Shown here: in pieces, positions 1 to 64,000 of the stretch
How the letters are laid out: the number at the start of each line of letters is the position of its first letter
How positions within the stretch are numbered: position 1 is the stretch's first letter
Assembly (NCBI GenBank): GCA_964427615.1
Contig: CAYRUR010000004.1
Span: 10,975 to 74,974 of the forward strand
Direction: 5' to 3'
DNA: 64,000 nt
Source: an uncultured Gammaproteobacteria bacterium
GTDB lineage: Bacteria; Patescibacteriota; Microgenomatia; Levybacterales; GWA1-39-11
The notes under the pieces: model-generated
The model's database searches: none
What the model saw: the letters and a program-made list of their open reading frames with translations, nothing else
What the model was told of the DNA's origin: nothing
Made by a program: the position numbers and the translations under genes

Positions 1-381
1 TATGGAGTAGAGGAAAAGGTGAAATTTGTTGATTTTGCACCAGATGAAGATCTGCCATCATTATATGCAAATGCACAACTTTATGTATTACCCAGCCTTT
101 ATGAAGGGTTTGGCCTTCCGGTACTGGAAGCAATGAAATATGGATGTCCTGTGGCAACAAGCAATGTCTCAAGTCTCCCTGAAGCAGGGGGAGATGCAGC
201 AGTTTATTTTGATCCTGAAAGCTCAGATGATATTGCAAAGACTATAGAAAAAGTTTTAAAAGATAAAAAATTACGAGATACTATGATTAAAAAAGGGTAC
301 GAACAAGTAAAAAAGTTTTCCTGGGAAAAAGCAGCAAGTGAAACACTGTCTGTATTAAAAGAAGTAGGAAGTAAGAAGTAG
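1..381 (+). CDS. Glycosyltransferase family 1 (GT4), C-terminal fragment; N-terminus lies upstream of the window
   Basis: C-terminal GT-B motif EGFGLPVLEAMKYGCPVATSNVSSLPEAGGDAAVYF, typical of GT4 enzymes; the ORF is open to the window edge. Confidence 0.6.
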   Translation, partial: YGVEEKVKFVDFAPDEDLPSLYANAQLYVLPSLYEGFGLPVLEAMKYGCPVATSNVSSLPEAGGDAAVYFDPESSDDIAKTIEKVLKDKKLRDTMIKKGYEQVKKFSWEKAASETLSVLKEVGSKK

Positions 382-468
382 GAATTTAGAGATTAGCGTA
401 TAGCGTTTAGTATTAAGCATGAAATAGAAGTTAAAAGTTTTTAGATTTAAGATATAAGATTATTAGTT

Positions 469-1023
469 ATGATAGGAAAAATAAAAAGGAGATTACTGAC
501 AATTGGATTAGAATTCTGGCTGATGATGTTGCGTTTCGTTGGGTATATTCCTTCACATCACGCAAGACGCTTTTTTTATAGACTTTCGGGCATGCGGATC
601 GGAAAAGGGTCTTCTATTCATATGTTTGCATCATTTTATAATCCTTCGGGAATAGCTATCGGTAAAGACACGATTATTGGAGAAAAAGTTGTATTAGATG
701 GTAGAGAGAAACTGGTAATTGGAGATCATGTTGATATTGCCTCGGAAGTAATGATTTATAACGGAGAACACGATATCACAGACTCAAAATTTAAAGCTGT
801 ATTTGCACCGGTAATTATTGAAGATTATGTTTTTATTGGTCCTCGAGTTATTGTTTTACCAGGAGTAACTATAGGAAAAGGTGCAGTAGTTGGAGCTGGA
901 GCAGTGGTAACAAAAGATGTTGCACCTTTTACTGTAGTAGGTGGGGTCCCAGCAAAAGTAATTGGTGAGCGAAAATTGAAAGACCTCCAGTACAAACTGG
1001 GAAGAGCCGCTTGGTTTCGATGA
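469..1023 (+). CDS. Hexapeptide-repeat (left-handed beta-helix) acetyltransferase, WbbJ/sugar O-acetyltransferase-like
   Basis: Tandem hexapeptide repeats IGDHVDIASEVMIY / VFIGPRVIVLPGVTIGKGAVVGAGAVVTKDV / VVGGVPAKVIGER. Confidence 0.6.
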   Translation: MIGKIKRRLLTIGLEFWLMMLRFVGYIPSHHARRFFYRLSGMRIGKGSSIHMFASFYNPSGIAIGKDTIIGEKVVLDGREKLVIGDHVDIASEVMIYNGEHDITDSKFKAVFAPVIIEDYVFIGPRVIVLPGVTIGKGAVVGAGAVVTKDVAPFTVVGGVPAKVIGERKLKDLQYKLGRAAWFR

Positions 1024-1090
1024 GGATGAGTTAACGAGTTAAAAAGTTAAAGGGTTAAAGAGTTATTAAATTTTGAATTTATAATAAACA

Positions 1091-1539
1091 AAATCTCAAA
1101 TGGCAAATCTCAAATCGCAAAACTACAACGTAAATGTCAAATCTGCTGATGTAAAAGTGCGTGCCTATGCCTTTTCATTAAAGGTGATCAGTTTTATCAA
1201 TCAGTTGCCTAATAAAAGAGCATTTTGGGTGATGGCAGATCAACTGTTAAGAGCTGCTACTTCAATTGGAGCCAATACCATTGAAGCCCAAGCTGCAAGT
1301 TCTAGAAGAGACTTTGTTAAATTTTATGAAATAGCGTTAAAATCAGCAAATGAAACTAAGTATTGGCTTTCTCTGTTGAGGGATGCTTATCCTGAAACTA
1401 AAGAGGAATGTGAAGTCTTATTACAAGAAGTGACGGAGATTAGTAATATGTTGGGTGCAAGTTTGCTTACGCTCAAAGGCAAAAAGAAGATTTAAGATTT
1501 AATATGTAGATTTACCACTTGCGATTTGCGTTTTGAGAT
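1091..1539. repeat. Imperfect inverted repeats flanking the four-helix-bundle ORF (tandem AAATCTCAAATGGC/AAATCTCAAATCGC at 1091-1123, inverse copy GCGATTTGCGTTTTGAGAT at 1521-1539)
   Basis: Read directly from the sequence. The upstream arm overlaps the start codon. The reverse complement of the downstream arm is ATCTCAAAACGCAAATCGC, versus ATCTCAAATGGCAAATC upstream. Confidence 0.4.
1100..1495 (+). CDS. Four-helix-bundle protein of the 23S-rRNA intervening-sequence (IVS) family
   Basis: Family hallmark AYAFSLKVISFINQLP...ADQLLRAATSIGANTIEAQAASSRRDFVKFYEIALKSANETKYWLSLLRD; 131 aa. Confidence 0.6.
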   Translation: MANLKSQNYNVNVKSADVKVRAYAFSLKVISFINQLPNKRAFWVMADQLLRAATSIGANTIEAQAASSRRDFVKFYEIALKSANETKYWLSLLRDAYPETKEECEVLLQEVTEISNMLGASLLTLKGKKKI

Positions 1540-1575
1540 ATAAATATTACAAACTTTATTAACTAAATTTAACCT

Positions 1576-2433
1576 ATGAAATTATCAATTATCATTTTGA
1601 GTTTTAATACAAAGGAATTACTTGCCTCCTGTCTTGATTCAATTTACAAAAATGTAAAGGGAATAGAGTATGAAGTGATTGTAGTAGACAATGCTTCTTA
1701 TGACGGGACAGTTACGTATTTAAAACATAATTTTAAGAAGGTAAAACTCATAGAAAACAAAGAAAATGAAGGATTTGCCAAAGGAGTAAATAGGGGAGCA
1801 GAACACGCAAAAGGAGATATTATATTATTTTTGAATTCTGATGCAAAGGTTGAAAAAAATAGTGGTTTTGTTCATGCACTCGAATTATTGGAAAAAGATA
1901 AAAAAGCGGCAATTGTAGGAGGAAAACTACTCAATGTAGATGGTAGTATTCAACGCTCATTTAGTTCCTTTTACCATGTGCCTCAAGTACTCTCTATGCT
2001 TTTTTTTGGGGACAAGATGGAAACAAAATCGCATCATGTAAAGAGTGAAAAAGAGGTTGACTGGGTAAGTGGTGGGTTTCTCTTTATTAAAAAAGATGTA
2101 TTTGATAGAGTAAAGGGATTTGATGAAGCCTTTTTCATGTATATAGAGGATATGGAGTTATGCTTCAGAGTTAAAAAACTAGGATACAAAATCCTTTTTG
2201 ATCCTCAAGCTTCTGTTATCCATATTGGGCAGGGTAGTTCTAACAGGTCTTTTGCCATAAAACACATTTATAAAGGACTTCTTTATTTTTATAAAAAACA
2301 CAAAAGTAAGGCTGCGTATAAAAGTATAGGGTTCCTTTTACGCTCAAAAGCATATATACTAATAGCGACGGGATTTCTCACCCGTAATAAATACCTAAAG
2401 AAGACATACAAAGAAGCACTGCAGTCATTATGA
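1576..2433 (+). CDS. Glycosyltransferase family 2
   Basis: N-terminal GT-A fold with LSIIILSFNTKELLASCLDSI, VIVVDNASYDGT and DxD-like FLNSDA. Confidence 0.7.
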   Translation: MKLSIIILSFNTKELLASCLDSIYKNVKGIEYEVIVVDNASYDGTVTYLKHNFKKVKLIENKENEGFAKGVNRGAEHAKGDIILFLNSDAKVEKNSGFVHALELLEKDKKAAIVGGKLLNVDGSIQRSFSSFYHVPQVLSMLFFGDKMETKSHHVKSEKEVDWVSGGFLFIKKDVFDRVKGFDEAFFMYIEDMELCFRVKKLGYKILFDPQASVIHIGQGSSNRSFAIKHIYKGLLYFYKKHKSKAAYKSIGFLLRSKAYILIATGFLTRNKYLKKTYKEALQSL

Positions 2434-5400
2434 AAATTATAAGGTGGATATCAGATAATATTTTATTTTTATATACGCTATTTTTATTAGTATTTATTCC
2501 TCTCTATCCAAAGATTCCCTTAATTGATGTAGAGCACACCTGGGTATATATTCGTCTTGAAGACTTTCTGGTAGCAGTTGCTCTTTTCTTATTTGGTATC
2601 CAATGGTTGAGAAAAAAAGCATACATAAAAACGCCACTTACTATGCCAATTGCTGTATTTTGGATAGTAGGAGCTATTTCTACTATTTTTGCGATTTTTG
2701 TTATTTTTCCGACTCTTTCAGGTGTTTTTCCTAACTTGGCAATTTTAAATTATCTACGTAGAATTGAATATCTTTCTCTATTTTTTGTCGCATTCTCTTC
2801 CATACGGGATAAAAAGCAAATCCATTACTATATTGCCATTATTACTGCTACGCTTCTGGCTGTTGTAGTATATGGTTTTGGGCAAAAGTTTTTAGGATGG
2901 CCTGCATTTTTGACCATGAATGAAGAATTTGCCAAAGGTATTCCTTTGCGCCTATCAGCACTGGCACGTATTCCTTCAACCTTTGCAGGGCATTATGATT
3001 TAGCAGGGTATTTGGTTATGATTATCCCTCTTTTGGGAAGCATGATCTTTGCGTATAAGCGTTGGTATATCAAGATAAGCTTGTTATTATCTGCAGTCTT
3101 AGGATTACTACTTCTAATGATGACTGCATCTCGTGTTTCTTTTGCTGTTTATTTATGTGCAATTGCTTTTATGTTGCTTTTGCAAAAAAAGAAATGGTTT
3201 ATTTTGCCGGTTGTTATTGCCAGTATTATTCTGCTGCAGTCATTTCAAGGGATATCAGATCGTTTTAATGCTACTGTTTCCCAGGTGGATGTAGTAGTAG
3301 ATGCCCGTACTGGACAAGCTATTGGAATTGCCAAAACAGTAGAAGAAAATGGCAAAAAGAAAGTGGTTATAGAAGAGTCTCAATCAACCGGTGAGGAATT
3401 ACCTCAAGGTACAGGTTACATTAATGTTCCTGCTGAGGGTAAGAAAGAAGTAACAGAAATTACATTCAAGCGTTCAACTGTAGGAGGGACGACATCCGGT
3501 GAGTTAAATATTGAAGGCAATTTTATTATTAAAAAAGCATTTGCATATGACCTGTCATTTACTACTCGTTTTCAGGGTACATGGCCAAGAGCATATGAGG
3601 CTTTTCAGAGAAATGTATTTTTAGGAAGCGGTTATTCCTCTATTAACTTAGCCTCTGATAATAATTATCTGCGCATATTAGGAGAGACGGGCATTCTGGG
3701 TCTTGCTTCATTTTTGTTTATTTTCCTTGTAGGAGGAATTTATTTATATAGAATGTTACCCCAAGTTGATTCGCCAGTTGTTAAAAGTTTTGCCATAGGT
3801 GCAGCAGCTGCTGTGTTTGGTCTTGCTCTCAATGCTGTACTAATTGATGTATTTGAGGCTTCAAAGGATGCTTTTTATCTTTGGATGTTGATAGGAGTTG
3901 CTGTGGGAGCATTACATTTGTATGAAAAGAAAAAGATAAATATGAAAAAAGAGTTGAAGCAAGTGCTTACGTCAATACCGGCAATTATTGTATATCTTCT
4001 CTTGTTATCACTAGCTATTTACACTCCTATGCTCACCAATTATTTTGTTGCAGATGATTTTGTATGGTTACGTTCTATCGCTGATTGTAGCAAAGGGCTG
4101 AATATGCCCGGAGGAGTTTGTGACTCTATGGGAACAAGAATTTTCCATTTCTTTACCCAGTCAGGTGACTTTTTCTATCGACCGGGGACAAAACTATACT
4201 TTTTGGGAATGTATGCTATCTTTGGGCTGAATAATGTCTTTTATCATCTTTCTTCTGTTTTTATGCTTTTTGTAACTGCAGCTGCTCTGTTTGTTATTAC
4301 CACTAAGTTACTAAAAAGTAGATTATTTGGATTTATTACTGCACTTCTCTTTTTGGGAGTCAGCAGTCATTATGAAGCAGTATTTTGGGTTTCAGCAGTG
4401 GGACATTTAGCGGCTTCTATGTTTGCTTTGGTAGGATTGCTATTTTTTGTCTTATGGAAAGAGTATAAAAAATGGTACTTGCTTCCTGTTTCACTTGTGA
4501 GTGCGTTTATTGCTCCTCTTTTTCATGAATTTGGTGTTATTGCACCTCTATTAGTGCTTTCCTATGCGATATTTGTATATTCTGATAAAAAGCATATTTT
4601 TACCACCTGGTCTAACTACCTTTATCTTTCTCTTATTCCCCTATATCTGGGTTTGAAGTATATATCGGGAAGCTGGTGGTCACAAGGAGATTATGCATAC
4701 AATCTTCTTAAGTTTCCTTTAAATGCACTAGGAAATAGTATTGGGTATCTCATGCTTATTTTATTTGGTACTCAATCACTTAGCTCTTATCAGGCAATCC
4801 GTTCTTTTGGGAGGGACAATATGCTCCTTGTAGCAGTTGTAGGATTGGTTATTTTGCTAGTAGGAGCATTTGTAGGATACAGGTTATTCACAAGACTTTC
4901 TAAGGAAGGTAAAAGAGTTGTAAAAGCTTCTCTATTGCTATTTGTAGTTCCTCTTCTTCCCTTTTTAGGGCTGGGAACTATTACTTCTCGCTACACATTG
5001 CTTGCTTCAGCAGGAGTTATTCTTTTTCTTGTTTTTCTTTTGCAATTAATCTATAAAAAGATTGCTCGGGTCAATTACTACGCAGCGCTTGCAATTATTC
5101 TTATTGTTGCGGCCCTTACCCTTGCTTTTCATCTTTCTGAATTAAGACGTATTAATCAGGATTGGGCAAAAGCTGGTACTATAACAAAAGAAATGCTAGC
5201 TCGTATTAGTAATAAATACGCAGGCTCTCAAGAATCAAAGGTACTTCCTCCAAATCCGGTATTTTATTTTGTTCATGTACCCGCAACTGTGGGAGAAGCC
5301 TGGGTATTTCCAGTAGGACTCAAAGATGCGTTGTGGTTTACCTTCCGCAATGAAAACTTAACTGTTAAAACAGTAGGAAGTCTTGATGAAGCTCTGAAAG

Positions 5401-5498
5401 AAGCAGAAGCATCTAGAAGCGCACGTGTCTTTCAATTTGAAAAAGATGGAGTGCTTGAGGAATTAGTGAAGACAAGGAAAAAGATTGAGAGTCAATGA
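2430..5498 (+). CDS. Large polytopic membrane protein of 1022 aa: an O-antigen-ligase (Wzy_C)-like N-terminal half fused to a GT-C/ArnT-PMT-like C-terminal half
   Basis: About 20 predicted TM helices. The N-terminal half has the ligase-type MTASRVSFAVYLC motif and a periplasmic loop ending ASDNNYLRILGETGILG. The C-terminal half has a YFVADDFVWLRS acidic loop motif typical of GT-C enzymes. Confidence 0.45.
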   Translation: MKIIRWISDNILFLYTLFLLVFIPLYPKIPLIDVEHTWVYIRLEDFLVAVALFLFGIQWLRKKAYIKTPLTMPIAVFWIVGAISTIFAIFVIFPTLSGVFPNLAILNYLRRIEYLSLFFVAFSSIRDKKQIHYYIAIITATLLAVVVYGFGQKFLGWPAFLTMNEEFAKGIPLRLSALARIPSTFAGHYDLAGYLVMIIPLLGSMIFAYKRWYIKISLLLSAVLGLLLLMMTASRVSFAVYLCAIAFMLLLQKKKWFILPVVIASIILLQSFQGISDRFNATVSQVDVVVDARTGQAIGIAKTVEENGKKKVVIEESQSTGEELPQGTGYINVPAEGKKEVTEITFKRSTVGGTTSGELNIEGNFIIKKAFAYDLSFTTRFQGTWPRAYEAFQRNVFLGSGYSSINLASDNNYLRILGETGILGLASFLFIFLVGGIYLYRMLPQVDSPVVKSFAIGAAAAVFGLALNAVLIDVFEASKDAFYLWMLIGVAVGALHLYEKKKINMKKELKQVLTSIPAIIVYLLLLSLAIYTPMLTNYFVADDFVWLRSIADCSKGLNMPGGVCDSMGTRIFHFFTQSGDFFYRPGTKLYFLGMYAIFGLNNVFYHLSSVFMLFVTAAALFVITTKLLKSRLFGFITALLFLGVSSHYEAVFWVSAVGHLAASMFALVGLLFFVLWKEYKKWYLLPVSLVSAFIAPLFHEFGVIAPLLVLSYAIFVYSDKKHIFTTWSNYLYLSLIPLYLGLKYISGSWWSQGDYAYNLLKFPLNALGNSIGYLMLILFGTQSLSSYQAIRSFGRDNMLLVAVVGLVILLVGAFVGYRLFTRLSKEGKRVVKASLLLFVVPLLPFLGLGTITSRYTLLASAGVILFLVFLLQLIYKKIARVNYYAALAIILIVAALTLAFHLSELRRINQDWAKAGTITKEMLARISNKYAGSQESKVLPPNPVFYFVHVPATVGEAWVFPVGLKDALWFTFRNENLTVKTVGSLDEALKEAEASRSARVFQFEKDGVLEELVKTRKKIESQ
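3936..5498 (+). other. C-terminal GT-C-like module of the 1022-aa fusion protein; the domain boundary is approximate
   Basis: A second block of TM helices starts near residue 500 (KQVLTSIPAIIVYLLLLSLAIY). Confidence 0.3.
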
Positions 5499-6940
5499 AT
5501 AAAAATACTATTTTTACATTAATACTGGTTGCTATTATTGCACTGGGGTTTGTTTTGAGATTGTACCGTTTTGATAACCCAATAGCTGATTGGCATAGTT
5601 GGCGTCAGTCAGATACCTCAGCTGTATCAAAGCTTTTTATTAAAAACGGTTTTGATCCGTTACATCCTACCTATTATGATATTTCAAATATCCAATCAGG
5701 CAAAGATAATCCTGAGGGGTATCGTTTTGTTGAGTTTCCTCTTTATAACCTTTTTCAAGCAGGGTTTTATAGTATTATCGGTATTTTCTCGTTAGAGCAG
5801 TGGGGAAGACTTACTACGATTTTTGCATCTGTTGCCTCTATGCTTTTTCTTTTTCTTATTGGTAGAAGGTATGCGGGAGTCAGTGTGGGATTGATTGCTT
5901 CTTTTTTCTTTGCTTTTTTACCATACTCTATTTTTTATGGGAGGACTATTCTGCCTGATCAAATGATGGCTACAGCAATATTAGGTGGCATCTATTTTTT
6001 TGGGAAGTGGATAGACAATACTTCAAAAGTCGAAACTCAAAACTATTTGTTTTACTTTTTAGCATTACTTTTTACTGCTTCTGCTTTTTTGTTAAAACCC
6101 TACGCATTGTTTTTCACACTTCCTATGATTTATTTAGCATGGGATCGTTTTGGATTTGGGTTTTTAAAAAAGTGGCAGCTTTGGGTTTTTCTTTTCCTTT
6201 CAATTATTCCCCTTGTTGCCTGGCGAATTTGGATAATGCAATTTCCAGAAGGGATACCCGCATCAGATTGGTTGTTAAATGGTGGCGATATTAGATTTAA
6301 AGGTGCATTTTTCTACTGGCTTTTTGGAGAACGACTTTCCCGACTTATCTTAGGCTATTTTGGTCTTTCTTTTCTTTTATTAGGGCTTTTTAAAAAGAGT
6401 GGTGAAAAACAATACGGCTTTTTTCTCTCATTTTTAATCTCAAGTCTTTTATACATGACTGTTATTGCCCGAGGAAATGTGCAGCATGACTACTATCAGA
6501 TTTTGATTATTCCCACAGTGGCTCTTCTTATGGCACGGGGAGTATCTTTTCTTTTTTCTATAACTCAATCAACTAATAAAGTAGTTGCATTATTGGTCAC
6601 TGGAGTAAGTATTGTACTCATGCTAGCATTGTCCTGGTATCAAATAAGAGATTATTTTAACGTTAATAATATGGCAATGGTGGAAGCCGGTAAAAAAGCT
6701 GATGTGCTTTTGCCAAAAGATGCAAAAGTTATTGCCCCTTATGATGGAGATACGACTTTTCTTTATTACATCAATAGAAAAGGATGGCCCGCATTTCAAG
6801 ATAGTGCAGAAAAGCTGCATGAAATGGGAGCAACGCATATGATTTTACTTCAACCAAAACAGGAAGATGTAGCAGATCTTATGCAGAAATATGATGTTGT
6901 TGCCTCTTCATCGTCTTACCTTATGTTGCAGTTTAAATAA
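5495..6940 (+). CDS. Polytopic membrane glycosyltransferase, GT-C-like (ArnT/PMT/DUF2079-like)
   Basis: There are 11-13 TM helices. The first loop has the conserved-looking motif PIADWHSWRQSDTSAV. A C-terminal soluble domain is present. The stop/start junction ATGA overlaps the previous gene. Confidence 0.4.
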   Translation: MNKNTIFTLILVAIIALGFVLRLYRFDNPIADWHSWRQSDTSAVSKLFIKNGFDPLHPTYYDISNIQSGKDNPEGYRFVEFPLYNLFQAGFYSIIGIFSLEQWGRLTTIFASVASMLFLFLIGRRYAGVSVGLIASFFFAFLPYSIFYGRTILPDQMMATAILGGIYFFGKWIDNTSKVETQNYLFYFLALLFTASAFLLKPYALFFTLPMIYLAWDRFGFGFLKKWQLWVFLFLSIIPLVAWRIWIMQFPEGIPASDWLLNGGDIRFKGAFFYWLFGERLSRLILGYFGLSFLLLGLFKKSGEKQYGFFLSFLISSLLYMTVIARGNVQHDYYQILIIPTVALLMARGVSFLFSITQSTNKVVALLVTGVSIVLMLALSWYQIRDYFNVNNMAMVEAGKKADVLLPKDAKVIAPYDGDTTFLYYINRKGWPAFQDSAEKLHEMGATHMILLQPKQEDVADLMQKYDVVASSSSYLMLQFK

Positions 6941-6942
6941 GT

Positions 6943-8187
6943 ATGAAAGTATTATTTTTTACGTATGATTTTCCCTATCCTACTAATTCTGGTGGTAAAA
7001 ATAGAGCGTATCATTTACTCAAATATGCAAGAGAAAATGTTGAGGTAATTCTTTTCTCCTTTTACCGGCAGATACCAGAAAGAGAAAGTATTGAAGAAAT
7101 AGAAAAGTTAGGAATATCACATATACGTTTGTTTGCTCGCCCTTTTCCTGGTATTGGATCACTCATATCTTCTCCTGAGCGTATTGTGCAAAATGCTCCC
7201 TCTCTTTTAAAACTTTCAGATCCGAGAAAAGCAATAACAGAAAAATTGTACTTTAAACAAGACATTGCCCAAGAACTTCTCAAGACTGTGGAGGAAGAAA
7301 AAATTGATATGGTTCATTTTGAATCGTTTTATACGGCTTATTACATTTCTGATTTGTTAAAGAAAAAAAGAATTGTTCAATTATTTGGAACAGAGAACGT
7401 TGAGCATTTGTTATACCAAGATTATGCAGCCCGGAAGGCGAGTAAATTATTTTATCCATTTTATAGAATGGAGTCGATAAAAATAAAAAGAGATGAGCAA
7501 AAACTCTTGCAAAAAGCAGATATAACATTGGCAGTATCAGAGGAGGATGCATCAGTAATTAGTAAGATAACAGGCAAAGATACGTTTATCGTTGAGAATG
7601 GTGTAGATCTGGAATATTTTTCTTTTAAAAAGAAAAAGAAGAAAAAGGGAGAGAAAAAGAGACTATTGTTTATTGGTGATTTTTCTTACTTTCCTAATGT
7701 TGAGGCAATAACACACTTTTATAGGGATGTTTTTATCCAGATAGATGATGATACAGTTGAATTGAGAATAATAGGCAAGAAAGTATCAACTCTTCCATTT
7801 GAAAGTGATAAAAGAGTAATTGTTGATGAATATGTAGAAGATATCAGAGCAGAATATTACATGGCTGATCTCTTTGTATTCCCTATTACCATAGGAGGAG
7901 GTACAAATTTTAAATTGCTTGAGGCAATGGCGTGTGGTACTCCTGTCATTGCATATCCAGATCGGGTGCAAAGTGTTGGAATAGAGCCAGGAAAAGAAAT
8001 GATAGTAGTCCCTAATCCTGTTGAATTCAAAGAAAAGATAAAAGAAGTATTGAAAAATGAAACCATTGGCGGTACTATTGCTTTACAAGCAAGAGCATTT
8101 GTAGAAAAGCATTTTGATTGGAAAGTAATTGGAAAAAAATTACATGCCATATGGCAGGAAGCCTACACATATGAAAAACAATATTGA
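6943..8187 (+). CDS. Glycosyltransferase family 1 (GT4)
   Basis: C-terminal GT-B motif FVFPITIGGGTNFKLLEAMACGTPVIAYP; lysine-rich linker KKKKKKKGEKK. Confidence 0.65.
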   Translation: MKVLFFTYDFPYPTNSGGKNRAYHLLKYARENVEVILFSFYRQIPERESIEEIEKLGISHIRLFARPFPGIGSLISSPERIVQNAPSLLKLSDPRKAITEKLYFKQDIAQELLKTVEEEKIDMVHFESFYTAYYISDLLKKKRIVQLFGTENVEHLLYQDYAARKASKLFYPFYRMESIKIKRDEQKLLQKADITLAVSEEDASVISKITGKDTFIVENGVDLEYFSFKKKKKKKGEKKRLLFIGDFSYFPNVEAITHFYRDVFIQIDDDTVELRIIGKKVSTLPFESDKRVIVDEYVEDIRAEYYMADLFVFPITIGGGTNFKLLEAMACGTPVIAYPDRVQSVGIEPGKEMIVVPNPVEFKEKIKEVLKNETIGGTIALQARAFVEKHFDWKVIGKKLHAIWQEAYTYEKQY

Positions 8188-9079
8188 AGTTTCAATCGTT
8201 ATTGTCTCATATAATACCCGTCAGATTTTATCTGAATGTATTGAATCTATAGAGAAGAATATCGGAAATATATCCTATGAAGTTATCGTGGTAGATAATG
8301 CCTCAACAGATGATACAGTTGCTTATTTGAAAAAGAGTTCATTTAAAAATCTGAAAGTTATCGCCAATACTGAAAACGAAGGATTTTCAAAAGCGAATAA
8401 CAGAGGTGTAAGCCATGCAATAGGCAAATATATTCTTTTTCTTAACTCAGATACTGTGGTGTATGAAACAACGATTGAAGGGATGATTGCTTTTATGGAC
8501 GAGCATAAGAGTGTAGGTGCAGCAACGTGTTATCTGGTAATGCCAAATGGAAAATTAGATGATGCTTCTCACAGAGGATTTCCTACTCCTTGGAATTCAT
8601 TCGCTCATTTTTCAGGTATTGCTAAACTGTTTCCAAAGAGCCGATTATTTGGGGGATATAATTTAGGATATAAAAATCTCTCAAAACCACATGAGATAGA
8701 TGCTCTAGCTGGTGCTTTTATGTTGGTAAGAAGGGAAGCAGGAGAGGCTGTGGGATGGTGGGATGAGGATTATTTCTGGTATGGAGAGGATATTGATTTT
8801 TGTTATCGTTTGAAGCAGAAAAAATGGAAGATCTACTTTGTGCCTCAATACAAAATCCTGCATTATAAAGGAGTATCAGGAGGAATCAAAAAAGGATCAC
8901 AAAAGATAACAAAGGCAAGTAAAGAGACAAAGCGAAAAGCAACTCATGCACGCTTTGATGCTATGCGCATTTTTTACCAAAAGCACTATACCCACAAATA
9001 TCCGAAAGTGGTAACCTCACTTGTCCTATCAGGAATAGGACTAAAAGAATATGCTACTAAAAAAATGCAACGAATATGA
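8171..9079 (+). CDS. Glycosyltransferase family 2
   Basis: VSIVIVSYNTRQIL, VIVVDNASTDDT and FLNSDT motifs. An ATG at 8171 is the likely start; the tool ORF opens earlier, at 8129. Confidence 0.65.
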   Translation: MKNNIEVSIVIVSYNTRQILSECIESIEKNIGNISYEVIVVDNASTDDTVAYLKKSSFKNLKVIANTENEGFSKANNRGVSHAIGKYILFLNSDTVVYETTIEGMIAFMDEHKSVGAATCYLVMPNGKLDDASHRGFPTPWNSFAHFSGIAKLFPKSRLFGGYNLGYKNLSKPHEIDALAGAFMLVRREAGEAVGWWDEDYFWYGEDIDFCYRLKQKKWKIYFVPQYKILHYKGVSGGIKKGSQKITKASKETKRKATHARFDAMRIFYQKHYTHKYPKVVTSLVLSGIGLKEYATKKMQRI

Positions 9080-10212
9080 GAATAGGCATTGATGCACGGC
9101 TATGGAATGAAACAGGAGTGGGTAGGTATATCAGGAATTTAGTTACTGGACTTCAAAAACTGGATAAAAAGAACGAGTATGTATTGTTTGTGAAAGGTAA
9201 AGAATACGACAGAATTAAGAATCAAGAATTAAAAATTGAGCATAAGAAGTGGAAGGTGGTTAAGGCAGATGTACAATGGCATTCACTCAAAGAACAGTTG
9301 CTTTTTTCCCGTATTTTAAATAAAGAAAATTTGGATCTGGTGCATTTTCCTTATTTTTCAACTCCTATTTCGTATAAGAAACCATTTGTCGTAACCATTC
9401 ATGACCTTATTATTAGTAAATTCCCCACAGGAAAAGCATCAACACTTCCCACTCCTTTGTATTACCTAAAACATGCAGCATATGAGAAAGTGTTATCCCA
9501 TACTGTCTCTCATGCCAAACATATTATTACTCCATCTAATCATGTAAAAAACGACGTGATGAAAGCATTTACAATTCCTGAAGAAAATATTACCGTAACC
9601 TATGAAGGGGTAGATGACGCGTTATCTACTGTACCAAAAGAGTCTACCTTTTCTTATCTACAGGATATCCCTTATTTTATCTATATTGGCAATGCATACC
9701 CTCATAAAAATGTGGAGTTGTTGATAGATGCTTTTTCCGATTTCCTGCATTCTTTCCCAGAATTTGCGAATACACATCTTTTGTTAGTAGGAAAAGAGGA
9801 CTATTTTTATAAACGTCTGAAAAAGAATAAAAAAAATACAGAAGGAAATGTACTCTTTTTACATGATGTTTCTGATAAGGACCTTTCATATCTACTACAT
9901 CATGCACAAGCACTAGTGGCTCCATCTAAAGATGAGGGGTTTGGGTTAACTACAGTTGAGGCGATGTCTGCTTCATGTTTGGTGCTTGCTTCCAATATTG
10001 CAGTGTTTAAAGAAGTGTGTGGAAAGTGGGCTCTTTATTTTGATGTGCGTGAGAAAAATGACTTGGTCGATAAAATGAAGCTTGTACTGAAAATGGATGA
10101 GAAAGAGAAAAACGTATATAAAAGGGAAGCCAAAAAGTATATTAAAAAATATTCATGGGAAAGGATGGTAAAGCAAACGCTTGACGTGTATGAAAGTAGC
10201 AATAGTCTATGA
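9076..10212 (+). CDS. Glycosyltransferase family 1 (GT4)
   Basis: C-terminal PSKDEGFGLTTVEAMSASCLVLASN motif; ATGA overlap with the upstream gene. Confidence 0.65.
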   Translation: MRIGIDARLWNETGVGRYIRNLVTGLQKLDKKNEYVLFVKGKEYDRIKNQELKIEHKKWKVVKADVQWHSLKEQLLFSRILNKENLDLVHFPYFSTPISYKKPFVVTIHDLIISKFPTGKASTLPTPLYYLKHAAYEKVLSHTVSHAKHIITPSNHVKNDVMKAFTIPEENITVTYEGVDDALSTVPKESTFSYLQDIPYFIYIGNAYPHKNVELLIDAFSDFLHSFPEFANTHLLLVGKEDYFYKRLKKNKKNTEGNVLFLHDVSDKDLSYLLHHAQALVAPSKDEGFGLTTVEAMSASCLVLASNIAVFKEVCGKWALYFDVREKNDLVDKMKLVLKMDEKEKNVYKREAKKYIKKYSWERMVKQTLDVYESSNSL

Positions 10213-11272
10213 TAGAGTCAATAAATGGGGAGGGGCAGAACGTGTACTGCTGGCGTTACACGAATTATTTCCAGATGCGCCTCTCTATACCTCTGTGTAT
10301 GATGAAGAAGGTGCTTTTTGGGCTAAATCATTTAATGTAAAGACTTCTTTTCTACAAAAAATAACTGTTGCCAGAAAATCACATGAATTTTTTGCGGCTC
10401 TTATGCCCATTGCTTTTGAGTCTTTTTCTTTTGATGAGTATGACTTGGTAATCTCAGTTACGAGTGAATTTGCCAAAAGTATTATTACCAAACCTGGCAC
10501 AGCACATATCTGCATTTGTCTGACTCCTACTCGCTATTTGTGGAGTGGGTATGATGAGTACTTTGCTAATCCTTTACTGAGGGTAGCAGCATTTCCTGTG
10601 GTGCGTTTTTTGAGAAAGGTAGATAGAATAACAGCATATAGACCAGACGCCTATATTGCTATTTCCGAGGAAGTAAAAAGGCGTATCAAGACATATTACG
10701 GACAAGACGCAGAGGTTATATATCCTCCAGTTGATATTCCCAAAGGTTCGTTATCTACTAAAGAAGGAGCGTATTTTCTAGTTGTCTCACGCTTGGTCAA
10801 ATATAAGCGCGTGGATTTGGCTATTCAGGCTGCAAATAAGCTCGGAGTTTCATTAAAAATTGTAGGAGTTGGAAGGGAAAGGAAAAGATTGGAGCAAATG
10901 GCTGGCAAAACAGTAACGTTTTTAGGACAGGTATCAGAAGAGGAATTGGCAGATTTGTATAGAAATGCAAAAGCGCTTATTTTTCCGGGGAAAGAGGATT
11001 TTGGTATTGTGATGGTAGAGGCACAAAGTTATGGAAAACCCGTAGCTGCTTTTGGACAAGGTGCTTCGACTGAAATAATTATTCCAGGAAAGACAGGAGA
11101 GCTTTTTTCTGAGCAATCAGTAGATTCTCTTATTAGGGTATTGGAAAAAATAAGTAAAAGTAAGTATAATAGGGAAAGTTGTATAGAAAATGCTAAAAGA
11201 TTTTCAAAAGAGCACTTCAAAAAAGAAATACAACTATTCATTGATAAAAGGGTAAGAGCATCAAAAGTATGA
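10190..11272 (+). CDS. Glycosyltransferase family 1 (GT4)
   Basis: N-terminal MKVAIVYDRVNKWGGAERVLLAL and C-terminal FPGKEDFGIVMVEAQSYGKPVAAF. The tool ORF starts at a TTG at 10181; the first ATG is at 10190. Confidence 0.6.
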   Translation: MKVAIVYDRVNKWGGAERVLLALHELFPDAPLYTSVYDEEGAFWAKSFNVKTSFLQKITVARKSHEFFAALMPIAFESFSFDEYDLVISVTSEFAKSIITKPGTAHICICLTPTRYLWSGYDEYFANPLLRVAAFPVVRFLRKVDRITAYRPDAYIAISEEVKRRIKTYYGQDAEVIYPPVDIPKGSLSTKEGAYFLVVSRLVKYKRVDLAIQAANKLGVSLKIVGVGRERKRLEQMAGKTVTFLGQVSEEELADLYRNAKALIFPGKEDFGIVMVEAQSYGKPVAAFGQGASTEIIIPGKTGELFSEQSVDSLIRVLEKISKSKYNRESCIENAKRFSKEHFKKEIQLFIDKRVRASKV

Positions 11273-12351
11273 AAGTTATTATTTTTGCAGGCGGTGTAGG
11301 AACAAGGCTTTGGCCAGTTTCTCGCAAGAATACACCAAAACAATTTGAGAAAATATTTGGAGAAAATTCCACTTTGCAATTGGTAGCAAATCGCTTGCAG
11401 CCTGACTTCTCCTGGTCTGATTTATATATTTCCACAGGCAAAAAATATACAGAAATTATAAAAGAACAGCTTCCTCATGTAGCAGCAGACCATATCATTG
11501 GTGAGCCAAAGATGCGAGATGTAGGTCCAGCAGTAGGCTTAATAACCGGAATCCTTGCTAAAGAAGCACCGAATGAGCCTATGGCTATTTTGTGGAGTGA
11601 TCATTTGGTGAAAAAAGAAGAGCATTTCAGAAAAATTTTATTGACTGCTGGAGATATTGTAAAAGAGAGTCCTGATACTATTGTGTTTGTATCACAAAAA
11701 CCACGGTTTGCCAGTGAAAATTTGGGCTGGATTCATTATGGCAGTAAGGCATTTGAAAAAAATGGACTGCAATTTCACTCTTTTCTTGGTTTTAAATATC
11801 GCCCTGATAGAGAGACTGCACACGAATACATGACTAACGGAGATCATGCTTGGAATCTAGGATACTTTGTAACGACACCTCAATTTTTGTGGGAGCAATA
11901 TAAAAAGCATGTTCCTGAAATGTATGAAGGTTTGACTAAAATTGTGAATGCATGGAAAACAGATGCTTTTGATACCGTACTTGAAGAAGTATATCCTGAG
12001 CTTGAAAAAATCTCTTTTGATAATGCTATCCTTGAAAAACTTGATCCATCTTCTGCACTCGTTATCTCAGATGATATTGGATGGAGTGACATTGGAGCAT
12101 GGGAAGCACTAAAAGAAGCATTGGCTGATAATGAAGATGAAAATGTGACAAAGGGGAAAGTATTACTCAATGATTCACGGGATAGTTTAGCATTTAATTA
12201 TTCTGAGCAGATGGTGGTTGGTATAGATTTGGATCAAATGTTGGTTATTAATACACCAGATGTAGTTTTGGTCTGTCCTAAGACATCAGTACCAAAAATC
12301 AAAAAATTAGTACAAAGTCTTGAAGGTACAGAATACGAGTCCCTTACGTAA
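11269..12351 (+). CDS. Mannose-1-phosphate guanylyltransferase-like sugar nucleotidyltransferase (nucleotidyltransferase domain only, no cupin/PMI domain)
   Basis: N-terminal MKVIIFAGGVGTRLWPVSRKNTPKQF, the classic ManC/GMP signature. Confidence 0.65.
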   Translation: MKVIIFAGGVGTRLWPVSRKNTPKQFEKIFGENSTLQLVANRLQPDFSWSDLYISTGKKYTEIIKEQLPHVAADHIIGEPKMRDVGPAVGLITGILAKEAPNEPMAILWSDHLVKKEEHFRKILLTAGDIVKESPDTIVFVSQKPRFASENLGWIHYGSKAFEKNGLQFHSFLGFKYRPDRETAHEYMTNGDHAWNLGYFVTTPQFLWEQYKKHVPEMYEGLTKIVNAWKTDAFDTVLEEVYPELEKISFDNAILEKLDPSSALVISDDIGWSDIGAWEALKEALADNEDENVTKGKVLLNDSRDSLAFNYSEQMVVGIDLDQMLVINTPDVVLVCPKTSVPKIKKLVQSLEGTEYESLT

Positions 12352-12363
12352 TTGCTCTTCCTT

Positions 12364-13002
12364 ATGATATATGATGCTATAAAAAGATTGTTAGATATTG
12401 CGTTATCAATCTTTTTGATTATCCTTTTTTCTCCTGTTTTTTTTCTTACTGCTTTAGCTATAAAAATGGATTCTAAAGGTCCTATTCTTGCTGATACTCC
12501 TTCTCGAGTGGGTAAAGACGGGAAGTTGTTTCGAATGTATAAATTCCGTTCTATGATACAAAATGCACATACAATGCTCTTAGAGGACGAAAAATTCAAG
12601 CAATATTATGAGGAGTATAAAAAAAGTGGTTATAAACTAAAAAATGATCCTAGAATTACCCGTATTGGCAGATTTATTCGCAAGTATTCACTTGATGAAT
12701 TACCTCAGTTTTTTAATGTCTTAAAAGGTGAAATGAGTATTGTGGGTCCTCGTGCTTATTATCCTGACGAATTACGAGATCAGCAAAAACAATATCCAGG
12801 TACTAGTAAGGCGGTAAAAATTGTGATGTCAGCAAAGCCGGGAATTACGGGTGTGTGGCAAGTCTCTGGAAGAAGCGATATCAATTTCGATAAACGAATT
12901 TTGCTGGATGCAGAGTATGCAAAGAGAAGATCTATTGTGTATGATCTGTATATTATTGCCAAAACGCCCTTTGCTATGCTTTCCGGAAAAGGAGCTATGT
13001 AA
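12364..13002 (+). CDS. Bacterial sugar transferase (monotopic phosphoglycosyl transferase, WbaP C-terminal/PglC-type), the initiating enzyme of glycan assembly
   Basis: Signature LDELPQFFNVLKGEMSIVGPRA, PGITGVWQVSGRS and an N-terminal reentrant hydrophobic helix. The ATG is at 12364; the tool ORF begins at a TTG at 12352. Confidence 0.75.
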   Translation: MIYDAIKRLLDIALSIFLIILFSPVFFLTALAIKMDSKGPILADTPSRVGKDGKLFRMYKFRSMIQNAHTMLLEDEKFKQYYEEYKKSGYKLKNDPRITRIGRFIRKYSLDELPQFFNVLKGEMSIVGPRAYYPDELRDQQKQYPGTSKAVKIVMSAKPGITGVWQVSGRSDINFDKRILLDAEYAKRRSIVYDLYIIAKTPFAMLSGKGAM

Positions 13003-13088
13003 TGCTTGATTTCTTTTCTGGTAATATGGTTAAATAAGAAAAATCCCCCTCCTGGAAAGAATTTTGTACCTAAAAGGAGGAAGAAATC

Positions 13089-15068
13089 ATGGAAGAACAA
13101 GGATTTGGAAAACTAAACTTTTCATCACCGAAACCTAGCGTTAACGCTCAGACTATTAAGCCATTTGCAAGTATGAGAAAAAGAAGATTATTAGCAGGAA
13201 ATAATAAAAGACTAAAAAAACTGTTGAGATCAAGGAAATTTCTTGTTGTAGCAGGAATTGTATTACTATTGGGGGTAGTGTCACTCATAAAAGCATTTTC
13301 TGTATATAACGATGCCATGCAGCTGAGGACTCAGGCAAAAGCAGCATATGCAGCTATCAAAGTACAAGATGTTGAGCTTGCTAAGAAAGAATTGGTAAAA
13401 ACCCAAGAGAATGTAGAGCAATTACAGAAAGACTTAGGTTTTTTCATGTTAGTAGGATATATTCCTTTTGTAGGAGGGTATTACAATGACGTAGTACATA
13501 TGGTAAATGCCTCCTCTTATGGTATCTCAGCAGCCACAATTGCTACTGACTCACTTATTCCTTACGCTGATGTGCTTGGTCTTAAGGGGAGCGGTACTTT
13601 TACAACAGGATCAGCACAGGACAGGATTCGATTAGCAGTCAAGACATTGGGTAAAGTTGTTCCAAGAATTGATGAGATAGAAGTACAGGTATCAAAAGCA
13701 AAAGAAGAAATTGATCAAGTAGATGTGAATCATTATCCAAATTTTTGGGTATTTAAAGATTTAAGAACCCAAATTGAAACAGTAAAAACGCTTACAGATG
13801 AGGGAGCGTTAGCGGTAAAAGAAGGAAAACCACTTATTAAAATGTTGCCGGAACTTCTAGGTGAGTCAGAAGACAAAAAGTATTTGATATTGTTCCAGAA
13901 TGATAAGGAGTTGCGTCCTACCGGAGGATTTTGGACTTATTATGCTATTTTCAGGGTAGAACAAGGGGTGATTACAGTTGACAAATCAACCAATATTTAT
14001 GATCTTGATGATAGTATTCCTTCTCACCCTGCTGCGCCAAGAATTATTGCTAATTACCTTCCAAAAGTAAATGAATGGTATATTAGGGACGCTAATATTT
14101 CACCTGACTTTGCAGAGTCAGTAAAGAACTTTAATGAGTTGTATGAGGATTCTGCTGAATATACAGAGGTAGATGGCGTTATCGCGCTTGATACTCATTT
14201 TCTGGTACATATTTTAGAAATCTTAGGAGAAGTACAGGCAGGTGGCCAGGCTTTTAATGCAGAAATAGACCCTCACTGTGATTGTCCTCAAGCAGTCTAT
14301 TTGCTAGAACTAAATACCACAAAACCAGTAGGATACGTAAGAGAGAATAGAAAGTCTATTTTAGGAGATCTTTTATTTGCCATTATGGAAAAAGCACTTT
14401 CCAGTTCTCCAGGAGATTATTGGGGAAGACTGGTACAGACTGCTATGGCTGATGCACAGCAAAAGCATATTATGTTCCATTTATATAACAAAGATGCACA
14501 GCGTGGAGTAGAAGCACTAGGGTGGGGCGGAAGAATTGATAATACTTTTGAAGGAGACTATCTGCATATAAATGATGCTAATTTTGGAGGAGCAAAATCA
14601 AATATGTTTGTAAGAGATGCAGTAAAGATGGAGTATGAGGTGGATAAAGAAGGAAAGATTACCAAAACAGTAACTATTGATTATAAAAACCCTCAACCAT
14701 ACTCCGATTGTAACCTTGAAAGTGGTGGTTTATGTTTGAATGCAACTTTGAGGAACTTCCAACGGGTTTATGTACCCAAAGGTAGTGATTTGGTAAAAGT
14801 AAAAGGATCTGAAGTGAAAGTAAAAACGAATGAGGATCTTGGCAGAACTTATTTTGAGTCATTCTTTAGGGTAAATCCTCTGGGTAAAGCACAAATTTCA
14901 TATACCTACACACTGCCATTTAAAGTTGAAAAAGGACAAGAACTGCCAGTACTGATTCAAAAACAGGGAGGAAAGGACATAATTCCGTACGAGATCTATG
15001 TAAATGACAAAAAAGTAGAAACATTTGATCTCACTACTGATAAGGAACTTCTTCTTGAGGTGCGATAA
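13089..15068 (+). CDS. DUF4012 domain protein with an N-terminal TM anchor
   Basis: Motif LRPTGGFWTYYAIFRVEQGVITVDKSTNIYDLDD, typical of the DUF4012 family that accompanies glycan loci in Patescibacteria and Actinobacteria. A good RBS, AGGAGGAAGAAATC, precedes the ATG. Confidence 0.6.
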   Translation: MEEQGFGKLNFSSPKPSVNAQTIKPFASMRKRRLLAGNNKRLKKLLRSRKFLVVAGIVLLLGVVSLIKAFSVYNDAMQLRTQAKAAYAAIKVQDVELAKKELVKTQENVEQLQKDLGFFMLVGYIPFVGGYYNDVVHMVNASSYGISAATIATDSLIPYADVLGLKGSGTFTTGSAQDRIRLAVKTLGKVVPRIDEIEVQVSKAKEEIDQVDVNHYPNFWVFKDLRTQIETVKTLTDEGALAVKEGKPLIKMLPELLGESEDKKYLILFQNDKELRPTGGFWTYYAIFRVEQGVITVDKSTNIYDLDDSIPSHPAAPRIIANYLPKVNEWYIRDANISPDFAESVKNFNELYEDSAEYTEVDGVIALDTHFLVHILEILGEVQAGGQAFNAEIDPHCDCPQAVYLLELNTTKPVGYVRENRKSILGDLLFAIMEKALSSSPGDYWGRLVQTAMADAQQKHIMFHLYNKDAQRGVEALGWGGRIDNTFEGDYLHINDANFGGAKSNMFVRDAVKMEYEVDKEGKITKTVTIDYKNPQPYSDCNLESGGLCLNATLRNFQRVYVPKGSDLVKVKGSEVKVKTNEDLGRTYFESFFRVNPLGKAQISYTYTLPFKVEKGQELPVLIQKQGGKDIIPYEIYVNDKKVETFDLTTDKELLLEVR

Positions 15069-15598
15069 TGAAATATCTCAAAGACATTGGATTTGTAATT
15101 AAGCGAGTTAATTTTGGAGAGAGTGATAGATATATTACCCTTTATACGAAAGAACATGGCAAGATGGAGGTTGTGGCAAAGGGAGTACGCAAAATTACAA
15201 GTCGTAGATCTTCTCACATAGAGCCTTTAAATATTATTACGTTTCAAGCAATTAAAGGGTATAAAAATTATATCCTGACAGAAGTAGAACTGGTAAAAGC
15301 AACTGACGCACTCAAAACAGACTTAAAAAGCTGTGCTGCTCTTTTTATGATGTGTGAGCTGATTGATACTCTGTGCCCTTATGATGAGAAAAATACTGCT
15401 TTGTTCCATGCTGTACTGCAAAAACTACAGGAAAAGAGTATAGATGAGGCTGCTATCCATGCTTTTCAAATTGATATCCTGACTCATTTAGGATACTGGG
15501 ATGCTAAAAAAGCATTTCGTGATGGGCAAGACATCCAACAATTCATTGAAAACATCACCGAAAGAAAAATGAAAACCCCTCAGATTTTTAATTTGTAA
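15068..15598 (+). CDS. recO: DNA repair protein RecO (short form)
   Basis: N-terminal OB-fold signature GFVIKRVNFGESDRYITLYTKEHGKMEVVAKGVRK...EPLNIITFQ; TAATG overlap with the upstream gene. Confidence 0.55.
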   Translation: MKYLKDIGFVIKRVNFGESDRYITLYTKEHGKMEVVAKGVRKITSRRSSHIEPLNIITFQAIKGYKNYILTEVELVKATDALKTDLKSCAALFMMCELIDTLCPYDEKNTALFHAVLQKLQEKSIDEAAIHAFQIDILTHLGYWDAKKAFRDGQDIQQFIENITERKMKTPQIFNL

Positions 15599-15917
15599 GC
15601 TCACTGTTATTTGTCTCTTAAAATAACCTCTTATACATCCCGTAGTAATTGATATTTGTATCTGTTTTTGTTAAAATTTTCCCACTTGAAGTGGTACGTA
15701 CAGACCGTATGAGGTCTCTTATGCGCTCTTCAATTAAAATCGTCCTACTTCGCATAAAGCTTTGTAGGATTAGCACGTTCACAAGTTAATTCCGATTAAA
15801 TCGGAATTAGGGAAAGTTACATTTTTTTAGTTGGTGGCGCTTTGTGTACTATACAGTTAGTATGCAGTGCGCCATCAACTGGATGGTAAGAAATGTTAGA
15901 TTGGAAAGAGAAAGAAG

Positions 15918-16778
15918 ATGGATCGCGAGGCGTATCTGGTGGCTTTAAATCGCCTGAGTCACGGTGGAATAAAGAGTCCAACTCTTGCTGATTTAGAGGC
16001 AATTACACCACATCTTACCGACGAGCAACGCCGTAGTATACTGCATGACGATAGAGGTGTACACTTTGCTATTCCTCCAGTTAGGATAATAGGCGGCTTT
16101 TGGGTCGCTTCGTACACCAAGTCCAAGTACAGCGGCATCAATTGGCTGAATCTGGAGGTAGTATGGTACACTCCTAAATCCTGCATGGATGTAAGGTCAC
16201 GACTCAAAGAGCCCGTTGACGTTGCATTTCGGGACAGATCCATGACTTACGCTGAGGAGTACTGGGGTGATCAGCTTATTCCTATTGCTGGGAAAGACGC
16301 CGGAATAGTGTTCATTCAAGATCCCACCAACCTCTACACGAGCGGCAATAAGGCAAGGCGGGGCAGTCCGAAGACCATGAGCGTTATCTATTACACACTA
16401 AGTCGTCGAATGGAGGATATCCTGATTGACTATTCTGCTCCTCTTAGCGAGGTATGGAACAACGGATTGGTGGAGGTTACATGCGACTACATTGTAGGCA
16501 CAGAACTTGCAGGTCACAGAGGCGGCTACAGGGACTATAACTGCGCCTTTTGTAGTTATGGACTTGGTAGAACTAGCTGTAAGAACTGCGGAAATAAGTT
16601 CTATGATGACTACGGTGTTCGGTCATCATGTAGTACTCCACTGCCAGAAAGGATGGTTGCACTTCTTCAAGAGAATGGCCATCGGTTCGGGCTGGATCCA
16701 GCGATTGCACGACAACGGGAGTGGCAAGAGTGGGAGGAAAAATTAAGAGAGCGTGAGTTACTAAAGCAACTTTCCTAA
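15918..16778 (+). CDS. Hypothetical protein, 286 aa, in a GC-elevated island; Cys-rich C-terminus (CAFCSYGLGRTSCKNCGNKFYDDYGVRSSC), no family recognised
   Basis: A long ORF whose codon usage is visibly richer in G/C third positions than its neighbours. I recognise no motif of a known enzyme family. Confidence 0.5.
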   Translation: MDREAYLVALNRLSHGGIKSPTLADLEAITPHLTDEQRRSILHDDRGVHFAIPPVRIIGGFWVASYTKSKYSGINWLNLEVVWYTPKSCMDVRSRLKEPVDVAFRDRSMTYAEEYWGDQLIPIAGKDAGIVFIQDPTNLYTSGNKARRGSPKTMSVIYYTLSRRMEDILIDYSAPLSEVWNNGLVEVTCDYIVGTELAGHRGGYRDYNCAFCSYGLGRTSCKNCGNKFYDDYGVRSSCSTPLPERMVALLQENGHRFGLDPAIARQREWQEWEEKLRERELLKQLS

Positions 16779-16796
16779 CAACTTGTGAGTGTATAG

Positions 16797-16838
16797 CAGG
16801 GGTGAGTGAATTTTGACTTATATCAAGACTTACCCCTG
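16797..16838 (+). terminator. Hairpin following the GC-rich ORF (CAGGGGTGAGT ... ACTTACCCCTG)
   Basis: An 11-bp stem with one G-U position, followed by CATCACTCTTTTC. Confidence 0.35.
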
Positions 16839-16927
16839 CATCACTCTTTTCTAAATTCTTATTCTTAACCCGTTAACTTGTTAATAGTGAGTAAATAATA
16901 GTCTCTCATCCTTATCTTAAAAGATAT

Positions 16928-16956
16928 TTGCTAGTGATTCTTCAGTCTGATATACT
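16928..16956 (+). promoter_or_regulatory. Sigma70-like promoter for glyQS (TTGCTA, 17 nt, TATACT); very short leader
   Basis: -35 at 16928-16933, 17-nt spacer, -10 at 16951-16956; ATG at 16969. Confidence 0.35.
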
Positions 16957-16968
16957 TTCCTCATTGCA

Positions 16969-18402
16969 ATGAAAGATGACTTGTTAGCAAAAGTAGTGGC
17001 TTTAGCAAAAAGAAGAGGATTTGCATATCCTGGTTCTGACATATATGGAGGGCTCAATGGTACCTGGGATTTGGGACCTGTAGGAGTTGAATTAGCACGC
17101 AATATAAAACAAGAGTGGTTGAAAGCAATTGTAAGAGGAAGAGATGATGTGGTAGAGATTGATTCCTCTGTAATTCTGAACCCAAAAGTGTGGGAAGCTT
17201 CAGGACATATTAAATCATTTACTGATCCTTTGATTGAGTGCAAAAACTGCCATGCAAGATTTCGAGAAGACAATTTTCCAACATTTAATATGCAAGAGGA
17301 TGTATTTGCTGAGAAGTGGACAGACATGTACAGCAACTATCATAAGGCAGAAAATCAAGAAGATCTTGGCAAAGGAAGAAAAGCATATACAGAGTCAAAA
17401 GAAAAAGAGATAATAAAATGTCCTAATTGTTTTGAATTTAAAGGATATACTCCAGCACGGCAGTTTAACTTAATGTTTAAGACATTTGTAGGTCCAGTAG
17501 ACGATGAGAAAGATCAAACCTATTTGCGTCCTGAGACTGCACAAGGTATTTTTATTAACTTCAAGAATGTGTTAGATAGCAGTAGAGTAAAAATTCCTTT
17601 TGGTATTGCACAAATTGGAAAAGGATTTCGCAATGAAATTACCACAGGCAACTTCTTGTTCAGAGTAAGAGAGTTTGAGATGATGGAGCTTGAGTTCTTT
17701 ACTGCACCAGAAGAGGCTTCAAAATGGCATGAGTACTGGAAGGAAGAACGCCTGCGCTGGTACTTGGATCTAGGCATAAAGAAAGAAAACATAAAGTTGA
17801 TTGATTTGCCCAAAGAAGATCTGGCACATTATTCCAAAGGAACTGCAGAGGTACACTATAACTGGCCGTTTATGGAAGGATTTGGTGAATTAGAAGGTAT
17901 AGCAAATAGAGGTGATTATGATCTCAAGCAGCATCAGGAAGTATCAGGAAAAGATATGACATATTTTGAGCAAGCAACAGGGAAAAAGTATCTCCCCTAT
18001 GTAATAGAACCATCAGTAGGTGTTGGTAGAGCTATGCTTGCCTTTTTATTGGATGCCTATGTTGAGGAAGAAAAACGGGTGGTGTTAAAATTGCACCCTC
18101 GAATTGCACCAGTGAAGGTAGCTGTTTTTCCGCTCCTTTCTAACAAACCAGAATTGGTAGAAAAAGCACATGCAATTTACAAAGAACTACAAGCACATAT
18201 TGATGGTAAAGTTATGTTTGATGATAGAGGAAATATTGGAAAACGTTACTTTTATCAGGATGAAATAGGTACGCCATTTTGTGTGACAGTAGATTTTGAA
18301 ACACTAGAAGATGGACAAGTTACGGTAAGAGACAGAGATACTGCAACTCAGGAAAGAGTGAGTATTGAAAAACTTACTTCTTATCTGCAGGAAAAGATAT
18401 AG
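16969..18402 (+). CDS. glyQS: Glycine--tRNA ligase, dimeric eukaryote/archaeal type
   Basis: RRGFAYPGSDIYGGLNGTWDLGPVGVELARNIKQEW plus class-II motifs; 477 aa. Confidence 0.88.
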   Translation: MKDDLLAKVVALAKRRGFAYPGSDIYGGLNGTWDLGPVGVELARNIKQEWLKAIVRGRDDVVEIDSSVILNPKVWEASGHIKSFTDPLIECKNCHARFREDNFPTFNMQEDVFAEKWTDMYSNYHKAENQEDLGKGRKAYTESKEKEIIKCPNCFEFKGYTPARQFNLMFKTFVGPVDDEKDQTYLRPETAQGIFINFKNVLDSSRVKIPFGIAQIGKGFRNEITTGNFLFRVREFEMMELEFFTAPEEASKWHEYWKEERLRWYLDLGIKKENIKLIDLPKEDLAHYSKGTAEVHYNWPFMEGFGELEGIANRGDYDLKQHQEVSGKDMTYFEQATGKKYLPYVIEPSVGVGRAMLAFLLDAYVEEEKRVVLKLHPRIAPVKVAVFPLLSNKPELVEKAHAIYKELQAHIDGKVMFDDRGNIGKRYFYQDEIGTPFCVTVDFETLEDGQVTVRDRDTATQERVSIEKLTSYLQEKI

Positions 18403-18409
18403 CTACAGA

Positions 18410-18739
18410 ATGAATAAAAGTAAGTTAACACTAAAGAGAAATCCTACATTACAAGATTTTCAAAAGTATGTCGCAGAGATGGTGGAGGAACGAGGCTTTG
18501 ATAAAGAAACAATCCCCGAAATTTTTGTACTTTTTTTAGAGGAATGTGGTGAAATGGCAAAAGCTGTACGAAAAACCCAGAAAATTCATTCTGATATAAA
18601 ATCAAAACAAGAGAACCTAAGTCATGAAATAGCTGATGTATTCATGTATCTTTTAGATATTTGTAATCATTTCGAGATAGATTTAGAAAAAGCCTTTAGA
18701 GAAAAAGAAGAAGTAAATAAAAAGAGAGTTTGGAAATAA
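18410..18739 (+). CDS. MazG-like nucleotide pyrophosphohydrolase domain protein
   Basis: FQKYVAEMVEERGF...EECGEMAKAVRK...LSHEIADVFMYLLDICNHFEIDLEKAF, the NTP-PPase all-alpha fold signature. The ATG at 18410 lies directly after the glyQS stop. Confidence 0.55.
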   Translation: MNKSKLTLKRNPTLQDFQKYVAEMVEERGFDKETIPEIFVLFLEECGEMAKAVRKTQKIHSDIKSKQENLSHEIADVFMYLLDICNHFEIDLEKAFREKEEVNKKRVWK

Positions 18740-18836
18740 AAATTTATGCAGTAAAATCTCTTAAGTATAGGTAAGTGCTTTAGGTATTTTAGTAGAAGGT
18801 TAATTTATACTGAATTCTCCAAAACAAATATTCTGC

Positions 18837-18866
18837 TTGACTTTTTCTTTTAAAATTAGCTATAAA
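18837..18866 (+). promoter_or_regulatory. Sigma70-like promoter (TTGACT, 17-18 nt, TATAAA) immediately upstream of the 18872 ORF
   Basis: The -10 ends 6 nt before the ATG, implying a leaderless or near-leaderless mRNA. Confidence 0.3.
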
Positions 18867-18871
18867 AAAGT

Positions 18872-19384
18872 ATGGAAGTATTGAAAAATAAAGGTGTTCT
18901 GGCATTTATAGGAGTAGTAGTTGTGTTGCTTGTTGCCGGAGGCATCTTTTATTTTGTCTCAGCAAGCTCCCAGAATAGTGAAGCAGAACCAGTAGCTGAG
19001 GAATCCACTCTCAAACAAGTCTCCCCTGAAGAAATTGGACTCACTCTTGAGCTTTCTAAGGATAAAAAAGAAGTAGTAATGAAAATTGCTAAATTAGACG
19101 GCATTAAATCCATTGAGTACGAGGCAAGCTATGATGCAGAGGAAGAAGATAAAGAATCAGGTGAATCACTGGTCATAACACAAGGAGTTACGAGTGGTGA
19201 ACCATTAGTGGTAAAGTCTGGTGATAAGGAATTAAAAAGAGAAATAACACTAGGTACGTGTTCTGCAAATGTGTGTCGGTATCACACAGTAGCCAGTGAT
19301 ATTCAATTCATTATTAAAGTTAACTATGCAAATGGTGAAATAGGGCAAGTAGAAACAACACTTTCATATCCTCAGTCAGAGTAG
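18872..19384 (+). CDS. Hypothetical membrane-anchored extracytoplasmic acidic protein
   Basis: An N-terminal TM helix, VLAFIGVVVVLLVAGGIFYFV, followed by a Glu/Asp-rich region; no family recognised. Confidence 0.35.
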   Translation: MEVLKNKGVLAFIGVVVVLLVAGGIFYFVSASSQNSEAEPVAEESTLKQVSPEEIGLTLELSKDKKEVVMKIAKLDGIKSIEYEASYDAEEEDKESGESLVITQGVTSGEPLVVKSGDKELKREITLGTCSANVCRYHTVASDIQFIIKVNYANGEIGQVETTLSYPQSE

Positions 19385-19546
19385 TCTTAAATTCTTTGAG
19401 TAAAAACTTTTCACACTCTTTATTTTTCTTGTTAAATGAATCTTCTTTCGTAAGAGAATAGTAAGTCCTCCTTTTTTTGAACCTAAATTTAATCTTTCTT
19501 GTGAAAAGTCGTGGAAATGCTATTGACTTTTCGTGAAAAGTAGTCC

Positions 19547-19583
19547 AAAATGGTAGAAAGTGGTAAAAAGTGGAATAAAGTGG
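19547..19583 (+). promoter_or_regulatory. Putative MraZ operator: AAAGTGG x3 with exact 10-bp periodicity (19557, 19567, 19577), plus a degenerate AAAATGG at 19547
   Basis: The direct repeats are read from the sequence 10-40 nt upstream of the mraZ ATG. MraZ proteins are known to bind 10-bp-spaced direct repeats in their own promoter. Confidence 0.5.
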
Positions 19584-19593
19584 TGAATAAGAG

Positions 19594-20025
19594 ATGATAC
19601 TAGGACAACATAATGCAAAAGTTGGTGAAAAAGGGAGAGTAGCTTTTCCAAAACGATTTCGGGAAGAGTTAGGAGATAAGATCATTGTTACGTACGGATT
19701 TGAGAATGCTTTGATGCTTGTATCAGAAAAGAATTGGGAAGCACTTTTGGAAGGTACAGAAGATAAATCATTTTTGCTAGGGAATGCACGAGACACACAA
19801 CGCTTTTTGCTAGGAGGAGCAGCTGTTGTAGAGTTGGACAGCCAGGGTAGATTTATATTACCTGATTACTTACGAGAGTTTGCAAAGATCAAAGACGAAG
19901 TAGTCTTCATTGGACTTAATAAGTACATAGAGGTATGGGACAAAAAGAGATGGGAAGCACACAGAGATAGTATTCAGGGAAATATCGCCGAGGTTGCTGA
20001 AAAGCTTATCGGCAAGATTGAATAA
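19594..20025 (+). CDS. mraZ: Transcriptional regulator MraZ
   Basis: Two MraZ half-domains; FPKRFREEL, GRFILPDYLREFAKI. Confidence 0.8.
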   Translation: MILGQHNAKVGEKGRVAFPKRFREELGDKIIVTYGFENALMLVSEKNWEALLEGTEDKSFLLGNARDTQRFLLGGAAVVELDSQGRFILPDYLREFAKIKDEVVFIGLNKYIEVWDKKRWEAHRDSIQGNIAEVAEKLIGKIE

Positions 20026-20030
20026 AAAAA

Positions 20031-20903
20031 ATGGAAACAGTTCACATTCCAGTTCTTTTAAAAGAAGTACTAGAGCATTTAGACATAGAAGAGGGAAGAA
20101 AGTATATTGACGCAACACTTGGTGGGGGAGGACACACTGAAGCAATTGCCCAAAAAGGAGGAATAGTTTTGGCTATTGATCAGGACGAGAAAGCAGTGAG
20201 AGCAGCAGAAGAAAAATTGAAAGGTAATAAGCACATTGTTATTCGAAAAGGGAATTTCTCAGATATAAAAGCGATTGCCGCTCCTGATTTTACCGCTGTA
20301 AACGGTATTTTATTTGACCTTGGTTTATCCAGTGATCAATTAGAGCAGTCAGGAAGAGGATTTAGTTTTTTAAAGGATGAGGCACTTGATATGAGAATGG
20401 ATACTTCCCAAGCAGTGACCGCTGCCAATATAGTCAATACATGGAGCGAAGAAGAGCTATATGAATTATTTACAAAAGTGGGTGAGGAAGAGTTTTCCCG
20501 TCCTATCATAGATGTTCTGGTAAGAAGCCGTAAAGGAAAACCTTTGACAAGTAGTAAAGAACTTGCAGAGCTTATCGCAGGGGTAAAACCAAGAATAAAA
20601 GGCATACATCCTGCAACTAAAGTCTTTATGGCACTGCGTATTGCAGTAAATGATGAATTAGGAAGCTTAAAAAAAGGACTTGCCTCAGCCAAAGACTTGT
20701 TGCTTCCTCAAGGAAAAATAGCAGTGATTAGTTTTCATTCGCTAGAGGACAGGATTGTAAAAAATACATTTCGAGAGTGGGAAGAGACAGGATTGGGGAA
20801 AGTTGAGACAAAAAAACCAATTATAGGAAGTGAGGAAGAAATAAAACAAAATAAACGTGCAAGAAGCGCCAAATTACGAGTGTTTACATATGAAAAAAAT
20901 TAA
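20031..20903 (+). CDS. rsmH: 16S rRNA (cytosine1402-N4)-methyltransferase RsmH
   Basis: HIPVLLKEVLEHL...IDATLGGGGHTEAI...FDLGLSSDQL, the canonical MraW motifs. Confidence 0.85.
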   Translation: METVHIPVLLKEVLEHLDIEEGRKYIDATLGGGGHTEAIAQKGGIVLAIDQDEKAVRAAEEKLKGNKHIVIRKGNFSDIKAIAAPDFTAVNGILFDLGLSSDQLEQSGRGFSFLKDEALDMRMDTSQAVTAANIVNTWSEEELYELFTKVGEEEFSRPIIDVLVRSRKGKPLTSSKELAELIAGVKPRIKGIHPATKVFMALRIAVNDELGSLKKGLASAKDLLLPQGKIAVISFHSLEDRIVKNTFREWEETGLGKVETKKPIIGSEEEIKQNKRARSAKLRVFTYEKN

Positions 20904-21171
20904 TATTCTTATTATAGTATTAGTACTTATTGCAGGAGTATTGCAGGGAGTAAATATTTTTCTCTCCAATAAAGTAGCTGCTGATAGTCTGGAAGCAGCA
21001 AGTTTACGAGAGAAAATAGAGAAGTTGGAAGAAAAAAACCAGTTGGTTCATGCAAAAGTACTGGAGTTGGCATCTCTTGAGCAGATTGCATCTCGTGCAG
21101 CACAGCTTGGTTTTGTAGAAAAAGACAACTATATTTCTCTCTATTCTCCTCTTGAGGTAGCGGTGAGATAA
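20890..21171 (+). CDS. ftsL: Cell division protein FtsL-like (a single TM helix plus coiled coil)
   Basis: Small bitopic protein (INILIIVLVLIAGVL) with a coiled-coil stretch (KIEKLEEKNQLVHAKVLELASLEQ) in the canonical position between rsmH and ftsI. Its ATG at 20890 overlaps the rsmH end. Confidence 0.45.
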   Translation: MKKINILIIVLVLIAGVLQGVNIFLSNKVAADSLEAASLREKIEKLEEKNQLVHAKVLELASLEQIASRAAQLGFVEKDNYISLYSPLEVAVR

Positions 21172-22859
21172 TGAAGAAATCCAACTCTTATCGATTACAT
21201 CTTATTATTTTCGGTTTTGTTATTGCTTTTTTGCTGTTGACTGTCAGGCTTTTTTATTGGCAAGTACTGCATACCAAGGAGTTTAAAGCATATGGAGCTT
21301 TACAAAGTACTGAGTCTCTCAATGTTGCCTCCAAAAGAGGAGAAATCTTTTCAAGTGATGGGTATGCACTAGCGAGCAATAAGCTAGAATATCTTCTGTA
21401 TGCAAATCCTCGCGTTATTGATAAAAAGACAGAGTATGCAGAAAAATTATCAAAAGTACTGGATATTGATGAGGCAACCATTTCTGCTCAACTAGATAAG
21501 GAATTATTCTGGGTAAAAATAGCTAATAGACTCAATGAGAAAGAAAAGCAAGCAGTGGAGAATTTGAAGCTTGAAGGGTTGGGTTTTGAGCAAGAAAATC
21601 TTCGTTTTTATCCTGAGGCTTCTATGGCTGCACATCTTGTTGGATTTTTAGGAAAGGACGAGTTAGGAAATCAACAAGGATATTTTGGTATTGAGGGGTT
21701 GTACAATGAGCAATTGGAAGGAAGACCAGGAAGACTGTATGTTGTCAAAGATGCGTTAGGAAATCCTGTTATTAATGATATTCGTGAGGAAAAAAGAATT
21801 AACGGAAGAGATCTCACTCTAACGATTGATAGAACGATTCAATTCATAGCAGAAAAAAAATTAAAAGAAGGGGTAAAAAAATATGAAGCTCAAGGAGGGA
21901 GCGTGATTATTATGGAGCCTTCAACTGGTAAAGTGCTCGCTATGGCATCAGTTCCTAATTTTGATGCACAAACATATTGGGAATTTGATCCTGCCAGTTA
22001 TGTAAATCCTGTTATCTCCAAACTATATGAACCAGGTTCTACTTTTAAAGTTCTTGTAATGGCAGCAGCTCTTGATCTTGGGGTTATAAAGCCTGATACC
22101 CAGTGTACTATCTGTGCAGGACCGGTAAAGATAGGAGAGTATGAGATTAAGACATGGAATAATAAATACTATGCTAACACTACAATGACTGAGGTTATTC
22201 AACATTCCGATAATACGGGAATGGTTTTTGTAGGAAGAAAAATGGGATTGGATAATTTAATACAATATTTTAAGAAGTTTGGTATTGGAGAAAAGACAGG
22301 AATTGATTTACAAGGAGAAGTTACAGGAGAAATTAGAGATAGAGATAGCTGGTACCCTATTGATCTTGCAACTGCTACCTTTGGTCAAGGAATTTCAGTA
22401 ACACCTATGCAGTTGGTTACCGGAGTTGCAGCTATTGCTAATGGTGGTAACATGGTAAAGCCATATGTTGTAGATAAAATAGAAACAGATGAGGGAAAGG
22501 TGATAACAACAGAGCCAGAGATTCGTGGAAGAGCTATCAAAGAAACAACAGCCAAGGTTATGACATGGATCATGGTCAACTCAGTAGATAAAGGAGAATC
22601 AAAATGGACAAGACTGGATGGGTATAAGGTTGCAGGAAAGACCGGAACTGCTCAAATTCCAGTAGAAGGACATTATGACCCGCGTAATACAATTGCTTCT
22701 TTTGTTGGATTTTTTCCTGCTGATGAACCAAAAATAACGATGCTTGTGCTCGTAAACCGGCCTAAAACAAGCATTTATGGATCAGAGACAGCTGCCCCTA
22801 TTTTTTTCTCTATCGCACGGGAGATAGTAAATTATTATAATATTCCTCCTTCCTACTAA
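21171..22859 (+). CDS. ftsI: Class B penicillin-binding protein (FtsI-type peptidoglycan D,D-transpeptidase)
   Basis: N-terminal TM helix, a dimerisation domain, and the transpeptidase motifs STFK, HSDN and KTGT. Confidence 0.8.
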   Translation: MKKSNSYRLHLIIFGFVIAFLLLTVRLFYWQVLHTKEFKAYGALQSTESLNVASKRGEIFSSDGYALASNKLEYLLYANPRVIDKKTEYAEKLSKVLDIDEATISAQLDKELFWVKIANRLNEKEKQAVENLKLEGLGFEQENLRFYPEASMAAHLVGFLGKDELGNQQGYFGIEGLYNEQLEGRPGRLYVVKDALGNPVINDIREEKRINGRDLTLTIDRTIQFIAEKKLKEGVKKYEAQGGSVIIMEPSTGKVLAMASVPNFDAQTYWEFDPASYVNPVISKLYEPGSTFKVLVMAAALDLGVIKPDTQCTICAGPVKIGEYEIKTWNNKYYANTTMTEVIQHSDNTGMVFVGRKMGLDNLIQYFKKFGIGEKTGIDLQGEVTGEIRDRDSWYPIDLATATFGQGISVTPMQLVTGVAAIANGGNMVKPYVVDKIETDEGKVITTEPEIRGRAIKETTAKVMTWIMVNSVDKGESKWTRLDGYKVAGKTGTAQIPVEGHYDPRNTIASFVGFFPADEPKITMLVLVNRPKTSIYGSETAAPIFFSIAREIVNYYNIPPSY

Positions 22860-22912
22860 TATAGTAAAATTGATTCAGGAGCAAGATTTGCATATAATAA
22901 CCTATAACAATT

Positions 22913-24154
22913 ATGATACGCACACTTAAAAATAAAGCTCATCTTCTACTTGCCCTTACTGCAAATATCATAAACGGTTTTCCGGCACGTAAATTAACAG
23001 TCATAGGAGTAACTGGGACAGATGGTAAAACAACAACTGTTCATCTTATCTATCACATTTTGCGCAAAAATGGATATAAAGCAGCTGCTATTTCTACTGT
23101 CGGTGCGTATATTTCTGAAGAAAACCTTGATATAGGGTTTCATGTTACTACTCCTTCACCATTTCTTTTACAAAAATATATTAAAAGAGCAGTGGCCAAT
23201 AACAATACCCATTTAGTTCTTGAAATAACTTCTCATGGATTGGATCAGTATAGGGACTATGGTATTGATTATGCATTTGGTATATTAACCAATATTTCTC
23301 CAGAACATCTTGATTATCACAAAACATATGATCATTATGTAAAAACAAAGGCAAAGCTGTTAGTAAAAGCAGCAAAAGTTATAATAAATAAGGATGATAT
23401 TTCATATAAAAAAATACGGGCTTTTCTTTCTAAAAAGGATAAAAAAGATATCATAACGTATGGGTTGGGAGAAGACGCAATGATAAATCCTTATACCACA
23501 GTACTTGATTCTCATCTATCGGGAGATTTTAACAGATATAATTTTCTTGCAGCAGCTGCGGTTGCCAGAGAATTAGGGATAAGTGATAAAGGCATAGAAC
23601 AAGCTATGAAAACGTATCTTCCGCCATTAGGCCGCCAGGATGTGGTATTTGATAATGGTTTTCGAGTTATGATTGATTTTGCTCATACGCAAAACTCATT
23701 TAAAGAGTTACTCTCATTTCTGGCAAAAGAAAAAAAGAAACGATTGATTCACGTTTTTGGATGTGCAGGAAAAAGAGATACCGAAAAAAGGCCGGAAATG
23801 GGAAAGGTGTCTGCACAATTTAGTGATGTCATTATCCTAACTGCTGAAGATCCACGAGGAGAAGCAGTAGAGAGTATTAACCATGATATTGAAAAAGGAA
23901 TACAAGGTTTCACACTTGCACAGGATGAAAAAGAAATAGATGGCAAAAGAAAAGTATATTTAAAAACAAATGATCGCAAACAGGCCATTGAAATGGCTAT
24001 CAGAATCGCTGAGAAAGGAGATATGGTTATTATTACTGGAAAATCACATGAGAAATCGATGAATCTGGATGGAAAACATGAGGTTCCGTGGAATGAATTC
24101 ACAATTGTAAAAGAAGCACTCAAAAAGAGAAAACAAAATACAAAGAAAGCTTAG
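22913..24154 (+). CDS. murE: Mur ligase, MurE-like (UDP-MurNAc-L-Ala-D-Glu:diamino acid ligase), lacking the canonical N-terminal UDP-binding domain
   Basis: The P-loop VIGVTGTDGKTTT begins at residue 30. ILTNISPEHLDYHKTYDHY matches the MurE DHLDYHG motif. Only 53 nt separate it from the ftsI stop, so no upstream coding space exists. Confidence 0.6.
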   Translation: MIRTLKNKAHLLLALTANIINGFPARKLTVIGVTGTDGKTTTVHLIYHILRKNGYKAAAISTVGAYISEENLDIGFHVTTPSPFLLQKYIKRAVANNNTHLVLEITSHGLDQYRDYGIDYAFGILTNISPEHLDYHKTYDHYVKTKAKLLVKAAKVIINKDDISYKKIRAFLSKKDKKDIITYGLGEDAMINPYTTVLDSHLSGDFNRYNFLAAAAVARELGISDKGIEQAMKTYLPPLGRQDVVFDNGFRVMIDFAHTQNSFKELLSFLAKEKKKRLIHVFGCAGKRDTEKRPEMGKVSAQFSDVIILTAEDPRGEAVESINHDIEKGIQGFTLAQDEKEIDGKRKVYLKTNDRKQAIEMAIRIAEKGDMVIITGKSHEKSMNLDGKHEVPWNEFTIVKEALKKRKQNTKKA

Positions 24155-24159
24155 ACAGT

Positions 24160-25608
24160 ATGAAATATAAAAAAATATTTTTTGTTGGGATAAAAGGAGT
24201 TGGTATGACTTCTCTTGCCGTGATAGCAAAAGAAGCAGGAATATCAGTTAGTGGAAGTGATGTTGCGGAAGTATTTATTACTGATGCTATTTTGGAACAC
24301 ACTGGTATTAAGGTTTTAGAGGGATTTGATGCAAAACATATTGATAATTTTTTTCATTCAGAATTTGATGAAGGGCTAGTTATTACTACCGGAGCTCATG
24401 GGGGATTATCAAATGAAGAAGTAATAAGAGCAAAAGAGTTGGGTATTCCGGTAATGACACATGGGATGGCAGTAGGCTTTTTTATGTCTGGAGAGCTTTT
24501 TGACAGAAATCTCAAAGGGGTCTCAGTGGCTGGTTCTCATGGTAAGACTACCACTTCAGCTATGATAGCGACTGTACTTTCCTTGGTGGAAAAAGACCCA
24601 TCATACGCTATCGGAACTAGTGAGGTATTTCCTTTGGGCTTTGCAGGACATTATGGAGAAGGTGAGTATTTTGTGGCTGAAGCAGACGAATATGCTTCTG
24701 ATATTCAGTATGATAAAACGCCAAAGTTATTTTATCAAAAACCTGACGTTGCAGTGATTACTAATATTGATTTTGATCATCCTGATTTTTATCAAGATTT
24801 AGAAAGTGTATATAAAACTTTTGATCATTTTTTGAAGCAAATGGCTAAAGACGGAATGATTATTGTCAATGGAGATGATGACAGACTAACACAGATTGCA
24901 AAAAAACATGAAAATAAGAAGGTAATAACATTTGGAGTAAAAAAAGAGAACGATTATTATATTGAAAATTTTGCGGAAAAAGGGTTGGGATCTGAATTTG
25001 ATGTATATACTCAGAAAGGGTTACTTGGTAGATTTTCTCTTGCTGTGCCGGGTCTTCATAATGCAGTAAATATGTTAGCAGCAATTATTCTTTTAATAGA
25101 AGAAAAAATTGAGATAGACATGATAAAAGAAGCAGTAGCACAGTTTAGAGGTACCAAAAGAAGACTTGAGATAATAGGAGAGACAACACAAGGAGCTGTA
25201 CTTATTGATGACTATGCGCATCATCCAAAAGAGATTGAGACAACGCTTATAGCACTACGAAAGGCTTTTCCTAATAAGAAAATTGTCTCTATTTTTCAAC
25301 CACATATGGTGTCTCGCACAAAAGCACTTCTTGCTGAGTTTGTGGACTCTTTTAAACATGCAGATGCATTACTTTTTTTACCCGTTTTTACATCTGCAAG
25401 AGAAAAGGGAGATGCCGTAGCTTTACAACAAGAAGTAGAAAAAGCATTTGATGGTAAAGATGTTGCAATTACGTTTCCAGAAACCAAAGATGCTGTGATA
25501 GAATACATTAACCAAAATTGTAATAATCCCAATTTTGTTATTGTTACTATTGGTGCAGGAGACGTATATAAAATAGGATATCAATTAAAACAGTATGAAA
25601 CAGTATAG
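24160..25608 (+). CDS. murC: UDP-N-acetylmuramate--L-alanine ligase
   Basis: N-terminal FFVGIKGVGMTSLAVIAKEAGISVSGSD (the MurC Rossmann motif) and the P-loop GSHGKTTT. Confidence 0.75.
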   Translation: MKYKKIFFVGIKGVGMTSLAVIAKEAGISVSGSDVAEVFITDAILEHTGIKVLEGFDAKHIDNFFHSEFDEGLVITTGAHGGLSNEEVIRAKELGIPVMTHGMAVGFFMSGELFDRNLKGVSVAGSHGKTTTSAMIATVLSLVEKDPSYAIGTSEVFPLGFAGHYGEGEYFVAEADEYASDIQYDKTPKLFYQKPDVAVITNIDFDHPDFYQDLESVYKTFDHFLKQMAKDGMIIVNGDDDRLTQIAKKHENKKVITFGVKKENDYYIENFAEKGLGSEFDVYTQKGLLGRFSLAVPGLHNAVNMLAAIILLIEEKIEIDMIKEAVAQFRGTKRRLEIIGETTQGAVLIDDYAHHPKEIETTLIALRKAFPNKKIVSIFQPHMVSRTKALLAEFVDSFKHADALLFLPVFTSAREKGDAVALQQEVEKAFDGKDVAITFPETKDAVIEYINQNCNNPNFVIVTIGAGDVYKIGYQLKQYETV

Positions 25609-26914
25609 TATTCAAGGTGGCAAACCATTAAAAGGAGAAATTACTATTTCAGGATCAAAAAATATTGTGTCAAAAGCGCTGATTGCAGCATGTTTGACAG
25701 ATGAAGAAGTGGTCATTAAAAACGTTCCGCTTATTAATGACTTTATGTTGATGCTTGATTTGGTGAAAGAAATTGGTGGTGAAGCTTCCTTTGATGGTCA
25801 TACATTAAGAGTGCGGGTAAAAGATATTAAGACTTGCAAAATTCCTTTGGAGATAGGCGCCAAGATAAAGACTTCTTCTATGTTTCTTGCTCCTTTACTG
25901 TTGCGGTGCAATGAAGCTATGATCCCTAATCCTGGTGGCTGTCGAATTGGTTCACGTCCTATTGATAGGCACATAAAAGGGCTTGAGCAGATGGGTGCAG
26001 AAATTGGTTATTTTAGTGAAGATGGGTATTTTCATGCAAAAACAAAAGGGCTTAATGGCACCACATTTCGTTTTGATAAAAACACTCACACCGGAACAGA
26101 AACGCTTATTTTAGCAGCAGCTTTGGCAAAAGGCAGAACTGTGCTTGAGAATGCTGCAGAAGAACATGAAGTGGATGATTTGATTACCCTCTTGAACAAA
26201 ATGGGTGCACGAATCAGAAGAACAGAAAAAAGAACGATTGTTATTGATGGAGTAGAAAAACTGCATGGGGCAACGCATGAGATTCTTTCAGATAGTAATG
26301 AACTAGTAACCTTTGCTATTACTTCAGCTTTAACAGGAGGAAATATTCATATTAAAAACGCAAACTTAAGTAAAGTTGAGACATTTTTACATTTGTATGA
26401 GCAAGCAGGTGGAGCATATGAACAAGTCGATGATTATGTGCGTTTTTATATACCCAATGGTATAAAACCGACAGACATTACCACAGCTCCGGAGCCTGGT
26501 TTTAAGACAGACTGGCAAAGTCTTTGGGCAGTTTTTATGACTCAGGCAGAGGGTGTTTCAACCATCCATGAGTCTATTTATGAGAACAGGTATGGATATG
26601 TTGAAGAACTGAAGAAAATGGGTGCTAATATTGAACTCTTTCAGCCAGAGGTAAAAGACCCCGACTCTTTTTATAATTTTAACTATGATCCTACTCATGA
26701 ATATTTGCAAGGGATAAAGATTACTGGTAAAACACCACTGCATAATGCAGTCATGCATATCTCTGATTTGCGTGCCGGAGCTACATTAGTGATTGCTGCT
26801 TTGATTGCAAAAGGGGAAAGCGTCATTTTTGGAGTAGAACAAATAGATAGAGGATACGAGGACTTTGATAATCGTCTTAGATCATTAGGAGCTGATATTA
26901 CGGTTACAGAATAA
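25595..26914 (+). CDS. murA: UDP-N-acetylglucosamine 1-carboxyvinyltransferase
   Basis: MKQYSIQGGKPLKGEITISGSKN...; EPT-fold length of 439 aa. Confidence 0.85.
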   Translation: MKQYSIQGGKPLKGEITISGSKNIVSKALIAACLTDEEVVIKNVPLINDFMLMLDLVKEIGGEASFDGHTLRVRVKDIKTCKIPLEIGAKIKTSSMFLAPLLLRCNEAMIPNPGGCRIGSRPIDRHIKGLEQMGAEIGYFSEDGYFHAKTKGLNGTTFRFDKNTHTGTETLILAAALAKGRTVLENAAEEHEVDDLITLLNKMGARIRRTEKRTIVIDGVEKLHGATHEILSDSNELVTFAITSALTGGNIHIKNANLSKVETFLHLYEQAGGAYEQVDDYVRFYIPNGIKPTDITTAPEPGFKTDWQSLWAVFMTQAEGVSTIHESIYENRYGYVEELKKMGANIELFQPEVKDPDSFYNFNYDPTHEYLQGIKITGKTPLHNAVMHISDLRAGATLVIAALIAKGESVIFGVEQIDRGYEDFDNRLRSLGADITVTE

Positions 26915-26915
26915 T

Positions 26916-27659
26916 ATGGAAGACAAAATTACAAATAACATTTGGGCAATAATTTTGGCAGCAGGAAAAGGGACTCGCATGAAATCATCAGACAAAAATA
27001 AAGTAGTGCTGGAAGTAGGAGGAGTTCCAATGCTTAAAAGAACAATTGATAATTTAAGAGAGGCATCTATTCAAAACATTATGATTGTGGTGGGTTTTGC
27101 AAAAGACTCTGTGTTGCAGGTACTGGATAAAGATATAAAAATTGCATATCAAAAAAAGAGATTAGGTACTGGACATGCTGTTAAAGTAGCACTTGATGCG
27201 ATTCCCAAAAGTGATACGGTATTAGTATTGCAGGGAGATGATTCATATATGTACACTCCTGAGATCTTAAAAGAGCTTTACACAGTGCATACCCAGCATA
27301 AGGCTGCACTGACCTTTTTGACTCTTATGGTCGACAACCCAAGTGGTCTTGGCAGAATTGTGAGAGGGAAAGATGGAAAAGTGGTAGGTATTGTAGAAGA
27401 AAAAGATGCCACAGCAGAACAAAGAAAAATTAAAGAGATAAATCCTGCCTGTTATATGTTCTCATATGATTTTTTGAAAAAAAATATTAAAAAAATAAAA
27501 AAGAGTCCAGTAACCAAGGAATACTATTTGACAAGACTGATTCATTTAGCAGTAGAGCAGAAAGAAATAATCGAGACCTTTACAGCAGATAATATTGCGT
27601 GGAGAGGTGTAAATACACCCGAAGAATTACAAGAAGCACAAAAACTTATCCAAAAATAG
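26916..27659 (+). CDS. Sugar-1-phosphate nucleotidyltransferase resembling the N-terminal (uridylyltransferase) domain of GlmU
   Basis: AIILAAGKGTRMKS, LGTGHAV and LQGDDSY align with the GlmU motifs LAAGKGTRM / LGTGHA / GD.P. Confidence 0.55.
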   Translation: MEDKITNNIWAIILAAGKGTRMKSSDKNKVVLEVGGVPMLKRTIDNLREASIQNIMIVVGFAKDSVLQVLDKDIKIAYQKKRLGTGHAVKVALDAIPKSDTVLVLQGDDSYMYTPEILKELYTVHTQHKAALTFLTLMVDNPSGLGRIVRGKDGKVVGIVEEKDATAEQRKIKEINPACYMFSYDFLKKNIKKIKKSPVTKEYYLTRLIHLAVEQKEIIETFTADNIAWRGVNTPEELQEAQKLIQK

Positions 27660-27663
27660 GTAC

Positions 27664-28308
27664 ATGGAACAAGACGCGTTGCATAACAAGAATTATTTTG
27701 ATTTATCACTTCTCTCTTTCCGTGACCTTTTTGACACTACTTACCTTTGGGAAGTAATTCCTCACATAGAAACATATATCAATTCATTATTTTTATCAGG
27801 AAAACTACAACCAAACTATAAGAGAGCAAAAAACGTATACATAGGAAAAGATGTGGAAATTCATGATACTGCTGAGATAAGAGGACCAGCGATTATTGGT
27901 GATGGTTCTGTTGTAGAACATGGAGCTTTATTAAGAAATGCCTGTTTGATAGGAAAAAATGTAAAAGTAGGGCATGCTGTTGAGATAAAAAATAGCGTTA
28001 TTTTAGATAATGCTGCGGTTGCACATTTAGGATATGTGGGAGACAGTATTATTGGTGATCATGTAAATATTTCCGGTGGAGCAATTATTGCTAATTACAG
28101 GCTCGATAAAAAAAATATAAAAATAAAAACACTTAATGGGGTTATAGAAACAGGATTGAAGAAATTTGGAGCGATTATTGGTGATGACAGTGTAATAGGA
28201 GTTAACGCAGTGATAAATCCAGGAACAATGATAGGGAAAAACTCTCTCGTGTATCCTCTGACATCAGTATCAGGATTGCACGCCCCTCAATCTATAATCA
28301 AAGGTTAG
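27664..28308 (+). CDS. Hexapeptide-repeat acyltransferase resembling the C-terminal (acetyltransferase) domain of GlmU
   Basis: Left-handed beta-helix repeats (VKVGHAVEIKNSVILDNAAVAHLGYVGDSIIGDHVNISGGAIIAN) in a gene that immediately follows the nucleotidyltransferase gene. Confidence 0.5.
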   Translation: MEQDALHNKNYFDLSLLSFRDLFDTTYLWEVIPHIETYINSLFLSGKLQPNYKRAKNVYIGKDVEIHDTAEIRGPAIIGDGSVVEHGALLRNACLIGKNVKVGHAVEIKNSVILDNAAVAHLGYVGDSIIGDHVNISGGAIIANYRLDKKNIKIKTLNGVIETGLKKFGAIIGDDSVIGVNAVINPGTMIGKNSLVYPLTSVSGLHAPQSIIKG

Positions 28309-28333
28309 CCAGATTTATAGATCTACAATTGGA

Positions 28334-29974
28334 ATGGATTACGAATTAGGGTGGGATGGCATGCAGATAAATATAGAAACGATTTATTTTTTTACATCAG
28401 TATTCTTTTTTACTATTGTTCTTAGAAAAACATTCTATTGGATAGCAGTATGGCAGGAAAATAAATTTGACTTTAAAAGAGTTCTCAATAGCATTACTAG
28501 TAAAGAAAAACTAAAGCAAATATTTTTTACTCGTGATGCTTTAATAAAATATTTTCTTTTCTTCTTATTCTTCTTATCAGTATTTTATTTCTGGATTACT
28601 CATTTTTATATGTATATTATTGCTCTTTTCTATGGGTATATGATAGTCCAGCTTATCTCTCAAGCATATCATCAGGAGATTGTTATTCCAAAGATTACTA
28701 TAAGTAGTACTGCTATTTTTGTAGGTTCTGTTTTGTTGTTAATTATTTGTTACGTTGTTCCTTTAATCGATACATTTTTTTGGCTAATAGTACTTGATAC
28801 CGCAGTGATATTTTTTGTGGGAGTTTCTGTTCTTTTAGTATCCATTCCAAAGGATTTTTATAAAGATATGCGTATTAACAAAGCGATAAAATCATTAGGT
28901 AAAAATAAAAGGATACAAGTTATACAAGTAATTGGAAATGAAAAAGATATAACAGCAGATAGACTGGAACAGGTACTTTCTCATAAATATAATGTCGTAG
29001 TAAATGAGAGTGGAAGTGATACTCCTTTTGAAGTTGCTGAAATAATTCTTAAAAAAATAACAGACAAAACACAAATACTTATTATAAAAACAGGGTTGAT
29101 GGATATAGACGCTTTTTTACATATTACATTGATGGTAAAACCAAGCATTGCTATTTTTACCTCTATGTCTGAATTAAATATTTCATTGAGTAAAAATAAA
29201 AAAACAGATTATGAAAGGTATCGTGAAATTTTAGAGGTGATTCCTCACAAGTGTACAGTACTCGTACATGAAGTATTTGAAGAACGAACTGCTTTATTCA
29301 AGAATGTTAAAAGAAAAAAAATACAGTATCAGATAGCAAAGAGAAAACAAGAAACAGATGATGAAAAGATACAGGGATACAGTGTGAAACTAGGAAAACA
29401 GGCAACAAAGATGAGAGTTAAAATAAAAAAAAGGAAACTAGGAGAGCTGAAAATCCCGTTAATAGGATTATCAAATATATATAGCATTCTGGCAGCATTC
29501 TATGTTGCTAAAAAGATAGGAATGAAAAGTGATGAAATAAAAGAAGCGATACAAAAATTACAACCAGTTAAAGATTACATGGGTATCACACACCATAAGA
29601 GTGGAGCTGTATTACTCAATAACACAGGAAATGATATTGGCCAATTACCTGATGATTTATCATTGTATCTTCCGTTGTTTAAAGGAAAAAGGATAGTGGT
29701 GCTTCCGCCTGTAAAAGGGGTGTCAAAAGAGAAAAGAAGAAAAATAATAGAGGAAAGAGCAGCTTTTTCTGATCACATGATACTGATAAGCAACAAGCTG
29801 CCTAAAAAAATAAAAGAGAAATTATCGTTTTCTTCACATACCTGTCTTATACAGTATATGTATCCTAAAAATGCTTGTCATTATTTAGATACTACTTTGG
29901 ATAAAAAGGATGTGGTTGTTTTTGAAGGAGAAGGGTCTAAAAAAATACTTCGTAGTTTGCTTGAAGAGGAATAA
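28334..29974 (+). CDS. Membrane-anchored Mur-ligase-family protein in the murF position, with a degenerate P-loop (possible pseudoenzyme or divergent MurF)
   Basis: About six N-terminal TM helices. The expected GxxGKT is replaced by VIGNEKDIT. NVVVNESGSD resembles the MurF NNEIG motif, and KIPLIGLSNIYSILAAFYVAKKIGMKSDEIKEAIQKLQPVKDYMGI resembles the Mur-ligase LPLLGRHNVYNALAA...L..F....GR motif. Confidence 0.45.
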   Translation: MDYELGWDGMQINIETIYFFTSVFFFTIVLRKTFYWIAVWQENKFDFKRVLNSITSKEKLKQIFFTRDALIKYFLFFLFFLSVFYFWITHFYMYIIALFYGYMIVQLISQAYHQEIVIPKITISSTAIFVGSVLLLIICYVVPLIDTFFWLIVLDTAVIFFVGVSVLLVSIPKDFYKDMRINKAIKSLGKNKRIQVIQVIGNEKDITADRLEQVLSHKYNVVVNESGSDTPFEVAEIILKKITDKTQILIIKTGLMDIDAFLHITLMVKPSIAIFTSMSELNISLSKNKKTDYERYREILEVIPHKCTVLVHEVFEERTALFKNVKRKKIQYQIAKRKQETDDEKIQGYSVKLGKQATKMRVKIKKRKLGELKIPLIGLSNIYSILAAFYVAKKIGMKSDEIKEAIQKLQPVKDYMGITHHKSGAVLLNNTGNDIGQLPDDLSLYLPLFKGKRIVVLPPVKGVSKEKRRKIIEERAAFSDHMILISNKLPKKIKEKLSFSSHTCLIQYMYPKNACHYLDTTLDKKDVVVFEGEGSKKILRSLLEEE

Positions 29975-30111
29975 TAGAGTATCTTTTTATATCGATCAAT
30001 ATTTGGTATCAAGGCATAATTTTTTTTTATATTTTTACAATTTATACTATTGATTCATCTTTGTCTTTTCATTGTAAAATTGTTCGTGAAAAGCTATAAT
30101 GAGACCTGTCT

Positions 30112-31122
30112 ATGGAAAAGATTTTTGGATTTGCAATTCTTTCATTTTTTATAACGGCAATTTTGATAATTCCGTTTATTGATTTCTTATATAAGATTAA
30201 GCTACAAAGGAAAAAGCAAGAAACAAAAGATATCTTCAATCAAAGAACTCCCTTATTCGATAAACTAAACAGTTCAAAAGTTGGAACTCCTTTTGGTGGA
30301 GGGTTACTCATTATTTTTGTAGTAACTATTCTGTCTTTGTGGGCATATGGGTTGCTGGCAATAGAGGTGAAGTTTTGGGAGTTATTTGTGCTTCTTTTTT
30401 CTTTCATTGGTTTTGGTGTTTTGGGTTTTTATGATGACTTAAAAAAAATCCTAAACGTAGAAGGTCCGAATTCTTTTTTTGGCTTGAGATTTACTCATAA
30501 GTTTTTGATTCAATGGATTTTGGCAATTATTATTGGAGCTGTTTTCTATTTTCAGCTGGGTTACTCTTTTGTTTTTATTCATTGGATAGGGACCATTCCC
30601 ATAGGTCTTCTTTTCATTCCCTTTGCAGCCTTTGTTATTGTCTCATTTGCGAATGCTTTTAATATTACTGATGGATTAGATGGGTTGGCTTCCGGTTCAT
30701 TTTTAATTTCTCTGATGGCATTTTTAGTTATCTCTCATACTTTACTTGATACTTTTCTGGCAATTTTTATTGCCTTTTTATTAGGAGCAGTTATTGCCTT
30801 TTTGTATTTTAATATTTATCCAGCACGTCTCTGGCTTGGAGATGTAGGGTCTTTGTCTTTAGGAGCAGTCTTTGCTGTCATTGGATTGTTAACAGGGAAG
30901 ACAAGTCCGTTAGTGTTAATTGGTGGCATATTTGTTATCGAAGTTGCTTCTTCATTGGTGCAAATCTTGGGGAAGAAATTCTTACATCGCAAACTGCTTC
31001 CTATTGCACCGCTACATCTATATTTCTTAAAAAAAGGATGGGAAGAACCTAAAATAGTCATGAGAGCATGGCTGATTGGTATTATTTTTGCTCTCTTTGG
31101 GTTATTTATTGCATTCTCATGA
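30112..31122 (+). CDS. mraY: Phospho-N-acetylmuramoyl-pentapeptide transferase
   Basis: ANAFNITDGLDGLASG; 10 TM helices. Confidence 0.85.
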   Translation: MEKIFGFAILSFFITAILIIPFIDFLYKIKLQRKKQETKDIFNQRTPLFDKLNSSKVGTPFGGGLLIIFVVTILSLWAYGLLAIEVKFWELFVLLFSFIGFGVLGFYDDLKKILNVEGPNSFFGLRFTHKFLIQWILAIIIGAVFYFQLGYSFVFIHWIGTIPIGLLFIPFAAFVIVSFANAFNITDGLDGLASGSFLISLMAFLVISHTLLDTFLAIFIAFLLGAVIAFLYFNIYPARLWLGDVGSLSLGAVFAVIGLLTGKTSPLVLIGGIFVIEVASSLVQILGKKFLHRKLLPIAPLHLYFLKKGWEEPKIVMRAWLIGIIFALFGLFIAFS

Positions 31123-32195
31123 TCCGCAAAGCAGGAATCTCATTATTTTTCATTACGCTCTTTTTGGCACTTCTGGGGATTTTTATTCTGTATGAAACAT
31201 CCTCATATACTGCATTGTTAAACATTGGTGATAAATACTATTTTGTAAAAAATCAGCTTATGTGGTTAACAGGTGGAATTCTGATTTCTGCTATTCTTTG
31301 GCGATTCAACTACAAAAAGCTATATCAGCTTGCGCTTCCTCTTCTTATTATCAACATAGTCTTACTTTTTCTTGTTTTTTTTCCGGGCATTGGTTTGAGT
31401 TTGAAAGGATCGCATAGATGGATAGACTTAGGTTTTTTTGTTTTTCAGCCCTCTGAGATGCTTAAAATTACTTTTACGCTTTACCTGGCAGCATGGTTAT
31501 CCTCCAGTGAAAAAGGTCGATTTTTAGCATTTTGTCTTTTATTTCTTTTTGCTACAGCCTTAGTTGCTCTGGAGCCAGATATGGGTACGGCACTGGTTAT
31601 TGCAGTCACCGCTGTCTCAGTCTATTTTTTGTCCAATGCTCCTATAAAAGAATTGGGACTTATGTTTTTGATTTTAATTTTAGGTTCAGTTTTGCTCATT
31701 AAGATGGAGCCTTATCGTATAGCTCGTCTTACTGCTTTTCAAGAAGTGAGTCCTACTAACATCCAGGATATGTCATATCATACAAAACAAGTTTTAGTTG
31801 CATTAGGGTCAGGAGGGTTAACAGGAGTGGGTTTGGGTAACTCTATTCAAAAATATGGGTATGTACCTGAAAGTACTACTGATTCTATTTTTGCTATTTA
31901 TGCTGAAGAAGTGGGATTTTTAGGTTCTGTATTTTTAATTCTTGTGTTGTTTGCTCAATTAATGATGGGCTTTATTATTGCAGCCCATGCACCTGATAAA
32001 TTTGGAAAATTACTAGCAGCTGGTATTGTAATCTTTTTGGGAGCTCAGATGTTCTTAAATATTGGATCTCAAGTGGTGGTGATGCCGCTTACGGGAGTTC
32101 CATTACCTTTCGTTTCTTATGGAGGTTCTTCTATGATTATTAATTTTGCTGCTATTGGTATATTATTAAATATTTCCAAAAGTAAACATACATAA
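31119..32195 (+). CDS. ftsW: SEDS-family peptidoglycan glycosyltransferase FtsW
   Basis: Polytopic SEDS protein with C-terminal PLTGVPLPFVSYGGSSMI, in the position between mraY and murG. Its ATG at 31119 overlaps the mraY TGA (ATGA). Confidence 0.75.
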   Translation: MIRKAGISLFFITLFLALLGIFILYETSSYTALLNIGDKYYFVKNQLMWLTGGILISAILWRFNYKKLYQLALPLLIINIVLLFLVFFPGIGLSLKGSHRWIDLGFFVFQPSEMLKITFTLYLAAWLSSSEKGRFLAFCLLFLFATALVALEPDMGTALVIAVTAVSVYFLSNAPIKELGLMFLILILGSVLLIKMEPYRIARLTAFQEVSPTNIQDMSYHTKQVLVALGSGGLTGVGLGNSIQKYGYVPESTTDSIFAIYAEEVGFLGSVFLILVLFAQLMMGFIIAAHAPDKFGKLLAAGIVIFLGAQMFLNIGSQVVVMPLTGVPLPFVSYGGSSMIINFAAIGILLNISKSKHT

Positions 32196-32196
32196 C

Positions 32197-33333
32197 ATGA
32201 AAGTAGCAATCACAGGAGGACATTTTTCTCCAGCATTATCAGTTATAGAAGTATTACGCAAAAGGCAAGATACGGTAGTTGTGTTGGGAAGAAAGTATGT
32301 TTTTGAAGGAGAAGATGCTGTTTCACTAGAATACAAAATATGTCAGAAAAATAATATTCCTTTTTATGAGATAAAGGCTGCTCGATTACAGAGAAAAATT
32401 ACCCAGCACACACTTCCTGCATTATTACGTTTTCCACGAGGTATTTTTGATGCTATAAAAGTATTACGAAAAGAAAAGCCTGATGTTATTTTGTCTTTCG
32501 GAGGGTACATTGCCTTACCTGTAGCATTAGCGGCTTTTATGCAACAGATACCAGTAGTTATTCATGAACAAACACAAGAGGCAGGGCTTGCGAATAAAAT
32601 AATTGGAAAATTTGCAGATAAAATACTGCTTTCTTTCCCCTCTTCAAAAAAACATTTTCCAAAAGGAAAAATAGTAGTTACTGGTAATCCCTTACGTAAA
32701 GAAGTTTTTACAGTAGAAAAAAAACAAGATCTTGTACCTGGTAAAAAGCTTATTTATGTTACGGGCGGAAGTGCAGGATCTCACTTTATAAACTCACTTA
32801 TTAAAAAAACAGCACCAACTTTACTTGAAAAGTATGCGATTATTCATCAAACGGGTGATTCACAACTATTTAAAGATTATGATCTTCTTTATCAAATGAA
32901 AGAAAGTCTGCCTTCAGATCTTGCAAAGAGATATATCTTACAAAAATTTATTCTTCCTGATGAAATTGGGTGGATTCTAAAACATGCAGACCTTGTTATA
33001 GCACGCTCAGGAGCCAACACAGTGCTTGAGTTAATAGCGTTGGAGAAAAGGTCTTTATTGATACCGCTTCCTCATGGACAAAGTGGAGAACAACTCAAAA
33101 ATGCTCAACTGATGAAAAAAATAGGATTGGCTGAAGTTTTGGAACAAGAGCAAGCCACAGGAAAACAGTTTCTTGAGACTGTGGAAAAAATGATGCATAA
33201 TCAAAAAGGATACAAAATAGAAGAGCAGGTGAAAAAAAACTACTTTTTCCCTCATGCAGCAGAAGCTATAGTAGAGCAATTAGAAAAAACCAATGAGACA
33301 AAGAAGAAAAAAACAACCGATTATCATTCCTAA
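32197..33333 (+). CDS. murG: UDP-N-acetylglucosamine--N-acetylmuramyl-(pentapeptide) pyrophosphoryl-undecaprenol N-acetylglucosamine transferase
   Basis: MKVAITGGHFSPALSV...GGYIALPVALAA...VIHEQT, the GT28 motifs. Confidence 0.8.
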   Translation: MKVAITGGHFSPALSVIEVLRKRQDTVVVLGRKYVFEGEDAVSLEYKICQKNNIPFYEIKAARLQRKITQHTLPALLRFPRGIFDAIKVLRKEKPDVILSFGGYIALPVALAAFMQQIPVVIHEQTQEAGLANKIIGKFADKILLSFPSSKKHFPKGKIVVTGNPLRKEVFTVEKKQDLVPGKKLIYVTGGSAGSHFINSLIKKTAPTLLEKYAIIHQTGDSQLFKDYDLLYQMKESLPSDLAKRYILQKFILPDEIGWILKHADLVIARSGANTVLELIALEKRSLLIPLPHGQSGEQLKNAQLMKKIGLAEVLEQEQATGKQFLETVEKMMHNQKGYKIEEQVKKNYFFPHAAEAIVEQLEKTNETKKKKTTDYHS

Positions 33334-33706
33334 AAAGCTTTTTTTGGGAATTGGTATTCTTTTCATCCTAGTAACTACTTTTACTGTGGGTTGGCGTTTG
33401 TTTGCAATGCTTACGCAGAGTAGTAAAGAAGATGTCTATGTCCCGGTAGTCGGTAATTTTTCAGTAGAAGATTTAAGACAAAAGCTTGATCAAAAAAACC
33501 TTTCTTTTGAAGATTTAAAAGTATCTACCCAAGAGGCTGCTGTTATCGGGAAAGTAAAAGGAGGTCCGACAGTCATTTTTTCAAAGAGCAGAGCGCTTGA
33601 TTGGCAGGTAGACTCTTTACAATTGATCATGACAAGACTTACAATAGATAAGAAAGATCCTGTTTTAGTGGATCTACGGTATGATAAGCCTATTGTAAAA
33701 TTCTAG
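33293..33706 (+). CDS. Short FtsQ/DivIB-like bitopic division protein
   Basis: A basic N-terminus, one TM helix (LFLGIGILFILVTTFTVGW) and a ~100-aa extracytoplasmic domain, in the canonical position between murG and ftsA. Confidence 0.35.
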   Translation: MRQRRKKQPIIIPKKLFLGIGILFILVTTFTVGWRLFAMLTQSSKEDVYVPVVGNFSVEDLRQKLDQKNLSFEDLKVSTQEAAVIGKVKGGPTVIFSKSRALDWQVDSLQLIMTRLTIDKKDPVLVDLRYDKPIVKF

Positions 33707-33728
33707 CGCATGGGCTATAAAAATATAT

Positions 33729-35012
33729 ATGAAAGATGCACCTATTGTTGTTGGCGTAGATATTGGATCCTCAAAAGTAGCTACGCTTATCGGTCAAATT
33801 CAGGAAGATGTTATAAATATTCTTGGTGTCTCAGAAGTTCCCGCAAAAGGTATTCGTAAAGGGCAAATCGTTGATATTGAAGAAGCTGCCCAATCGTTAA
33901 ATGCTTCACTTGATGTGGCAGAAAGAATGGCAGGAACTTCCATAGATAGAGTTTTTGTATCTATCAGTGGTGTACATATTCAAAGCCAAAACTCAAAAGG
34001 AGTTGTAGCAGTGTCTCACCCTCAAGGAGAGATCCAGCCTACTGATATTGACCGAGTACTTGAGGCTGCGGGAGCTGTCTCAATGCCCTCTACCAGGACT
34101 ATTGTTCACGTGCTTCCTCGTAGTTTTACGGTAGACGGTGAGGGTAATATTAAGGATCCAGTGGGTATGACAGGGGTAAGACTAGAAGTTGATACCCATA
34201 TTATTTCAGCCAATGTAGTCTCAGTCAAAAATATCCAGCGGGTATTAGAGTCAGAAGGTGGTGTGCAAATAAAATCATTTGTGTATTCAGGTTTTGCTTC
34301 TTCTCTGGCAGTGCTTTCCGAAACAGAAAAAGAATTAGGTGTTGTGTGTGTAGACATAGGTGCAGGAGTTACTAATATTGCGGTTTTTGTTGAAGGAACT
34401 CTTTCTTACTCCAGTGTTATTCCAGTAGGTGCGAGGCACATTACCAATGATCTTGCCATAGGACTTCGTATTTCCCTTGAGAGTGCTGAGAAAATTAAGT
34501 TGTTCCTTTCACAAAAAGGAAAATCCAAAAAGAAAACAGATGAAGACAATACAGATGAGATAGATCTTTCTTCATTAGGGCTTGGAGAAGAGTTGAAAAA
34601 AGTGTCACATAAGACACTGGTGGATGGTATTATAAGACCCCGCTTAAATGAAATCTTTACCATGGTGGGAATAGAACTGAAAAAGAGTGGATTTGCTACT
34701 CAAACTCCTGCAGGACTTGTTATAACCGGAGGTGGAGCAAAGACAATTGGTGCAGAAGAAGCAGCAAAGAGAATGCTTTCTATGCCAGTAAGAATTGGTA
34801 CTCCTCAGCAAATTACCGGGCTTATTGATGATGTAGAAAATCCTTCATTTGCCACAGCAGTAGGATTGCTTACGTTTGGTAAGGATTTTAGAGGGGTAGG
34901 AAAAGAAGATTTGGTAGATTCTATGTTTGGTGGATTATCTTTTGGGTCTTTCTCCTCAGTTGCATCTATTACTGCCTCTCTTAAAAAATTGCTCAAAAAA
35001 TTTATTCCATAA
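33729..35012 (+). CDS. ftsA: Cell division protein FtsA (actin-like ATPase)
   Basis: PIVVGVDIGSSKVATLIGQ...; DIGAGVTNIAVF. Confidence 0.8.
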   Translation: MKDAPIVVGVDIGSSKVATLIGQIQEDVINILGVSEVPAKGIRKGQIVDIEEAAQSLNASLDVAERMAGTSIDRVFVSISGVHIQSQNSKGVVAVSHPQGEIQPTDIDRVLEAAGAVSMPSTRTIVHVLPRSFTVDGEGNIKDPVGMTGVRLEVDTHIISANVVSVKNIQRVLESEGGVQIKSFVYSGFASSLAVLSETEKELGVVCVDIGAGVTNIAVFVEGTLSYSSVIPVGARHITNDLAIGLRISLESAEKIKLFLSQKGKSKKKTDEDNTDEIDLSSLGLGEELKKVSHKTLVDGIIRPRLNEIFTMVGIELKKSGFATQTPAGLVITGGGAKTIGAEEAAKRMLSMPVRIGTPQQITGLIDDVENPSFATAVGLLTFGKDFRGVGKEDLVDSMFGGLSFGSFSSVASITASLKKLLKKFIP

Positions 35013-35073
35013 CCCATTGAAAAATACTCACAAGTGTGCTAGGATTCATACAGGTAATTCCTAATATATTCCT

Positions 35074-36177
35074 ATGCTTATTAGACCTCAAACAGCAACT
35101 TTTGCCAAGATCCGTGTGATAGGAATTGGTGGCGCTGGCGGAAATGCAATTAACTCCATGATAGAAAATGCCAATATTAAAGGCGTTGATTTTATTAGTA
35201 TTAATACTGATGCACAGGCACTTTTAAACTCTCGAGCTACCGTAAAACTCCAAATTGGAGAAAATATTACCAAAGGTCTTGGATCAGGTGGAAATCCTCA
35301 GGTTGGTCAAAGTGCTGCAGAGGAGAGCAGAGAAAAAATCAGAGAGATGCTGGAAGGGTCTGATATGATTTTCTTAACTGCCGGAATGGGCGGTGGAACA
35401 GGTACTGGTGCAACACCCGTTATTGCACAAATCGCAAAAGAAATTGGAGCTTTGACAGTAGGAGTAGTAACCAAGCCATTTCTATTTGAGGGTACCAGAC
35501 GAATGGTCTCAGCAGAAGGTGGAATTGAAGAATTAAAAGATAATGTAGATACGCTTATTATCATTCCTAATCAAAGAATTTTAGAGTCAGTGGACACAAA
35601 ACTGTCTCTATTGGATGCCTTTAAAGTTGCAGATTCAGTACTTTCTCATGGTGTACAGGGAATCTCAGATCTTATCACTGTACCTGGTCTTATTAATGTA
35701 GATTTTGCCGATGTAAAATCTATCATGTCTGATGCAGGAAGCGCTTTGATGGGAATTGGTATTGGTACGGGAGAAAACAGAGCACAAATTGCCGCAAAAC
35801 AAGCTACTTCCTCACCATTGCTTGAGGTATCTATGGATGGCGCACGAGGAGTGCTTTACAACATTACCGGTGGTCCAGACCTTTCTATGGCAGAGGTAGA
35901 TGAAGCCTCAAAGATTATTTCAGCTGCAGCAGATCCTGATGCAAATGTTATTTTTGGTACTACTATAGATCCTGACATGAAAGACCAAGTAAAGATTACG
36001 GTTGTTGCGACCGGATTTGACGAATCCAGAAAAAGATTACAGCAGATGGTAAATCATGAAGAGGTATTAGTCAAAACACATCAGGAAGAAGTAAAAAACA
36101 ACGAACCAGAACCACAAAAAAGAGAAGAAGAAGAAAGCGTTTTTGATATCCCCGCATTTCTAAGGCAGAGAAATTAA
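35074..36177 (+). CDS. ftsZ: Cell division GTPase FtsZ
   Basis: [15 protein letters not shown], the tubulin signature GGGTGTG, and a C-terminal DIPAFLRQ tail. Confidence 0.92.
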
Positions 36178-36208
36178 AGTTTAAAAATCAATCTAAATTG
36201 ATTCGTAA

Positions 36209-36234
36209 GGAGTCCCAAAAGGACTCTTTTTTTT
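36209..36234 (+). terminator. Rho-independent terminator after ftsZ
   Basis: GGAGTCC-CAAAA-GGACTCT stem-loop followed by a T8 run. Confidence 0.6.
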
Positions 36235-36418
36235 GTGGTTTTAAAAGAGAGGGGTAGGTGAGAATTAAGAAACCTGCAAATATCTTGTAGGTGAGTTTAG
36301 TGTTTGAATTGTATTAAATATTATAACCTTTATCAAACTTTTTTTTAACTACTCTCAAGATTGTGATCGATGTATATCTTGTTTGACAGGTTTAGTAAAA
36401 AGATCTTAAAATTATTAT

Positions 36419-36859
36419 ATGCCAAAAACACCTTCTTCTAGAAGTTATAAAAATAATATCTACAAATTAAAGCAAACGAAGAAAATCTTTTATAAGAGTA
36501 TTGTTTCTATTTTTTGTCCTGTTTTAAACGATACCGTTTATTTTACAAGTGAGGGTTTTAATCATCTCTTATATGATACTAATCGTAAACCTCGCAATAT
36601 TGATGAGCAGTTTATGAAATTGCAATGCTTGTCTTATGTTCCTGATGTTTTAGAAAAGAGTACGATATTAGCTGATACACGAACTTATGAATTTGAAGTG
36701 AAAGGCAAGAAAAAAATTGGGGTTCATTATGCAATTTCTCACGAGGTAAAGAAAGGTAAAGAAATTCGTGTCATTGTATCTCGCATTGGGAAAGGGAAGT
36801 ACAAGTTTTTAAGTGTAATGCCTCACAATAAAAAATCAAAAAATAAAAAGCACCCGTGA
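36419..36859 (+). CDS. Hypothetical small basic protein (146 aa)
   Basis: Lys-rich ends; no recognisable motif. Followed by an AGCACC/GGTGCT hairpin. Confidence 0.3.
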   Translation: MPKTPSSRSYKNNIYKLKQTKKIFYKSIVSIFCPVLNDTVYFTSEGFNHLLYDTNRKPRNIDEQFMKLQCLSYVPDVLEKSTILADTRTYEFEVKGKKKIGVHYAISHEVKKGKEIRVIVSRIGKGKYKFLSVMPHNKKSKNKKHP

Positions 36860-37071
36860 AGGTGCTCTTTAGTTGTGCTGGCTCTCGGCTTAGATATATC
36901 TTAGCTGAAGAAGGGCTTGCGCCCACCAGCACATTGTCAGTATATGTTACAATTTGAGTTATGTCAACCCCTAAACATCCTATAAGAGTTATTTTTAGGA
37001 AAGAAAATAATAAGAGATTAGTAAGTGGAATGAGTTTAAAAATGAATTGAGATAAGCAAAAAGAGATTTCC

Positions 37072-37707
37072 TTATCCTTTGATCAACTTTTTTAATTTAC
37101 TCTCTATATCTTCTTTGGATAATCTTTGTTTCAAATTCTTTATATCTTGTTCGTGTTTTTCTAGCTTCGGATCTCCTCTGTATTCTCTTTTGTAAATTTT
37201 ATCTACAATTTCGGTAAGTGGATCTTGAATTTCATAAGAGATGGTATGAAGAGTGGCTGTTAGCGTATTGTATGCATGAGGTGGAGATGAGCTTTTATCT
37301 TTTTTGACAATAGTTTTTGTGTTGCTAAAAGGGTCTTGAAGAGCTTGCAGGTAACCTATATCTGCTCCGAAATCAGTATAGCGTGCAAGGATATTGTGAT
37401 AATAATCTTTTCTTCCTTTGTCTTCTATTGAGAATTGGTTAAATGCTTCATGTGCTTCTCCTATGGCTATAAGTAAACCATTAACAGTTTGCAAAGCATT
37501 ACTCTCTTTTCCCTATATCTGAATATCAATGTCATTATGAAATCTTGTGATTTCTCCAAGGAATCCATCTACTGCATATCCTCCAGAGATGATAATTCTA
37601 ATTCCTTGCTCTTTTCCAATTTTAGTTATCAAATCTATAAATGTTAAAGCTTGTTGCGTTTTTTCTTGCTGAGCTGTCGTTAGGTTTTGTTTGATAATAT
37701 GATGCAT
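37072..37707 (-). pseudogene. Aminoglycoside-2''-adenylyltransferase-like (pol-beta superfamily) nucleotidyltransferase interrupted by a single in-frame TAG
   Basis: ORFs 37513-37707 and 37072-37494 are in the same frame, separated only by a TAG at 37513-37515 (plus strand CTA). The N-terminal part carries the nucleotidyltransferase motif GGYAVDGFLGEITRFHNDIDIQI. Confidence 0.5.
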
Positions 37708-37797
37708 AATAGAATTATATCAAGGAATTATTGTAATGATTTGTCTTCTCTAAGACTTGATAGCTTCTATGCTTTGAGTATAATAGATAACTGAGCC

Positions 37798-38451
37798 ATG
37801 GACAAAGAAAGTTTAGAAGAGATTAAAAGAGAGAGCCAAAAACAGCTAAAGAATTTTTTACCGGAACACATTATTCCTTACGATAATTATAAAAATAAAG
37901 CTGTAGAAGAAAAGTATACTATCGTTGCAATACCAAAAAAAGAGACAATAGAAAAGATTGAAACGTGGATAGAAGAGTTAAAAAAGTATGATGAATCTCA
38001 ATATTATTACAGTCCAGAGCAACTGCACATAACGTTATTTGGTGAAATTTCTACTTCTCTTGATCCAAAACTTATTGTCCAATCTGTTAATGCAATAAGA
38101 GAAAAGTATACGATACATTTTAGATTAGAAGGTATTGGAAGTAATTATTTTGTATCTTCAATACTTGCATATCCTCAAAATTTTTCAATGTCTGATTTAA
38201 GAAAAGATTTGAGAGCATTGCTTGGCCAACAAGGGACAGATTACACAAAGCATTTATCTGTATATGAATCAATAGGATGGATAAATTATATGCGTTTTGC
38301 ACATAAACCAACTAAAGAATTTATCCATATCCTTCAGCAAAATATGAATAGAGATTTTGGGATAATGGTACCGGAAAAATTAGAGTTATATAAAGTAACT
38401 GGAAAGATGATAAATGATGGAAAAAGTGAATTGCTTCACGTATTTTCTTAA
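37798..38451 (+). CDS. 2H phosphoesterase superfamily protein (LigT / 2',5'-RNA ligase / cyclic phosphodiesterase-like)
   Basis: Two H-x-T/S-x motifs at the expected spacing: EQLHITLFGE and YTKHLSVYES. Confidence 0.5.
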   Translation: MDKESLEEIKRESQKQLKNFLPEHIIPYDNYKNKAVEEKYTIVAIPKKETIEKIETWIEELKKYDESQYYYSPEQLHITLFGEISTSLDPKLIVQSVNAIREKYTIHFRLEGIGSNYFVSSILAYPQNFSMSDLRKDLRALLGQQGTDYTKHLSVYESIGWINYMRFAHKPTKEFIHILQQNMNRDFGIMVPEKLELYKVTGKMINDGKSELLHVFS

Positions 38452-38482
38452 ATAATGTTTAGTGATTGTTTTTCTCTGTACA

Positions 38483-38512
38483 AAAAAGCCCCAGAAAATT
38501 CTGAGGCTTTTT
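38483..38512. terminator. Bidirectional hairpin terminator between convergent genes
   Basis: AAAAAAGCCCCAGAA..TTCTGAGGCTTTTTG; an A-run on one side and a T-run on the other. Confidence 0.4.
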
Positions 38513-38531
38513 GTAATTATCGGTCGTCAAT

Positions 38532-39158
38532 TTAGTGACTTTGGTGAGCAAAGTGACTGACGCATTGACCTTGGTTTTTAAATGATGGAGAAGTGAAATT
38601 CTTCCATCCACCATTTTTACACTGATCTTTCAGTGTTTGGCCGCTTACTGTAACCGGTGAGCCATTGACCATGATGTTGGAAAGGGTTGTTTGTCCTTCC
38701 TCGTCCTGGACAATATCTATTCCAGTAACTGTTTCGCCAGTTGGGAATAGGACACCACCGTAAGTATTGCCTGCGGTAAAGGTTACTTGTCCACTCCCAT
38801 CATTTCCATGGGTACATCCTAAGAAAATAGTCTGGCCATTGGATAAATAGACGTTAAATCGGGGAGCACCTGCACCGCAATAGTCATCCACTTGAAAGCT
38901 CAATGTCATATCAGAGGTAGAAAGGCCCTCAACTCCCTCTATGGCTGCACCTGCTGCTGCATTGGTACTAGTAGGTACATTTTTTTCTAAATGCAGACTT
39001 CCATCACTGGTAACTTGAGATACAACACCTCCAGTATTGGTCGGGTCATATGTCCATGGATTTAGGGAAAATGTTGCAGCAAAGGAAGATACTGCAGCAA
39101 CTGCAAAGAGAGAAAGAGCAGCTACTCCTACTGACATTCTCAGAGCAAAATTTCTCAT
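38532..39158 (-). CDS. Secreted hypothetical protein with signal peptide; Gly/Thr-rich, predicted beta-rich
   Basis: N-terminal MRNFALRMSVGVAALSLFAVAAVSSFAATFS (signal peptide with an AXA site) and conserved Cys pairs. Its G+C is visibly higher than that of its neighbours. Confidence 0.45.
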   Translation of the reverse strand: MRNFALRMSVGVAALSLFAVAAVSSFAATFSLNPWTYDPTNTGGVVSQVTSDGSLHLEKNVPTSTNAAAGAAIEGVEGLSTSDMTLSFQVDDYCGAGAPRFNVYLSNGQTIFLGCTHGNDGSGQVTFTAGNTYGGVLFPTGETVTGIDIVQDEEGQTTLSNIMVNGSPVTVSGQTLKDQCKNGGWKNFTSPSFKNQGQCVSHFAHQSH

Positions 39159-39281
39159 CTTTGTATCACCTCCTTTCGCATGTCGTAGCTTATACCTTAT
39201 ATGCTGAAAAGGTCAAAGTCAACGAATTTTTTGTAAGCATTTGGTAAGACAAATGCTATAAGGTATATATTAATACTATTA

Positions 39282-40223
39282 TTGAGGTATATAATGCATG
39301 TTATGCAAAGGCCTGTTACTATCACACCATTAGAGAAAAAAGCGCAACAGTTGAGTCAAGATTTTAAGATGCATTTTGATAACCTACAGGATGTATCAAG
39401 TGATCATGGGGAAAATACTATCTATGCAGCAGACATGGGACAAGAGAAAGTTATAATACGGATAAGGAAGAATACAGAATGGAATCCTTTTCCGCTTGAG
39501 GTATGGGCATATAATCAATTCAAAAAATATGCTATTCCTGCACCAGATGTTATTGCATACCAAGAATCACCAAAACGTATTGGTTCTCCTACTCTTATTC
39601 TAAAAAGAATTCCAGGAAAGACTGTAGGGGAGAAAAAACTGGGCATACTGCAAGAGGGAGAGCTTTTTGAACAAGCAGGTATGATTTTAAACAAAATACA
39701 TCAGATTCCAGTAGTAGGATTTGGTTTTTTACATATTAATGATGCATATGCAAAAGGAGATACTGAATCATGGAAAAGTCATTGGGAAAGAAGAGGAAAG
39801 CCAGAGCATTTCCAACAATTGGTTAAAGAACACATTATTACGAAAAAAGAATGTCGTATTCTTTTAGATTTGTATTATGAAGTAATTGAGTTGCCAGTAA
39901 AGACGCCATCCTTTCTGCATAATGATTATCATGCACGCAATATGATTACTGATGGTAAACGTATTACTGGTGTAATTGATCTATCCAACAGTTTTTCCGG
40001 AGATTACCGATATGATATTGCTACCGCGTTATTTTTCCAGACTTCTTTTCAACAAAAAGTATTTATAAAAGGATATGGAAAGGGAGCAGAAGATCCAATA
40101 ATCAAAAAATACCTGATAGTAGTATCTGGTATAAAAGTTGCAGGGAGGTATTACAGAGGACATTTTACTGGTACACAGAGAGCTCTGCAAACTTTTAAAG
40201 CCTACATAAAACCCTTATTGTAG
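39282..40223 (+). CDS. Phosphotransferase-family kinase (APH / choline-kinase fold)
   Basis: Brenner catalytic loop HNDYHARNMI and a downstream IDLSNSFSGDYRYD metal-binding motif. Confidence 0.55.
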   Translation: MRYIMHVMQRPVTITPLEKKAQQLSQDFKMHFDNLQDVSSDHGENTIYAADMGQEKVIIRIRKNTEWNPFPLEVWAYNQFKKYAIPAPDVIAYQESPKRIGSPTLILKRIPGKTVGEKKLGILQEGELFEQAGMILNKIHQIPVVGFGFLHINDAYAKGDTESWKSHWERRGKPEHFQQLVKEHIITKKECRILLDLYYEVIELPVKTPSFLHNDYHARNMITDGKRITGVIDLSNSFSGDYRYDIATALFFQTSFQQKVFIKGYGKGAEDPIIKKYLIVVSGIKVAGRYYRGHFTGTQRALQTFKAYIKPLL

Positions 40224-40312
40224 TTAAAATACATAAATGCTATTTTTTGTCTTTCTTTTCTCTTACTGCTTCTTAACATGAGTTTTTTATCTCCTCTTTA
40301 AAATGTTAATGT

Positions 40313-41512
40313 ATGGAGGAAAAGAAGAGATATGAGTCCTTGTGGGTTGCTACCACTCCATCTACAAACTACCCAGCATTATCTGAAAATATGAAAACAG
40401 ATGTAGTGGTAGTAGGAGGTGGAATTGTTGGAATCACCACTGCCTTTTTATTAAAACAAGCTGGGGTACAAGTAATTCTTATAGAGTCAGGTAGAATTGT
40501 TGAGTTAACAACAGGAAATACAACAGCAAAAGTTACTTCTCAACATGGGATCAAGTACTCTAACTTGCTCAAAAAGTATGCAAAAGAAGGCGTAAGAATG
40601 TATGCTATGGCAAATGAAGCAGCTGTTAAAAAAGTAAAAGAGCTGGTGGATACCTACAAAATCGATTGTGATTTTTACACCACACAGAGTCATACGTATG
40701 CATCTCAAGAATCGGACAGAAAAAAAGTGGAAGAAGAGGTAAAAGCATCACAAGAGTTTGACCTGCCAGCATCATTTGTAGATGATATTGCGCTGCCTTT
40801 TAAAACGTATGGTTCAGTAAAATTTGATAATCAAGGACAATTCCATCCTAGAAAATATTTATTGCATTTGATTCAGCAAATTGATGGTAATGGTAGTTTT
40901 GTTTTTGAAAATACAAAAGCACAAGGAATTAAAAAAAATAATGGAAACTATACGGTATCAACTGATAAAGGAGATGTCACAGCTGATTATGTAGTGATTG
41001 CCACGCATACGCCTTTTGTGGATCCAGACATGTACTACAAAAAGATGGCTGCATATAGAGACTATGCGATAGCTATAAGGATACCAGGCGAAGCACCTTC
41101 CGGCACATATATTGGTACTACAATTGGTTCACTTTCCATTCGCAATCAACCACATAATGATGAGTTGCTTTTAATAGTAGGCGGTATGTCAGAGGATGAG
41201 GATAAAGCAAGCAATCCTGAAGAAAGGTTTAAGATGTTGGAGTCATCTGCGAGAGGAAAATTTGGTATAGAGGACATTTTGTATCGTTGGTTTACTTTTG
41301 ATTATGATGATCCTCAAGATGGTGTCCCTACGATAGGAAGGCTTACACCAACGTGGGAAAATGTGTATGTGGCGACTGGTTTTGCAGGGTGGGGAATGAC
41401 ACATGGGACAGTTGCAGGAATGACTTTTTCAGGTATTATTACAAAAAATAAGCCCATTTGGAGTACATTTTATGATCGATTTGAGCGTGAGAGGTTTAAA
41501 TTAAATGAATAA
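40313..41512 (+). CDS. FAD-dependent oxidoreductase (DAO family)
   Basis: N-terminal dinucleotide-binding motif DVVVVGGGIVGITTAFLLKQAGVQVILIE. Confidence 0.6.
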   Translation: MEEKKRYESLWVATTPSTNYPALSENMKTDVVVVGGGIVGITTAFLLKQAGVQVILIESGRIVELTTGNTTAKVTSQHGIKYSNLLKKYAKEGVRMYAMANEAAVKKVKELVDTYKIDCDFYTTQSHTYASQESDRKKVEEEVKASQEFDLPASFVDDIALPFKTYGSVKFDNQGQFHPRKYLLHLIQQIDGNGSFVFENTKAQGIKKNNGNYTVSTDKGDVTADYVVIATHTPFVDPDMYYKKMAAYRDYAIAIRIPGEAPSGTYIGTTIGSLSIRNQPHNDELLLIVGGMSEDEDKASNPEERFKMLESSARGKFGIEDILYRWFTFDYDDPQDGVPTIGRLTPTWENVYVATGFAGWGMTHGTVAGMTFSGIITKNKPIWSTFYDRFERERFKLNE

Positions 41513-41517
41513 AAAAG

Positions 41518-42585
41518 TTATCCAGTGAGTTTGTTAAGGTTTGGGATCTTATGAATGACAAATGCAATGGCAAAGGAAGCAGAAGTGACAGTTATAAAAA
41601 GGAGAGGATCAAACCATACTTGTCCTACTATTTCTGTTCCTGAGTGTTCTACCACTTTCTTACCAAATGTATTCCAGATGGATGACAGTATAGCAACGTG
41701 TACAAAAAACACAAAAAACGAGAGTCGAGAAAAAAGAACAATATAGTTTTTAAAACGCTGATGTTGGTCAAAGTAGTAAAAGAGGAGTCCCGTAAGAAGG
41801 AGCGTAAAAATATAATTGGCGATATGATACTGTGAGTAAATATAACCGATTTTTCTTGTCTGTAAAAAAAGGATCTGACTTTGTAGGAAAACAAATATTG
41901 TCGAGAAGAAAAACAATGTGAAAAACAGACGTGCATTTTTTTCGATAAAGGTGAGAATTTTTTCTTTATGGTGACTTGCAATCATACCTCCTAAAAATAA
42001 CAGATAACTTGCAGCAGCTACGCGAAATGGAGTTATAACTGGAAGATTTAAGATATAGTAATCAACTGCCAAGATTATTATTTGTATGAGAACAAGAGGA
42101 AAGAAAATTATTTTTTTAGATAGGAGAGGAAGTGCTTTGTGAAAGATTGGAAAAAGAAGATAAAAGATAATCAGTGTAGGAATAAAATATAGTTGGTATG
42201 ATGCTATGCCTAGCAAAATATTTTTTGCAAATGAAAAACTAAGTAAGTCAGAGAGTGGAAATTTATTTATAACAACAAAATAAAATGCAGTCCAAAAAAA
42301 ATAGGGGATAATAATTTTACTTGCTCTTTTTTTAAAGTAGGTTGCATAATTCACTTTTTCTTTATAGTTAAGTTCTAATACAAACCCTGAAATAAGAAAA
42401 AAAAGTGGGACTGCAAATCGTGCTGTTTGATTCAGAAATAATGACCAGGCAGTCTTTTCTACGTGATATCCTGAAACATTCAAAGAAAGCGTAGTAGTAT
42501 GAATGAGAATGACTCCAAGAATTGCCAATACTCGCAGAAGGTCTATTGCTACATGGTACGTGTTTTTTTCATGCGTTTTTGCCAC
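41518..42585 (-). CDS. Acyltransferase family 3 membrane protein (OafA/OatA-like)
   Basis: IDLLRVLAILGVILIHTT and about 10 TM helices. Confidence 0.65.
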   Translation of the reverse strand: MAKTHEKNTYHVAIDLLRVLAILGVILIHTTTLSLNVSGYHVEKTAWSLFLNQTARFAVPLFFLISGFVLELNYKEKVNYATYFKKRASKIIIPYFFWTAFYFVVINKFPLSDLLSFSFAKNILLGIASYQLYFIPTLIIFYLLFPIFHKALPLLSKKIIFFPLVLIQIIILAVDYYILNLPVITPFRVAAASYLLFLGGMIASHHKEKILTFIEKNARLFFTLFFFSTIFVFLQSQILFLQTRKIGYIYSQYHIANYIFTLLLTGLLFYYFDQHQRFKNYIVLFSRLSFFVFFVHVAILSSIWNTFGKKVVEHSGTEIVGQVWFDPLLFITVTSASFAIAFVIHKIPNLNKLTG

Positions 42586-42660
42586 CAGTCTATTTTATCA
42601 AATTTTTTAACAGTCTATTCATGTCTTGAAGCAGTTATGTATATAGAGTAAAATAGTTGC

Positions 42661-45522
42661 ATGTTTAAAACAGTTTCACCCAAGGTAGATTTTCCTGAGA
42701 TGGAGCGCAACCTTTTGGAAAAATGGTATAACACCGGAATAGTTGAAAAGTACCTGCACTTAAATGATGTTGCAGATAAACAGTTTTCTTTTCTTGATGG
42801 ACCTATTACCGCTAATAACCCTATGGGTGTGCATCATGCCTGGGGAAGAACGTATAAAGATTTTTGGCAGCGTTTCTGGAACATGCGCGGATACAGACAG
42901 CGATTTCAGAATGGTTTTGATGAACAAGGGCTATGGGTAGAGGTAGAAGTAGAAAAAGAATTAGGACTGAAAAGCAAAAAAGATATTGAGAATTTAGTAC
43001 CAGGAGATAAATTCAAAAGTCTTGAGAAATTTATTAACCTCTGCAAAGAGCGAGTCGTAAAGTTTTCCCAAATCCAAACAGAACAATCTAAAAGACTAGG
43101 TTATTTCATGGATTGGGATAACTCCTATCACACTTCCTCTGATAAGAACAACTATACCATTTGGCATTTTTTGCAAGTGGTGAATGAGAAAGGATGGTTA
43201 TATAAGGGAAGAGATAGTGTGCCTTGGTGTCCTCGCTGCGGAACAGCTATCTCTCAACATGAGATCTTAACAGAGGAATACAAAGAGTTAACGCATACTT
43301 CTGTTTTTTTCAAACTTCCTCTTGTAGATGAAGAAAAGAAGTACCTCTTAGTATGGACAACGACTCCGTGGACTATTCCTGCCAATGTGGCAGTAGCTGT
43401 AGATCCTAACTTAGATTATGCTGAAGTTGCAGTAGAGGGTGCAACCTACATTGTAGCGGATGCAGTGTCTCAAAACATATTACCAGAAGGGAAGAAAACA
43501 AAAGTATTCAAAGGATCTGAGTTGGTAGGAAAAAAATATACCGCTCCTTTTGATAATCTGCCTGCGGTACAACAATCTCTAGGCTCATATGAGCACAGAA
43601 TTATTGCTACAGATCCTCTCATCTTGCCTATTGTTACAGAAGAAGGAACAGGACTTGTGCATATTGCTCCTGGTGCAGGTACGCAAGACTTTGCCCTTGG
43701 AAAAAAAGAAGAATTACCAGTTATTGCACCAATTGATGAAGCAGGTATATATGTGGAAGGATTTGGTGCTTTTACAGGTCTGCATACCAAAAAAGTAACT
43801 GAGGGAGTTATTGAATATCTTCAAGAACATGACTTTTTACTCAAAGCTGAAAAGTATACTCACCGTTATCCTACCTGCTGGAGATGTAAGACAGAGCTGG
43901 TATGGAGAGTAGTGGATGAGTGGTATATTGCCATGGATAAAAAAGACGAGAGTGGCAAAACATACCGTGAGCAAATGATTGAAGTTGCAAAAGAAATTAC
44001 CTGGATGCCTTCTTGGGGATTGGATCGAGAGCTTGATTGGCTCAAAAACATGCATGATTGGCTGATTTCAAAAAAACGATACTGGGGACTTGCTCTTCCT
44101 ATTTGGGAATGTAATGACTGCCATCATTTTATGGTGATTGGTGGGAAAGAAGAGTTAAAGGAAAAAGCAGTTGAAGGATGGGAATCTTTTGAAGGAAATA
44201 GTCCACATAGACCATGGGTAGATCAGATAAAAATAAAGTGTGATGAGTGTGGAGGGATAGCAACACGCATTCCAGATGTAGGGAATCCTTGGCTTGATGC
44301 TGGCATTGTGCCATTTTCTACCATGCCTTCTGAATGGTTTCCAGCAGATTTTATTACTGAGAGTTTTCCTGGTCAGTTTAAAAATTGGTTTTATGCATTG
44401 ATTGCTATGAGTACTGCACTTAAAAGTACCAATCCTTTCAAACGGGTACTAGGATTTGGATCAGTCAGAGATGAAAAAGGAGAAGAAATGCATAAGAGTA
44501 AGGGGAATGCAATTGAATTTAATGAAGCAGCAGACAAGATAGGCGTTGATGTAATGAGATGGCTTTATCTTCGCACCAATCCAGAGCATAACGTAAGTTT
44601 TGGATACCATGTAACAGATGAGATTCGCAGATTATTTTATTTGCGGTTATGGAATGTCTATTCATTTTTTGTAATGTATGCCAATGTAGATGGATGGGAA
44701 GCACAAAAAGACAAACCATTTACTCCATCTAAAGTACTGGATAAATGGATTCTGTCTCGTCTGAATCACAGTGTAGAAGTAGTAACCGACTTGGTAGCTT
44801 CCTACAATGCACAAGAAGCAACGAAAGAGGTAGAGCATTTTATCATTGATGAGTTATCCAATTGGTATGTGAGAAGAATAAGAGATAGAGTAGGTCCAAG
44901 TGCAATACAAGGAAAGGATAAAGATGATGCATATACTACGCTCTGGATAGTGCTTACCACTTATGCAAGACTTTTGGCTCCATTCATGCCATTTATCGCT
45001 GATGAAATATATACTAATTTAACAGGAGAAGAATCAGTGCATATAGTACAGTGGCCAGAAGTAAATAATGAGCTTATTGATACAAAACTGGAGCAAGAAA
45101 TGGCATATGCAATAGAGCTTGCTTCTGCAGCACACGAATTAAGAAGAGAATCCGGTGTAAAGGTAAAAATCCCATTAAAAACACTTTCTTATAATGGTCC
45201 TGCGCAGTTGAGTGAAGAAGTCATAAAAATCGTACAAGAAGAGACAAATGTATACAACTTGGTGTATGAGAAAAAGCAAGATGTCTTTAGTGTGACTGGT
45301 TCAACAGATGTAGAAAATCAGGATTTAGTGGCAGGACAGGTAAGAGACATTATCAGAAAAATCCAGCAAGAAAGAAAAATACTGGGGACAACTTTTAGTG
45401 AGAAAGTGGACGTGTATTTGCCAGAGTGGCCAGAAGGAAAAGAAGAGGATATTAAAAAGGGAGCTTTAGTTGATAGTATGATGAAATCAGAAGAATTTAA
45501 AGTTGTACGTAAAAATGCTTAA
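42661..45522 (+). CDS. ileS: Isoleucine--tRNA ligase
   Basis: HIGH-region GVHHAWGRT, the editing-domain signature WTTTPWTIPANVAVAV, KMSKS-like MHKSKGN and Zn-ribbon Cys pairs; 953 aa. Confidence 0.9.
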   Translation: MFKTVSPKVDFPEMERNLLEKWYNTGIVEKYLHLNDVADKQFSFLDGPITANNPMGVHHAWGRTYKDFWQRFWNMRGYRQRFQNGFDEQGLWVEVEVEKELGLKSKKDIENLVPGDKFKSLEKFINLCKERVVKFSQIQTEQSKRLGYFMDWDNSYHTSSDKNNYTIWHFLQVVNEKGWLYKGRDSVPWCPRCGTAISQHEILTEEYKELTHTSVFFKLPLVDEEKKYLLVWTTTPWTIPANVAVAVDPNLDYAEVAVEGATYIVADAVSQNILPEGKKTKVFKGSELVGKKYTAPFDNLPAVQQSLGSYEHRIIATDPLILPIVTEEGTGLVHIAPGAGTQDFALGKKEELPVIAPIDEAGIYVEGFGAFTGLHTKKVTEGVIEYLQEHDFLLKAEKYTHRYPTCWRCKTELVWRVVDEWYIAMDKKDESGKTYREQMIEVAKEITWMPSWGLDRELDWLKNMHDWLISKKRYWGLALPIWECNDCHHFMVIGGKEELKEKAVEGWESFEGNSPHRPWVDQIKIKCDECGGIATRIPDVGNPWLDAGIVPFSTMPSEWFPADFITESFPGQFKNWFYALIAMSTALKSTNPFKRVLGFGSVRDEKGEEMHKSKGNAIEFNEAADKIGVDVMRWLYLRTNPEHNVSFGYHVTDEIRRLFYLRLWNVYSFFVMYANVDGWEAQKDKPFTPSKVLDKWILSRLNHSVEVVTDLVASYNAQEATKEVEHFIIDELSNWYVRRIRDRVGPSAIQGKDKDDAYTTLWIVLTTYARLLAPFMPFIADEIYTNLTGEESVHIVQWPEVNNELIDTKLEQEMAYAIELASAAHELRRESGVKVKIPLKTLSYNGPAQLSEEVIKIVQEETNVYNLVYEKKQDVFSVTGSTDVENQDLVAGQVRDIIRKIQQERKILGTTFSEKVDVYLPEWPEGKEEDIKKGALVDSMMKSEEFKVVRKNA

Positions 45523-46600
45523 ATTCTTGCTCTCCCGCATAGATTTTACTTTACTTACTCCTGCACTACTGCTTGTTGGTCTTGCATTGGCAACGCTTTA
45601 TTCAATTGATATTGCCTTATTCCAAAACTTTCTGCTTTTTTCAGGAGTATCGCTTGTTGCATTTCTTGTCTTTACCACTATAGATTTTCATATTTTTGAT
45701 CACTATTACAAATACCTTTATATAGGCATGATTTTGTTGCTTGCTATTGTTTTTGTGATTGGTATTGAAGCAAGAGGTGCAGTAAGATGGATTGAGATTG
45801 GGAGTTTTAGACTACAGCTTTCAGAAGTTATCAAACCATTTTTTATTATTTTTATTGCTTCTCTGTTGTCTAGGACAGAGAGTAGAAGTATCTTAAAATT
45901 ATTGTTTATCTTAGTAGTTGTCTTTCCTATTTTCTTTCTTACGTTAAAGCAACCAGATCTAGGAAATGCGATAATTTTTCTTCTTGCATCTTCAGGCATG
46001 ATTTTTGTCTATGGATTTCCTTTACTGTACTTTGTGGCGTTGGGAATTATTTCAATTATTCCACTTCCTTTTCTTTATAATTTTTTGCATGATTATCAAA
46101 AACAGCGTATTGTTTCATTTTTAAATTATACCCATGACCCGTCTGGGACTTCATACAATATTATTCAGGCACTCATTTCAATTGGAAGTGGTGGTTTTTT
46201 AGGCAAAGGATTTGGTGAGTCTACGCAGTCTGTTCTTCGTTTTTTGCCGGAAAGACATACTGACTTTATTTTTTCTACCATCACAGAAAGTTTGGGATTT
46301 GTAGGAGGGATGGTAATCATTGGTATTTATACATTTTTAATGTATAGAATCTATGTTATTGCCAAAAATACAGAAAGCGATTATCTAAGACTTATTGCTG
46401 TTGGATTTTTCTTCCTTTTTTTGATTCATACTTTTTTTAATATTGGTATGAATGTAGGTATTGTGCCAATTGTGGGTATTACACTACCTTTTTTATCATA
46501 CGGAGGGAGTTCTCTTTTAACTAATTTTATTATTTTAGGAATGGCTTCATCTATCAGTAAAGATATTAAGGAGAAAAAAACGTTATATGAGATTAGGTAA
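45515..46600 (+). CDS. SEDS-family protein, RodA-like (second copy in the window)
   Basis: Polytopic protein with C-terminal PIVGITLPFLSYGGSSLL. The first ATG is at 45515 (the tool ORF starts at a TTG at 45503) and overlaps the ileS end. Confidence 0.7.
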   Translation: MLKFLLSRIDFTLLTPALLLVGLALATLYSIDIALFQNFLLFSGVSLVAFLVFTTIDFHIFDHYYKYLYIGMILLLAIVFVIGIEARGAVRWIEIGSFRLQLSEVIKPFFIIFIASLLSRTESRSILKLLFILVVVFPIFFLTLKQPDLGNAIIFLLASSGMIFVYGFPLLYFVALGIISIIPLPFLYNFLHDYQKQRIVSFLNYTHDPSGTSYNIIQALISIGSGGFLGKGFGESTQSVLRFLPERHTDFIFSTITESLGFVGGMVIIGIYTFLMYRIYVIAKNTESDYLRLIAVGFFFLFLIHTFFNIGMNVGIVPIVGITLPFLSYGGSSLLTNFIILGMASSISKDIKEKKTLYEIR

Positions 46601-46658
46601 GTATGACAAATGCCTAAAACACTTGCTAAACTAGAAATTTCTGGTAAAATAAATACTT

Positions 46659-46994
46659 ATGCAGTACGTAGTGATTGAAACAGGAGGAAAACAATATAAG
46701 GTTACTGAAGGATCTGTGATTGAAGTCGAAAGACTTGATGATGCAGAGGGAGAGAAAGTAGCTTTGGATAAAGTACTTCTTTTTGTTGATGGTGATACTA
46801 TAAAAGTCGGTACTCCTTATCTTGAAGGAGTAAGTGTTGAAGGAAAACTCGTAAAAAATCTAAAAGGAGATAAAATACGGGTTGCTAAATTTAGAGCAAA
46901 ATCAAAGTATAGAAAAGTAATAGGTCATAGACAAATGCTCTCACAAGTACAGATTGAGCATATAAAAGAAAAGAAGAGCAAAGAGGAAAAATAG
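46659..46994 (+). CDS. rplU: 50S ribosomal protein L21
   Basis: MQYVVIETGGKQYKVTEGSVIEVERL. Confidence 0.85.
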   Translation: MQYVVIETGGKQYKVTEGSVIEVERLDDAEGEKVALDKVLLFVDGDTIKVGTPYLEGVSVEGKLVKNLKGDKIRVAKFRAKSKYRKVIGHRQMLSQVQIEHIKEKKSKEEK

Positions 46995-47048
46995 CTTGAC
47001 TTTTAAAAAGTTTTCATGTAATCTTTTCACAGATAGGAGTTATTAAAA

Positions 47049-47300
47049 ATGGCACATACAAAGTCACAAGGAGCAGTAAAAGGAAATAGAGATTCGATAG
47101 CAAAGAGACTTGGTGTAAAAGTATACGGTGGTCAATCAGTTATAAATGGTAATATCATCGTAAGACAAAGAGGCACCAAATTTTTTGCTGGAAAAGGAGC
47201 TTCTCTTGGTCGGGACTTCACAATCTATGCGACAACTGATGGAGTTGTCCACTTCAGAACGTTGAAGGGTAAGCAAGTTGTGGAGGTTTTAAATGGATGA
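47049..47300 (+). CDS. rpmA: 50S ribosomal protein L27
   Basis: [29 protein letters not shown]...RQRGTKF. Confidence 0.9.
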
Positions 47301-48108
47301 GCGGAGCCATAACATTACAGAACTTGAAACAAACCTTCTACAACCCAACCCATTGCAACCACGTGGTCTTATTTCTCCCGAATCACTCACTGATTTAGTA
47401 AATTCTATTCGAGAGCAAGGTATTTTAGAGCCTATTGTGGTGGCCAAAACCCCAGCTGGATTTCAAATTATTGCCGGAGAGCGTAGATGGAGAGCTGCTC
47501 GCATCATTGGTTTGCCAAAAGTGCCTGTGATGATCAAGGAAACAACTCCTCAAGGTATGCTTGAGATGTCTATTGTTGAAAATGTCCAAAGAGAAAACCT
47601 CAATCCGATTGAAAGAGCTCAGGCATATAAAAGATTAATTGATGAGTTTGGTTTGTCGGTCACAGAAACAGCAAAAAGAGTTGGTAAAAGTCTTCCTTAT
47701 ATTTCAAACACCATCCGCCTGTTAACGCTTCCAGATGCTATCAAAGATGCACTCGCAGCAGGTGTTATTACTGAAGGTCATGTGAGACCACTTATTTCAA
47801 TTGGTGATCCAAAATTGATGCTTGCAGCATTCAAGAGAATTTTAGTTGAAGGAATAAGTGTTAGAGGCGCAGAAGAAGTAGCTCGACAAATCAGGTCAGA
47901 AGTGCAAAAAAAAGACCCTCACAAAAAAACTAGTAAAATATATATCCCAGAGCAAGATGAAATGGCAAAGACACTTAAAGAAAGATGGGGATATGATGTA
48001 AAATTTGATCAATCACGTATGCAGGGAAAAATTATCATTGTTGTTAAAGGAGATGAAAGTGATACAACTCAAAAACTAAAAGAGATATACGAGCGTTTAT
48101 TAAAATAG
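47293..48108 (+). CDS. parB: Chromosome partitioning protein ParB/Spo0J
   Basis: [10 protein letters not shown]...GILEPIVV...[10 protein letters not shown], the ParB N-terminal box, followed by HTH. Confidence 0.8.
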
Positions 48109-48112
48109 TTTT

Positions 48113-48682
48113 TTATTCGTACAAATGAGCAGCATTAGCTGTTATTCGGAAATTCTTTGGAGGCCAATAGATTACAAATGTTTTACCAATAATTTTGTCT
48201 TCTGGTACAAAACCCCATTCGCGTGAGTCAGAACTATACTCTCTGTTATCTCCTAACACAAAATATTCATTTGTAGGAACGGTAACTTTTTCCCCTTCCT
48301 TAAGAAATGATCTGCCGTATGTTTTTAAATCTGGTGGAAGATATGCACTTTCATTTAGTCTTTTTCCATTTACATATACTGAGCCTTCTTGTAGCATCAC
48401 TGTTTCTCCTGGTAAGCCAATAACTCGCTTAATAAAATCCTTTCTCTCATTTGGAGGGGCTTCGAAAACAATAACATCGCCTCTATTAATAGCATGAAAT
48501 CTCATACTAATAACATTGGTAAGAACATATTCTCCATCAGTATAGGTGGGTTCCATGGATGAGCCATTCACTTGGAAAGGTTTAAAAAGGAAAAAATAGA
48601 TGACGGCAAAAATAGCGCCAGCAATAAGTGCTGTTTCGAGAAGATCAGTTATTATGGCTGTTGTTCTTCCTTTTGTTTGCAT
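48113..48682 (-). CDS. lepB: Signal peptidase I
   Basis: GSSMEPT (catalytic Ser), RVIGLPGE and GDNREYSSDSR boxes. Confidence 0.8.
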   Translation of the reverse strand: MQTKGRTTAIITDLLETALIAGAIFAVIYFFLFKPFQVNGSSMEPTYTDGEYVLTNVISMRFHAINRGDVIVFEAPPNERKDFIKRVIGLPGETVMLQEGSVYVNGKRLNESAYLPPDLKTYGRSFLKEGEKVTVPTNEYFVLGDNREYSSDSREWGFVPEDKIIGKTFVIYWPPKNFRITANAAHLYE

Positions 48683-48850
48683 ACTCTTCTATATTGTCAG
48701 GGATAAATAACAGTTTGTCAATCAATATCTCCAGCATTTACAGTTTTAATACATAAGAATTTTTTATGTGGATTTTAAATACGTTTTATTTTCATAGATA
48801 TTTGTGTGAAATTTTGGTAGAATTGAGGAGAAATTACACGAAGATCAAAA

Positions 48851-48924
48851 GGATCTGTAGCTCAGCTGGTTAGAGCGTTCGGTTCACATCCGAAAGGTCG
48901 ATGGTTCGAGTCCGTCCAGGTCCA
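48851..48924 (+). tRNA. tRNA-Val (anticodon CAC); CCA not encoded
   Basis: Cloverleaf folded by hand. Acceptor GGATCTG/CAGGTCC, D-arm GCTC-AGCTGGTTA-GAGC, anticodon arm TTCGG-TTCACAT-CCGAA, T-arm GATGG-TTCGAGT-CCGTC; 74 nt. Confidence 0.8.
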
Positions 48925-49406
48925 CAAGCAAAATAGAGCCCCAAAACCACACAATCTTTTCTATCCCATAATAAAAATAGTATCAAAATAGCAGTCATGG
49001 TAACTAAGTGATAATTGAGGGGAATTTTTAAAAAAGATTGATATATCAACGAAAACTGCCGAAAAAATCCACAACCTTTTTACTATAAGGCAGTTTCATA
49101 AAAAGCTCATGATTTTGAGCCTATATCTAGTATGTAATAGTATGAAAGATTTGTCAAGAGGAGTTTGGTTAACGTAATCTATTTAAGACATGATGGCAAA
49201 GTAAAAGTGATATAGAAGTACTCTTTGTTAACTGATTTACTCTTCTTATCTATCCAAAAAAGCAGATAAGTGTATAGAAATTTACATCCTATGTGTGAAA
49301 GGTTTTTCTAGATTGCTATAAAGCAATAAGATTGAAGTATTTAAAAGAGTAATCTAAAAGAAATATGTAAAAGTTATTAAAACATTTCTTAATTTAAAAG
49401 AGTTTA

Positions 49407-51350
49407 CTAAGAAATATCTTTTTTATGTTGATTTTTTATAACAAGGTAAAAGGTAAAACCTATCAGTACGTTTACTATTTCATTTAAGACTGTAATATAC
49501 GAACTAGCAATATATGAATAGTGAGGTATGAAAATATAGTTGAGGAGAGTACTGAGTATAACTTGAAAAGCAAAGAGTAAGACTACGTAAAATGTTTTTT
49601 TAACAATATACAAAATATTGAGATAAATGGTAGAAATAAATAGAAATGGTAGGGAAAAAATGGTGATTTTTAAGACATCTATTCCTTGGAGAAATTCTCC
49701 TTTAAGTACTAACGGAAGCAAGTAAGGAGTTATGAGGTAAGTTATAAGAGTAATGATAATTCCCAATACTGCTACAAATAAGGTGTCTCTTTTTACTTTG
49801 TTGAAAAAGAGTGTTTTATTTGTGTCGTATAGCTTTGAAAGTTTCGGGACAGCTGCGAAGCTATAGGCAGATGCAATAAAAATAAGCGCTTCATAGAACT
49901 TAAATCCTGAAGAGTAAATACCAACAGCACTTTCTGATTGGAGAAATTTTAGCAATAATACATCAATCTTAAAATAGATTCCTGCAAGAAGGCCAATTAT
50001 TACGTACACAAAAGATTGTTTTGCTATTCGTATCCACTCCTTTGTATCTATTTTTAACTTAATATCTTTTATCTCTTTTTTAATAAGATAAAGGTTAACC
50101 AGAGAATATATGTTGTAAGAAGCGAAGGCAACCAGAAAAACAAAGACAAGCTTGGGAGAAAAGAACAAAGCAATGATGGTAAGACTTGTTAATATGAGGT
50201 TAAAAAGTGCTGAAATGACGGATGATCTATATACCTTTTCATTGATGGAAGTGAGTATCAGGTAACTACCGGAAAGAGCGCTGCTCAGCATGGAGAACGA
50301 GGCTAAGAGAATAAGAAAAATGAGTTGAGTATCGTATTTAAAAAGGAATGCTAAAGCAAGAGTTATAAGCAAAACAGCCACACTTAAAAAGAGTCTTAGG
50401 GAAATTAGTGAATTGAGTCTGCCTTTTTTTTCATTGGATAGATTAATGAGGCCATAAGCAGTGGTTCCGAAGTCAAGAAGGGGAGCTAGAATGCCTACAT
50501 GTGCCCATGCCAAGACATATACTCCATAATCATCTATGGAGAGGTAGCGTGCAAGAAAGATAAATAAAATAAAACTCAATGCTTTATTAATTGCAGATGA
50601 TAAATTCAAAATAGAAAAATTAAAAAGAAATGTGCGCTTTTTTAGTAAACTAAAAAGAGTAGTTTTTTCCTCTAAGAGAGTGACTGGTGTTCTTAATAAT
50701 TCACGACTTTTCTGTTGAAAATTGCCATAGCGAAGCAGGAATAGTAATCTGTTCTTAAGTAAATAATACTTTTTGTCCTCGTTTGAGTCAGAAGTTTCAA
50801 AATGCTCAAATATTTGTTCTGAGTCGATACCTACTTTGAAGCCTGCTTGTCTTGCTCTCATACAATAATCAACGTCTTCATAATACATAAAGTAGCTTTC
50901 ATCGAATAATCCTATTTTTTCAACTACTTGCTTTTTAATAACCATGAGAGCTCCTGTTATAAAATCACAGCTTACAAATCTTTTTTGCGTTTTTTTATCA
51001 TTAAGTCCTCCACTCATCCTCCATTTATCAATCTCTCCACCATAATAAGTCTTGCTATTTTGCTTCATGGCAAAATTCCAGATATCGAAGTAATCTGATG
51101 CATCAAAAAAGTGTTTTGAATCTAAAGAGGCAAGAGATATATCAGGATTTGAGACTATAATGTAGTCTGTCTTATCTTGTAAGGCCATTTTAATACCTTC
51201 ATTTACACCTTCTGCATATCCTTTATTCTTTCCAGTGTTGTCAATAAAGTAGACGGTACTTCCTTTTATTAAGTTTTCTGCCTCTTTTCTTAGTCTGTTT
51301 ACTTCTGACTTTGGGGTGTTATAGAGTATGAATATAAATGCGGTTTTCAT
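49407..51350 (-). CDS. Fusion protein: an N-terminal GT2 glycosyltransferase domain joined to a C-terminal ~12-TM polysaccharide flippase/Wzx-like (polysacc_synt) domain
   Basis: N-terminal MKTAFIFILYNT...YFIDNTG...SNPD (GT-A fold) through residue ~250, then a polytopic region with flippase-like helix organisation. Confidence 0.5.
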   Translation of the reverse strand: MKTAFIFILYNTPKSEVNRLRKEAENLIKGSTVYFIDNTGKNKGYAEGVNEGIKMALQDKTDYIIVSNPDISLASLDSKHFFDASDYFDIWNFAMKQNSKTYYGGEIDKWRMSGGLNDKKTQKRFVSCDFITGALMVIKKQVVEKIGLFDESYFMYYEDVDYCMRARQAGFKVGIDSEQIFEHFETSDSNEDKKYYLLKNRLLFLLRYGNFQQKSRELLRTPVTLLEEKTTLFSLLKKRTFLFNFSILNLSSAINKALSFILFIFLARYLSIDDYGVYVLAWAHVGILAPLLDFGTTAYGLINLSNEKKGRLNSLISLRLFLSVAVLLITLALAFLFKYDTQLIFLILLASFSMLSSALSGSYLILTSINEKVYRSSVISALFNLILTSLTIIALFFSPKLVFVFLVAFASYNIYSLVNLYLIKKEIKDIKLKIDTKEWIRIAKQSFVYVIIGLLAGIYFKIDVLLLKFLQSESAVGIYSSGFKFYEALIFIASAYSFAAVPKLSKLYDTNKTLFFNKVKRDTLFVAVLGIIITLITYLITPYLLPLVLKGEFLQGIDVLKITIFSLPFLFISTIYLNILYIVKKTFYVVLLFAFQVILSTLLNYIFIPHYSYIASSYITVLNEIVNVLIGFTFYLVIKNQHKKDIS

Positions 51351-51484
51351 ATAGATTCTTCTTTTTATAGCTTTGACAATTATATAACAAAATTATGGCA
51401 TTAGTTTTTATTTAGGTAGAAATAGAATATAATATTTGGGTATCCTTTTTAAAAGAAAAGGATAAATAAATCTAAAGCAATAAA

Positions 51485-52087
51485 ATGAGAAAGATCTATT
51501 CGCGAGTGCCAACATTATACAGTCTTCTTACCTCTAACTCAGTTTATAAATACAGATTTAACTTTTTAGGAGCTGATAGCTTTATTCATAACACAGTCCA
51601 AATACATAACCCATCTCAATTAACAATTAAAAACAGTGTTACTATACAAAGAGATAGTTGGATAAATAGTATTAAGGGAGATAATAATGAGTATGGAGAA
51701 ATAATTCTTGGGAATGAAGCTAATCTTGGAAGAAGATGTACTTTATCTGCGGCTAGAAAAATAGAAGTAGGAGATAATGTATTGTTTGGAATGAATGTTT
51801 ATATCGCAGACCATGAGCATGAGTATAAGGACATCAATGTTCCTATTATGTATCAAGATATTAAAATTGGAAGAGGAATAGAAATAAAGAAAAACTCTTG
51901 GATTGGAGCAAATGTTGTTATAACATCTTCAAAACAGAAAATAGAAATTGGAGAACACTGTGTGATAGGGGCAAACTCTGTGGTAAAAGAAAGCATTCCG
52001 GCTTATTCTATGGCTGTCGGATCTCCTGCAAAAATAATCTTACAATATAATTTCAAAAGAGAAAAATGGGAAAAAATATCAAAATAG
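51485..52087 (+). CDS. Hexapeptide-repeat acetyltransferase (maltose/galactoside O-acetyltransferase-like)
   Basis: GANVVITSSKQKIEIGEHCVIGANSVVKESIPAYSMAVGSPAKII. Confidence 0.6.
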   Translation: MRKIYSRVPTLYSLLTSNSVYKYRFNFLGADSFIHNTVQIHNPSQLTIKNSVTIQRDSWINSIKGDNNEYGEIILGNEANLGRRCTLSAARKIEVGDNVLFGMNVYIADHEHEYKDINVPIMYQDIKIGRGIEIKKNSWIGANVVITSSKQKIEIGEHCVIGANSVVKESIPAYSMAVGSPAKIILQYNFKREKWEKISK

Positions 52088-53175
52088 GAGTTGATGCAGG
52101 GTGTTTGGGAGTAGAAGATGAGCGTTTAAAGGCTGGTGTTTATCAAGTAGCACTGAATCTTTTAAAAGAACTTGGGAAATTAGATAAGGAAAATATTTAC
52201 TATTTATATAGTTTTTACCCTATTCCTAAAACTATACTTAGATCATTTGGACCAAATTTTAGAAATGTTGTAGTAAAGCCACAAAAGGGATGGAGTAAAG
52301 TGTGGCTACCTCTAAGAATGGTGAAAGATAAGCCTTCTCTCTTTTTAGCTCTTAATCAAGCTATGCCATTCATAAATTTTATACCAACAATTGGATTTGT
52401 TCATGGTCTTAATTTTGATGAAGAAAGTTATCTAGATAAAGGGGTGAGAGAAAGGTTAAATAGAGAGACAAAAAATCTAATCACTCATGCTCGTAAGATA
52501 GTAACTGTTTCTCATTATTTAAAAGAACAGATAGCATTACAGTATTCAAGAAGTGATGTAGAAGTAGCATATCCAGGGATAGGCACTTCATTTACTCCAA
52601 AAGGGAAAAAAATGGTATTTGAAGACCCTTATTTTTTGTTTGTAGGGTCCTTTAAAAGATCAAAGAATATTCCAATTATGCTTAAGGGTTTTTCACATTT
52701 TTTAAAAAAATTACAGCGTAATTATAAAATGGTGTTAATTGGAAGCGATTATTGGCTAGAAAAAGACATTGAGGAAGCAATGAGTAATCCGGATATTAAA
52801 AAAAATATATTAATACTAAAAAATATACCTCATGATGAGTTGTCAAAATATTATAGAGGTGCAGAAGCTTTTGTGTCTGTGAGCACAAGAGAAGGGTTTG
52901 GGTTGCCATTTGCGGAGGCGATGGGGTGTGGGTGTCCAGTAATAGGTTCAACAGTTGATGCAATTCCTGAGATTGTCCAAGATGCAGGAATATTAGTAAA
53001 GCCCACAGATAACGACGCTTTGACGAAAGCAATGATAGATATCTCCACTAACAGTACATTAAGGAAAAAATTGATAGATAGAGGCGTTAAAAGATCAAAA
53101 AATTATAATTGGGAAAAATTTGGGAGATCTATCTACACATTAATTGAGTCTTTATCTAAAAATAAGCATGTATAA
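52066..53175 (+). CDS. Glycosyltransferase family 1 (GT4)
   Basis: C-terminal STREGFGLPFAEAMGCGCPVIGS. Confidence 0.65.
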   Translation: MGKNIKIGVDAGCLGVEDERLKAGVYQVALNLLKELGKLDKENIYYLYSFYPIPKTILRSFGPNFRNVVVKPQKGWSKVWLPLRMVKDKPSLFLALNQAMPFINFIPTIGFVHGLNFDEESYLDKGVRERLNRETKNLITHARKIVTVSHYLKEQIALQYSRSDVEVAYPGIGTSFTPKGKKMVFEDPYFLFVGSFKRSKNIPIMLKGFSHFLKKLQRNYKMVLIGSDYWLEKDIEEAMSNPDIKKNILILKNIPHDELSKYYRGAEAFVSVSTREGFGLPFAEAMGCGCPVIGSTVDAIPEIVQDAGILVKPTDNDALTKAMIDISTNSTLRKKLIDRGVKRSKNYNWEKFGRSIYTLIESLSKNKHV

Positions 53176-54010
53176 TATTTTTCTTATCATTATTCACTAT
53201 GGAAATCTTGCGATAACCCAACGGTGTGTAGAGAGCGTTAGAAAAAATCTTTCTTATAAAAAGATTGTGATAGTAAATAACGATTCTCAAGTGAAGTTGT
53301 CGAGTAATGTTTTTGAAGATAAAAAGGTAATTGTCATTAACAATGAAAAGAATGTGGGATTTGCTGCAGGGGTGAATATAGGTATTAAAAAAGCACTTTC
53401 TCAAGGGGCAGAGTATGTCTTGCTTCTTAATAACGATACTATTACTCATTCTAATTTTATTCAGCCTTTAGTTTCATTCCTTGAGAAGAATAAGGATTTT
53501 GGAATAGCTGGACCAGTCATTGAGTTCTCAAAAAATGGAAAAAAGCTATTTGATTTAGGTGGAAAAGTAGATTTTTTGAAAGGCAGAACATCACATCATA
53601 ATGTTAGGGCGATACATAAAAAAGATCCTTTTGAGGTAGATTATGTTTCAGGGTGTTGCATGCTTATAAAAAGAGAGGTTTTTGAGAAAGTTGGATATTT
53701 TGATGAACACTATTTTCTCTATTATGAAGACGCAGACTTTTGTATCAGAGCAAAAGAAAAAGAGTATGGAGTAGCAGTGGTGCCACGGGCTCTTATTTTT
53801 CATCAATTGAGTGAATCTGGAGGAACAGCTTCTCCTACTACTTTCTATAATCTAATAAAAAGTTCTACTATTTTTGGCAGGAAATTTGCAAAAAGTAAAT
53901 TTTTAAATATCGGCTGCATTTTACTTCAGAATCTTATATTTATTGTAAAAAAGCCAAGTGCCGGAACATATGCAAGTAAAGGATTACTGTGTTACTTAAA
54001 GCCTGTATAA
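53168..54010 (+). CDS. Glycosyltransferase family 2
   Basis: IVIVNNDSQ... and LLNNDT. The ATG at 53168 overlaps the upstream stop (ATGTATAA); the tool ORF opens at a TTG at 53144. Confidence 0.65.
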   Translation: MYNIFLIIIHYGNLAITQRCVESVRKNLSYKKIVIVNNDSQVKLSSNVFEDKKVIVINNEKNVGFAAGVNIGIKKALSQGAEYVLLLNNDTITHSNFIQPLVSFLEKNKDFGIAGPVIEFSKNGKKLFDLGGKVDFLKGRTSHHNVRAIHKKDPFEVDYVSGCCMLIKREVFEKVGYFDEHYFLYYEDADFCIRAKEKEYGVAVVPRALIFHQLSESGGTASPTTFYNLIKSSTIFGRKFAKSKFLNIGCILLQNLIFIVKKPSAGTYASKGLLCYLKPV

Positions 54011-54017
54011 TAGAGAT

Positions 54018-54779
54018 ATGCTAAGTGGTATTGTACTTGTCAAAAATGAGGAAAAGAACATTGTAGATTGTCTTGAATCTATTGATTTCTGCGATGAAAT
54101 AGTTGTAGTAGATGACTATTCTGAAGATAGAACAGTAGATTTGATAAAGCAATTGAAAAATCCGAAGATTACAATAGTGCAAAGAAAATTAGATGGTGAT
54201 TTTGCGGCTCAGAGAAATTTTGCTCTATCAAAAGCAAAGGGTGATTGGGTGTTTTTCGTGGATGCAGATGAAAGAGTCTCTCCTGAACTTAAAAAAGAAA
54301 TACTGCAGGTAGTACAAAGTGAAAGTATTGATGGGTATTTCTTAAAGAGAAAAGATGTTATGTGGGGGAAAGCATTACAATACGGTGAAACGGCTGATGT
54401 AAAGCTCCTAAGACTTGCACGCAAAGGAAAAGCAACCTGGAAAGGCAAAGTGCATGAGCGTTGGGAAGTAAAAGGTAAAACAGCTTTATTATTACATCCC
54501 TTAGATCATTTTCCTCACGTAAGTCTTCATAACTTTATCCAAGAAATTGATACCTATACTACATTACGGGCAAAAGAGTTATATGATCAAGGGGTAAGGA
54601 CAAATTGGTTTTTTATTATTGCATATCCAAAAGCAAAATTTATCCTTAATTATTTTTTCAAACAAGGTTTTCGAGATGGAACAGCAGGTTTTATGCTAGC
54701 AATGATGATGAGTCTTCACTCTTTTCTTGTAAGAGGAAAACTATGGCTTTTGTGGAATGAGAAGAGTATAAAAAAGTAA
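54018..54779 (+). CDS. Glycosyltransferase family 2 (small, ~250 aa, LPS-core/KdtX-like)
   Basis: IVLVKNEEKNIVDCLESI...VVVDDYSEDRT...FVDADE. Confidence 0.65.
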   Translation: MLSGIVLVKNEEKNIVDCLESIDFCDEIVVVDDYSEDRTVDLIKQLKNPKITIVQRKLDGDFAAQRNFALSKAKGDWVFFVDADERVSPELKKEILQVVQSESIDGYFLKRKDVMWGKALQYGETADVKLLRLARKGKATWKGKVHERWEVKGKTALLLHPLDHFPHVSLHNFIQEIDTYTTLRAKELYDQGVRTNWFFIIAYPKAKFILNYFFKQGFRDGTAGFMLAMMMSLHSFLVRGKLWLLWNEKSIKK

Positions 54780-54818
54780 TAATTCTTCTTAATATATGTC
54801 TTTTCCACATTATTTTTT

Positions 54819-56363
54819 ATGCTCACTATGAAAGTTGTAGCTCAATTTATAGTACAACATAAGCTGTTGTTTCTTGCTTTCTTATATTTTTCTTTTCGTC
54901 TTCCTTATTTGACGTTACTTCCTATTTTTAATGACGAGGCAATTTATCTTGATTGGGGTATGCGGGAGATCTCTGTTCCAGGATTTTTATTCTATTCTCT
55001 GTATGATGCTAAACAGCCGTTGTTGATGTGGATTTTTGGGATTTGCCAAAAACTCTTTACGGATCCTTTATTTGCTGGTAGGTTTGTCTCAGTATGTTCA
55101 GGGTTTATTACCATGTTAGGAATATATAAAGTGACAAAACTGGCTATGGATGAAAAAGCTGGTGTTGTTGCTTCAATACTCTATATTTGTGTTCCTATCT
55201 TCTCATTCTATGATAGACAAGCACTGATGGAAAGTTCTGTTGCTGCAGTAGGAGTGTGGACTGTGTATTATCTTTTGCAGTTTATTGAAAAGCAAATTCC
55301 AAAATATGCAGTAATGGTAGGAGTGATACTGGGAATAGGTTTCTTTATAAAATCATCCGTACTGGTGTTTCTTATAACAACCATCATAGTACTTACATTG
55401 TATGCAGTAAGAGAAAAACAAGGGAAGAAAGTAATAAAAAACGGAGGAATAATGCTTGGGAGTTTCATAGTCGTGAATAGCTTGCTTTTTATCCAACCTT
55501 TGTTTTGGAAGACGCTTTCATCTAATACACGATATTCCCTGTCTTTAAGTGAAATACTTCATTTTCCAATAGAAAAGTGGTTGTACAATTTTTCTTCTAA
55601 CTTAGAAATTGCAGTTTTATTCTTGTCTCCACTTGTATTTATAAGTGCGATATTCGGTGTCTTCTTACTATTAAGACAAAGAAAAGAGCAAAAACTCCAA
55701 TTTGTCTTGCAGTTTTTTACTGTTTCTATTCTTCTTTTGCTACTTACCCAGCGAAATCCCTTGCAGCGGTACCTTGTATCATTTCTGCCTCCATTTTTAA
55801 TTATGGCTTCATTTTGCCTTATAGTTTTGATGAATAAGTATAAAAGAACTTTTCTATCAATTGGACTAGTAAGTGTTGTTGTTATACAAGCAGCAATTAT
55901 TACAGGGGTGCAGATAATAAGCCCTATCACTTATTTCACAACGCTTTCTCGCGTAACGAACTTTTCTGATAAAGAAACGTATATAACTGGATGGACGTCA
56001 GGATATGCGGTTATGGAAGCGATATCATTTATACGACAGCAACCAAGTGAGGCAAAGAAATTTGTTGGTTTTGCCTTAAATACAGGAAATCCTGAAAGCG
56101 CACTGCTGGTTTATTTTCGCAAAAGTAATGCAATCGGAGCTGGTTATTTAGACAGAAAGTTATTTGAACAGGATCTGACTGCATTTGATTGTATTGCTTC
56201 TTCGTCACAGATTTATTTTGTAAGCAGAGAAGAACAACTTGCAGGGCTTGATTCTTTTCTTCATAAGATAAAAACAATTTATAACCCTCATGGAGATAAT
56301 ACAGTTGGTATTTATACTCTAAAACCAGATTGTGAAGGAAAAACGTTAACACTTAATCCTTAA
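54819..56363 (+). CDS. Polytopic membrane glycosyltransferase, GT-C fold (ArnT/PMT-like)
   Basis: First-loop acidic motif LLPIFNDEAIYLDWG and about 12 TM helices. Confidence 0.45.
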   Translation: MLTMKVVAQFIVQHKLLFLAFLYFSFRLPYLTLLPIFNDEAIYLDWGMREISVPGFLFYSLYDAKQPLLMWIFGICQKLFTDPLFAGRFVSVCSGFITMLGIYKVTKLAMDEKAGVVASILYICVPIFSFYDRQALMESSVAAVGVWTVYYLLQFIEKQIPKYAVMVGVILGIGFFIKSSVLVFLITTIIVLTLYAVREKQGKKVIKNGGIMLGSFIVVNSLLFIQPLFWKTLSSNTRYSLSLSEILHFPIEKWLYNFSSNLEIAVLFLSPLVFISAIFGVFLLLRQRKEQKLQFVLQFFTVSILLLLLTQRNPLQRYLVSFLPPFLIMASFCLIVLMNKYKRTFLSIGLVSVVVIQAAIITGVQIISPITYFTTLSRVTNFSDKETYITGWTSGYAVMEAISFIRQQPSEAKKFVGFALNTGNPESALLVYFRKSNAIGAGYLDRKLFEQDLTAFDCIASSSQIYFVSREEQLAGLDSFLHKIKTIYNPHGDNTVGIYTLKPDCEGKTLTLNP

Positions 56364-56509
56364 TCTGTATTTAATTAAGCATTCCTGTTTTCTATTTCTC
56401 AAAGGTTTTAAGCTTAAAAGGTGCATCTTTTCTTAAACCATTTTAAGGATGTATATTACTCTATGAAAACAAAAAAACACATGTTAAGCTATATGGTAAA
56501 GGGAAAAGT

Positions 56510-57730
56510 ATGAATGTATTAAAATTACTCCTTGTCTTTTTATTAATAACATTTCCCACAGGTGTGCTTCTTCGTTTTGAAGTGGGTCCATCTGCGTATG
56601 TGTATCCTACAGACATAGTACTGGCACTTCTTTTCTCTTACTCAGTATATCTCTATGCACTTGATTATAAAAAAATAGAAAAACTTCCCTTTCTAAAACC
56701 GTTTCTTTTTTTTGTTGGGGCAAGTTTATTGTCACTGGTGTTCAGCATTTTTATTTTTCAAATACAGGAAGTAATCATTGGATCCCTTTATCTTGCCCGA
56801 TTTTTGCTTTACGCAAATCTGTTATTCGTATTCTGCTTTGTAGATAAAAAATTTGTCTCAAAGTACCTGCAATATGCAGGAATTGCAGGATTTGCTGTGG
56901 TGTTGCTTGGATTTATGCAATATTTTTTCTATCCTGACCTGCGAAATCTTTTTTATCTAGGATGGGATGAGCATTTATATAGACTATTTTCAACTTTTTT
57001 AGATCCTAATTTTGCTGGTTCTTTTTTTGTTCTTGAGTTGCTTCTTGCAGCCTATTTATTCAAAAACGAGCAAACATACAATCGGAGAAAGAAATTCTGG
57101 CTAATAGTAAGTATATTGACGTTTATCGCATTGTTTTTGACTTATTCTCGCAGTGCCTACATCATATTTCTCATTTCTTTTGGATTAGTTTTTCTGTTGT
57201 TAAGACAGAAAAAAATAATGATAACTATGTTCGTCATTTTTGTGCTAGGTATTTTGTTGTTACCCAAAGGTTTGGAGGGTGAAGGGGTTAAATTATTGCG
57301 CACGAAGTCAATCATGGACAGGCTAGAAGCTGATGCAAAAGCTGTACAGGTGATTGAAAAACATCCTTTTTTCGGAGTAGGTTTTAATAATTATCGCTAT
57401 GCTCAAAAGAAGTATGGTTTTTTGGATAAAAACTGGCAACACATTCACTCTGGAGCGGGTGTGCCCAACACTTATCTTTTTGTTTTGGCTACTACAGGAG
57501 TAGTGGGATTTTCTTTTTATCTATATTTTCTTTTTTCGCTTATAAAGGAGCCTATCAAAAGGGTTATGAAGAAAAAAGAGGCTGATAGTGCAGTGTTAGT
57601 GATTGCGTCTACAGGAGGTCTACTCATAGGCTCACTTTTTGATAATTTCCTATTTTATAGTTCTCTTATGGTTTGGCTTTTTATACTAGTAGGCTGCTAT
57701 TATCGAAAAGAAGAAAATAGGCGGAAGTAA
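56510..57730 (+). CDS. O-antigen ligase / Wzy_C-family membrane protein
   Basis: LTYSRSAYIIFLISFGLVFLLL motif, a periplasmic loop, and about 10 TM helices. Confidence 0.55.
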   Translation: MNVLKLLLVFLLITFPTGVLLRFEVGPSAYVYPTDIVLALLFSYSVYLYALDYKKIEKLPFLKPFLFFVGASLLSLVFSIFIFQIQEVIIGSLYLARFLLYANLLFVFCFVDKKFVSKYLQYAGIAGFAVVLLGFMQYFFYPDLRNLFYLGWDEHLYRLFSTFLDPNFAGSFFVLELLLAAYLFKNEQTYNRRKKFWLIVSILTFIALFLTYSRSAYIIFLISFGLVFLLLRQKKIMITMFVIFVLGILLLPKGLEGEGVKLLRTKSIMDRLEADAKAVQVIEKHPFFGVGFNNYRYAQKKYGFLDKNWQHIHSGAGVPNTYLFVLATTGVVGFSFYLYFLFSLIKEPIKRVMKKKEADSAVLVIASTGGLLIGSLFDNFLFYSSLMVWLFILVGCYYRKEENRRK

Positions 57731-57755
57731 ACTTAGATTAAGGATTAAACTCCGG

Positions 57756-58478
57756 TTATGGAGTGAATTTTACGGTTAGTTCTTTGGTTGTTTTATCTCC
57801 TGCCGGGTTTTGTGCTTCAATAGTGATTTTGTTATCTCCTTCATTGAGACGAAGGTAATAGGAAAAGCTGCCATCATTTTTAACAATAGCTCGAAAACTA
57901 TTAACAGTAACGGTGTTATCAGGGTCTGTTGTTCCTTCTATAGTAATTTGTTGATCTCCTTTTGCAAATTCTTGTGCATCGGATGGAAAAGAGACTTCCA
58001 GCTTTGGTGCATCTTTTACTGAAAGAATAGTGTACTCTTTGCTAAACTCACTTTTATTAGTATCATTTTTGACGAGAGCTTTAATAGAGTTGGATCCTTC
58101 TGTAAGAGGGACATTTTTAGCTTCAAAAGTACCATTATCAATGGATACTTCTTTTGCTAATTTGTTGTTAACATACATTTGTACAACGCCTGTGGTATCG
58201 TGAGTAGTGCCAGTGAGGGTGACACTTGTTTCTTTTGTTGCTTTTGGTATTTCATCAAAAACAGGCGGAAGTAAAAGTGTTTGTTCTGTGAGAGTGTTTT
58301 CCTGAGCTGCAGGTTTTTTGAGAGATGTGGCTACGCTACCCACGCCTTGAATAACATAAATGCCAAATTTGAAAATGAGTATTAAAACAACAACGATTCC
58401 AAGAGCACTCAAAATGATCTGCTTTTTGAGTTGTTGATCTTGTTTGCGTGATCTTCTGCTAGAAGCTTGTGGATTCAT
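57756..58478 (-). CDS. Hypothetical membrane-anchored protein with two Ig-like (Big-like) repeats
   Basis: N-terminal TM helix ALGIVVVLILIF. Repeats VTLTGTTHDTTGVVQMYVNN and ITIEGTTDPDNTVTVNS. Confidence 0.35.
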   Translation of the reverse strand: MNPQASSRRSRKQDQQLKKQIILSALGIVVVLILIFKFGIYVIQGVGSVATSLKKPAAQENTLTEQTLLLPPVFDEIPKATKETSVTLTGTTHDTTGVVQMYVNNKLAKEVSIDNGTFEAKNVPLTEGSNSIKALVKNDTNKSEFSKEYTILSVKDAPKLEVSFPSDAQEFAKGDQQITIEGTTDPDNTVTVNSFRAIVKNDGSFSYYLRLNEGDNKITIEAQNPAGDKTTKELTVKFTP

Positions 58479-58481
58479 ACG

Positions 58482-58925
58482 TTATGAACGCTGTCTTTTT
58501 CTGTATTTTTCACCTATTTTGAGTTCCAGTAATGACTTTTGTAGTTCTTTCTCAGCCATAATAAAGTCAATAGTATTTCTTTTCTCTTTCATGACTTCCT
58601 CAGCTCTTTTTTTAGCTTCTTCTGCTTTGGCTATTTCAATGGATTCAGAGCGTACTGCATAATCAGTGATAATGGAAACCTTATCGTTTTTTACCTCTAC
58701 ATATCCTCCGATGATAGCAAGAGACGTTTCTTTATTCTGGTGCAAAATGATTGCTTCTCCTTCTTTTAGTTTTGCAAAAAGGGGTTCATGATGTGCAAGA
58801 ATAGTAATTTCACCTTGTACGGTAGGAAGCACCACTTGTTTGACATCTGCCTTAAAGATAATGCCTCCAGGAGATACTACTTCGAGAGAAAAAAGGTTAT
58901 GTTCTGCATTTTGTGGTGAAGCCAT
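58482..58925 (-). CDS. atpC: F1Fo ATP synthase subunit epsilon
   Basis: LEVVSPGGIIFKADVKQVVLPTVQGEITILAHHEP. Confidence 0.8.
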   Translation of the reverse strand: MASPQNAEHNLFSLEVVSPGGIIFKADVKQVVLPTVQGEITILAHHEPLFAKLKEGEAIILHQNKETSLAIIGGYVEVKNDKVSIITDYAVRSESIEIAKAEEAKKRAEEVMKEKRNTIDFIMAEKELQKSLLELKIGEKYRKRQRS

Positions 58926-58927
58926 AG

Positions 58928-61188
<2,261 letters not shown>

Positions 61189-61196
61189 GGTGTTAT

Positions 61197-62714
61197 TTAT
61201 GCAAAAGCCCTTTTCGCTTCTCTAATTGCATTGGAGAGTTCTTCAAAAGTTTTGGTATCTATTTTGTCTGTTGAAGCAATTTTCTTGACCAATGCTTTAT
61301 TTCGCGTTTTGATAAATTTGAGCATAGCATTTTCAAATTCCTGTACTTTTTCCGGTGCAATTGAATCCATAAGTCCGGATGAGGCTGCATAAATGCTAAT
61401 TATTTCATCTACCTCATCATATGGTGTGTATTGTGGTTGTTTCATGACTTCTGAAACTCTTTTTCCTCTTTCAATTTGTTTTTGGGTTTCCTCATCTAAA
61501 TCACTTCCGAATTGTGCAAATGCTGCCAAGGCTCTAAATTGTGCAAGTTCTAGCCTGAGTGGTCCTGCAACTTGTTTCATGCGTTTGGTTTGTGCAGCAC
61601 CACCTACACGAGATACAGATACACCTACATTGACTGCTGGTCTTACTCCTGCATTGAAAAGATCTGTTTCTAAAAAGATCTGTCCATCAGTAATGGAAAT
61701 AACGTTGGTAGGAATGTAGGCTGATACATCCCCTGCTTGTGTCTCAATAACCGGTAGAGAAGTGATAGAACCACCACCATTTTTATCAGACATTCTGACA
61801 GATCTTTCAAGAAGACGAGAATGAACATAAAAAATGTCTCCTGGATATGCTTCGCGTCCTGCAGGTCTTCTTAATAGGAGTGACAACTGTCTGTAGGCAG
61901 TTGCGTGTTTTGAAAGGTCATCATAGACTACCAGTACATCTTCTCCTTTTTCCATGAAATACTCGGCAATGGCGGTTGCTGCATAAGGAGCTAAGTATTG
62001 CAGTACTGCAGGGTCTGAAGAGCTGGCTGAAACTATAATGGTATAGTCCATGGCGCCTTCTTCCTGTAATTTAGTAACGGTTCTGGCAACATTCAATCTT
62101 TTCTGTCCAATTGCACAATAAATACAAATGACTTGTTTGAGTCCTAAGTCTTTCTTTTTTTGGTTGATGATGGTATCAATTGCAATAGCTGTTTTTCCGG
62201 TATTTCTGTCACCAATGATAAGCTGTCTTTGACCTCTTCCAATAGGAGTGAGGGCATCAATTGACTTAATACCGGTTTTAAGAGGAGTATCTACAGATTT
62301 TCTTTCAGTTACACCTGCTGCAATTCTCTCAAGAGGATAAAATTGTGCTTTTTTTAATTTGAGCTCTTGTCCATCTAGTGATTCACCAAGAGGATTTACT
62401 ACTCTTCCTAGCATCTCATCTGAGACATTGATGCCTAAAATTCTTCCCGTAGTTTTTACTTTTGTGCCTTCTTTAATTGCAACGCTTTCAGAAAGAGGCA
62501 CAATAGACACAAAATCTTCGCTCAGGTTGAGCACTAGTCCACGTGTCCCGTCTTCAAAAACAACTTCCTCATTGTATCCTGATCCGGAAAGTCCTGATGC
62601 TTGGACAATATCATCACCTACTGACTCGACAATTCCCTCATTTACTACTTGAGGAGTAGTATCCACAGTGAGTAATTGTTCTTCAATTTGCTTTATTAAT
62701 TCTTCTGGTTTCAT
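61197..62714 (-). CDS. atpA: F1Fo ATP synthase subunit alpha
   Basis: P-loop GDRNTGKT. Confidence 0.95.
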   Translation of the reverse strand: MKPEELIKQIEEQLLTVDTTPQVVNEGIVESVGDDIVQASGLSGSGYNEEVVFEDGTRGLVLNLSEDFVSIVPLSESVAIKEGTKVKTTGRILGINVSDEMLGRVVNPLGESLDGQELKLKKAQFYPLERIAAGVTERKSVDTPLKTGIKSIDALTPIGRGQRQLIIGDRNTGKTAIAIDTIINQKKKDLGLKQVICIYCAIGQKRLNVARTVTKLQEEGAMDYTIIVSASSSDPAVLQYLAPYAATAIAEYFMEKGEDVLVVYDDLSKHATAYRQLSLLLRRPAGREAYPGDIFYVHSRLLERSVRMSDKNGGGSITSLPVIETQAGDVSAYIPTNVISITDGQIFLETDLFNAGVRPAVNVGVSVSRVGGAAQTKRMKQVAGPLRLELAQFRALAAFAQFGSDLDEETQKQIERGKRVSEVMKQPQYTPYDEVDEIISIYAASSGLMDSIAPEKVQEFENAMLKFIKTRNKALVKKIASTDKIDTKTFEELSNAIREAKRAFA

Positions 62715-63067
62715 AAATTTTTTGCTAATTGCTGGACTGTATATTTAATCCTATTTTTTACACTAAAATCAAGAACATTGTCTCCATTTTTGACTTTGAT
62801 TCCGCCAATAAGCGAGGGATCTTTTTCTACCAGGATTTCCTTTCTTGGAAAAACAGTGGCAAGTTCTTTCTTAAGTTTCTCAATTTCTCCCTCTGATATG
62901 GTAACATAAATTTGCTTTTTGGCAAGTTCTTTTTTTAAGAAAAAGAGTAATTTTTTTAAGTCTGCTTTTTTAAATTGTGCCAGAAGTTCACTAGCAAGTT
63001 TTTTCTCCAAACTTCCTTTTTGCACAATCTCAGCTGCTAACTGTTTTAACAGTTCTTCTTTTCTCAT
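62711..63067 (-). CDS. atpH: F1Fo ATP synthase subunit delta (short form)
   Basis: Sits between atpF and atpA in the canonical order; C-terminal OSCP-like helices. Confidence 0.6.
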   Translation of the reverse strand: MRKEELLKQLAAEIVQKGSLEKKLASELLAQFKKADLKKLLFFLKKELAKKQIYVTISEGEIEKLKKELATVFPRKEILVEKDPSLIGGIKVKNGDNVLDFSVKNRIKYTVQQLAKNL

Positions 63068-63564
63068 AAGCTCTTTATTTTTTGCATGCTTCTTTTAACA
63101 ATTTTATCTTTCTCTTCTTTAGTGAAAATATCACCTGTAACTTGTTCAAGAATTTTTTCTGACAAGGCAAGGGAGAGTTTTTGTGCTTGAGTTTGCATTT
63201 TCTCAAACTCAAGCTCTGCTTGTTCTTTTGCGTTGTGAATTATTTTTTCAGCTTCATCTCTCCCTTGTGTCAGAATCTCTTCACGCATTTGTTGCGCTGT
63301 TTCTTTTGTCTCATCTAAAATTTTTCTTGCTTCCTCACTTGCGTTTTTCAAAATCATATCTCGTTCTGTCTCAGCACGGAGGCGATCCTCTGCTGCTTTT
63401 TGAGCATCAGAGAGCCCTTGCGCAATTTTTTTCTGTCTTTCTTGCAGCACAGTAAGTATCGGCTTATACAAAAATCTTTTGAATAGATAAGCCAATATTA
63501 AAAAATTAACTATTTGTGCTATAAATAGCATTGGATTAAATCCAAAGCTTCTTAAAATTTCCAT
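63064..63564 (-). CDS. atpF: F1Fo ATP synthase subunit b
   Basis: An N-terminal TM helix followed by a long charged coiled coil. Confidence 0.65.
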   Translation of the reverse strand: MEILRSFGFNPMLFIAQIVNFLILAYLFKRFLYKPILTVLQERQKKIAQGLSDAQKAAEDRLRAETERDMILKNASEEARKILDETKETAQQMREEILTQGRDEAEKIIHNAKEQAELEFEKMQTQAQKLSLALSEKILEQVTGDIFTKEEKDKIVKRSMQKIKSL

Positions 63565-63568
63565 AGTA

Positions 63569-63775
63569 CTAACCTATAAAGGCCAAAATTAAGGAATAGA
63601 TTGCAATAGATTCTGCAAAAGCCATTCCCAAAAGCATGGCCGGAAGGACTTTATTGGATGATTCTGGATTTCGTCCAATAGATTCCATTGCTTTATAACC
63701 AATAAGTCCGATTGCTATTCCAGGTGCAAGACCTCCAATAGCGACGATAAGACCACCGGTAATTGAAAATTCCAT
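63569..63775 (-). CDS. atpE: F1Fo ATP synthase subunit c
   Basis: GLAPGIAIGLIGYKAMESIGRNPE ... hairpin with the conserved carboxylate helix. Confidence 0.85.
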   Translation of the reverse strand: MEFSITGGLIVAIGGLAPGIAIGLIGYKAMESIGRNPESSNKVLPAMLLGMAFAESIAIYSLILAFIG

Positions 63776-64000
63776 TTAGTGCTCACCTCCTTCTTCTACA
63801 TGATGCGGCATAATAAGGATTGACATAAATACCATAGTAAGCATGGCAAAAACCAATGCTTGTACAAATGCAACAATAGTTTCTAGTAACATAAAAGGTA
63901 TTGGCGCAATAAACGCAAGCAGGGATGATATGGTGGAAAGAGCAACCTCTCCTGCATAAATATTGCCAAATAACCTGAAAGAGAACGACAACAATTTCGT
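63776..64000 (-). CDS. atpB: F1Fo ATP synthase subunit a, C-terminal part; N-terminus lies beyond the window
   Basis: Conserved LSFSFRLFGNIYAGE (the essential-Arg motif); the ORF is open at the window edge. Confidence 0.7.
   Translation of the reverse strand, partial: TKLLSFSFRLFGNIYAGEVALSTISSLLAFIAPIPFMLLETIVAFVQALVFAMLTMVFMSILIMPHHVEEGGEH

Follow-up and report, generated by a model that had tools for sequence, protein, structure and literature searches.

The locus considered here raises the question of what a gene of foreign composition, with hairpin-rich DNA in front of it, is doing between two housekeeping genes in an ultra-small bacterium of the CPR, of Microgenomates type, and whether that DNA and the gene work together. 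The initial annotation described a GC-elevated insertion of 1.3 kb between recO and the glycine-tRNA ligase gene (glyS), carrying a Cys-rich open reading frame (ORF) of no recognizable family, and likened its architecture to that of retron-like, toxin-antitoxin, or small mobile selfish modules. In what follows, "the window" is the whole 64-kb stretch of DNA (64,000 nucleotides) that was analyzed, and all coordinates refer to it.

The Insertion Site

The flanks of the insert encode RecO (TIGR00613) and a dimeric-type glycine-tRNA ligase (GlyRS; NF003211, 627 bits). The same gene order, namely ManC, a sugar transferase, DUF4012, RecO, GlyRS, and, farther on, MraZ and RsmH, is found in four relatives (L002, L003, L057, and L058/L059), in which the recO-glyS spacer measures 46, 116, 132, and 99 bp, respectively, versus 1,370 bp in the window. 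These short spacers in syntenic relatives indicate that about 1.3 kb was inserted here, and the comparison of junctions, which the initial annotation had proposed as a check, found the insert in none of the four. The relatives are the nearest that could be reached and share at best ∼59–62% protein identity in RecO and GlyRS, so that the age of the insertion is judged from its composition. A separate Logan assembly is identical across 10,032 bp, both junctions included, which excludes a binning chimera.

The insert occupies roughly positions 15624–16927 of the otherwise short spacer. To its left, the recO-proximal segment (15599..15623, + strand) is probably native, which would place the left limit here or shortly after; its sequence, GCTCACTGTTATTTGTCT, resembles by eye AGCTCTGTTTATTTCT, the bases that follow the recO stop codon in L002, a weak basis because the relatives are only ∼60% identical. 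The right limit is given by the glyS promoter, which is native (TTGCTA-17-TATACT, TG-extended; 16928..16956, + strand), and similar TTGC(A/T)A ... TATACT motifs lie directly upstream of this gene in L057 and L058.

Regarding the ends of the insert, they carry no terminal inverted repeats, and the sole flanking direct repeat, the 8-nt TCTTAAAA, was equalled or bettered in 355 of 2000 shuffles (18%). No part of the insert has a second copy in the window, no tRNA gene lies within 30 kb of it, and it contains no integrase. Because integrase, repeat, and att site are all missing at the insert, any mechanism of insertion is a guess: the DNA may have arrived by illegitimate recombination, or it may be what remains of a larger island.

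Composition of the Insert

The ORF (15918–16778) has a GC content of 48.2% versus 35.7% for the window, in line with the high-40s against mid-30s that had been estimated by eye, and it is the most GC-rich 861-bp stretch in the 64 kb (z = 4.3). Its GC3 of 47.6% compares with 26.3 ± 2.5% (maximum 31.2%) in the other 49 ORFs with a length of 150 aa or more (z = 8.4), which makes it the strongest compositional outlier of the window. The GC-rich segment begins at about 15828, and the preceding DNA (15599–15827) is host-like at 34.5% GC; the description of the whole 1.3 kb as GC-elevated therefore applies to the ORF and to the DNA from ∼15828 onward, and not to the earlier part of the leader. The coding part of the insert keeps a donor-like composition, and the GC3 deviation, together with the absence of the insert from four syntenic relatives, bears out the recent horizontal acquisition that had been suggested. 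We consider lateral insertion highly probable.

The Protein and Its Family

The gene (15918..16778, + strand) belongs to an uncharacterized zinc-ribbon family and keeps all the residues that are invariant in it. Its product is a soluble protein of 286 aa with a pI of 6.6 and neither a signal peptide nor a transmembrane segment, and the other family members are likewise soluble and ∼260–290 aa long. With only 7 Cys in 286 residues (2.4%), the protein is not Cys-rich, as it had been called. The four-Cys, Zn-ribbon-like motif that had been noticed in it, C209-x2-C212-x8-C221-x2-C224 (codons at 16542..16589, + strand), is conserved family-wide in the alignment: across 42 sequences C209, C221, and C224 never vary and C212 is conserved to at least 90%, while C238 is not conserved, and among 105 further members no columns other than these four Cys reach 90% conservation. 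With its two CxxC knuckles and their conserved spacing, the motif is predicted to form a zinc ribbon.

The extent of the family depends on the search method: a word-indexed homology search returned the protein itself only, a profile search returned five proteins, and an exhaustive HMMER search returned the family, comprising 234 homologous clusters (50% identity) at E ≤ 1e-3, of which 140 also pass E ≤ 1e-10. Apart from the protein itself, the best match is 45% identical, and the family aligns end to end, with P31, P53, W116, E196, C209, C221, C224, and F257 invariant. When contig collections were scanned with a six-sequence alignment, the 42-sequence alignment being too diverse for pattern scans of this kind, four metagenome loci and no viral locus were found.

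AF2 modeled the protein with a pLDDT of 93.5 and a pTM of 0.89 when supplied with the family alignment, and with a pLDDT of 39 from the single sequence. The predicted fold begins with a small helical module bearing a near-invariant P-H-L motif and continues with a central alpha/beta domain, which is followed by an E-x-K-G-G-R-G-G loop, the four-Cys zinc ribbon, a conserved TPLP...GH.F..DP segment, and a long C-terminal helix. Neither the model as a whole nor its central domain has a significant fold match in the PDB or BFVD. Among known domains, the PAS-like alpha/beta sensor domains are one of the nearest comparisons. Assignment as an ADP-ribosyltransferase, considered on account of conserved H, Y, and E residues, was rejected because the residue order is wrong and no ART fold was matched.

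Among 157 members, no match was found in Pfam, NCBIfam, PADLOC, PHROGs, or PDB sequences, with the exception of one fusion, P0097, which lies on a 1.4-kb contig and ends in a U-box (PF04564, E = 4.9e-12). Weak matches were obtained to Pfam DZR (PF12773) in 7 of the 42 aligned members (best E 0.01), to RPB12/eL37 ribbons (E 0.09–0.2), and to candidate PADLOC models in 2 of the 42 (E 0.0085 and 0.046), the ORF itself having none. The likeness to DZR (PF12773), RPB12, eL37, and eL40 lies in the CxxC-x8-CxxC knuckle pair, the most conserved feature of the family; the matches are sub-threshold and cover ∼30 residues, whereas the remaining 250 residues match nothing. The N-terminal extensions present in L045 and P0027 matched neither PDB nor Pfam. 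The initial statement that the protein belongs to no recognizable family is thus correct as far as curated libraries are concerned, but 234 homologous clusters exist, and it is virtually certain that the ORF product is a member of a conserved, undescribed family.

The Family at Other Loci

Family members occur in CPR bacteria, DPANN archaea, and other bacteria, as judged from the small number of the 234 clusters that have a taxonomy; the named hosts are Daviesbacteria, Peribacteria, and Woesearchaeota, and the non-CPR loci are L053, L055, and L060. An all-against-all BLASTP comparison of the neighboring genes at ten loci found the family gene alone in common and no conserved partner gene. Some homologues have an upstream spacer of at most 80 nt, or overlap with the preceding gene.

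Genomic islets and islands can integrate beside tRNA or tmRNA genes, and several family genes are found in settings of this kind. At L047 and L049 a tRNA lies directly upstream of the family gene, at L054 a tRNA lies 1.7 kb upstream, beside a type I restriction-modification (R-M) system, and at L051, with a tmRNA gene 3.2 kb upstream, the family gene is the last of a four-gene block between 64-nt direct repeats (95% identical). Moreover, the gene at L060 is part of an integrase-associated block of uncharacterized genes, none of which has a PHROGs match, an IS21 element is present in the neighborhood of the gene at L053, and L055 has tandem paralogues of it. Features of tRNA-targeting islands are therefore present in part at L047, L049, L051, L054, and L060, whereas the window shows neither integrase nor att sites. 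Family-wide GC excess was considered as a sign of perpetual mobility and dismissed, as only in the window and at L049 does the family gene clearly stand out in GC3 from its neighbors. A phage or plasmid origin was rejected, as tblastn and blastn searches of phage and plasmid collections and of viral contigs returned nothing.

The Leader and the Expression Signals

The hairpin-dense region upstream of the ORF is real: the leader (15599–15930) folds at −103.8 kcal/mol versus −74.2 ± 5.1 for shuffled sequences (z = −5.8), and the − strand, with a similar z, is 20 kcal/mol weaker. For the 319 nt in front of the ORF, z is about −6. All the hairpins listed in the initial annotation were recovered, with coordinates differing by ∼1 nt. 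A cluster of short hairpins (CCAC/GTGG, AGACC/GGTCT, and TTATGCG/CGCATAA; 15682..15757, + strand) folds at −20.3 kcal/mol (z = −2.7) and is modest taken alone, since 5 of 200 shuffles fold equally well. What had been described as a 9-bp stem at 15787–15807 does exist, as part of a perfect 23-nt palindrome with 11-nt arms, TAATTCCGATT-A-AATCGGAATTA (15787..15809, either strand; z = −4.8), which is single-copy in the window, has one match in an unrelated viral contig (L061), and is a candidate for an RNA hairpin or for the operator of a dimeric protein.

The main element is a 23-pair hairpin with the core TGGCGC...GCGCCA (15828..15881, + strand), and 37 nt separate it from the start codon downstream. 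On the + strand its folding energy is −34.2 kcal/mol (z = −7.7), versus −21.5 on the − strand, where its four G·U pairs turn into C·A mismatches; this indicates a structure at the RNA level, on the strand of the ORF. As no U-tract follows, the hairpin is not an intrinsic terminator. An attC-like site, whose order is RYYYAAC...GTTRRRY, was rejected by inspection, because the hairpin starts with GTTGG and ends with CAAC, i.e., in reversed order.

Rfam returned no match in the leader at E ≤ 10, nor any T-box of glycine-tRNA ligase genes at the same threshold between 15000 and 17500; the gene behind the structured region is the foreign ORF and not glyS. No counterpart of the leader, in sequence or structure, was found upstream of the other family genes examined, and an RNA shared upstream across the family was discarded, as z values there are scattered between +0.7 and −6 and most of the structures belong to the terminator of the gene in front. 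Two further identities were rejected, namely a repeat or MITE, of which no further copy occurs in the window or at any fetched locus, and a decayed N-terminal extension like those of L045/P0027, for which tblastn was negative and the extensions themselves are mutually unrelated. As for a type I toxin-antitoxin module, which pairs a small hydrophobic toxin ORF with an overlapping antisense RNA, the leader holds unconserved ORFs of 46 aa (+ strand) and 54 aa (− strand), neither of which, judged by eye, has a hydrophobic stretch of transmembrane length. Structure in the leader goes far beyond that of an ordinary 5′ UTR, an observation that counts against the explanation we favor below.

The best candidate promoter of the region is a sigma-70-like site (TTGATA-17-TAAAAT with a TG extension; 15649..15677, + strand) with 10 of 12 consensus matches, a consensus match only, as promoter-like sites are no more numerous in the region than expected from shuffles. 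From it, transcription is predicted to start near 15684, which would leave a 5′ UTR of ∼230 nt. The putative ribosome-binding region, the purine-rich GGAAAGAGAAAGAAG, lies at 15903..15917 (+ strand), and the computed mean pairing probability of positions 15900–15920 is 0.61–0.63 in transcripts that begin within recO or at its end, and 0.41–0.45 in the transcript from 15684. Downstream of the ORF, a GC-rich hairpin is followed by 5 nt and a T-rich tract (16796..16868, + strand; −23.9 kcal/mol, z = −5.0); the hairpin had been given as 11 bp at 16797–16838, and actually has 12 bp and spans 16796–16839. This element is likely, judging by its sequence, to be the terminator of the inserted gene, although it fails a strict terminator scan because its U-tract is interrupted.

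Alternative Explanations

Several readings of the locus compete with that of an islet carrying one self-sufficient gene. A two-part system, in which the leader is a functional noncoding RNA (retron msr/msd-like, guide- or bridge-RNA-like, or an antitoxin) working with the protein, would account for the strong structure, for the strand specificity of the main hairpin, and for its place directly upstream of a foreign zinc-ribbon protein. The likeness to retrons, IS110-type bridge-RNA elements, and TnpB with its omega-RNA is one of layout only, i.e., ∼300 nt of hairpin-rich noncoding DNA beside a zinc-ribbon gene; unlike in those systems, there is no reverse transcriptase (RT), DEDD/RuvC domain, or Transposase_20, and the RNA is neither matched in Rfam nor conserved with the protein. 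No RT, RuvC, DEDD, HNH, or toxin domain was recognized in the 157 family members, and a retron RT (RVT_1, YxDD) in particular had no Pfam, NCBIfam, or PADLOC match in the ORF and its 157 homologues, with no YxDD in the sequence. Nor does an msr/msd find support in Rfam or at the other family loci examined, and a type II toxin-antitoxin pair is at odds with a single-gene insert that has no conserved partner across the ten loci and no match to a toxin-antitoxin family. Some homologues have 80-nt spacers or overlap the upstream gene, the leader is host-like in GC up to 15827, and we regard this reading as very unlikely. The proposed module of a structured RNA plus a protein, whether retron-like, toxin-antitoxin, or selfish, finds no support in these comparisons, in which no domain of an RT, nuclease, toxin, transposase, or integrase was recognized. 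An autoregulated DNA-binding transcription factor with the palindrome as its operator is decidedly unlikely as well: the repeat is perfect, and the AF2 model would be compatible, with a small N-terminal helical module, the zinc ribbon, and, at the C-terminus, a helix that could serve in dimerization, but no such palindrome lies upstream of other family genes, the protein has a pI of 6.6 and no match to an HTH or other DNA-binding family, and the palindrome sits ∼100 nt downstream of the candidate promoter.

A mobile element (IS, MITE-like, or mini integrative), either autonomous or recently decayed, with the ORF as cargo would explain the clean insertion at a conserved junction and the tRNA/tmRNA, integrase, IS21, and direct-repeat contexts of other members. 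We consider it quite unlikely, since the insert encodes neither transposase nor integrase, lacks terminal inverted repeats, is flanked by a repeat that is not significant against shuffles, has no second copy in the window, and finds no match in phage and plasmid collections or viral contigs; an IS or transposon, and the selfish element that had been suggested, are disfavored on the same grounds. A single-gene antiphage defense or anti-defense factor carried as island cargo would have the same anatomy, and it is suggested by the sporadic, laterally transferred distribution, by one homologue directly upstream of a type I R-M operon, and by others in integrase/IS contexts. Against it, the ORF matches no PADLOC 2.0 defense HMM and the family no PADLOC model at a meaningful E-value, no effector domain (nuclease, NADase, pore, or protease) is recognizable, a known defense system adjoins only 1 of the 10 loci, and the absence of the family from phage genomes argues against a phage anti-defense gene; on the whole this role appears unlikely. 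Finally, there might have been no insertion: the gene could be ancestral and have disappeared from the relatives, or it could be an artefact of assembly or binning. The distance of the relatives leaves some room for this, but a GC3 that is 8 SD off every other gene of the window, the absence of the gene from four independent relatives, and the identical sequence in the separate Logan assembly make it extremely unlikely.

Proposed Role and Significance

The explanation we favor, with somewhat better than even confidence, is that the insert is a recently acquired single-gene islet whose cargo acts alone; that the gene is stand-alone island cargo is in itself probable. Like genomic islands, the insert has a foreign composition and is absent from syntenic relatives, and its homologues lie near tRNA/tmRNA genes, integrase, IS21, and direct repeats; unlike them, it has no tRNA, integrase, or att-like repeat in the window and consists of one gene in a housekeeping spacer. 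The gene would be transcribed from its own promoter (∼15649–15677) into an mRNA with a structured 5′ UTR of ∼230 nt, and end at its own terminator (16796–16868). The leader could plausibly be a cis-acting 5′ UTR element, at rather less than even confidence, in which case it would be specific to this locus and affect mRNA stability or translation instead of serving as a separate RNA partner.

The protein itself may be a zinc-stabilized binding or adaptor module with an accessory role, in the interaction with a host or partner or in conflict with mobile elements, and not a housekeeping enzyme. An effector- or adaptor-like binding role is a tentative guess of low probability, drawn from genomic context, the one U-box fusion on its 1.4-kb contig, and lineage distribution, and not from a biochemical signature. 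Legionella LubX is a bacterial U-box effector of an intracellular bacterium. The family resembles such effectors in the U-box of P0097 and in other members with long coiled-coil and basic C-terminal tails that occur as tandem paralogues, as at L055; it differs in that the window protein has no U-box, and no secretion signal or link to a secretion system was seen. More speculatively, and with a probability that we put lower still, the family could represent a new class of laterally mobile single-protein factors of unseen fold, common to CPR/DPANN episymbionts and other bacteria, which act on a partner, a host, or invaders via a zinc-ribbon-anchored binding domain; expression of the copy in the window would additionally be gated, after transfer, by its unusual, strongly structured 5′ RNA.

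As a genomic event, a small laterally acquired islet is ordinary, and its value lies in what it points to, namely a family described in no curated library, with at least 234 sequence clusters and a high-confidence predicted structure that has no significant PDB or BFVD neighbor, moving between CPR bacteria, DPANN archaea, and other bacteria. If its function turned out to be mundane, it would be one more conserved hypothetical protein. Few hypothetical families of DPANN archaea occur in bacteria at all (Castelle et al. 2021, PMC8204110), and this rarity makes a shared mobile family a reasonable candidate for a function in the symbiotic lifestyle. The copy in the window, a fresh and intact transfer with expression signals of its own in a conserved housekeeping neighborhood, offers a convenient natural experiment.

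Insertion between recO and glyS

The only long ORF between recO and the glycine-tRNA ligase gene (glyS) lies at 15918-16778 on the forward strand and encodes a protein of 286 aa; its left neighbor is the RecO gene (176 aa, 15068-15598) and its right neighbor is glyS (477 aa, 16969-18402). The GC elevation that the initial annotation had estimated by eye proves strong: the ORF has 48.2% GC against 35.7% for the window, the highest of any 861-bp stretch in the 64 kb (z = 4.3), and its GC3 is 47.6%, whereas the remaining 49 ORFs of 150 aa or more average 26.3 ± 2.5%, with a maximum of 31.2% (z = 8.4). The GC-rich segment starts at about 15828, and the first 229 nt of the non-coding leader upstream of the ORF are host-like (34.5% GC).

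The closest genomes that could be reached are distant (GlyRS at most 62% and RecO at most 59% identical). Nevertheless, the gene order is kept in four relatives, L002, L003 (Amesbacteria), L057, and L058/L059 (Levybacteria), namely NTP-transferase, sugar transferase, DUF4012, RecO, GlyRS, small protein, MraZ, RsmH, and PBP. The recO-glyS spacer, 1,370 bp in the window, measures only 46 (L002), 116 (L003), 132 (L057), and 99 bp (L058/L059) in these genomes, which, along with the GC3 value, confirms the proposed horizontal acquisition. The foreign segment appears to span roughly 15624-16927, because it is bracketed by a few bases past the recO stop that resemble those of L002 and by a glyS promoter-like site (TTGCTA-17-TATACT, 16928-16956) with positional counterparts in the relatives. 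An independent Logan assembly contains 10,032 identical bp spanning both junctions. The insert carries no mark of an insertion mechanism: it has neither transposase nor integrase, no terminal inverted repeats were found at its ends, and the one direct repeat that flanks it (TCTTAAAA, with copies at 15616 and 16915) is equalled or beaten in 18% of shuffles.

Two other features of the window may be recorded here. Its glycine-tRNA ligase, at 477 aa, is longer than those of the three closest relatives (429-438 aa); it has an extra segment with a CPNC motif at about residues 95-160 and gives weak zinc-ribbon matches (E 0.2-0.55) at flanking CKNC and CPNC motifs. Both strands at 36419-39158, downstream of an FtsZ-like gene, carry a group of small ORFs without assignment; one of them (38532-39158, reverse strand) encodes a 208-aa protein whose N-terminus resembles a signal peptide, and has the second-highest GC content in the window (44%).

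A family of zinc-ribbon proteins

The encoded protein has no match in Pfam, PADLOC, PHROGs, or NCBIfam, and a word-indexed homology search returned only the protein itself. The earlier statement that it belongs to no recognizable family thus holds for curated libraries but not overall, as 234 proteins at E ≤ 1e-3, 140 of them at E ≤ 1e-10, emerged when 1.84 billion cluster representatives were scanned exhaustively with HMMER; the top hit other than the protein itself is 45% identical. An alignment of 42 sequences is collinear end to end, with P31, P53, W116, E196, C209, C221, C224, and F257 invariant and Y6, P21, H32, L33, A108, A112, L120, P136, C212, L242, G254, and P261 nearly so. The consensus motifs are NPT..D....CPHLT, A..YA...WG..LI.D.W, ELKGGR...NCA.CG.GL.L..C..CG..F.DD, and TPLP.K.V..L...GH.F..DP. 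The window protein looks functional because it retains all the invariant residues. Across 105 further members, the four cysteines are the only columns conserved at 90% or more.

The protein is soluble, with a pI of 6.6 and seven cysteines. AlphaFold2 supplied with the family alignment gave a model with pLDDT 93.5 and pTM 0.89 (pLDDT 39 without the alignment), for which Foldseek found nothing at E ≤ 1e-3 in the PDB or BFVD.

The sole recognized domain among 157 scanned members is a U-box (PF04564, E = 4.9e-12) fused to P0097, a 357-aa member on a 1.4-kb JGI contig whose zinc ribbon is degenerate and whose U-box is C-terminal. Members in L045 (5611-6000), L046 (4598-4987), and P0027 (residues 1-150) are extended at the N-terminus by 130-150 aa; these extensions are unrelated to one another and match nothing in Pfam or the PDB.

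Hosts and surroundings of the family genes

Ten family loci with DNA, besides the window, were compared. The hosts identified include Daviesbacteria (L045), Peribacteria (L049), and Woesearchaeota (L043), and L042 is syntenic with L043, with family copies 69% identical and neighboring genes in common. At least three hosts (those of L053, L055, and L060) have more signalling genes. No family member was found in the collections of phages, plasmids, and viral contigs that were searched. The GC3 of the family gene falls within the range of its neighbors in most hosts, with the window and L049 as the only clear outliers, so that the family is resident in many lineages and newly arrived in the window host. 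All-against-all BLASTP of the neighbors found nothing in common except the family gene, so that it would act alone or with host factors.

Many of these loci have an island-like setting. A tRNA-Pro lies 155 nt upstream of the family gene in L049, a tRNA 1.7 kb upstream in L054, an IS21 element occurs in L053, and L060 has a block of unknown genes ending at a phage-type integrase. In L051, a tmRNA gene (3430-3809) is 3.2 kb upstream, and about 1 kb downstream of it two 64-nt direct repeats (4817-4880 and 8282-8345, 95% identical, each with a terminator hairpin) enclose 3.4 kb with four unknown genes, of which the last is the family member; this block looks like an integrated cassette. In L047, a tRNA-Val (139-222) 350 nt upstream is followed by a partial duplicate, its 5' and 3' ends being repeated 106 and 176 nt downstream (245-398) and enclosing, between tRNA and family gene, a tRNA-like element of about 150 nt that is strongly structured; an att-type duplication or a second, disrupted tRNA could account for this arrangement. 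L055 has tandem paralogues (1247-2380 and 2547-3575, 38% identical) with long, basic, coiled-coil C-terminal tails, followed by a DUF3228 protein (3772-4809); its genome is GGDEF-rich, with a GC content of about 56%. At 7500-12816, L045 has over 5 kb with almost no ORF of at least 100 aa and no Rfam match, which may reflect frameshifts, sequencing errors, or degradation; the near-identical L046 has a 278-aa DUF5667 gene at the matching place.

Leader and candidate expression signals

Every hairpin described in the initial annotation is present to within 1 nt, but the supposed 9-bp stem is in fact a perfect 23-nt palindrome (15787-15809). Its one matching copy is in an unrelated viral contig (L061, IMGVR_UViG_3300028327_000017), where TAATTCCGATTTAATCGGAATTA at 5058-5080 is a perfect match to the window copy read on the reverse strand; a gene for a small, putatively secreted protein (106 aa, signal-peptide-like N-terminus) lies about 20 nt downstream of it. 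So long an exact match seems unlikely to have arisen by chance.

The predicted folding energy of the leader is -103.8 kcal/mol, whereas dinucleotide shuffles average -74.2 ± 5.1 (z = -5.8; -6.1 with a second set); its reverse strand gives a similar z with a fold 20 kcal/mol weaker. TGGCGC and GCGCCA form the core of a hairpin with 23 pairs (15828-15881, forward strand) of -34.2 kcal/mol, versus -21.5 on the reverse strand, where four G·U pairs turn into C·A mismatches; this strand dependence is most consistent with an RNA transcribed from the ORF strand. The islet gene would carry its own expression signals, with the best promoter-like site at 15649-15677, predicting a 5' UTR of about 230 nt, and, downstream, a 12-bp hairpin with a T-rich tract behind it (16796-16868). 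The predicted pairing of the ribosome-binding region, 0.61-0.63 in recO read-through transcripts versus 0.41-0.45 in a transcript from the promoter-like site, gives a weak hint of insulation.

Rfam gave no leader match at E ≤ 10, and nothing like the leader sequence was found in phages, in the loci retrieved, or in the rest of the window. The stretches upstream of other family genes are unstructured (L045, L049, L042) or structured (L047, L054, L051, L055), the structure being mostly terminators of the preceding gene and never like this leader. Given this lack of a counterpart, and homologues with an 80-nt upstream spacer or an overlap with the preceding gene, the leader, real and unusual as it is, is specific to the window locus. 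Its derivation from the N-terminal extensions of some homologues was rejected.

Origin and possible role

The best supported explanation is a recently acquired single-gene islet, whose cargo gene stands alone and belongs to an undescribed zinc-ribbon family. That the gene is an assembly artefact or ancestral is barely conceivable beside the independent assembly and the short spacers of the relatives. The RNA-plus-protein system initially proposed, in which structured leader and encoded protein act together, is unsupported and highly improbable, the leader being locus-specific and absent upstream of the other family genes compared. We consider a decayed mobile element improbable.

As for the role of the cargo, an autoregulated DNA-binding protein, which the zinc ribbon and the palindrome might recall, seems distinctly improbable. 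A defence or anti-defence factor is unlikely; in L054 the family gene is immediately followed by a type I R-M operon, and PADLOC is among the libraries without a match. Tentatively, the protein may serve as a binding or adaptor module in interactions with a partner or host, or in conflicts with mobile elements; the reasons are the island-like settings, a sporadic distribution that centres on symbiotic lineages, the expansion into tandem paralogues, the fusion to a U-box, and the lack of a catalytic signature. For the islet with its stand-alone gene, the genomic event itself is ordinary, and the interest lies in the family, which has no significant fold neighbor in the PDB or BFVD, is undescribed, and now has a confident structural model.

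Follow-up and report, generated by a model that had tools for sequence, protein, structure and literature searches.

A degenerate, membrane-anchored MurF-like protein encoded beside mraY and its probable non-catalytic role

The protein described here finds its best match, by profile as well as by structure, in MurF (TIGR01143; 4cvm, 4qf5, 3zl8, 1gg4), a near-universal enzyme that is considered soluble and essential and counts among the antibiotic targets. The two share the central and C-terminal ligase domains and the gene slot 5′ of mraY. In contrast to MurF, the MurF-like protein carries a domain of five transmembrane (TM) helices in place of the cytoplasmic N-domain, and it has lost the P-loop and Mg ligands as well as the carbamyl-Lys position and the DDxYNANP and ELG motifs. 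A Mur-ligase homologue lacking the canonical UDP-binding N-domain is also found in MurT, which processes a lipid-linked precursor at the membrane as part of the MurT/GatD lipid II isoglutaminyl synthase (6gs2, 7q8e, 9sqj). MurT matches the MurF-like protein weakly in sequence and clearly in fold, but it is active, has an intact P-loop, pairs with GatD and is not an integral membrane protein. The PAP11/MurE-like subunit of the plastid-encoded RNA polymerase (8r6s_Q, 9epc_Q), which has a non-enzymatic role, likewise has a Mur-ligase fold, retained in a structural capacity rather than for peptidoglycan ligation, and is among the Foldseek matches; unlike the protein considered here, it is eukaryotic and soluble, lacks a membrane domain, derives from MurE rather than MurF and belongs to an unrelated complex. 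Natural Mur chimeras, among them MurD-FtsW and MraY-MurG (Shirakawa et al. 2023, PMC10214165), set a precedent in that a cytoplasmic enzyme of peptidoglycan-precursor synthesis is tethered to a membrane protein from its own pathway. Their fusion partners can be recognised as enzymes, whereas the present protein combines a distinct membrane fold with a ligase part that is predicted to be dead.

The gene (28334..29974, stop codon included) encodes 546 aa and lies in a 64,000-nucleotide stretch of DNA, termed the window; like all features discussed below, it is located on the + strand. ORF and homology checks identify 28334-29974 as an uninterrupted reading frame and a real gene, and a chance pattern is excluded, as all 546 aa align end to end with over 120 independent representatives from the databases (lowest E 2.5e-66). 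The ATG at 28361 (M10) may be the true start, since the homologues start near residue 14 of the query and GGGTGGGA is located just 5′ of this ATG. The original prediction had placed the gene in the murF slot, and the gene order, mraZ-rsmH-ftsL?-PBP-murE-murC-murA-glmU(N)-LbH-X-mraY-ftsW-murG-ftsQ-ftsA-ftsZ (X being the MurF-like gene of this dcw cluster), bears this out. The genes for the intact Mur ligases murE (22913-24154) and murC (24160-25608) lie upstream; murA, a GlmU-type nucleotidyltransferase ORF and a separate LbH acetyltransferase-type ORF (25595..28308) are found directly 5′ of the MurF-like gene, and mraY, ftsW and murG (30112..33333) directly 3′ of it. The slot 5′ of mraY is common to every family member examined, intact or degenerate. 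Two circumstances that could have overturned the original prediction were also considered. A frameshift or mis-assembly behind the N-terminal region was ruled out, the frame being continuous and the TM domain homologous across the family, and no hidden GxxGK[ST] P-loop occurs in any reading frame of 28200-30100.

Mur-type P-loops are confined to murE and murC within the 64 kb, and these two are the sole Mur ligases of the window predicted to be catalytically intact. No second murF, murD, ddl or alr was found within the window, no mur genes on the contig beyond it, where atp genes, dnaE and gatB are located instead, and no second murF within ±10 kb of any degenerate homologue. Since murD and ddl are likewise missing from the dcw clusters of the degenerate homologues, absence from the cluster says little on genome-wide absence. 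A profile search of genome contigs with one family alignment returned four loci, and a search with another alignment none that could be confirmed. An alanine racemase gene adjoins the closest homologue. An Rfam scan detected one tRNA only.

The best NCBIfam match of the protein is murF (TIGR01143), which scores 56.2 bits against a cutoff of 288.6 and begins only at model position 86. On the same model, a soluble CPR MurF reaches 292 bits, intact TM forms 223-263, semi-degenerate forms 95-100 and the MurF-like protein 56, others scoring 38 or giving no match. An AF2 model (pLDDT 91.5, pTM 0.88) retrieves the MurF structures 4cvm, 4qf5, 3zl8 and 1gg4 as top Foldseek matches (E 1e-21 to 1e-19), with 380-400 aligned columns and a TM-score (target) of 0.61-0.69; the model was built from the family alignment, so that its fold is driven by mostly intact homologues and does not in itself prove identical folding of the drifted domains. 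Taken together, the profile matches and the predicted structure show descent from MurF.

The first ~190 aa had been predicted to consist of TM helices replacing the N-domain, and this proved correct: hydrophobic helices and no Mur N-domain were found. The N-terminal membrane domain (aa 1-190; 28334..28903) comprises five TM helices together with a loop on the cytoplasmic side and a long linker helix, and neither a Pfam family nor a PDB fold matches it. The proposed number of six helices has to be corrected, as topology prediction yields five (about aa 12-34, 67-84, 86-108, 123-141 and 147-170), residues 47-64 being predicted to form short cytoplasmic helices; by the positive-inside rule, the N-terminus would lie outside and the ligase part inside. 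TM1 (aa ~12-34; 28367..28435) precedes a juxtamembrane motif remnant, WQENKFDFKR (28451..28480), which keeps just W, Q and the last R of the family consensus WQxKEYRxDR. The same is true for other degenerate members, conservation of the motif amounting to 81-99% in intact members versus 7-38% in the degenerate clade. The remaining helices form a TM2-TM3 hairpin (aa 67-84 and 86-108; 28532..28657) and a TM4-TM5 hairpin (aa 123-141 and 147-170; 28700..28843), the latter bearing the motif P143-L-I-D146-x-F-F-W150 and leading into the membrane-interface motif IPKDFYKD (aa 171-178; 28844..28867). P143, W150 and P172 are invariant in 29/29 degenerate members, and E/D174 and D178 are 90% conserved in this clade.

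The central, ATP-binding Mur-ligase domain (aa 191-410; 28904..29563) is degenerate and matches Pfam Mur_ligase_M at a borderline 24.2 bits (cutoff 24.0), while the C-terminal Mur-ligase domain (aa 411-546; 29564..29971) gives no match to Mur_ligase_C and is recognised by its fold. The original prediction had correctly read the Walker-A region as VIGNEKDIT; its statement that Asp replaces the P-loop Lys does not stand. In the P-loop (VIGNE-KDIT, aa 199-207; 28928..28954; family consensus ITGSYGKTST), K204 is kept and pairs with the P-loop Lys of Streptococcus pneumoniae MurF 2am1 (phmmer) as well as with that of the family alignment, the second Gly is deleted, and the Asp occupies the position of the Mg-binding Thr/Ser. 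The P-loop of the relative P0022, GNEGKD, indicates that the second Gly was lost by a one-residue deletion, with Asp replacing Thr/Ser. Further downstream, LIIKTGLMD (aa 249-257; 29078..29104) corresponds to the consensus FIVEMGAYK, the Mg-binding Glu having become Lys252, and FTSMSELNISLSKN (aa 275-288; 29156..29197) has lost the Asn and the His (now N282) of the consensus TGINEQHLSLFG. Just 3′ of it, the AKYEL site with its carbamyl-Lys reads YERYREIL. In LIGLSNIYSILAAF (aa 376-389; 29459..29500; consensus LLGKHNIENLLPA), Gly378 is kept and the His and the second Asn (now S384) are lost. In the C-terminal domain, the DDTYNANP site (29612-29641) reads NNTGNDIG, with IELG either deleted or replaced (VKGV). 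The landmarks that had been reported as retained are preserved in their backbone pattern only: NVVVNESGSD lacks the family motif's conserved T, N and G, and IPLIGLSNIYSILAAF lacks the His and Asn of GxHNxxN. Overall, the protein matches 46% of 50 conserved ligase columns. Given the loss of nearly all ATP/Mg and acyl-phosphate residues and the presence of the TM domain, the suggested catalytically dead, membrane-tethered protein is the reading that fits best; the scaffold of the divisome or elongasome that was also suggested is a hypothetical role. K204 and a Rossmann-like scaffold remain, leaving residual nucleotide binding formally conceivable.

Queried with the full-length sequence, a word-indexed protein search returned nothing beyond the protein itself, the ligase part alone retrieved one real relative, and the same type of search with a TM alignment gave two matches only. 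An exhaustive HMMER search returned 449 matches at E<1e-10; the best 150 of these are nearly all 520-560 aa long and aligned over residues ~15-545. More than 120 full-length representatives share the architecture of five TM helices plus ligase, and most keep all Mur-ligase motifs, the family consensus retaining GSYGKTSTKE, EMGA, NxQH, AKYEL, GxHNxxN, DDTYNANP and ELG. The predicted TM-anchored architecture is shared far beyond this gene, and the majority of the family looks catalytically competent as judged from these motifs. Intact TM-anchored Patescibacteria proteins (exemplified by P0002, P0008, P0009 and P0047) resemble the MurF-like protein in length, layout, end-to-end homology and synteny; they differ in possessing all catalytic motifs and WQxKEYRxDR, and in the higher TIGR01143 scores given above. 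A survey of the literature on membrane-anchored MurF, Mur-ligase pseudoenzymes and CPR murF yielded no description of such proteins, and the TM-anchored MurF family is large and, apparently, hitherto undescribed. Its motif score is bimodal: 29/126 representatives (~23%) score 0.70 or less and most others at least 0.8. The degenerate members, including the MurF-like protein, cluster together in a neighbour-joining tree, a grouping of fast-evolving sequences to which long-branch attraction possibly contributes. In forms of ~395-405 aa the C-domain is missing and the TM and central domains are kept; one of them, from a Ca. Levybacteria genome, ends at a real stop codon ~60 nt before mraY. The predicted catalytic loss is a clade-level trait, with decay going further in some relatives.

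The distribution of constraint along the protein has shifted within this clade. Mean pairwise identity among intact members is 25% in the TM domain, 39% in the central domain and 31% in the C domain, as compared with 28%, 20% and 20% among degenerate members. Relative to the closest relative, L002, neighbouring genes are 48-78% identical and the MurF-like protein 27%, whereas in a pair of intact forms identity is 58% for MurA and 49% for TM-MurF. GC content at codon positions 1+2 is 0.33 in the MurF-like gene versus 0.41-0.42 in murE/murC, GC3 being equal. At the level of sequence, these comparisons show the ligase part of the degenerate clade to be under relaxed constraint and the TM part to be still constrained.

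We consider it probable that the protein is an inactive descendant of a membrane-anchored MurF that has been kept for a structural or partner-binding role in the lipid-I/lipid-II machinery. The ancestral family, common in Patescibacteria/CPR of the Microgenomates-Levybacteria type, carries the five-helix membrane domain and the conserved WQxKEYRxDR in place of the UDP-binding N-domain, an arrangement that would put the D-Ala-D-Ala-adding enzyme at the membrane, with its gene directly 5′ of mraY. In the degenerate lineage, the ATP/Mg-binding residues and MurF-specific substrate motifs have been lost and the ligase domains drift almost freely, while selection would preserve the full-length frame and the membrane domain; ligation would be gone and the protein would persist as a membrane-embedded structural or partner-binding component. 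A non-catalytic role is most likely on these grounds, and MurF activity is assumed to come from a different gene at some other place in the genome. That the protein is instead a still working, extremely divergent MurF with a remodelled active site (employing, e.g., K204 together with D205 as a metal ligand) appears very unlikely. Such an enzyme would fit the murF slot, the lack of another murF both across the window and in the ±10 kb around each degenerate homologue, the retained P-loop Lys, the predicted full three-layer ligase fold, and the need for D-Ala implied by the alanine racemase gene beside the closest homologue. It is hard to reconcile with the simultaneous loss of every other conserved catalytic position: the second Gly and the Thr of the P-loop, the Glu that binds Mg (now Lys) and the His (now Asn), the carbamyl-Lys site, the His and Asn that bind adenine, and both DDxYNANP and ELG. 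No substitute residues are conserved in the ligase part of the 29 degenerate members (20% identity), and the entire C-terminal, amino-acid-binding domain is missing in some members of the clade.

The protein could also be taken for a functionless relic, i.e., a slowly decaying yet uninterrupted pseudogene left after displacement by another MurF, and the very fast evolution relative to neighbouring genes, the drift of the amino-acid composition towards AT-rich codons and the occurrence of truncated versions would all be expected of it. We nevertheless give this reading little credence. At least 29 representatives that share just ~20-28% identity retain full-length open frames of 520-550 aa, although neutral sequence of 30% GC would gain stop codons quickly; invariant or near-invariant TM-domain residues persist, TM-domain identity in degenerate members matches that in intact ones, and the TM and central domains survive even in the truncated forms. 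Unlikely, too, is a neofunctionalised protein in which the membrane domain has become the active module, e.g., by binding undecaprenyl-linked precursors or regulating MraY, and the dead ligase part senses UDP-MurNAc-peptide or nucleotide without turnover. The strongest conservation does fall on the TM4-TM5 hairpin and the acidic residues at the interface (P143, D146, W150, D155, P172, E/D174, D178), the place beside mraY is fixed, and Mur-ligase folds offer precedents in the non-catalytic PAP11 and in MurT with its lipid-linked substrates; yet no conserved polar pocket can be seen in the degenerate ligase domains, and no structurally characterised relative of the TM fold hints at an activity. 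A more far-reaching proposal, which we regard as decidedly unlikely, is that the Levybacteria-like lineage with the dead copy has no conventional MurF at all and completes the pentapeptide by another route or enzyme, or makes a stem without D-Ala-D-Ala. The five-TM module would then be an unrecognised membrane component working directly with MraY on lipid-linked precursors, which in the intact family replaces the UDP-binding domain and links lipid I synthesis to the final step in the cytoplasm.

An inactive, structurally retained descendant of membrane-anchored MurF, the reading preferred here, has consequences for genome annotation, since automated calls of "murF present" from synteny or weak HMM matches may be wrong in these genomes, and such errors would affect the metabolic reconstruction of CPR peptidoglycan synthesis. 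Beyond the degenerate clade, a large group of ultra-small CPR bacteria apparently makes MurF as an integral membrane protein encoded beside mraY, which is relevant to the old notion of a membrane-associated organisation of the cytoplasmic Mur enzymes. The retention of the membrane module in a sub-lineage in which the enzyme dies suggests that this module performs an independent function, and the intact, dead and truncated forms would constitute a natural separation-of-function series.

The MurF-like gene at 28334–29974 (+ strand), hereafter the query, is an uninterrupted open frame of 546 aa in a dcw cluster ordered mraZ, rsmH, a small ftsL-like ORF, a PBP gene, murE, murC, murA, a GlmU-type nucleotidyltransferase gene, a separate LbH ORF, the query, mraY, ftsW, murG, an ftsQ-like ORF, ftsA and ftsZ. 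The only Mur-ligase homologues in the 64-kb window are murE, murC and the query, and a Mur-type P-loop occurs in murE and murC only; a search for murD, murB, ddl and alr across the window found none. A second in-frame ATG (M10) lies at 28361, with GGGTGGGA just 5′ of it, and homologues begin near query residue 14; translation may actually start at this ATG and not at 28334. The murE product (22913–24154) is short (413 aa) and matches TIGR01085 only from model position 69 on, so that the UDP-binding domain normally found at the N-terminus is missing; murE of relatives follows the same pattern (377–434 aa, M and C domains only). The nucleotidyltransferase (26916–27659) and the LbH hexapeptide part (27664–28308) are two ORFs 4 nt apart, split either naturally or by a frameshift, and are combined in one 578–583-aa protein at two loci of relatives (L002 and L003). 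The 137-bp AT-rich gap between the query and mraY contains a promoter-like TTGTAA-17-TATAAT (30072–30100, 10/12 match), such sites being no more numerous in the region than expected by chance. Outside the cluster, a second FtsW/RodA/SpoVE-family gene (45503–46600, 365 aa) adjoins an isoleucyl/valyl-type tRNA synthetase gene, and two large glycan-assembly regions (1576–15068 and 49407–57730) encode several GT2 and GT4 glycosyltransferases, two PMT_2 proteins, a Bac_transf initiating transferase, two Wzy_C/O-antigen-ligase-like proteins (one of 1022 aa), a DUF4012 protein and a Polysacc_synt flippase-like protein.

Pfam assigns only Mur_ligase_M to the query (residues 210–392), at a borderline 24.2 bits (cutoff 24), and in NCBIfam the top-ranking family is murF (TIGR01143), with a score of 56 bits where the cutoff is 288.6; this match begins just past the P-loop of the model. 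The best PDB matches of the full-length AlphaFold model (pLDDT 91.5, pTM 0.88) are MurF structures (4cvm, 4qf5, 3zl8 and 1gg4; E 1e-21 to 1e-19), followed by MurC and MurE, the MurE-like PAP11 subunit of plastid RNA polymerase, and MurT; the underlying alignments are rich in intact homologues, and high confidence is no proof that drifted domains fold identically. The N-terminal membrane domain of the original prediction was recovered, with five helices rather than six: hydropathy, the full-length AlphaFold model and a second one of residues 1–192 (pLDDT 94, pTM 0.85) all place them at residues ~12–34, 67–84, 86–108, 123–141 and 147–170. Residues 31–66 form a Lys/Arg-rich cytoplasmic loop and residues 171–190 a long basic linker helix joining the membrane domain to the ligase part; by the positive-inside rule, the N-terminus lies outside and the ligase inside.

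While a word-indexed protein search with the query returned essentially no relatives, an exhaustive HMMER search of 1.84 billion representative proteins yielded 1490 matches at E<=1e-3, of which 449 have E<=1e-10. Of the best 150, almost all are 520–560 aa long, and their alignments run from residue ~15 to ~545 and thus cover the membrane domain. The nearest relative is only 30% identical, and the query lineage is therefore poorly sampled. The consensus of 126 aligned full-length representatives carries all Mur-ligase signatures (ITGSYGKTSTKE, GNxNTEIG, FIVEMGAY, TGINEQHLSLFG, AKYELI, LLGKHNIENLLPA, IDDTYNANP and IELG) as well as LWQxKEYRxDR, a juxtamembrane motif that is new and strongly conserved. 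Members with intact catalytic motifs score 223–263 bits against TIGR01143, just below the cutoff because the N-domain is absent; a soluble short CPR MurF (P0004) scores 292. These signatures and scores point to an ancestor that was a membrane-anchored, otherwise ordinary-looking MurF. In about one-tenth of otherwise intact members, including the two closest to the query (P0008 and P0009), the P-loop column of the family alignment reads GSxGKGSTKE, with Gly rather than Thr/Ser right after the lysine. One intact member (locus L013, 2059–3435) has an in-frame stop between the TM domain (a 175-aa ORF) and the ligase part, where the frame resumes with LVIGITGSYGKTSMKE; recoding of the stop, a natural split and an assembly error are all possible causes. 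L006, a CPR dcw cluster whose MurF is of the soluble short type, bears a MurL-type epimerase gene (5416–6666; PF26299/PF26298) between murB and murE, which hints at an L-Glu-then-epimerise route to D-Glu.

The P-loop of the query is indeed degenerate, although not through the proposed replacement of the canonical lysine by Asp, as K204 pairs with the P-loop lysine both in the family alignment and where phmmer aligns the query with S. pneumoniae MurF (2am1). The P-loop reads GNEGKD in a relative (P0022) and GNE-KD in the query; thus, with respect to the family consensus GSYGKT, the second glycine is deleted and Asp occupies the Mg-binding Thr/Ser position. GxxGK[ST] is absent from every frame of the region, which rules out the missed P-loop or frameshift that the original prediction had named as possible refutations. 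Of the remaining consensus motifs, EMG reads KTG (E→K252), NxQH reads SELN (H→N282), AKYEL reads RYREI, GxHNxxN reads GLSNIYS, DDTYNANP reads NNTGNDIG, and IELG is deleted or replaced. The query gene has a GC of 0.33 at codon positions 1+2, versus 0.41–0.42 in murE and murC at the same GC3, which indicates that its amino-acid composition has drifted.

Catalytic retention, scored for each representative over the 50 best-conserved ligase columns, is bimodal: most score at least 0.8, 29 score 0.70 or less, and the query scores 0.46. In a neighbour-joining tree, where long-branch attraction is possible, the degenerate members group together with semi-degenerate forms near the base. Mean pairwise identities in the TM, central and C domains are 25%, 39% and 31% among intact members versus 28%, 20% and 20% among degenerate ones. 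Only P143, W150 and P172 are invariant in the 29 degenerate proteins, W36, E/D174 and D178 are 90–97% conserved, and the conserved residues all lie in the TM4–TM5 hairpin, TM1 or the membrane interface. Constraint has shifted to the membrane domain in degenerate members. The juxtamembrane KEYRxDR is 81–99% conserved in intact members versus 7–38% in degenerate ones, a decay paralleling that of the catalytic residues, which suggests that in active enzymes it may form part of a substrate site replacing domain 1. Between the window and the locus of its closest relative (L002), MraY, FtsZ, FtsA and MurA are 61–78% identical and the query only 27%; a comparison of two Levybacteria-type loci likewise gives higher identities for MraY (79%) and FtsW (75%) than for the MurF-like protein (28%), and an intact–intact pair shows 58% for MurA and 49% for TM-MurF.

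Every member with readable context, whether intact, semi-degenerate or degenerate, occupies the same slot (X) in the common order murE-(pgeF)-murC-(murB)-murA-glmU-(GNAT/LbH)-(glmS)-X-mraY-ftsW-murG-ftsQ-ftsA-ftsZ, which makes the dead copies orthologues of the intact ones and not extra paralogues. In named genomes, dead copies occur in Candidatus Levybacteria/Levyibacteriota and an unclassified Patescibacteria group bacterium. A further class of ~390–405 aa keeps the TM domain and ends after the central domain; lacking the amino-acid-binding C-domain, these forms cannot be MurF ligases. In one of them (L010, 9992–11185, on a 751-kb Ca. Levybacteria contig), a 397-aa protein comprises the TM and a degenerate central domain without the C-domain; its stop codon is genuine, with mraY starting ~60 nt downstream. 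Another locus (L009, CAYRJZ010000002.1), labelled 'uncultured Gammaproteobacteria', bears a CPR-type degenerate TM-MurF, and its dcw proteins share 64–80% identity with their counterparts at Ca. Levybacteria loci; the label looks wrong.

On the best-supported reading, the query descends from a membrane-anchored MurF, is still embedded in the membrane but no longer catalytic, and has been retained for a role that would lie chiefly in the TM module; given the fixed position beside mraY, a structural or partner-binding role in the lipid I/II machinery is most plausible. The loss of catalysis is well supported. Three rivals compete with this reading: an enzyme still active after remodelling, a relic without function, and neofunctionalisation as a sensor or regulator. 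Full-length frames persist across the deep divergence at ~30% GC, which argues against a simple pseudogene. An alanine racemase gene adjoins the closest homologue, suggesting that D-Ala is still in use, so that a functional MurF is probably encoded elsewhere in the genome, as murD and ddl must be.

Non-catalytic reuse of the Mur-ligase fold (PAP11) and membrane tethering by fusion (MurD-FtsW) are already known. A survey of natural Mur chimeras includes MurD-FtsW and MraY-MurG and nothing like a TM-anchored MurF (PMC10214165), and no description of a membrane-anchored MurF was found in the searchable literature. Both the widespread 5-TM-anchored MurF family of CPR bacteria and its clade-wide dead, partly truncated derivative retaining the membrane module thus appear undescribed, and their interest would be much greater if complete genomes of the degenerate clade lack any functional MurF.

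Follow-up and report, generated by a model that had tools for sequence, protein, structure and literature searches.

Does the nucleotidyltransferase (NTase) gene that is interrupted by an amber codon in this 64-kb window (the whole stretch of DNA that was analyzed, 64,000 nucleotides) still yield an enzyme, or has it been lost? A first-pass annotation had described two minus-strand ORFs lying in the same frame and parted only by a TAG, and had considered them as either a fresh pseudogene or a recoded gene. Translation of the minus strand bore out this arrangement: 64 aa, the TAG, 146 aa and a terminal stop follow one another in a single frame (Table 1). Reading through does give a single product, of 211 aa and not the approximately 212 aa announced. 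The downstream ORF had been listed from a TTG at 37494, six codons past the TAG; the frame itself is open straight from the TAG. The 140-aa product counted from this TTG stands as a separate protein in the public record (P0001, NCBI/Logan). We consider it very probable that the locus is a recently inactivated gene, i.e., a unitary pseudogene or a null allele, in which TAC or TAT was changed to TAG at Tyr65 of a 211-aa nucleotidyltransferase.

Table 1. Features of the interrupted nucleotidyltransferase locus, in window coordinates.
Feature	Position	Strand	Basis or remark
Whole disrupted gene, very probably a PF10706-type nucleotidyltransferase pseudogene	37072..37707	-	211 codons + terminal TAA
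Lesion: amber TAG at codon 65, where a conserved Tyr codon is expected	37513..37515	-	Next base is G
Codons 1-64, N-terminal fragment expected to be translated	37516..37707	-	PF10706 and ANT(2'')-Ia alignment, AF2 model
Codons 66-211 and stop, remainder expected to stay untranslated	37072..37512	-	Conservation, AF2 model
Codon 118, Gly where the family has Tyr (DIYYLQ to DIGYLQ)	37354..37356	-	Conserved-column comparison

The two ORFs are one gene, which codes for a pol-beta-fold nucleotidyltransferase and is split by a single in-frame amber codon. We searched 5.8 billion protein clusters with the read-through product and obtained 41 homologs of 143 to 219 aa (nearly all 188 to 219 aa) at 44 to 66% identity, nearly all of which span both halves as single polypeptides. 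About 40 homologs, of 190 to 215 aa, are intact, and all 40 carry a precomputed PF10706 match. The same search also returned P0001, the 140-aa C-terminal piece of the locus itself. A comparison with orthologs had been proposed as a check. It yielded about 40 single-protein homologs that cross the break site, and orthologs do not consistently end at the position of the TAG but cover both halves. The nearest relative shares 66% identity with the NTase in protein and 71% in DNA. At the column of the stop, at least 90% of 43 aligned sequences have Tyr, with the consensus HNDIDIQIYG. The Tyr codon is TAC in the two closest relatives (P0002, P0003) and TAT in three more distant ones (P0021, P0026, P0010), so that one third-position substitution suffices to give TAG. 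When modeled with AlphaFold2 (AF2) and the homolog alignment, the read-through product formed one compact domain (pLDDT 95.7, pTM 0.90).

The read-through product scored 30.8 bits against Pfam PF10706 (Aminoglyc_resit; E = 3.7e-7, gathering score 21). This match is above threshold and extends over residues 31 to 74, across the stop, although it covers the NTase core only (profile positions 9 to 52 of 149). The motifs that had been reported in the N-terminal 64 aa are present as SGGYAVDGFLGEITRFHNDIDIQI and align with GGGWAIDARLGRVTRKHDDIDLTF of the aminoglycoside nucleotidyltransferase ANT(2'')-Ia. A profile built from the family matched ANT(2'')-Ia chains at 6e-9 and LnuA at 0.03, in both cases over the core only. 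By structure, Foldseek placed the model next to ANT(2'')-Ia (E = 1e-7, TMq 0.59 to 0.60, TMt 0.67 to 0.71, 195 to 201 columns). The description "AadB-family" thus holds at the level of the superfamily and fails at that of the family, with 27.7 bits against a cut-off of 350 for the NCBIfam model of ANT(2'')-Ia (NF000064). The NCBIfam Lnu models (NF000017, NF000061, NF000141 and related ones) gave 14.3 to 27.5 bits, against cut-offs of 300 to 350. An ANT(2'')-Ia or Lnu resistance enzyme proper was ruled out by these NCBIfam scores, which are 14 to 28 bits where 300 to 350 are needed. The AbiEii models were likewise not reached, at 12.8 bits against 22.5 for Pfam PF08843 and a marginal 13.7 to 16.1 bits with PADLOC. 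Membership of a defense system was also considered and set aside, the PADLOC AbiEii scores being marginal only.

The NTase family is a rare CPR lineage, found mainly in Microgenomates. When 1.84 billion representatives (clusters at 50% identity) were scanned exhaustively with HMMER, 33 proteins passed E <= 1e-30 and 242 passed E <= 1e-3; the named members come from Gottesmanbacteria and Levybacteria MAGs. Our working model, drawn from the fold and the motifs, is that of a putative stand-alone small-molecule O-nucleotidyltransferase. By analogy with ANT(2'')-Ia and LnuA, the intact enzyme would most likely move NMP from an NTP to a hydroxyl group of a small molecule. Two members have additional parts. 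P0165 (392 aa) carries an N-terminal P-loop kinase of the uridine-kinase/PRK type (PF00485, 53.6 bits) fused to the NTase, and P0166 (346 aa) has a 140-aa C-terminal extension that has no Pfam match and contains YIMDGNHTFEALKLLG, which may resemble ParB/Srx-fold motifs. A few members or remnants lie on short contigs binned outside the CPR, as "Ferruginibacter sp." and "uncultured Gammaproteobacteria" (L007, on JANOCC010000005.1, 2.4 kb; L010; L011). These could reflect binning contamination or horizontal transfer.

In the AF2 model, the N-terminal piece comprises a helix (11-33), a strand with the hGG motif (39-41), a second helix (42-50) and a strand with the DxD motif (59-63). G42 and G43 are encoded at 37579-37584, D59 at 37531-37533 and D61 at 37525-37527. 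S41-G42-G43 and D59-I-D61 align to G26-G28 and D44-I-D46 of ANT(2'')-Ia. In the latter enzyme, D44 and D46 bind two Mg ions and D86 is the catalytic base, the D44A and D86A substitutions each abolish activity, and both domains contribute to substrate binding (PMC4313920). The C-terminal piece of the model consists of a helix (71-85), strands 93-99, 104-109, 114-119 and 148-161, and helices 163-210. It provides the rest of the NTase sheet, followed by a C-terminal hairpin and helix bundle with the family signature DKIYKRExRGDPK..H.QDI.NL. Two acidic residues of this piece are conserved at 90% or more, D96 (37420-37422) on strand 93-99 and D116 (37360-37362) on strand 114-119. Both are candidates for the third catalytic acid. 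The hhalign alignment to the aadB product stops at residue 79, short of both; judging from the strand order, D116 would be the likelier equivalent of D86 of ANT(2'')-Ia. Inside the catalytic sheet, the stop directly follows strand 59-63 and precedes helix 71-85. As it comes after the DxD motif (D59, D61) and before D96 and D116, neither fragment has a complete active site.

We then considered how stop codons are used in the window, which has a GC content of 35.7% and is 92% coding under code 11. Its FtsZ is 74 to 75% identical to those of named Candidatus Levybacteria, which places the host in the Microgenomates of the CPR. Alternative genetic codes occur in some CPR lineages. The 57 long ORFs end with TAA (34), TAG (13, or 23%) or TGA (10), and after several of the TAG terminators the next gene starts within a few bases. 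We scanned the 64 kb for single in-frame stops flanked by long open stretches. The NTase was the only coding frame interrupted by TAG, the other cases being gene boundaries or antisense shadow frames. The window thus gives no sign of a non-standard genetic code. Genome-wide reassignment of TAG was rejected on these grounds, i.e., the use of all three stops, the 92% coding density and the lack of any other TAG-interrupted coding frame.

The lesion is real at the level of the assemblies, since it was reproduced in those of two sequencing runs and in the NCBI contig. The exact 140-aa product is encoded on three contigs, namely, the NCBI contig (95,992 nt) and Logan contigs of SRR7082976 (an 11.8-kb contig) and SRR7082966. 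The latter two have no mismatch to the window over 6423 and 2756 nt, respectively, TAG included; neither breaks at the site of the TAG, and no alternative contig was found there. If the TAG were a sequencing or assembly error, the true codon would be TAC or TAT and the gene intact. A single-base difference would be enough, MAG consensus sequences contain occasional errors, and the rest of the gene is perfectly preserved. Nevertheless, substitution errors are rare in consensus Illumina assemblies, and their recurrence in independent read sets is not expected, whereas this TAG is in three assemblies, and the unbroken Logan contigs match the window at every base along 6.4 and 2.8 kb. An isolated error in one consensus is very unlikely, and we give little credence to an error of any kind. 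A minor intact allele, or a systematic error common to both runs, might conceivably be hidden behind the consensus. It is also conceivable that a null allele is segregating and not fixed, with intact and broken alleles coexisting and the assemblies showing the majority allele. A gene free of other decay is what a very young mutation of this sort would leave, and the frequent independent losses in the family (see below) would be expected under fluctuating selection. Against this, both run assemblies continue unbroken across the site and offer no alternative contig, and no intact protein more than 66% identical to the NTase was found among the 5.8 billion clusters. We regard a segregating allele as unlikely on balance, and as a refinement of gene inactivation more than a contradiction of it.

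The remaining alternatives would preserve a functional product. In one of them, the cell makes both the 64-aa and the 140-aa piece, and the two associate as a working enzyme of two chains. Gene callers do predict both pieces, both are found in public protein sets, and split enzymes exist in other families. However, the only in-frame start of the C-terminal piece is a TTG without a Shine-Dalgarno motif, in a window where 45 of 46 genes start with ATG, and no ATG occurs in the 146 codons past the TAG, which makes a functional split enzyme improbable. In addition, the break separates strand 59-63 from helix 71-85 within one compact domain, no homolog is arranged as two genes with a proper second start, and the other short matches are contig-end fragments or decayed copies. 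We see next to no chance for such a split enzyme, and the 140-aa downstream "protein" is best seen as a gene-caller artifact. The other alternative is functional recoding: a suppressor, for example of the tRNA-Tyr(CUA) type, or context-dependent read-through would let ribosomes pass the amber codon and complete the enzyme, possibly in small, regulated amounts. The ancestral residue here is Tyr, precisely what classical tRNA-Tyr-derived amber suppressors insert, and the 146 codons past the stop are undamaged and conserved in appearance. The first-pass annotation had proposed a search for a suppressor tRNA(CUA). None was found in the part of the genome that was scanned, about 72 kb made up of the window and some 8 kb of extra flank (loci L096, L097 and L001). 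tRNA-Val(CAC) is the only tRNA of the window, and the extra flank has none. Other observations speak against recoding. TAG ends more long ORFs than TGA does and is not avoided as it would be under an efficient suppressor. The NTase is the sole interrupted coding frame in 64 kb, and no ortholog has a TAG at this column, where no stop of any kind was found among about 35 related loci. No known recoding signal was found near the stop, with no Rfam match at E <= 1 in window positions 30000 to 45000. Finally, the base after the stop is a G, which is not a leaky context in E. coli termination. We therefore consider functional recoding highly unlikely. Low-level natural UAG read-through may yield a little full-length protein. 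A more specific version, in which a low-efficiency tRNA-Tyr-derived suppressor or context-dependent read-through puts Tyr at codon 65 and throttles the enzyme, has in our view only a very slim chance of being right. If it were true, it would be a natural case, confined to one gene, of amber suppression serving a CPR bacterium as an expression valve. Of the two possibilities that had been raised for this gene, a fresh pseudogene is strongly favored, in view of the TAC or TAT codons of the Tyr column, the two run assemblies, the lack of further decay and the normal use of TAG. Recoding found no support, with no other interrupted gene in the window, no ortholog bearing the TAG and no tRNA(CUA) in about 72 kb.

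In the inactivated gene that we favor, a single third-position substitution would have turned the conserved Tyr65 codon into an amber codon. Translation would end after residue 64, right past the strand with the two aspartates predicted to bind Mg. The product would lack the third conserved acidic residue and all of the C-terminal, substrate-binding half, and at 64 aa it would be unable to form the fold. We infer that the NTase gene has lost its function, that it did so recently and that it is dispensable, the last because it sits in a variable accessory stretch after the dcw/ftsZ cluster and because the family decays repeatedly.

The age of the lesion was judged by counts of conserved columns and by HMM scores; synonymous sites are saturated relative to the nearest relative, so that dN/dS was not used. 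The window copy deviates at 4 of 64 conserved columns (the stop and three others), for a family mean of 3.1 (sd 2.6). Two of the deviations, G138K and G151A, are also present in at least one of the closest relatives. The third, Y118G, is unique to the window copy. At least 85% of the family has Tyr at this position, which is on the strand of D116 and two residues beyond it. The change could mark the beginning of drift, or it could have impaired the active site at an earlier time. Against an HMM of the other members, the window copy scored 281.9 bits, and its nearest intact relatives scored 280 to 296 bits. No frameshift or second stop was found in the NTase copy. As the rest of the gene has no further decay, inactivation was probably recent. 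Of random substitutions in the gene, 5.4% are expected to generate a stop, and a copy that has taken 30 neutral ones still has a 19% chance of showing none. The lack of a second lesion limits neutral drift to fewer than roughly 30 to 50 substitutions, a loose bound that dates the event weakly.

Other copies in the family are also broken. In L024 (995-1570), on a contig with a coverage of 2, there is a TAA at codon 22. L038 (3400-4300) has kept the first 18 codons and about the last 75, with an internal deletion. L010 and L011 (4959-5123) hold a 55-aa C-terminal remnant. P0211 (JGI 3300042731, contig A36PBYt5) lies inside its contig, away from the ends, as an ORF of 65 aa that stops one residue beyond the Tyr column, and an 82-aa ORF is found 390 nt downstream of it. 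Broken copies make up about 10% of the loci seen. Because they differ in kind and, P0211 excepted, in place, repeated loss of a dispensable gene fits them better than a programmed event. That P0211 breaks off so close to the column of the TAG is a coincidence that weighs somewhat against this view; under the improbable reading of amber suppression as an expression valve, it could point to a favored site of breakage.

The first-pass annotation had also likened the locus, given its neighboring genes for a divergent 2H phosphoesterase and an APH-fold kinase, to a nucleotide-modifying or RNA-repair-type module. The product of the divergent gene (37798-38451) scored below threshold for 2H/LigT (PF13563, 19.8 against 27 bits; TIGR02258, 26.8 against 65.7 bits) and contains two H-x-T/S motifs (LHITL and KHLSV), and from these motifs a 2H protein appears plausible. 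The APH-fold kinase (39282-40223; PF01636, 85.9 bits) is not an immediate neighbor, with two genes between it and the NTase. The module itself found no support: at about 28 homolog loci no 2H protein was located beside the NTase, no Pfam family occurred in more than three among the 70 flanking genes, and the region is non-syntenic in the nearest relatives. When the window 2H, APH, 146-aa, 208-aa and DAO proteins were compared by tblastn with the homolog loci, one weak match was obtained, for the APH protein at L014 (29% identity over 128 aa). Only at the P0003 locus (L014/L015) is the NTase immediately next to an APH-fold gene, which ends 2 nt before the NTase start. Together, this adjacent gene and the kinase fusion of P0165 give no more than a hint of a loose association with kinases.

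In the window, the NTase pseudogene belongs to a series of genes between 36200 and 41500, following murG-ftsQ-ftsA-ftsZ. This series consists of a gene for a 146-aa LPD3-like protein, the NTase pseudogene, the 2H-like gene, a gene for a 208-aa protein with a hydrophobic N-terminal segment, the APH-fold kinase gene and a gene for a DAO oxidoreductase. In the two closest relatives (L099, L100), ftsZ is followed by other, unrelated sequence, which makes the segment from 36.2 to 41.5 kb a variable accessory region. The GC content is 30 to 33% around 36.0 to 38.5 kb, compared with 35.7% overall.

Some other features of the window were recorded. A candidate small RNA is located at 36835-36967 on the minus strand, between the NTase stop and the convergent gene for the 146-aa protein. 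A promoter-like TTGACA-17-TATACT (11/12) at 36967-36939 precedes it. The predicted RNA, of about 95 nt, has a long-range stem and a 12-bp terminator hairpin with a U-run (36871-36844). Its MFE is -42.3 kcal/mol (z = -5.7 relative to shuffled sequences), and part of this folding signal is trivial, the terminator being bidirectional and also serving the gene for the 146-aa protein. The interval 36835-36967 had no Rfam or tRNA match. Regarding translation initiation, a Shine-Dalgarno motif is absent at 38 of 46 gene starts of the window, and several ATGs occur 5 to 10 nt after a TATAAT-like box. For the NTase (start at 37707), TATAAT is found at 37719-37714, six bases before the ATG, and GAGTATAAT precedes the 2H gene (start at 37798). 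These features point to mRNAs that are leaderless or have very short leaders in this Levybacteria genome. At least two paralogous genes for a "23S rRNA intervening sequence protein" (PF05635) were also found (window 1100-1495; L096, 1460-1822), and they adjoin glycosyltransferase and gatB/dnaE genes.

For annotation, the consequence is simple: the 64-aa and 140-aa "hypothetical proteins" should be merged and flagged as one pseudogene, and the locus itself has little import beyond this. As a case, it separates a point-mutation pseudogene from recoding in the CPR by asking which codon was ancestral, whether independent assemblies agree, how terminators are used and what state the orthologs are in. 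That the family is rare, related to antibiotic-modifying NTases, occasionally fused to a kinase and repeatedly lost suggests a dispensable small-molecule-modifying function.

Among known enzymes, ANT(2'')-Ia, the aadB product (PDB 4WQK, 4XJE, 5CFS and 5KQJ), resembles the window NTase most in structure, over nearly its whole length. The hGG and H-x-D-I-D motifs of the two align residue for residue, and hhalign gave a probability of 97% for residues 21 to 79 of the NTase against 6 to 64. Both are stand-alone proteins of similar size (177 aa for ANT(2'')-Ia and 211 aa for the NTase) built of two parts, an NT sheet followed by beta-hairpins and a helical bundle. In contrast, identity is only 18 to 20%, and sequence homology is undetectable beyond residue 79 of the NTase. 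The signature DKIYKRExRGDPK..HEQDI.NL is specific to the family of the window NTase, whose hosts are CPR bacteria and whose gene is not an integron cassette.

The lincosamide-type enzymes Lnu(A), Lnu(C), Lnu(D) and Lnu(P) (PDB 4FO1 and 4WH5) are likewise small stand-alone NTases. LnuA is the second-best fold (E = 4e-7, TMt 0.68), and Lnu(D) gives a weak 27.5 bits, close to the score of ANT(2'')-Ia; at 16% identity, the sequence alignment is confined to the NTase core. The MenT/AbiEii toxins of type IV/VII toxin-antitoxin systems (PDB 8AN4 and 6Y5U) form the next tier by fold (E of about 1e-5, TMt 0.36 to 0.58). They differ from the window NTase in that its scores are below all of their thresholds and that none of about 28 NTase loci has a conserved adjacent antitoxin gene or other partner. 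As to the lesion, it is like those of ordinary bacterial nonsense pseudogenes, with a point mutation, a gene caller that splits the frame into two "hypothetical proteins" and relatives that are intact. Nothing material sets it apart from them, and only its host is particular, a streamlined CPR genome, of a kind in which pseudogenes are comparatively few.
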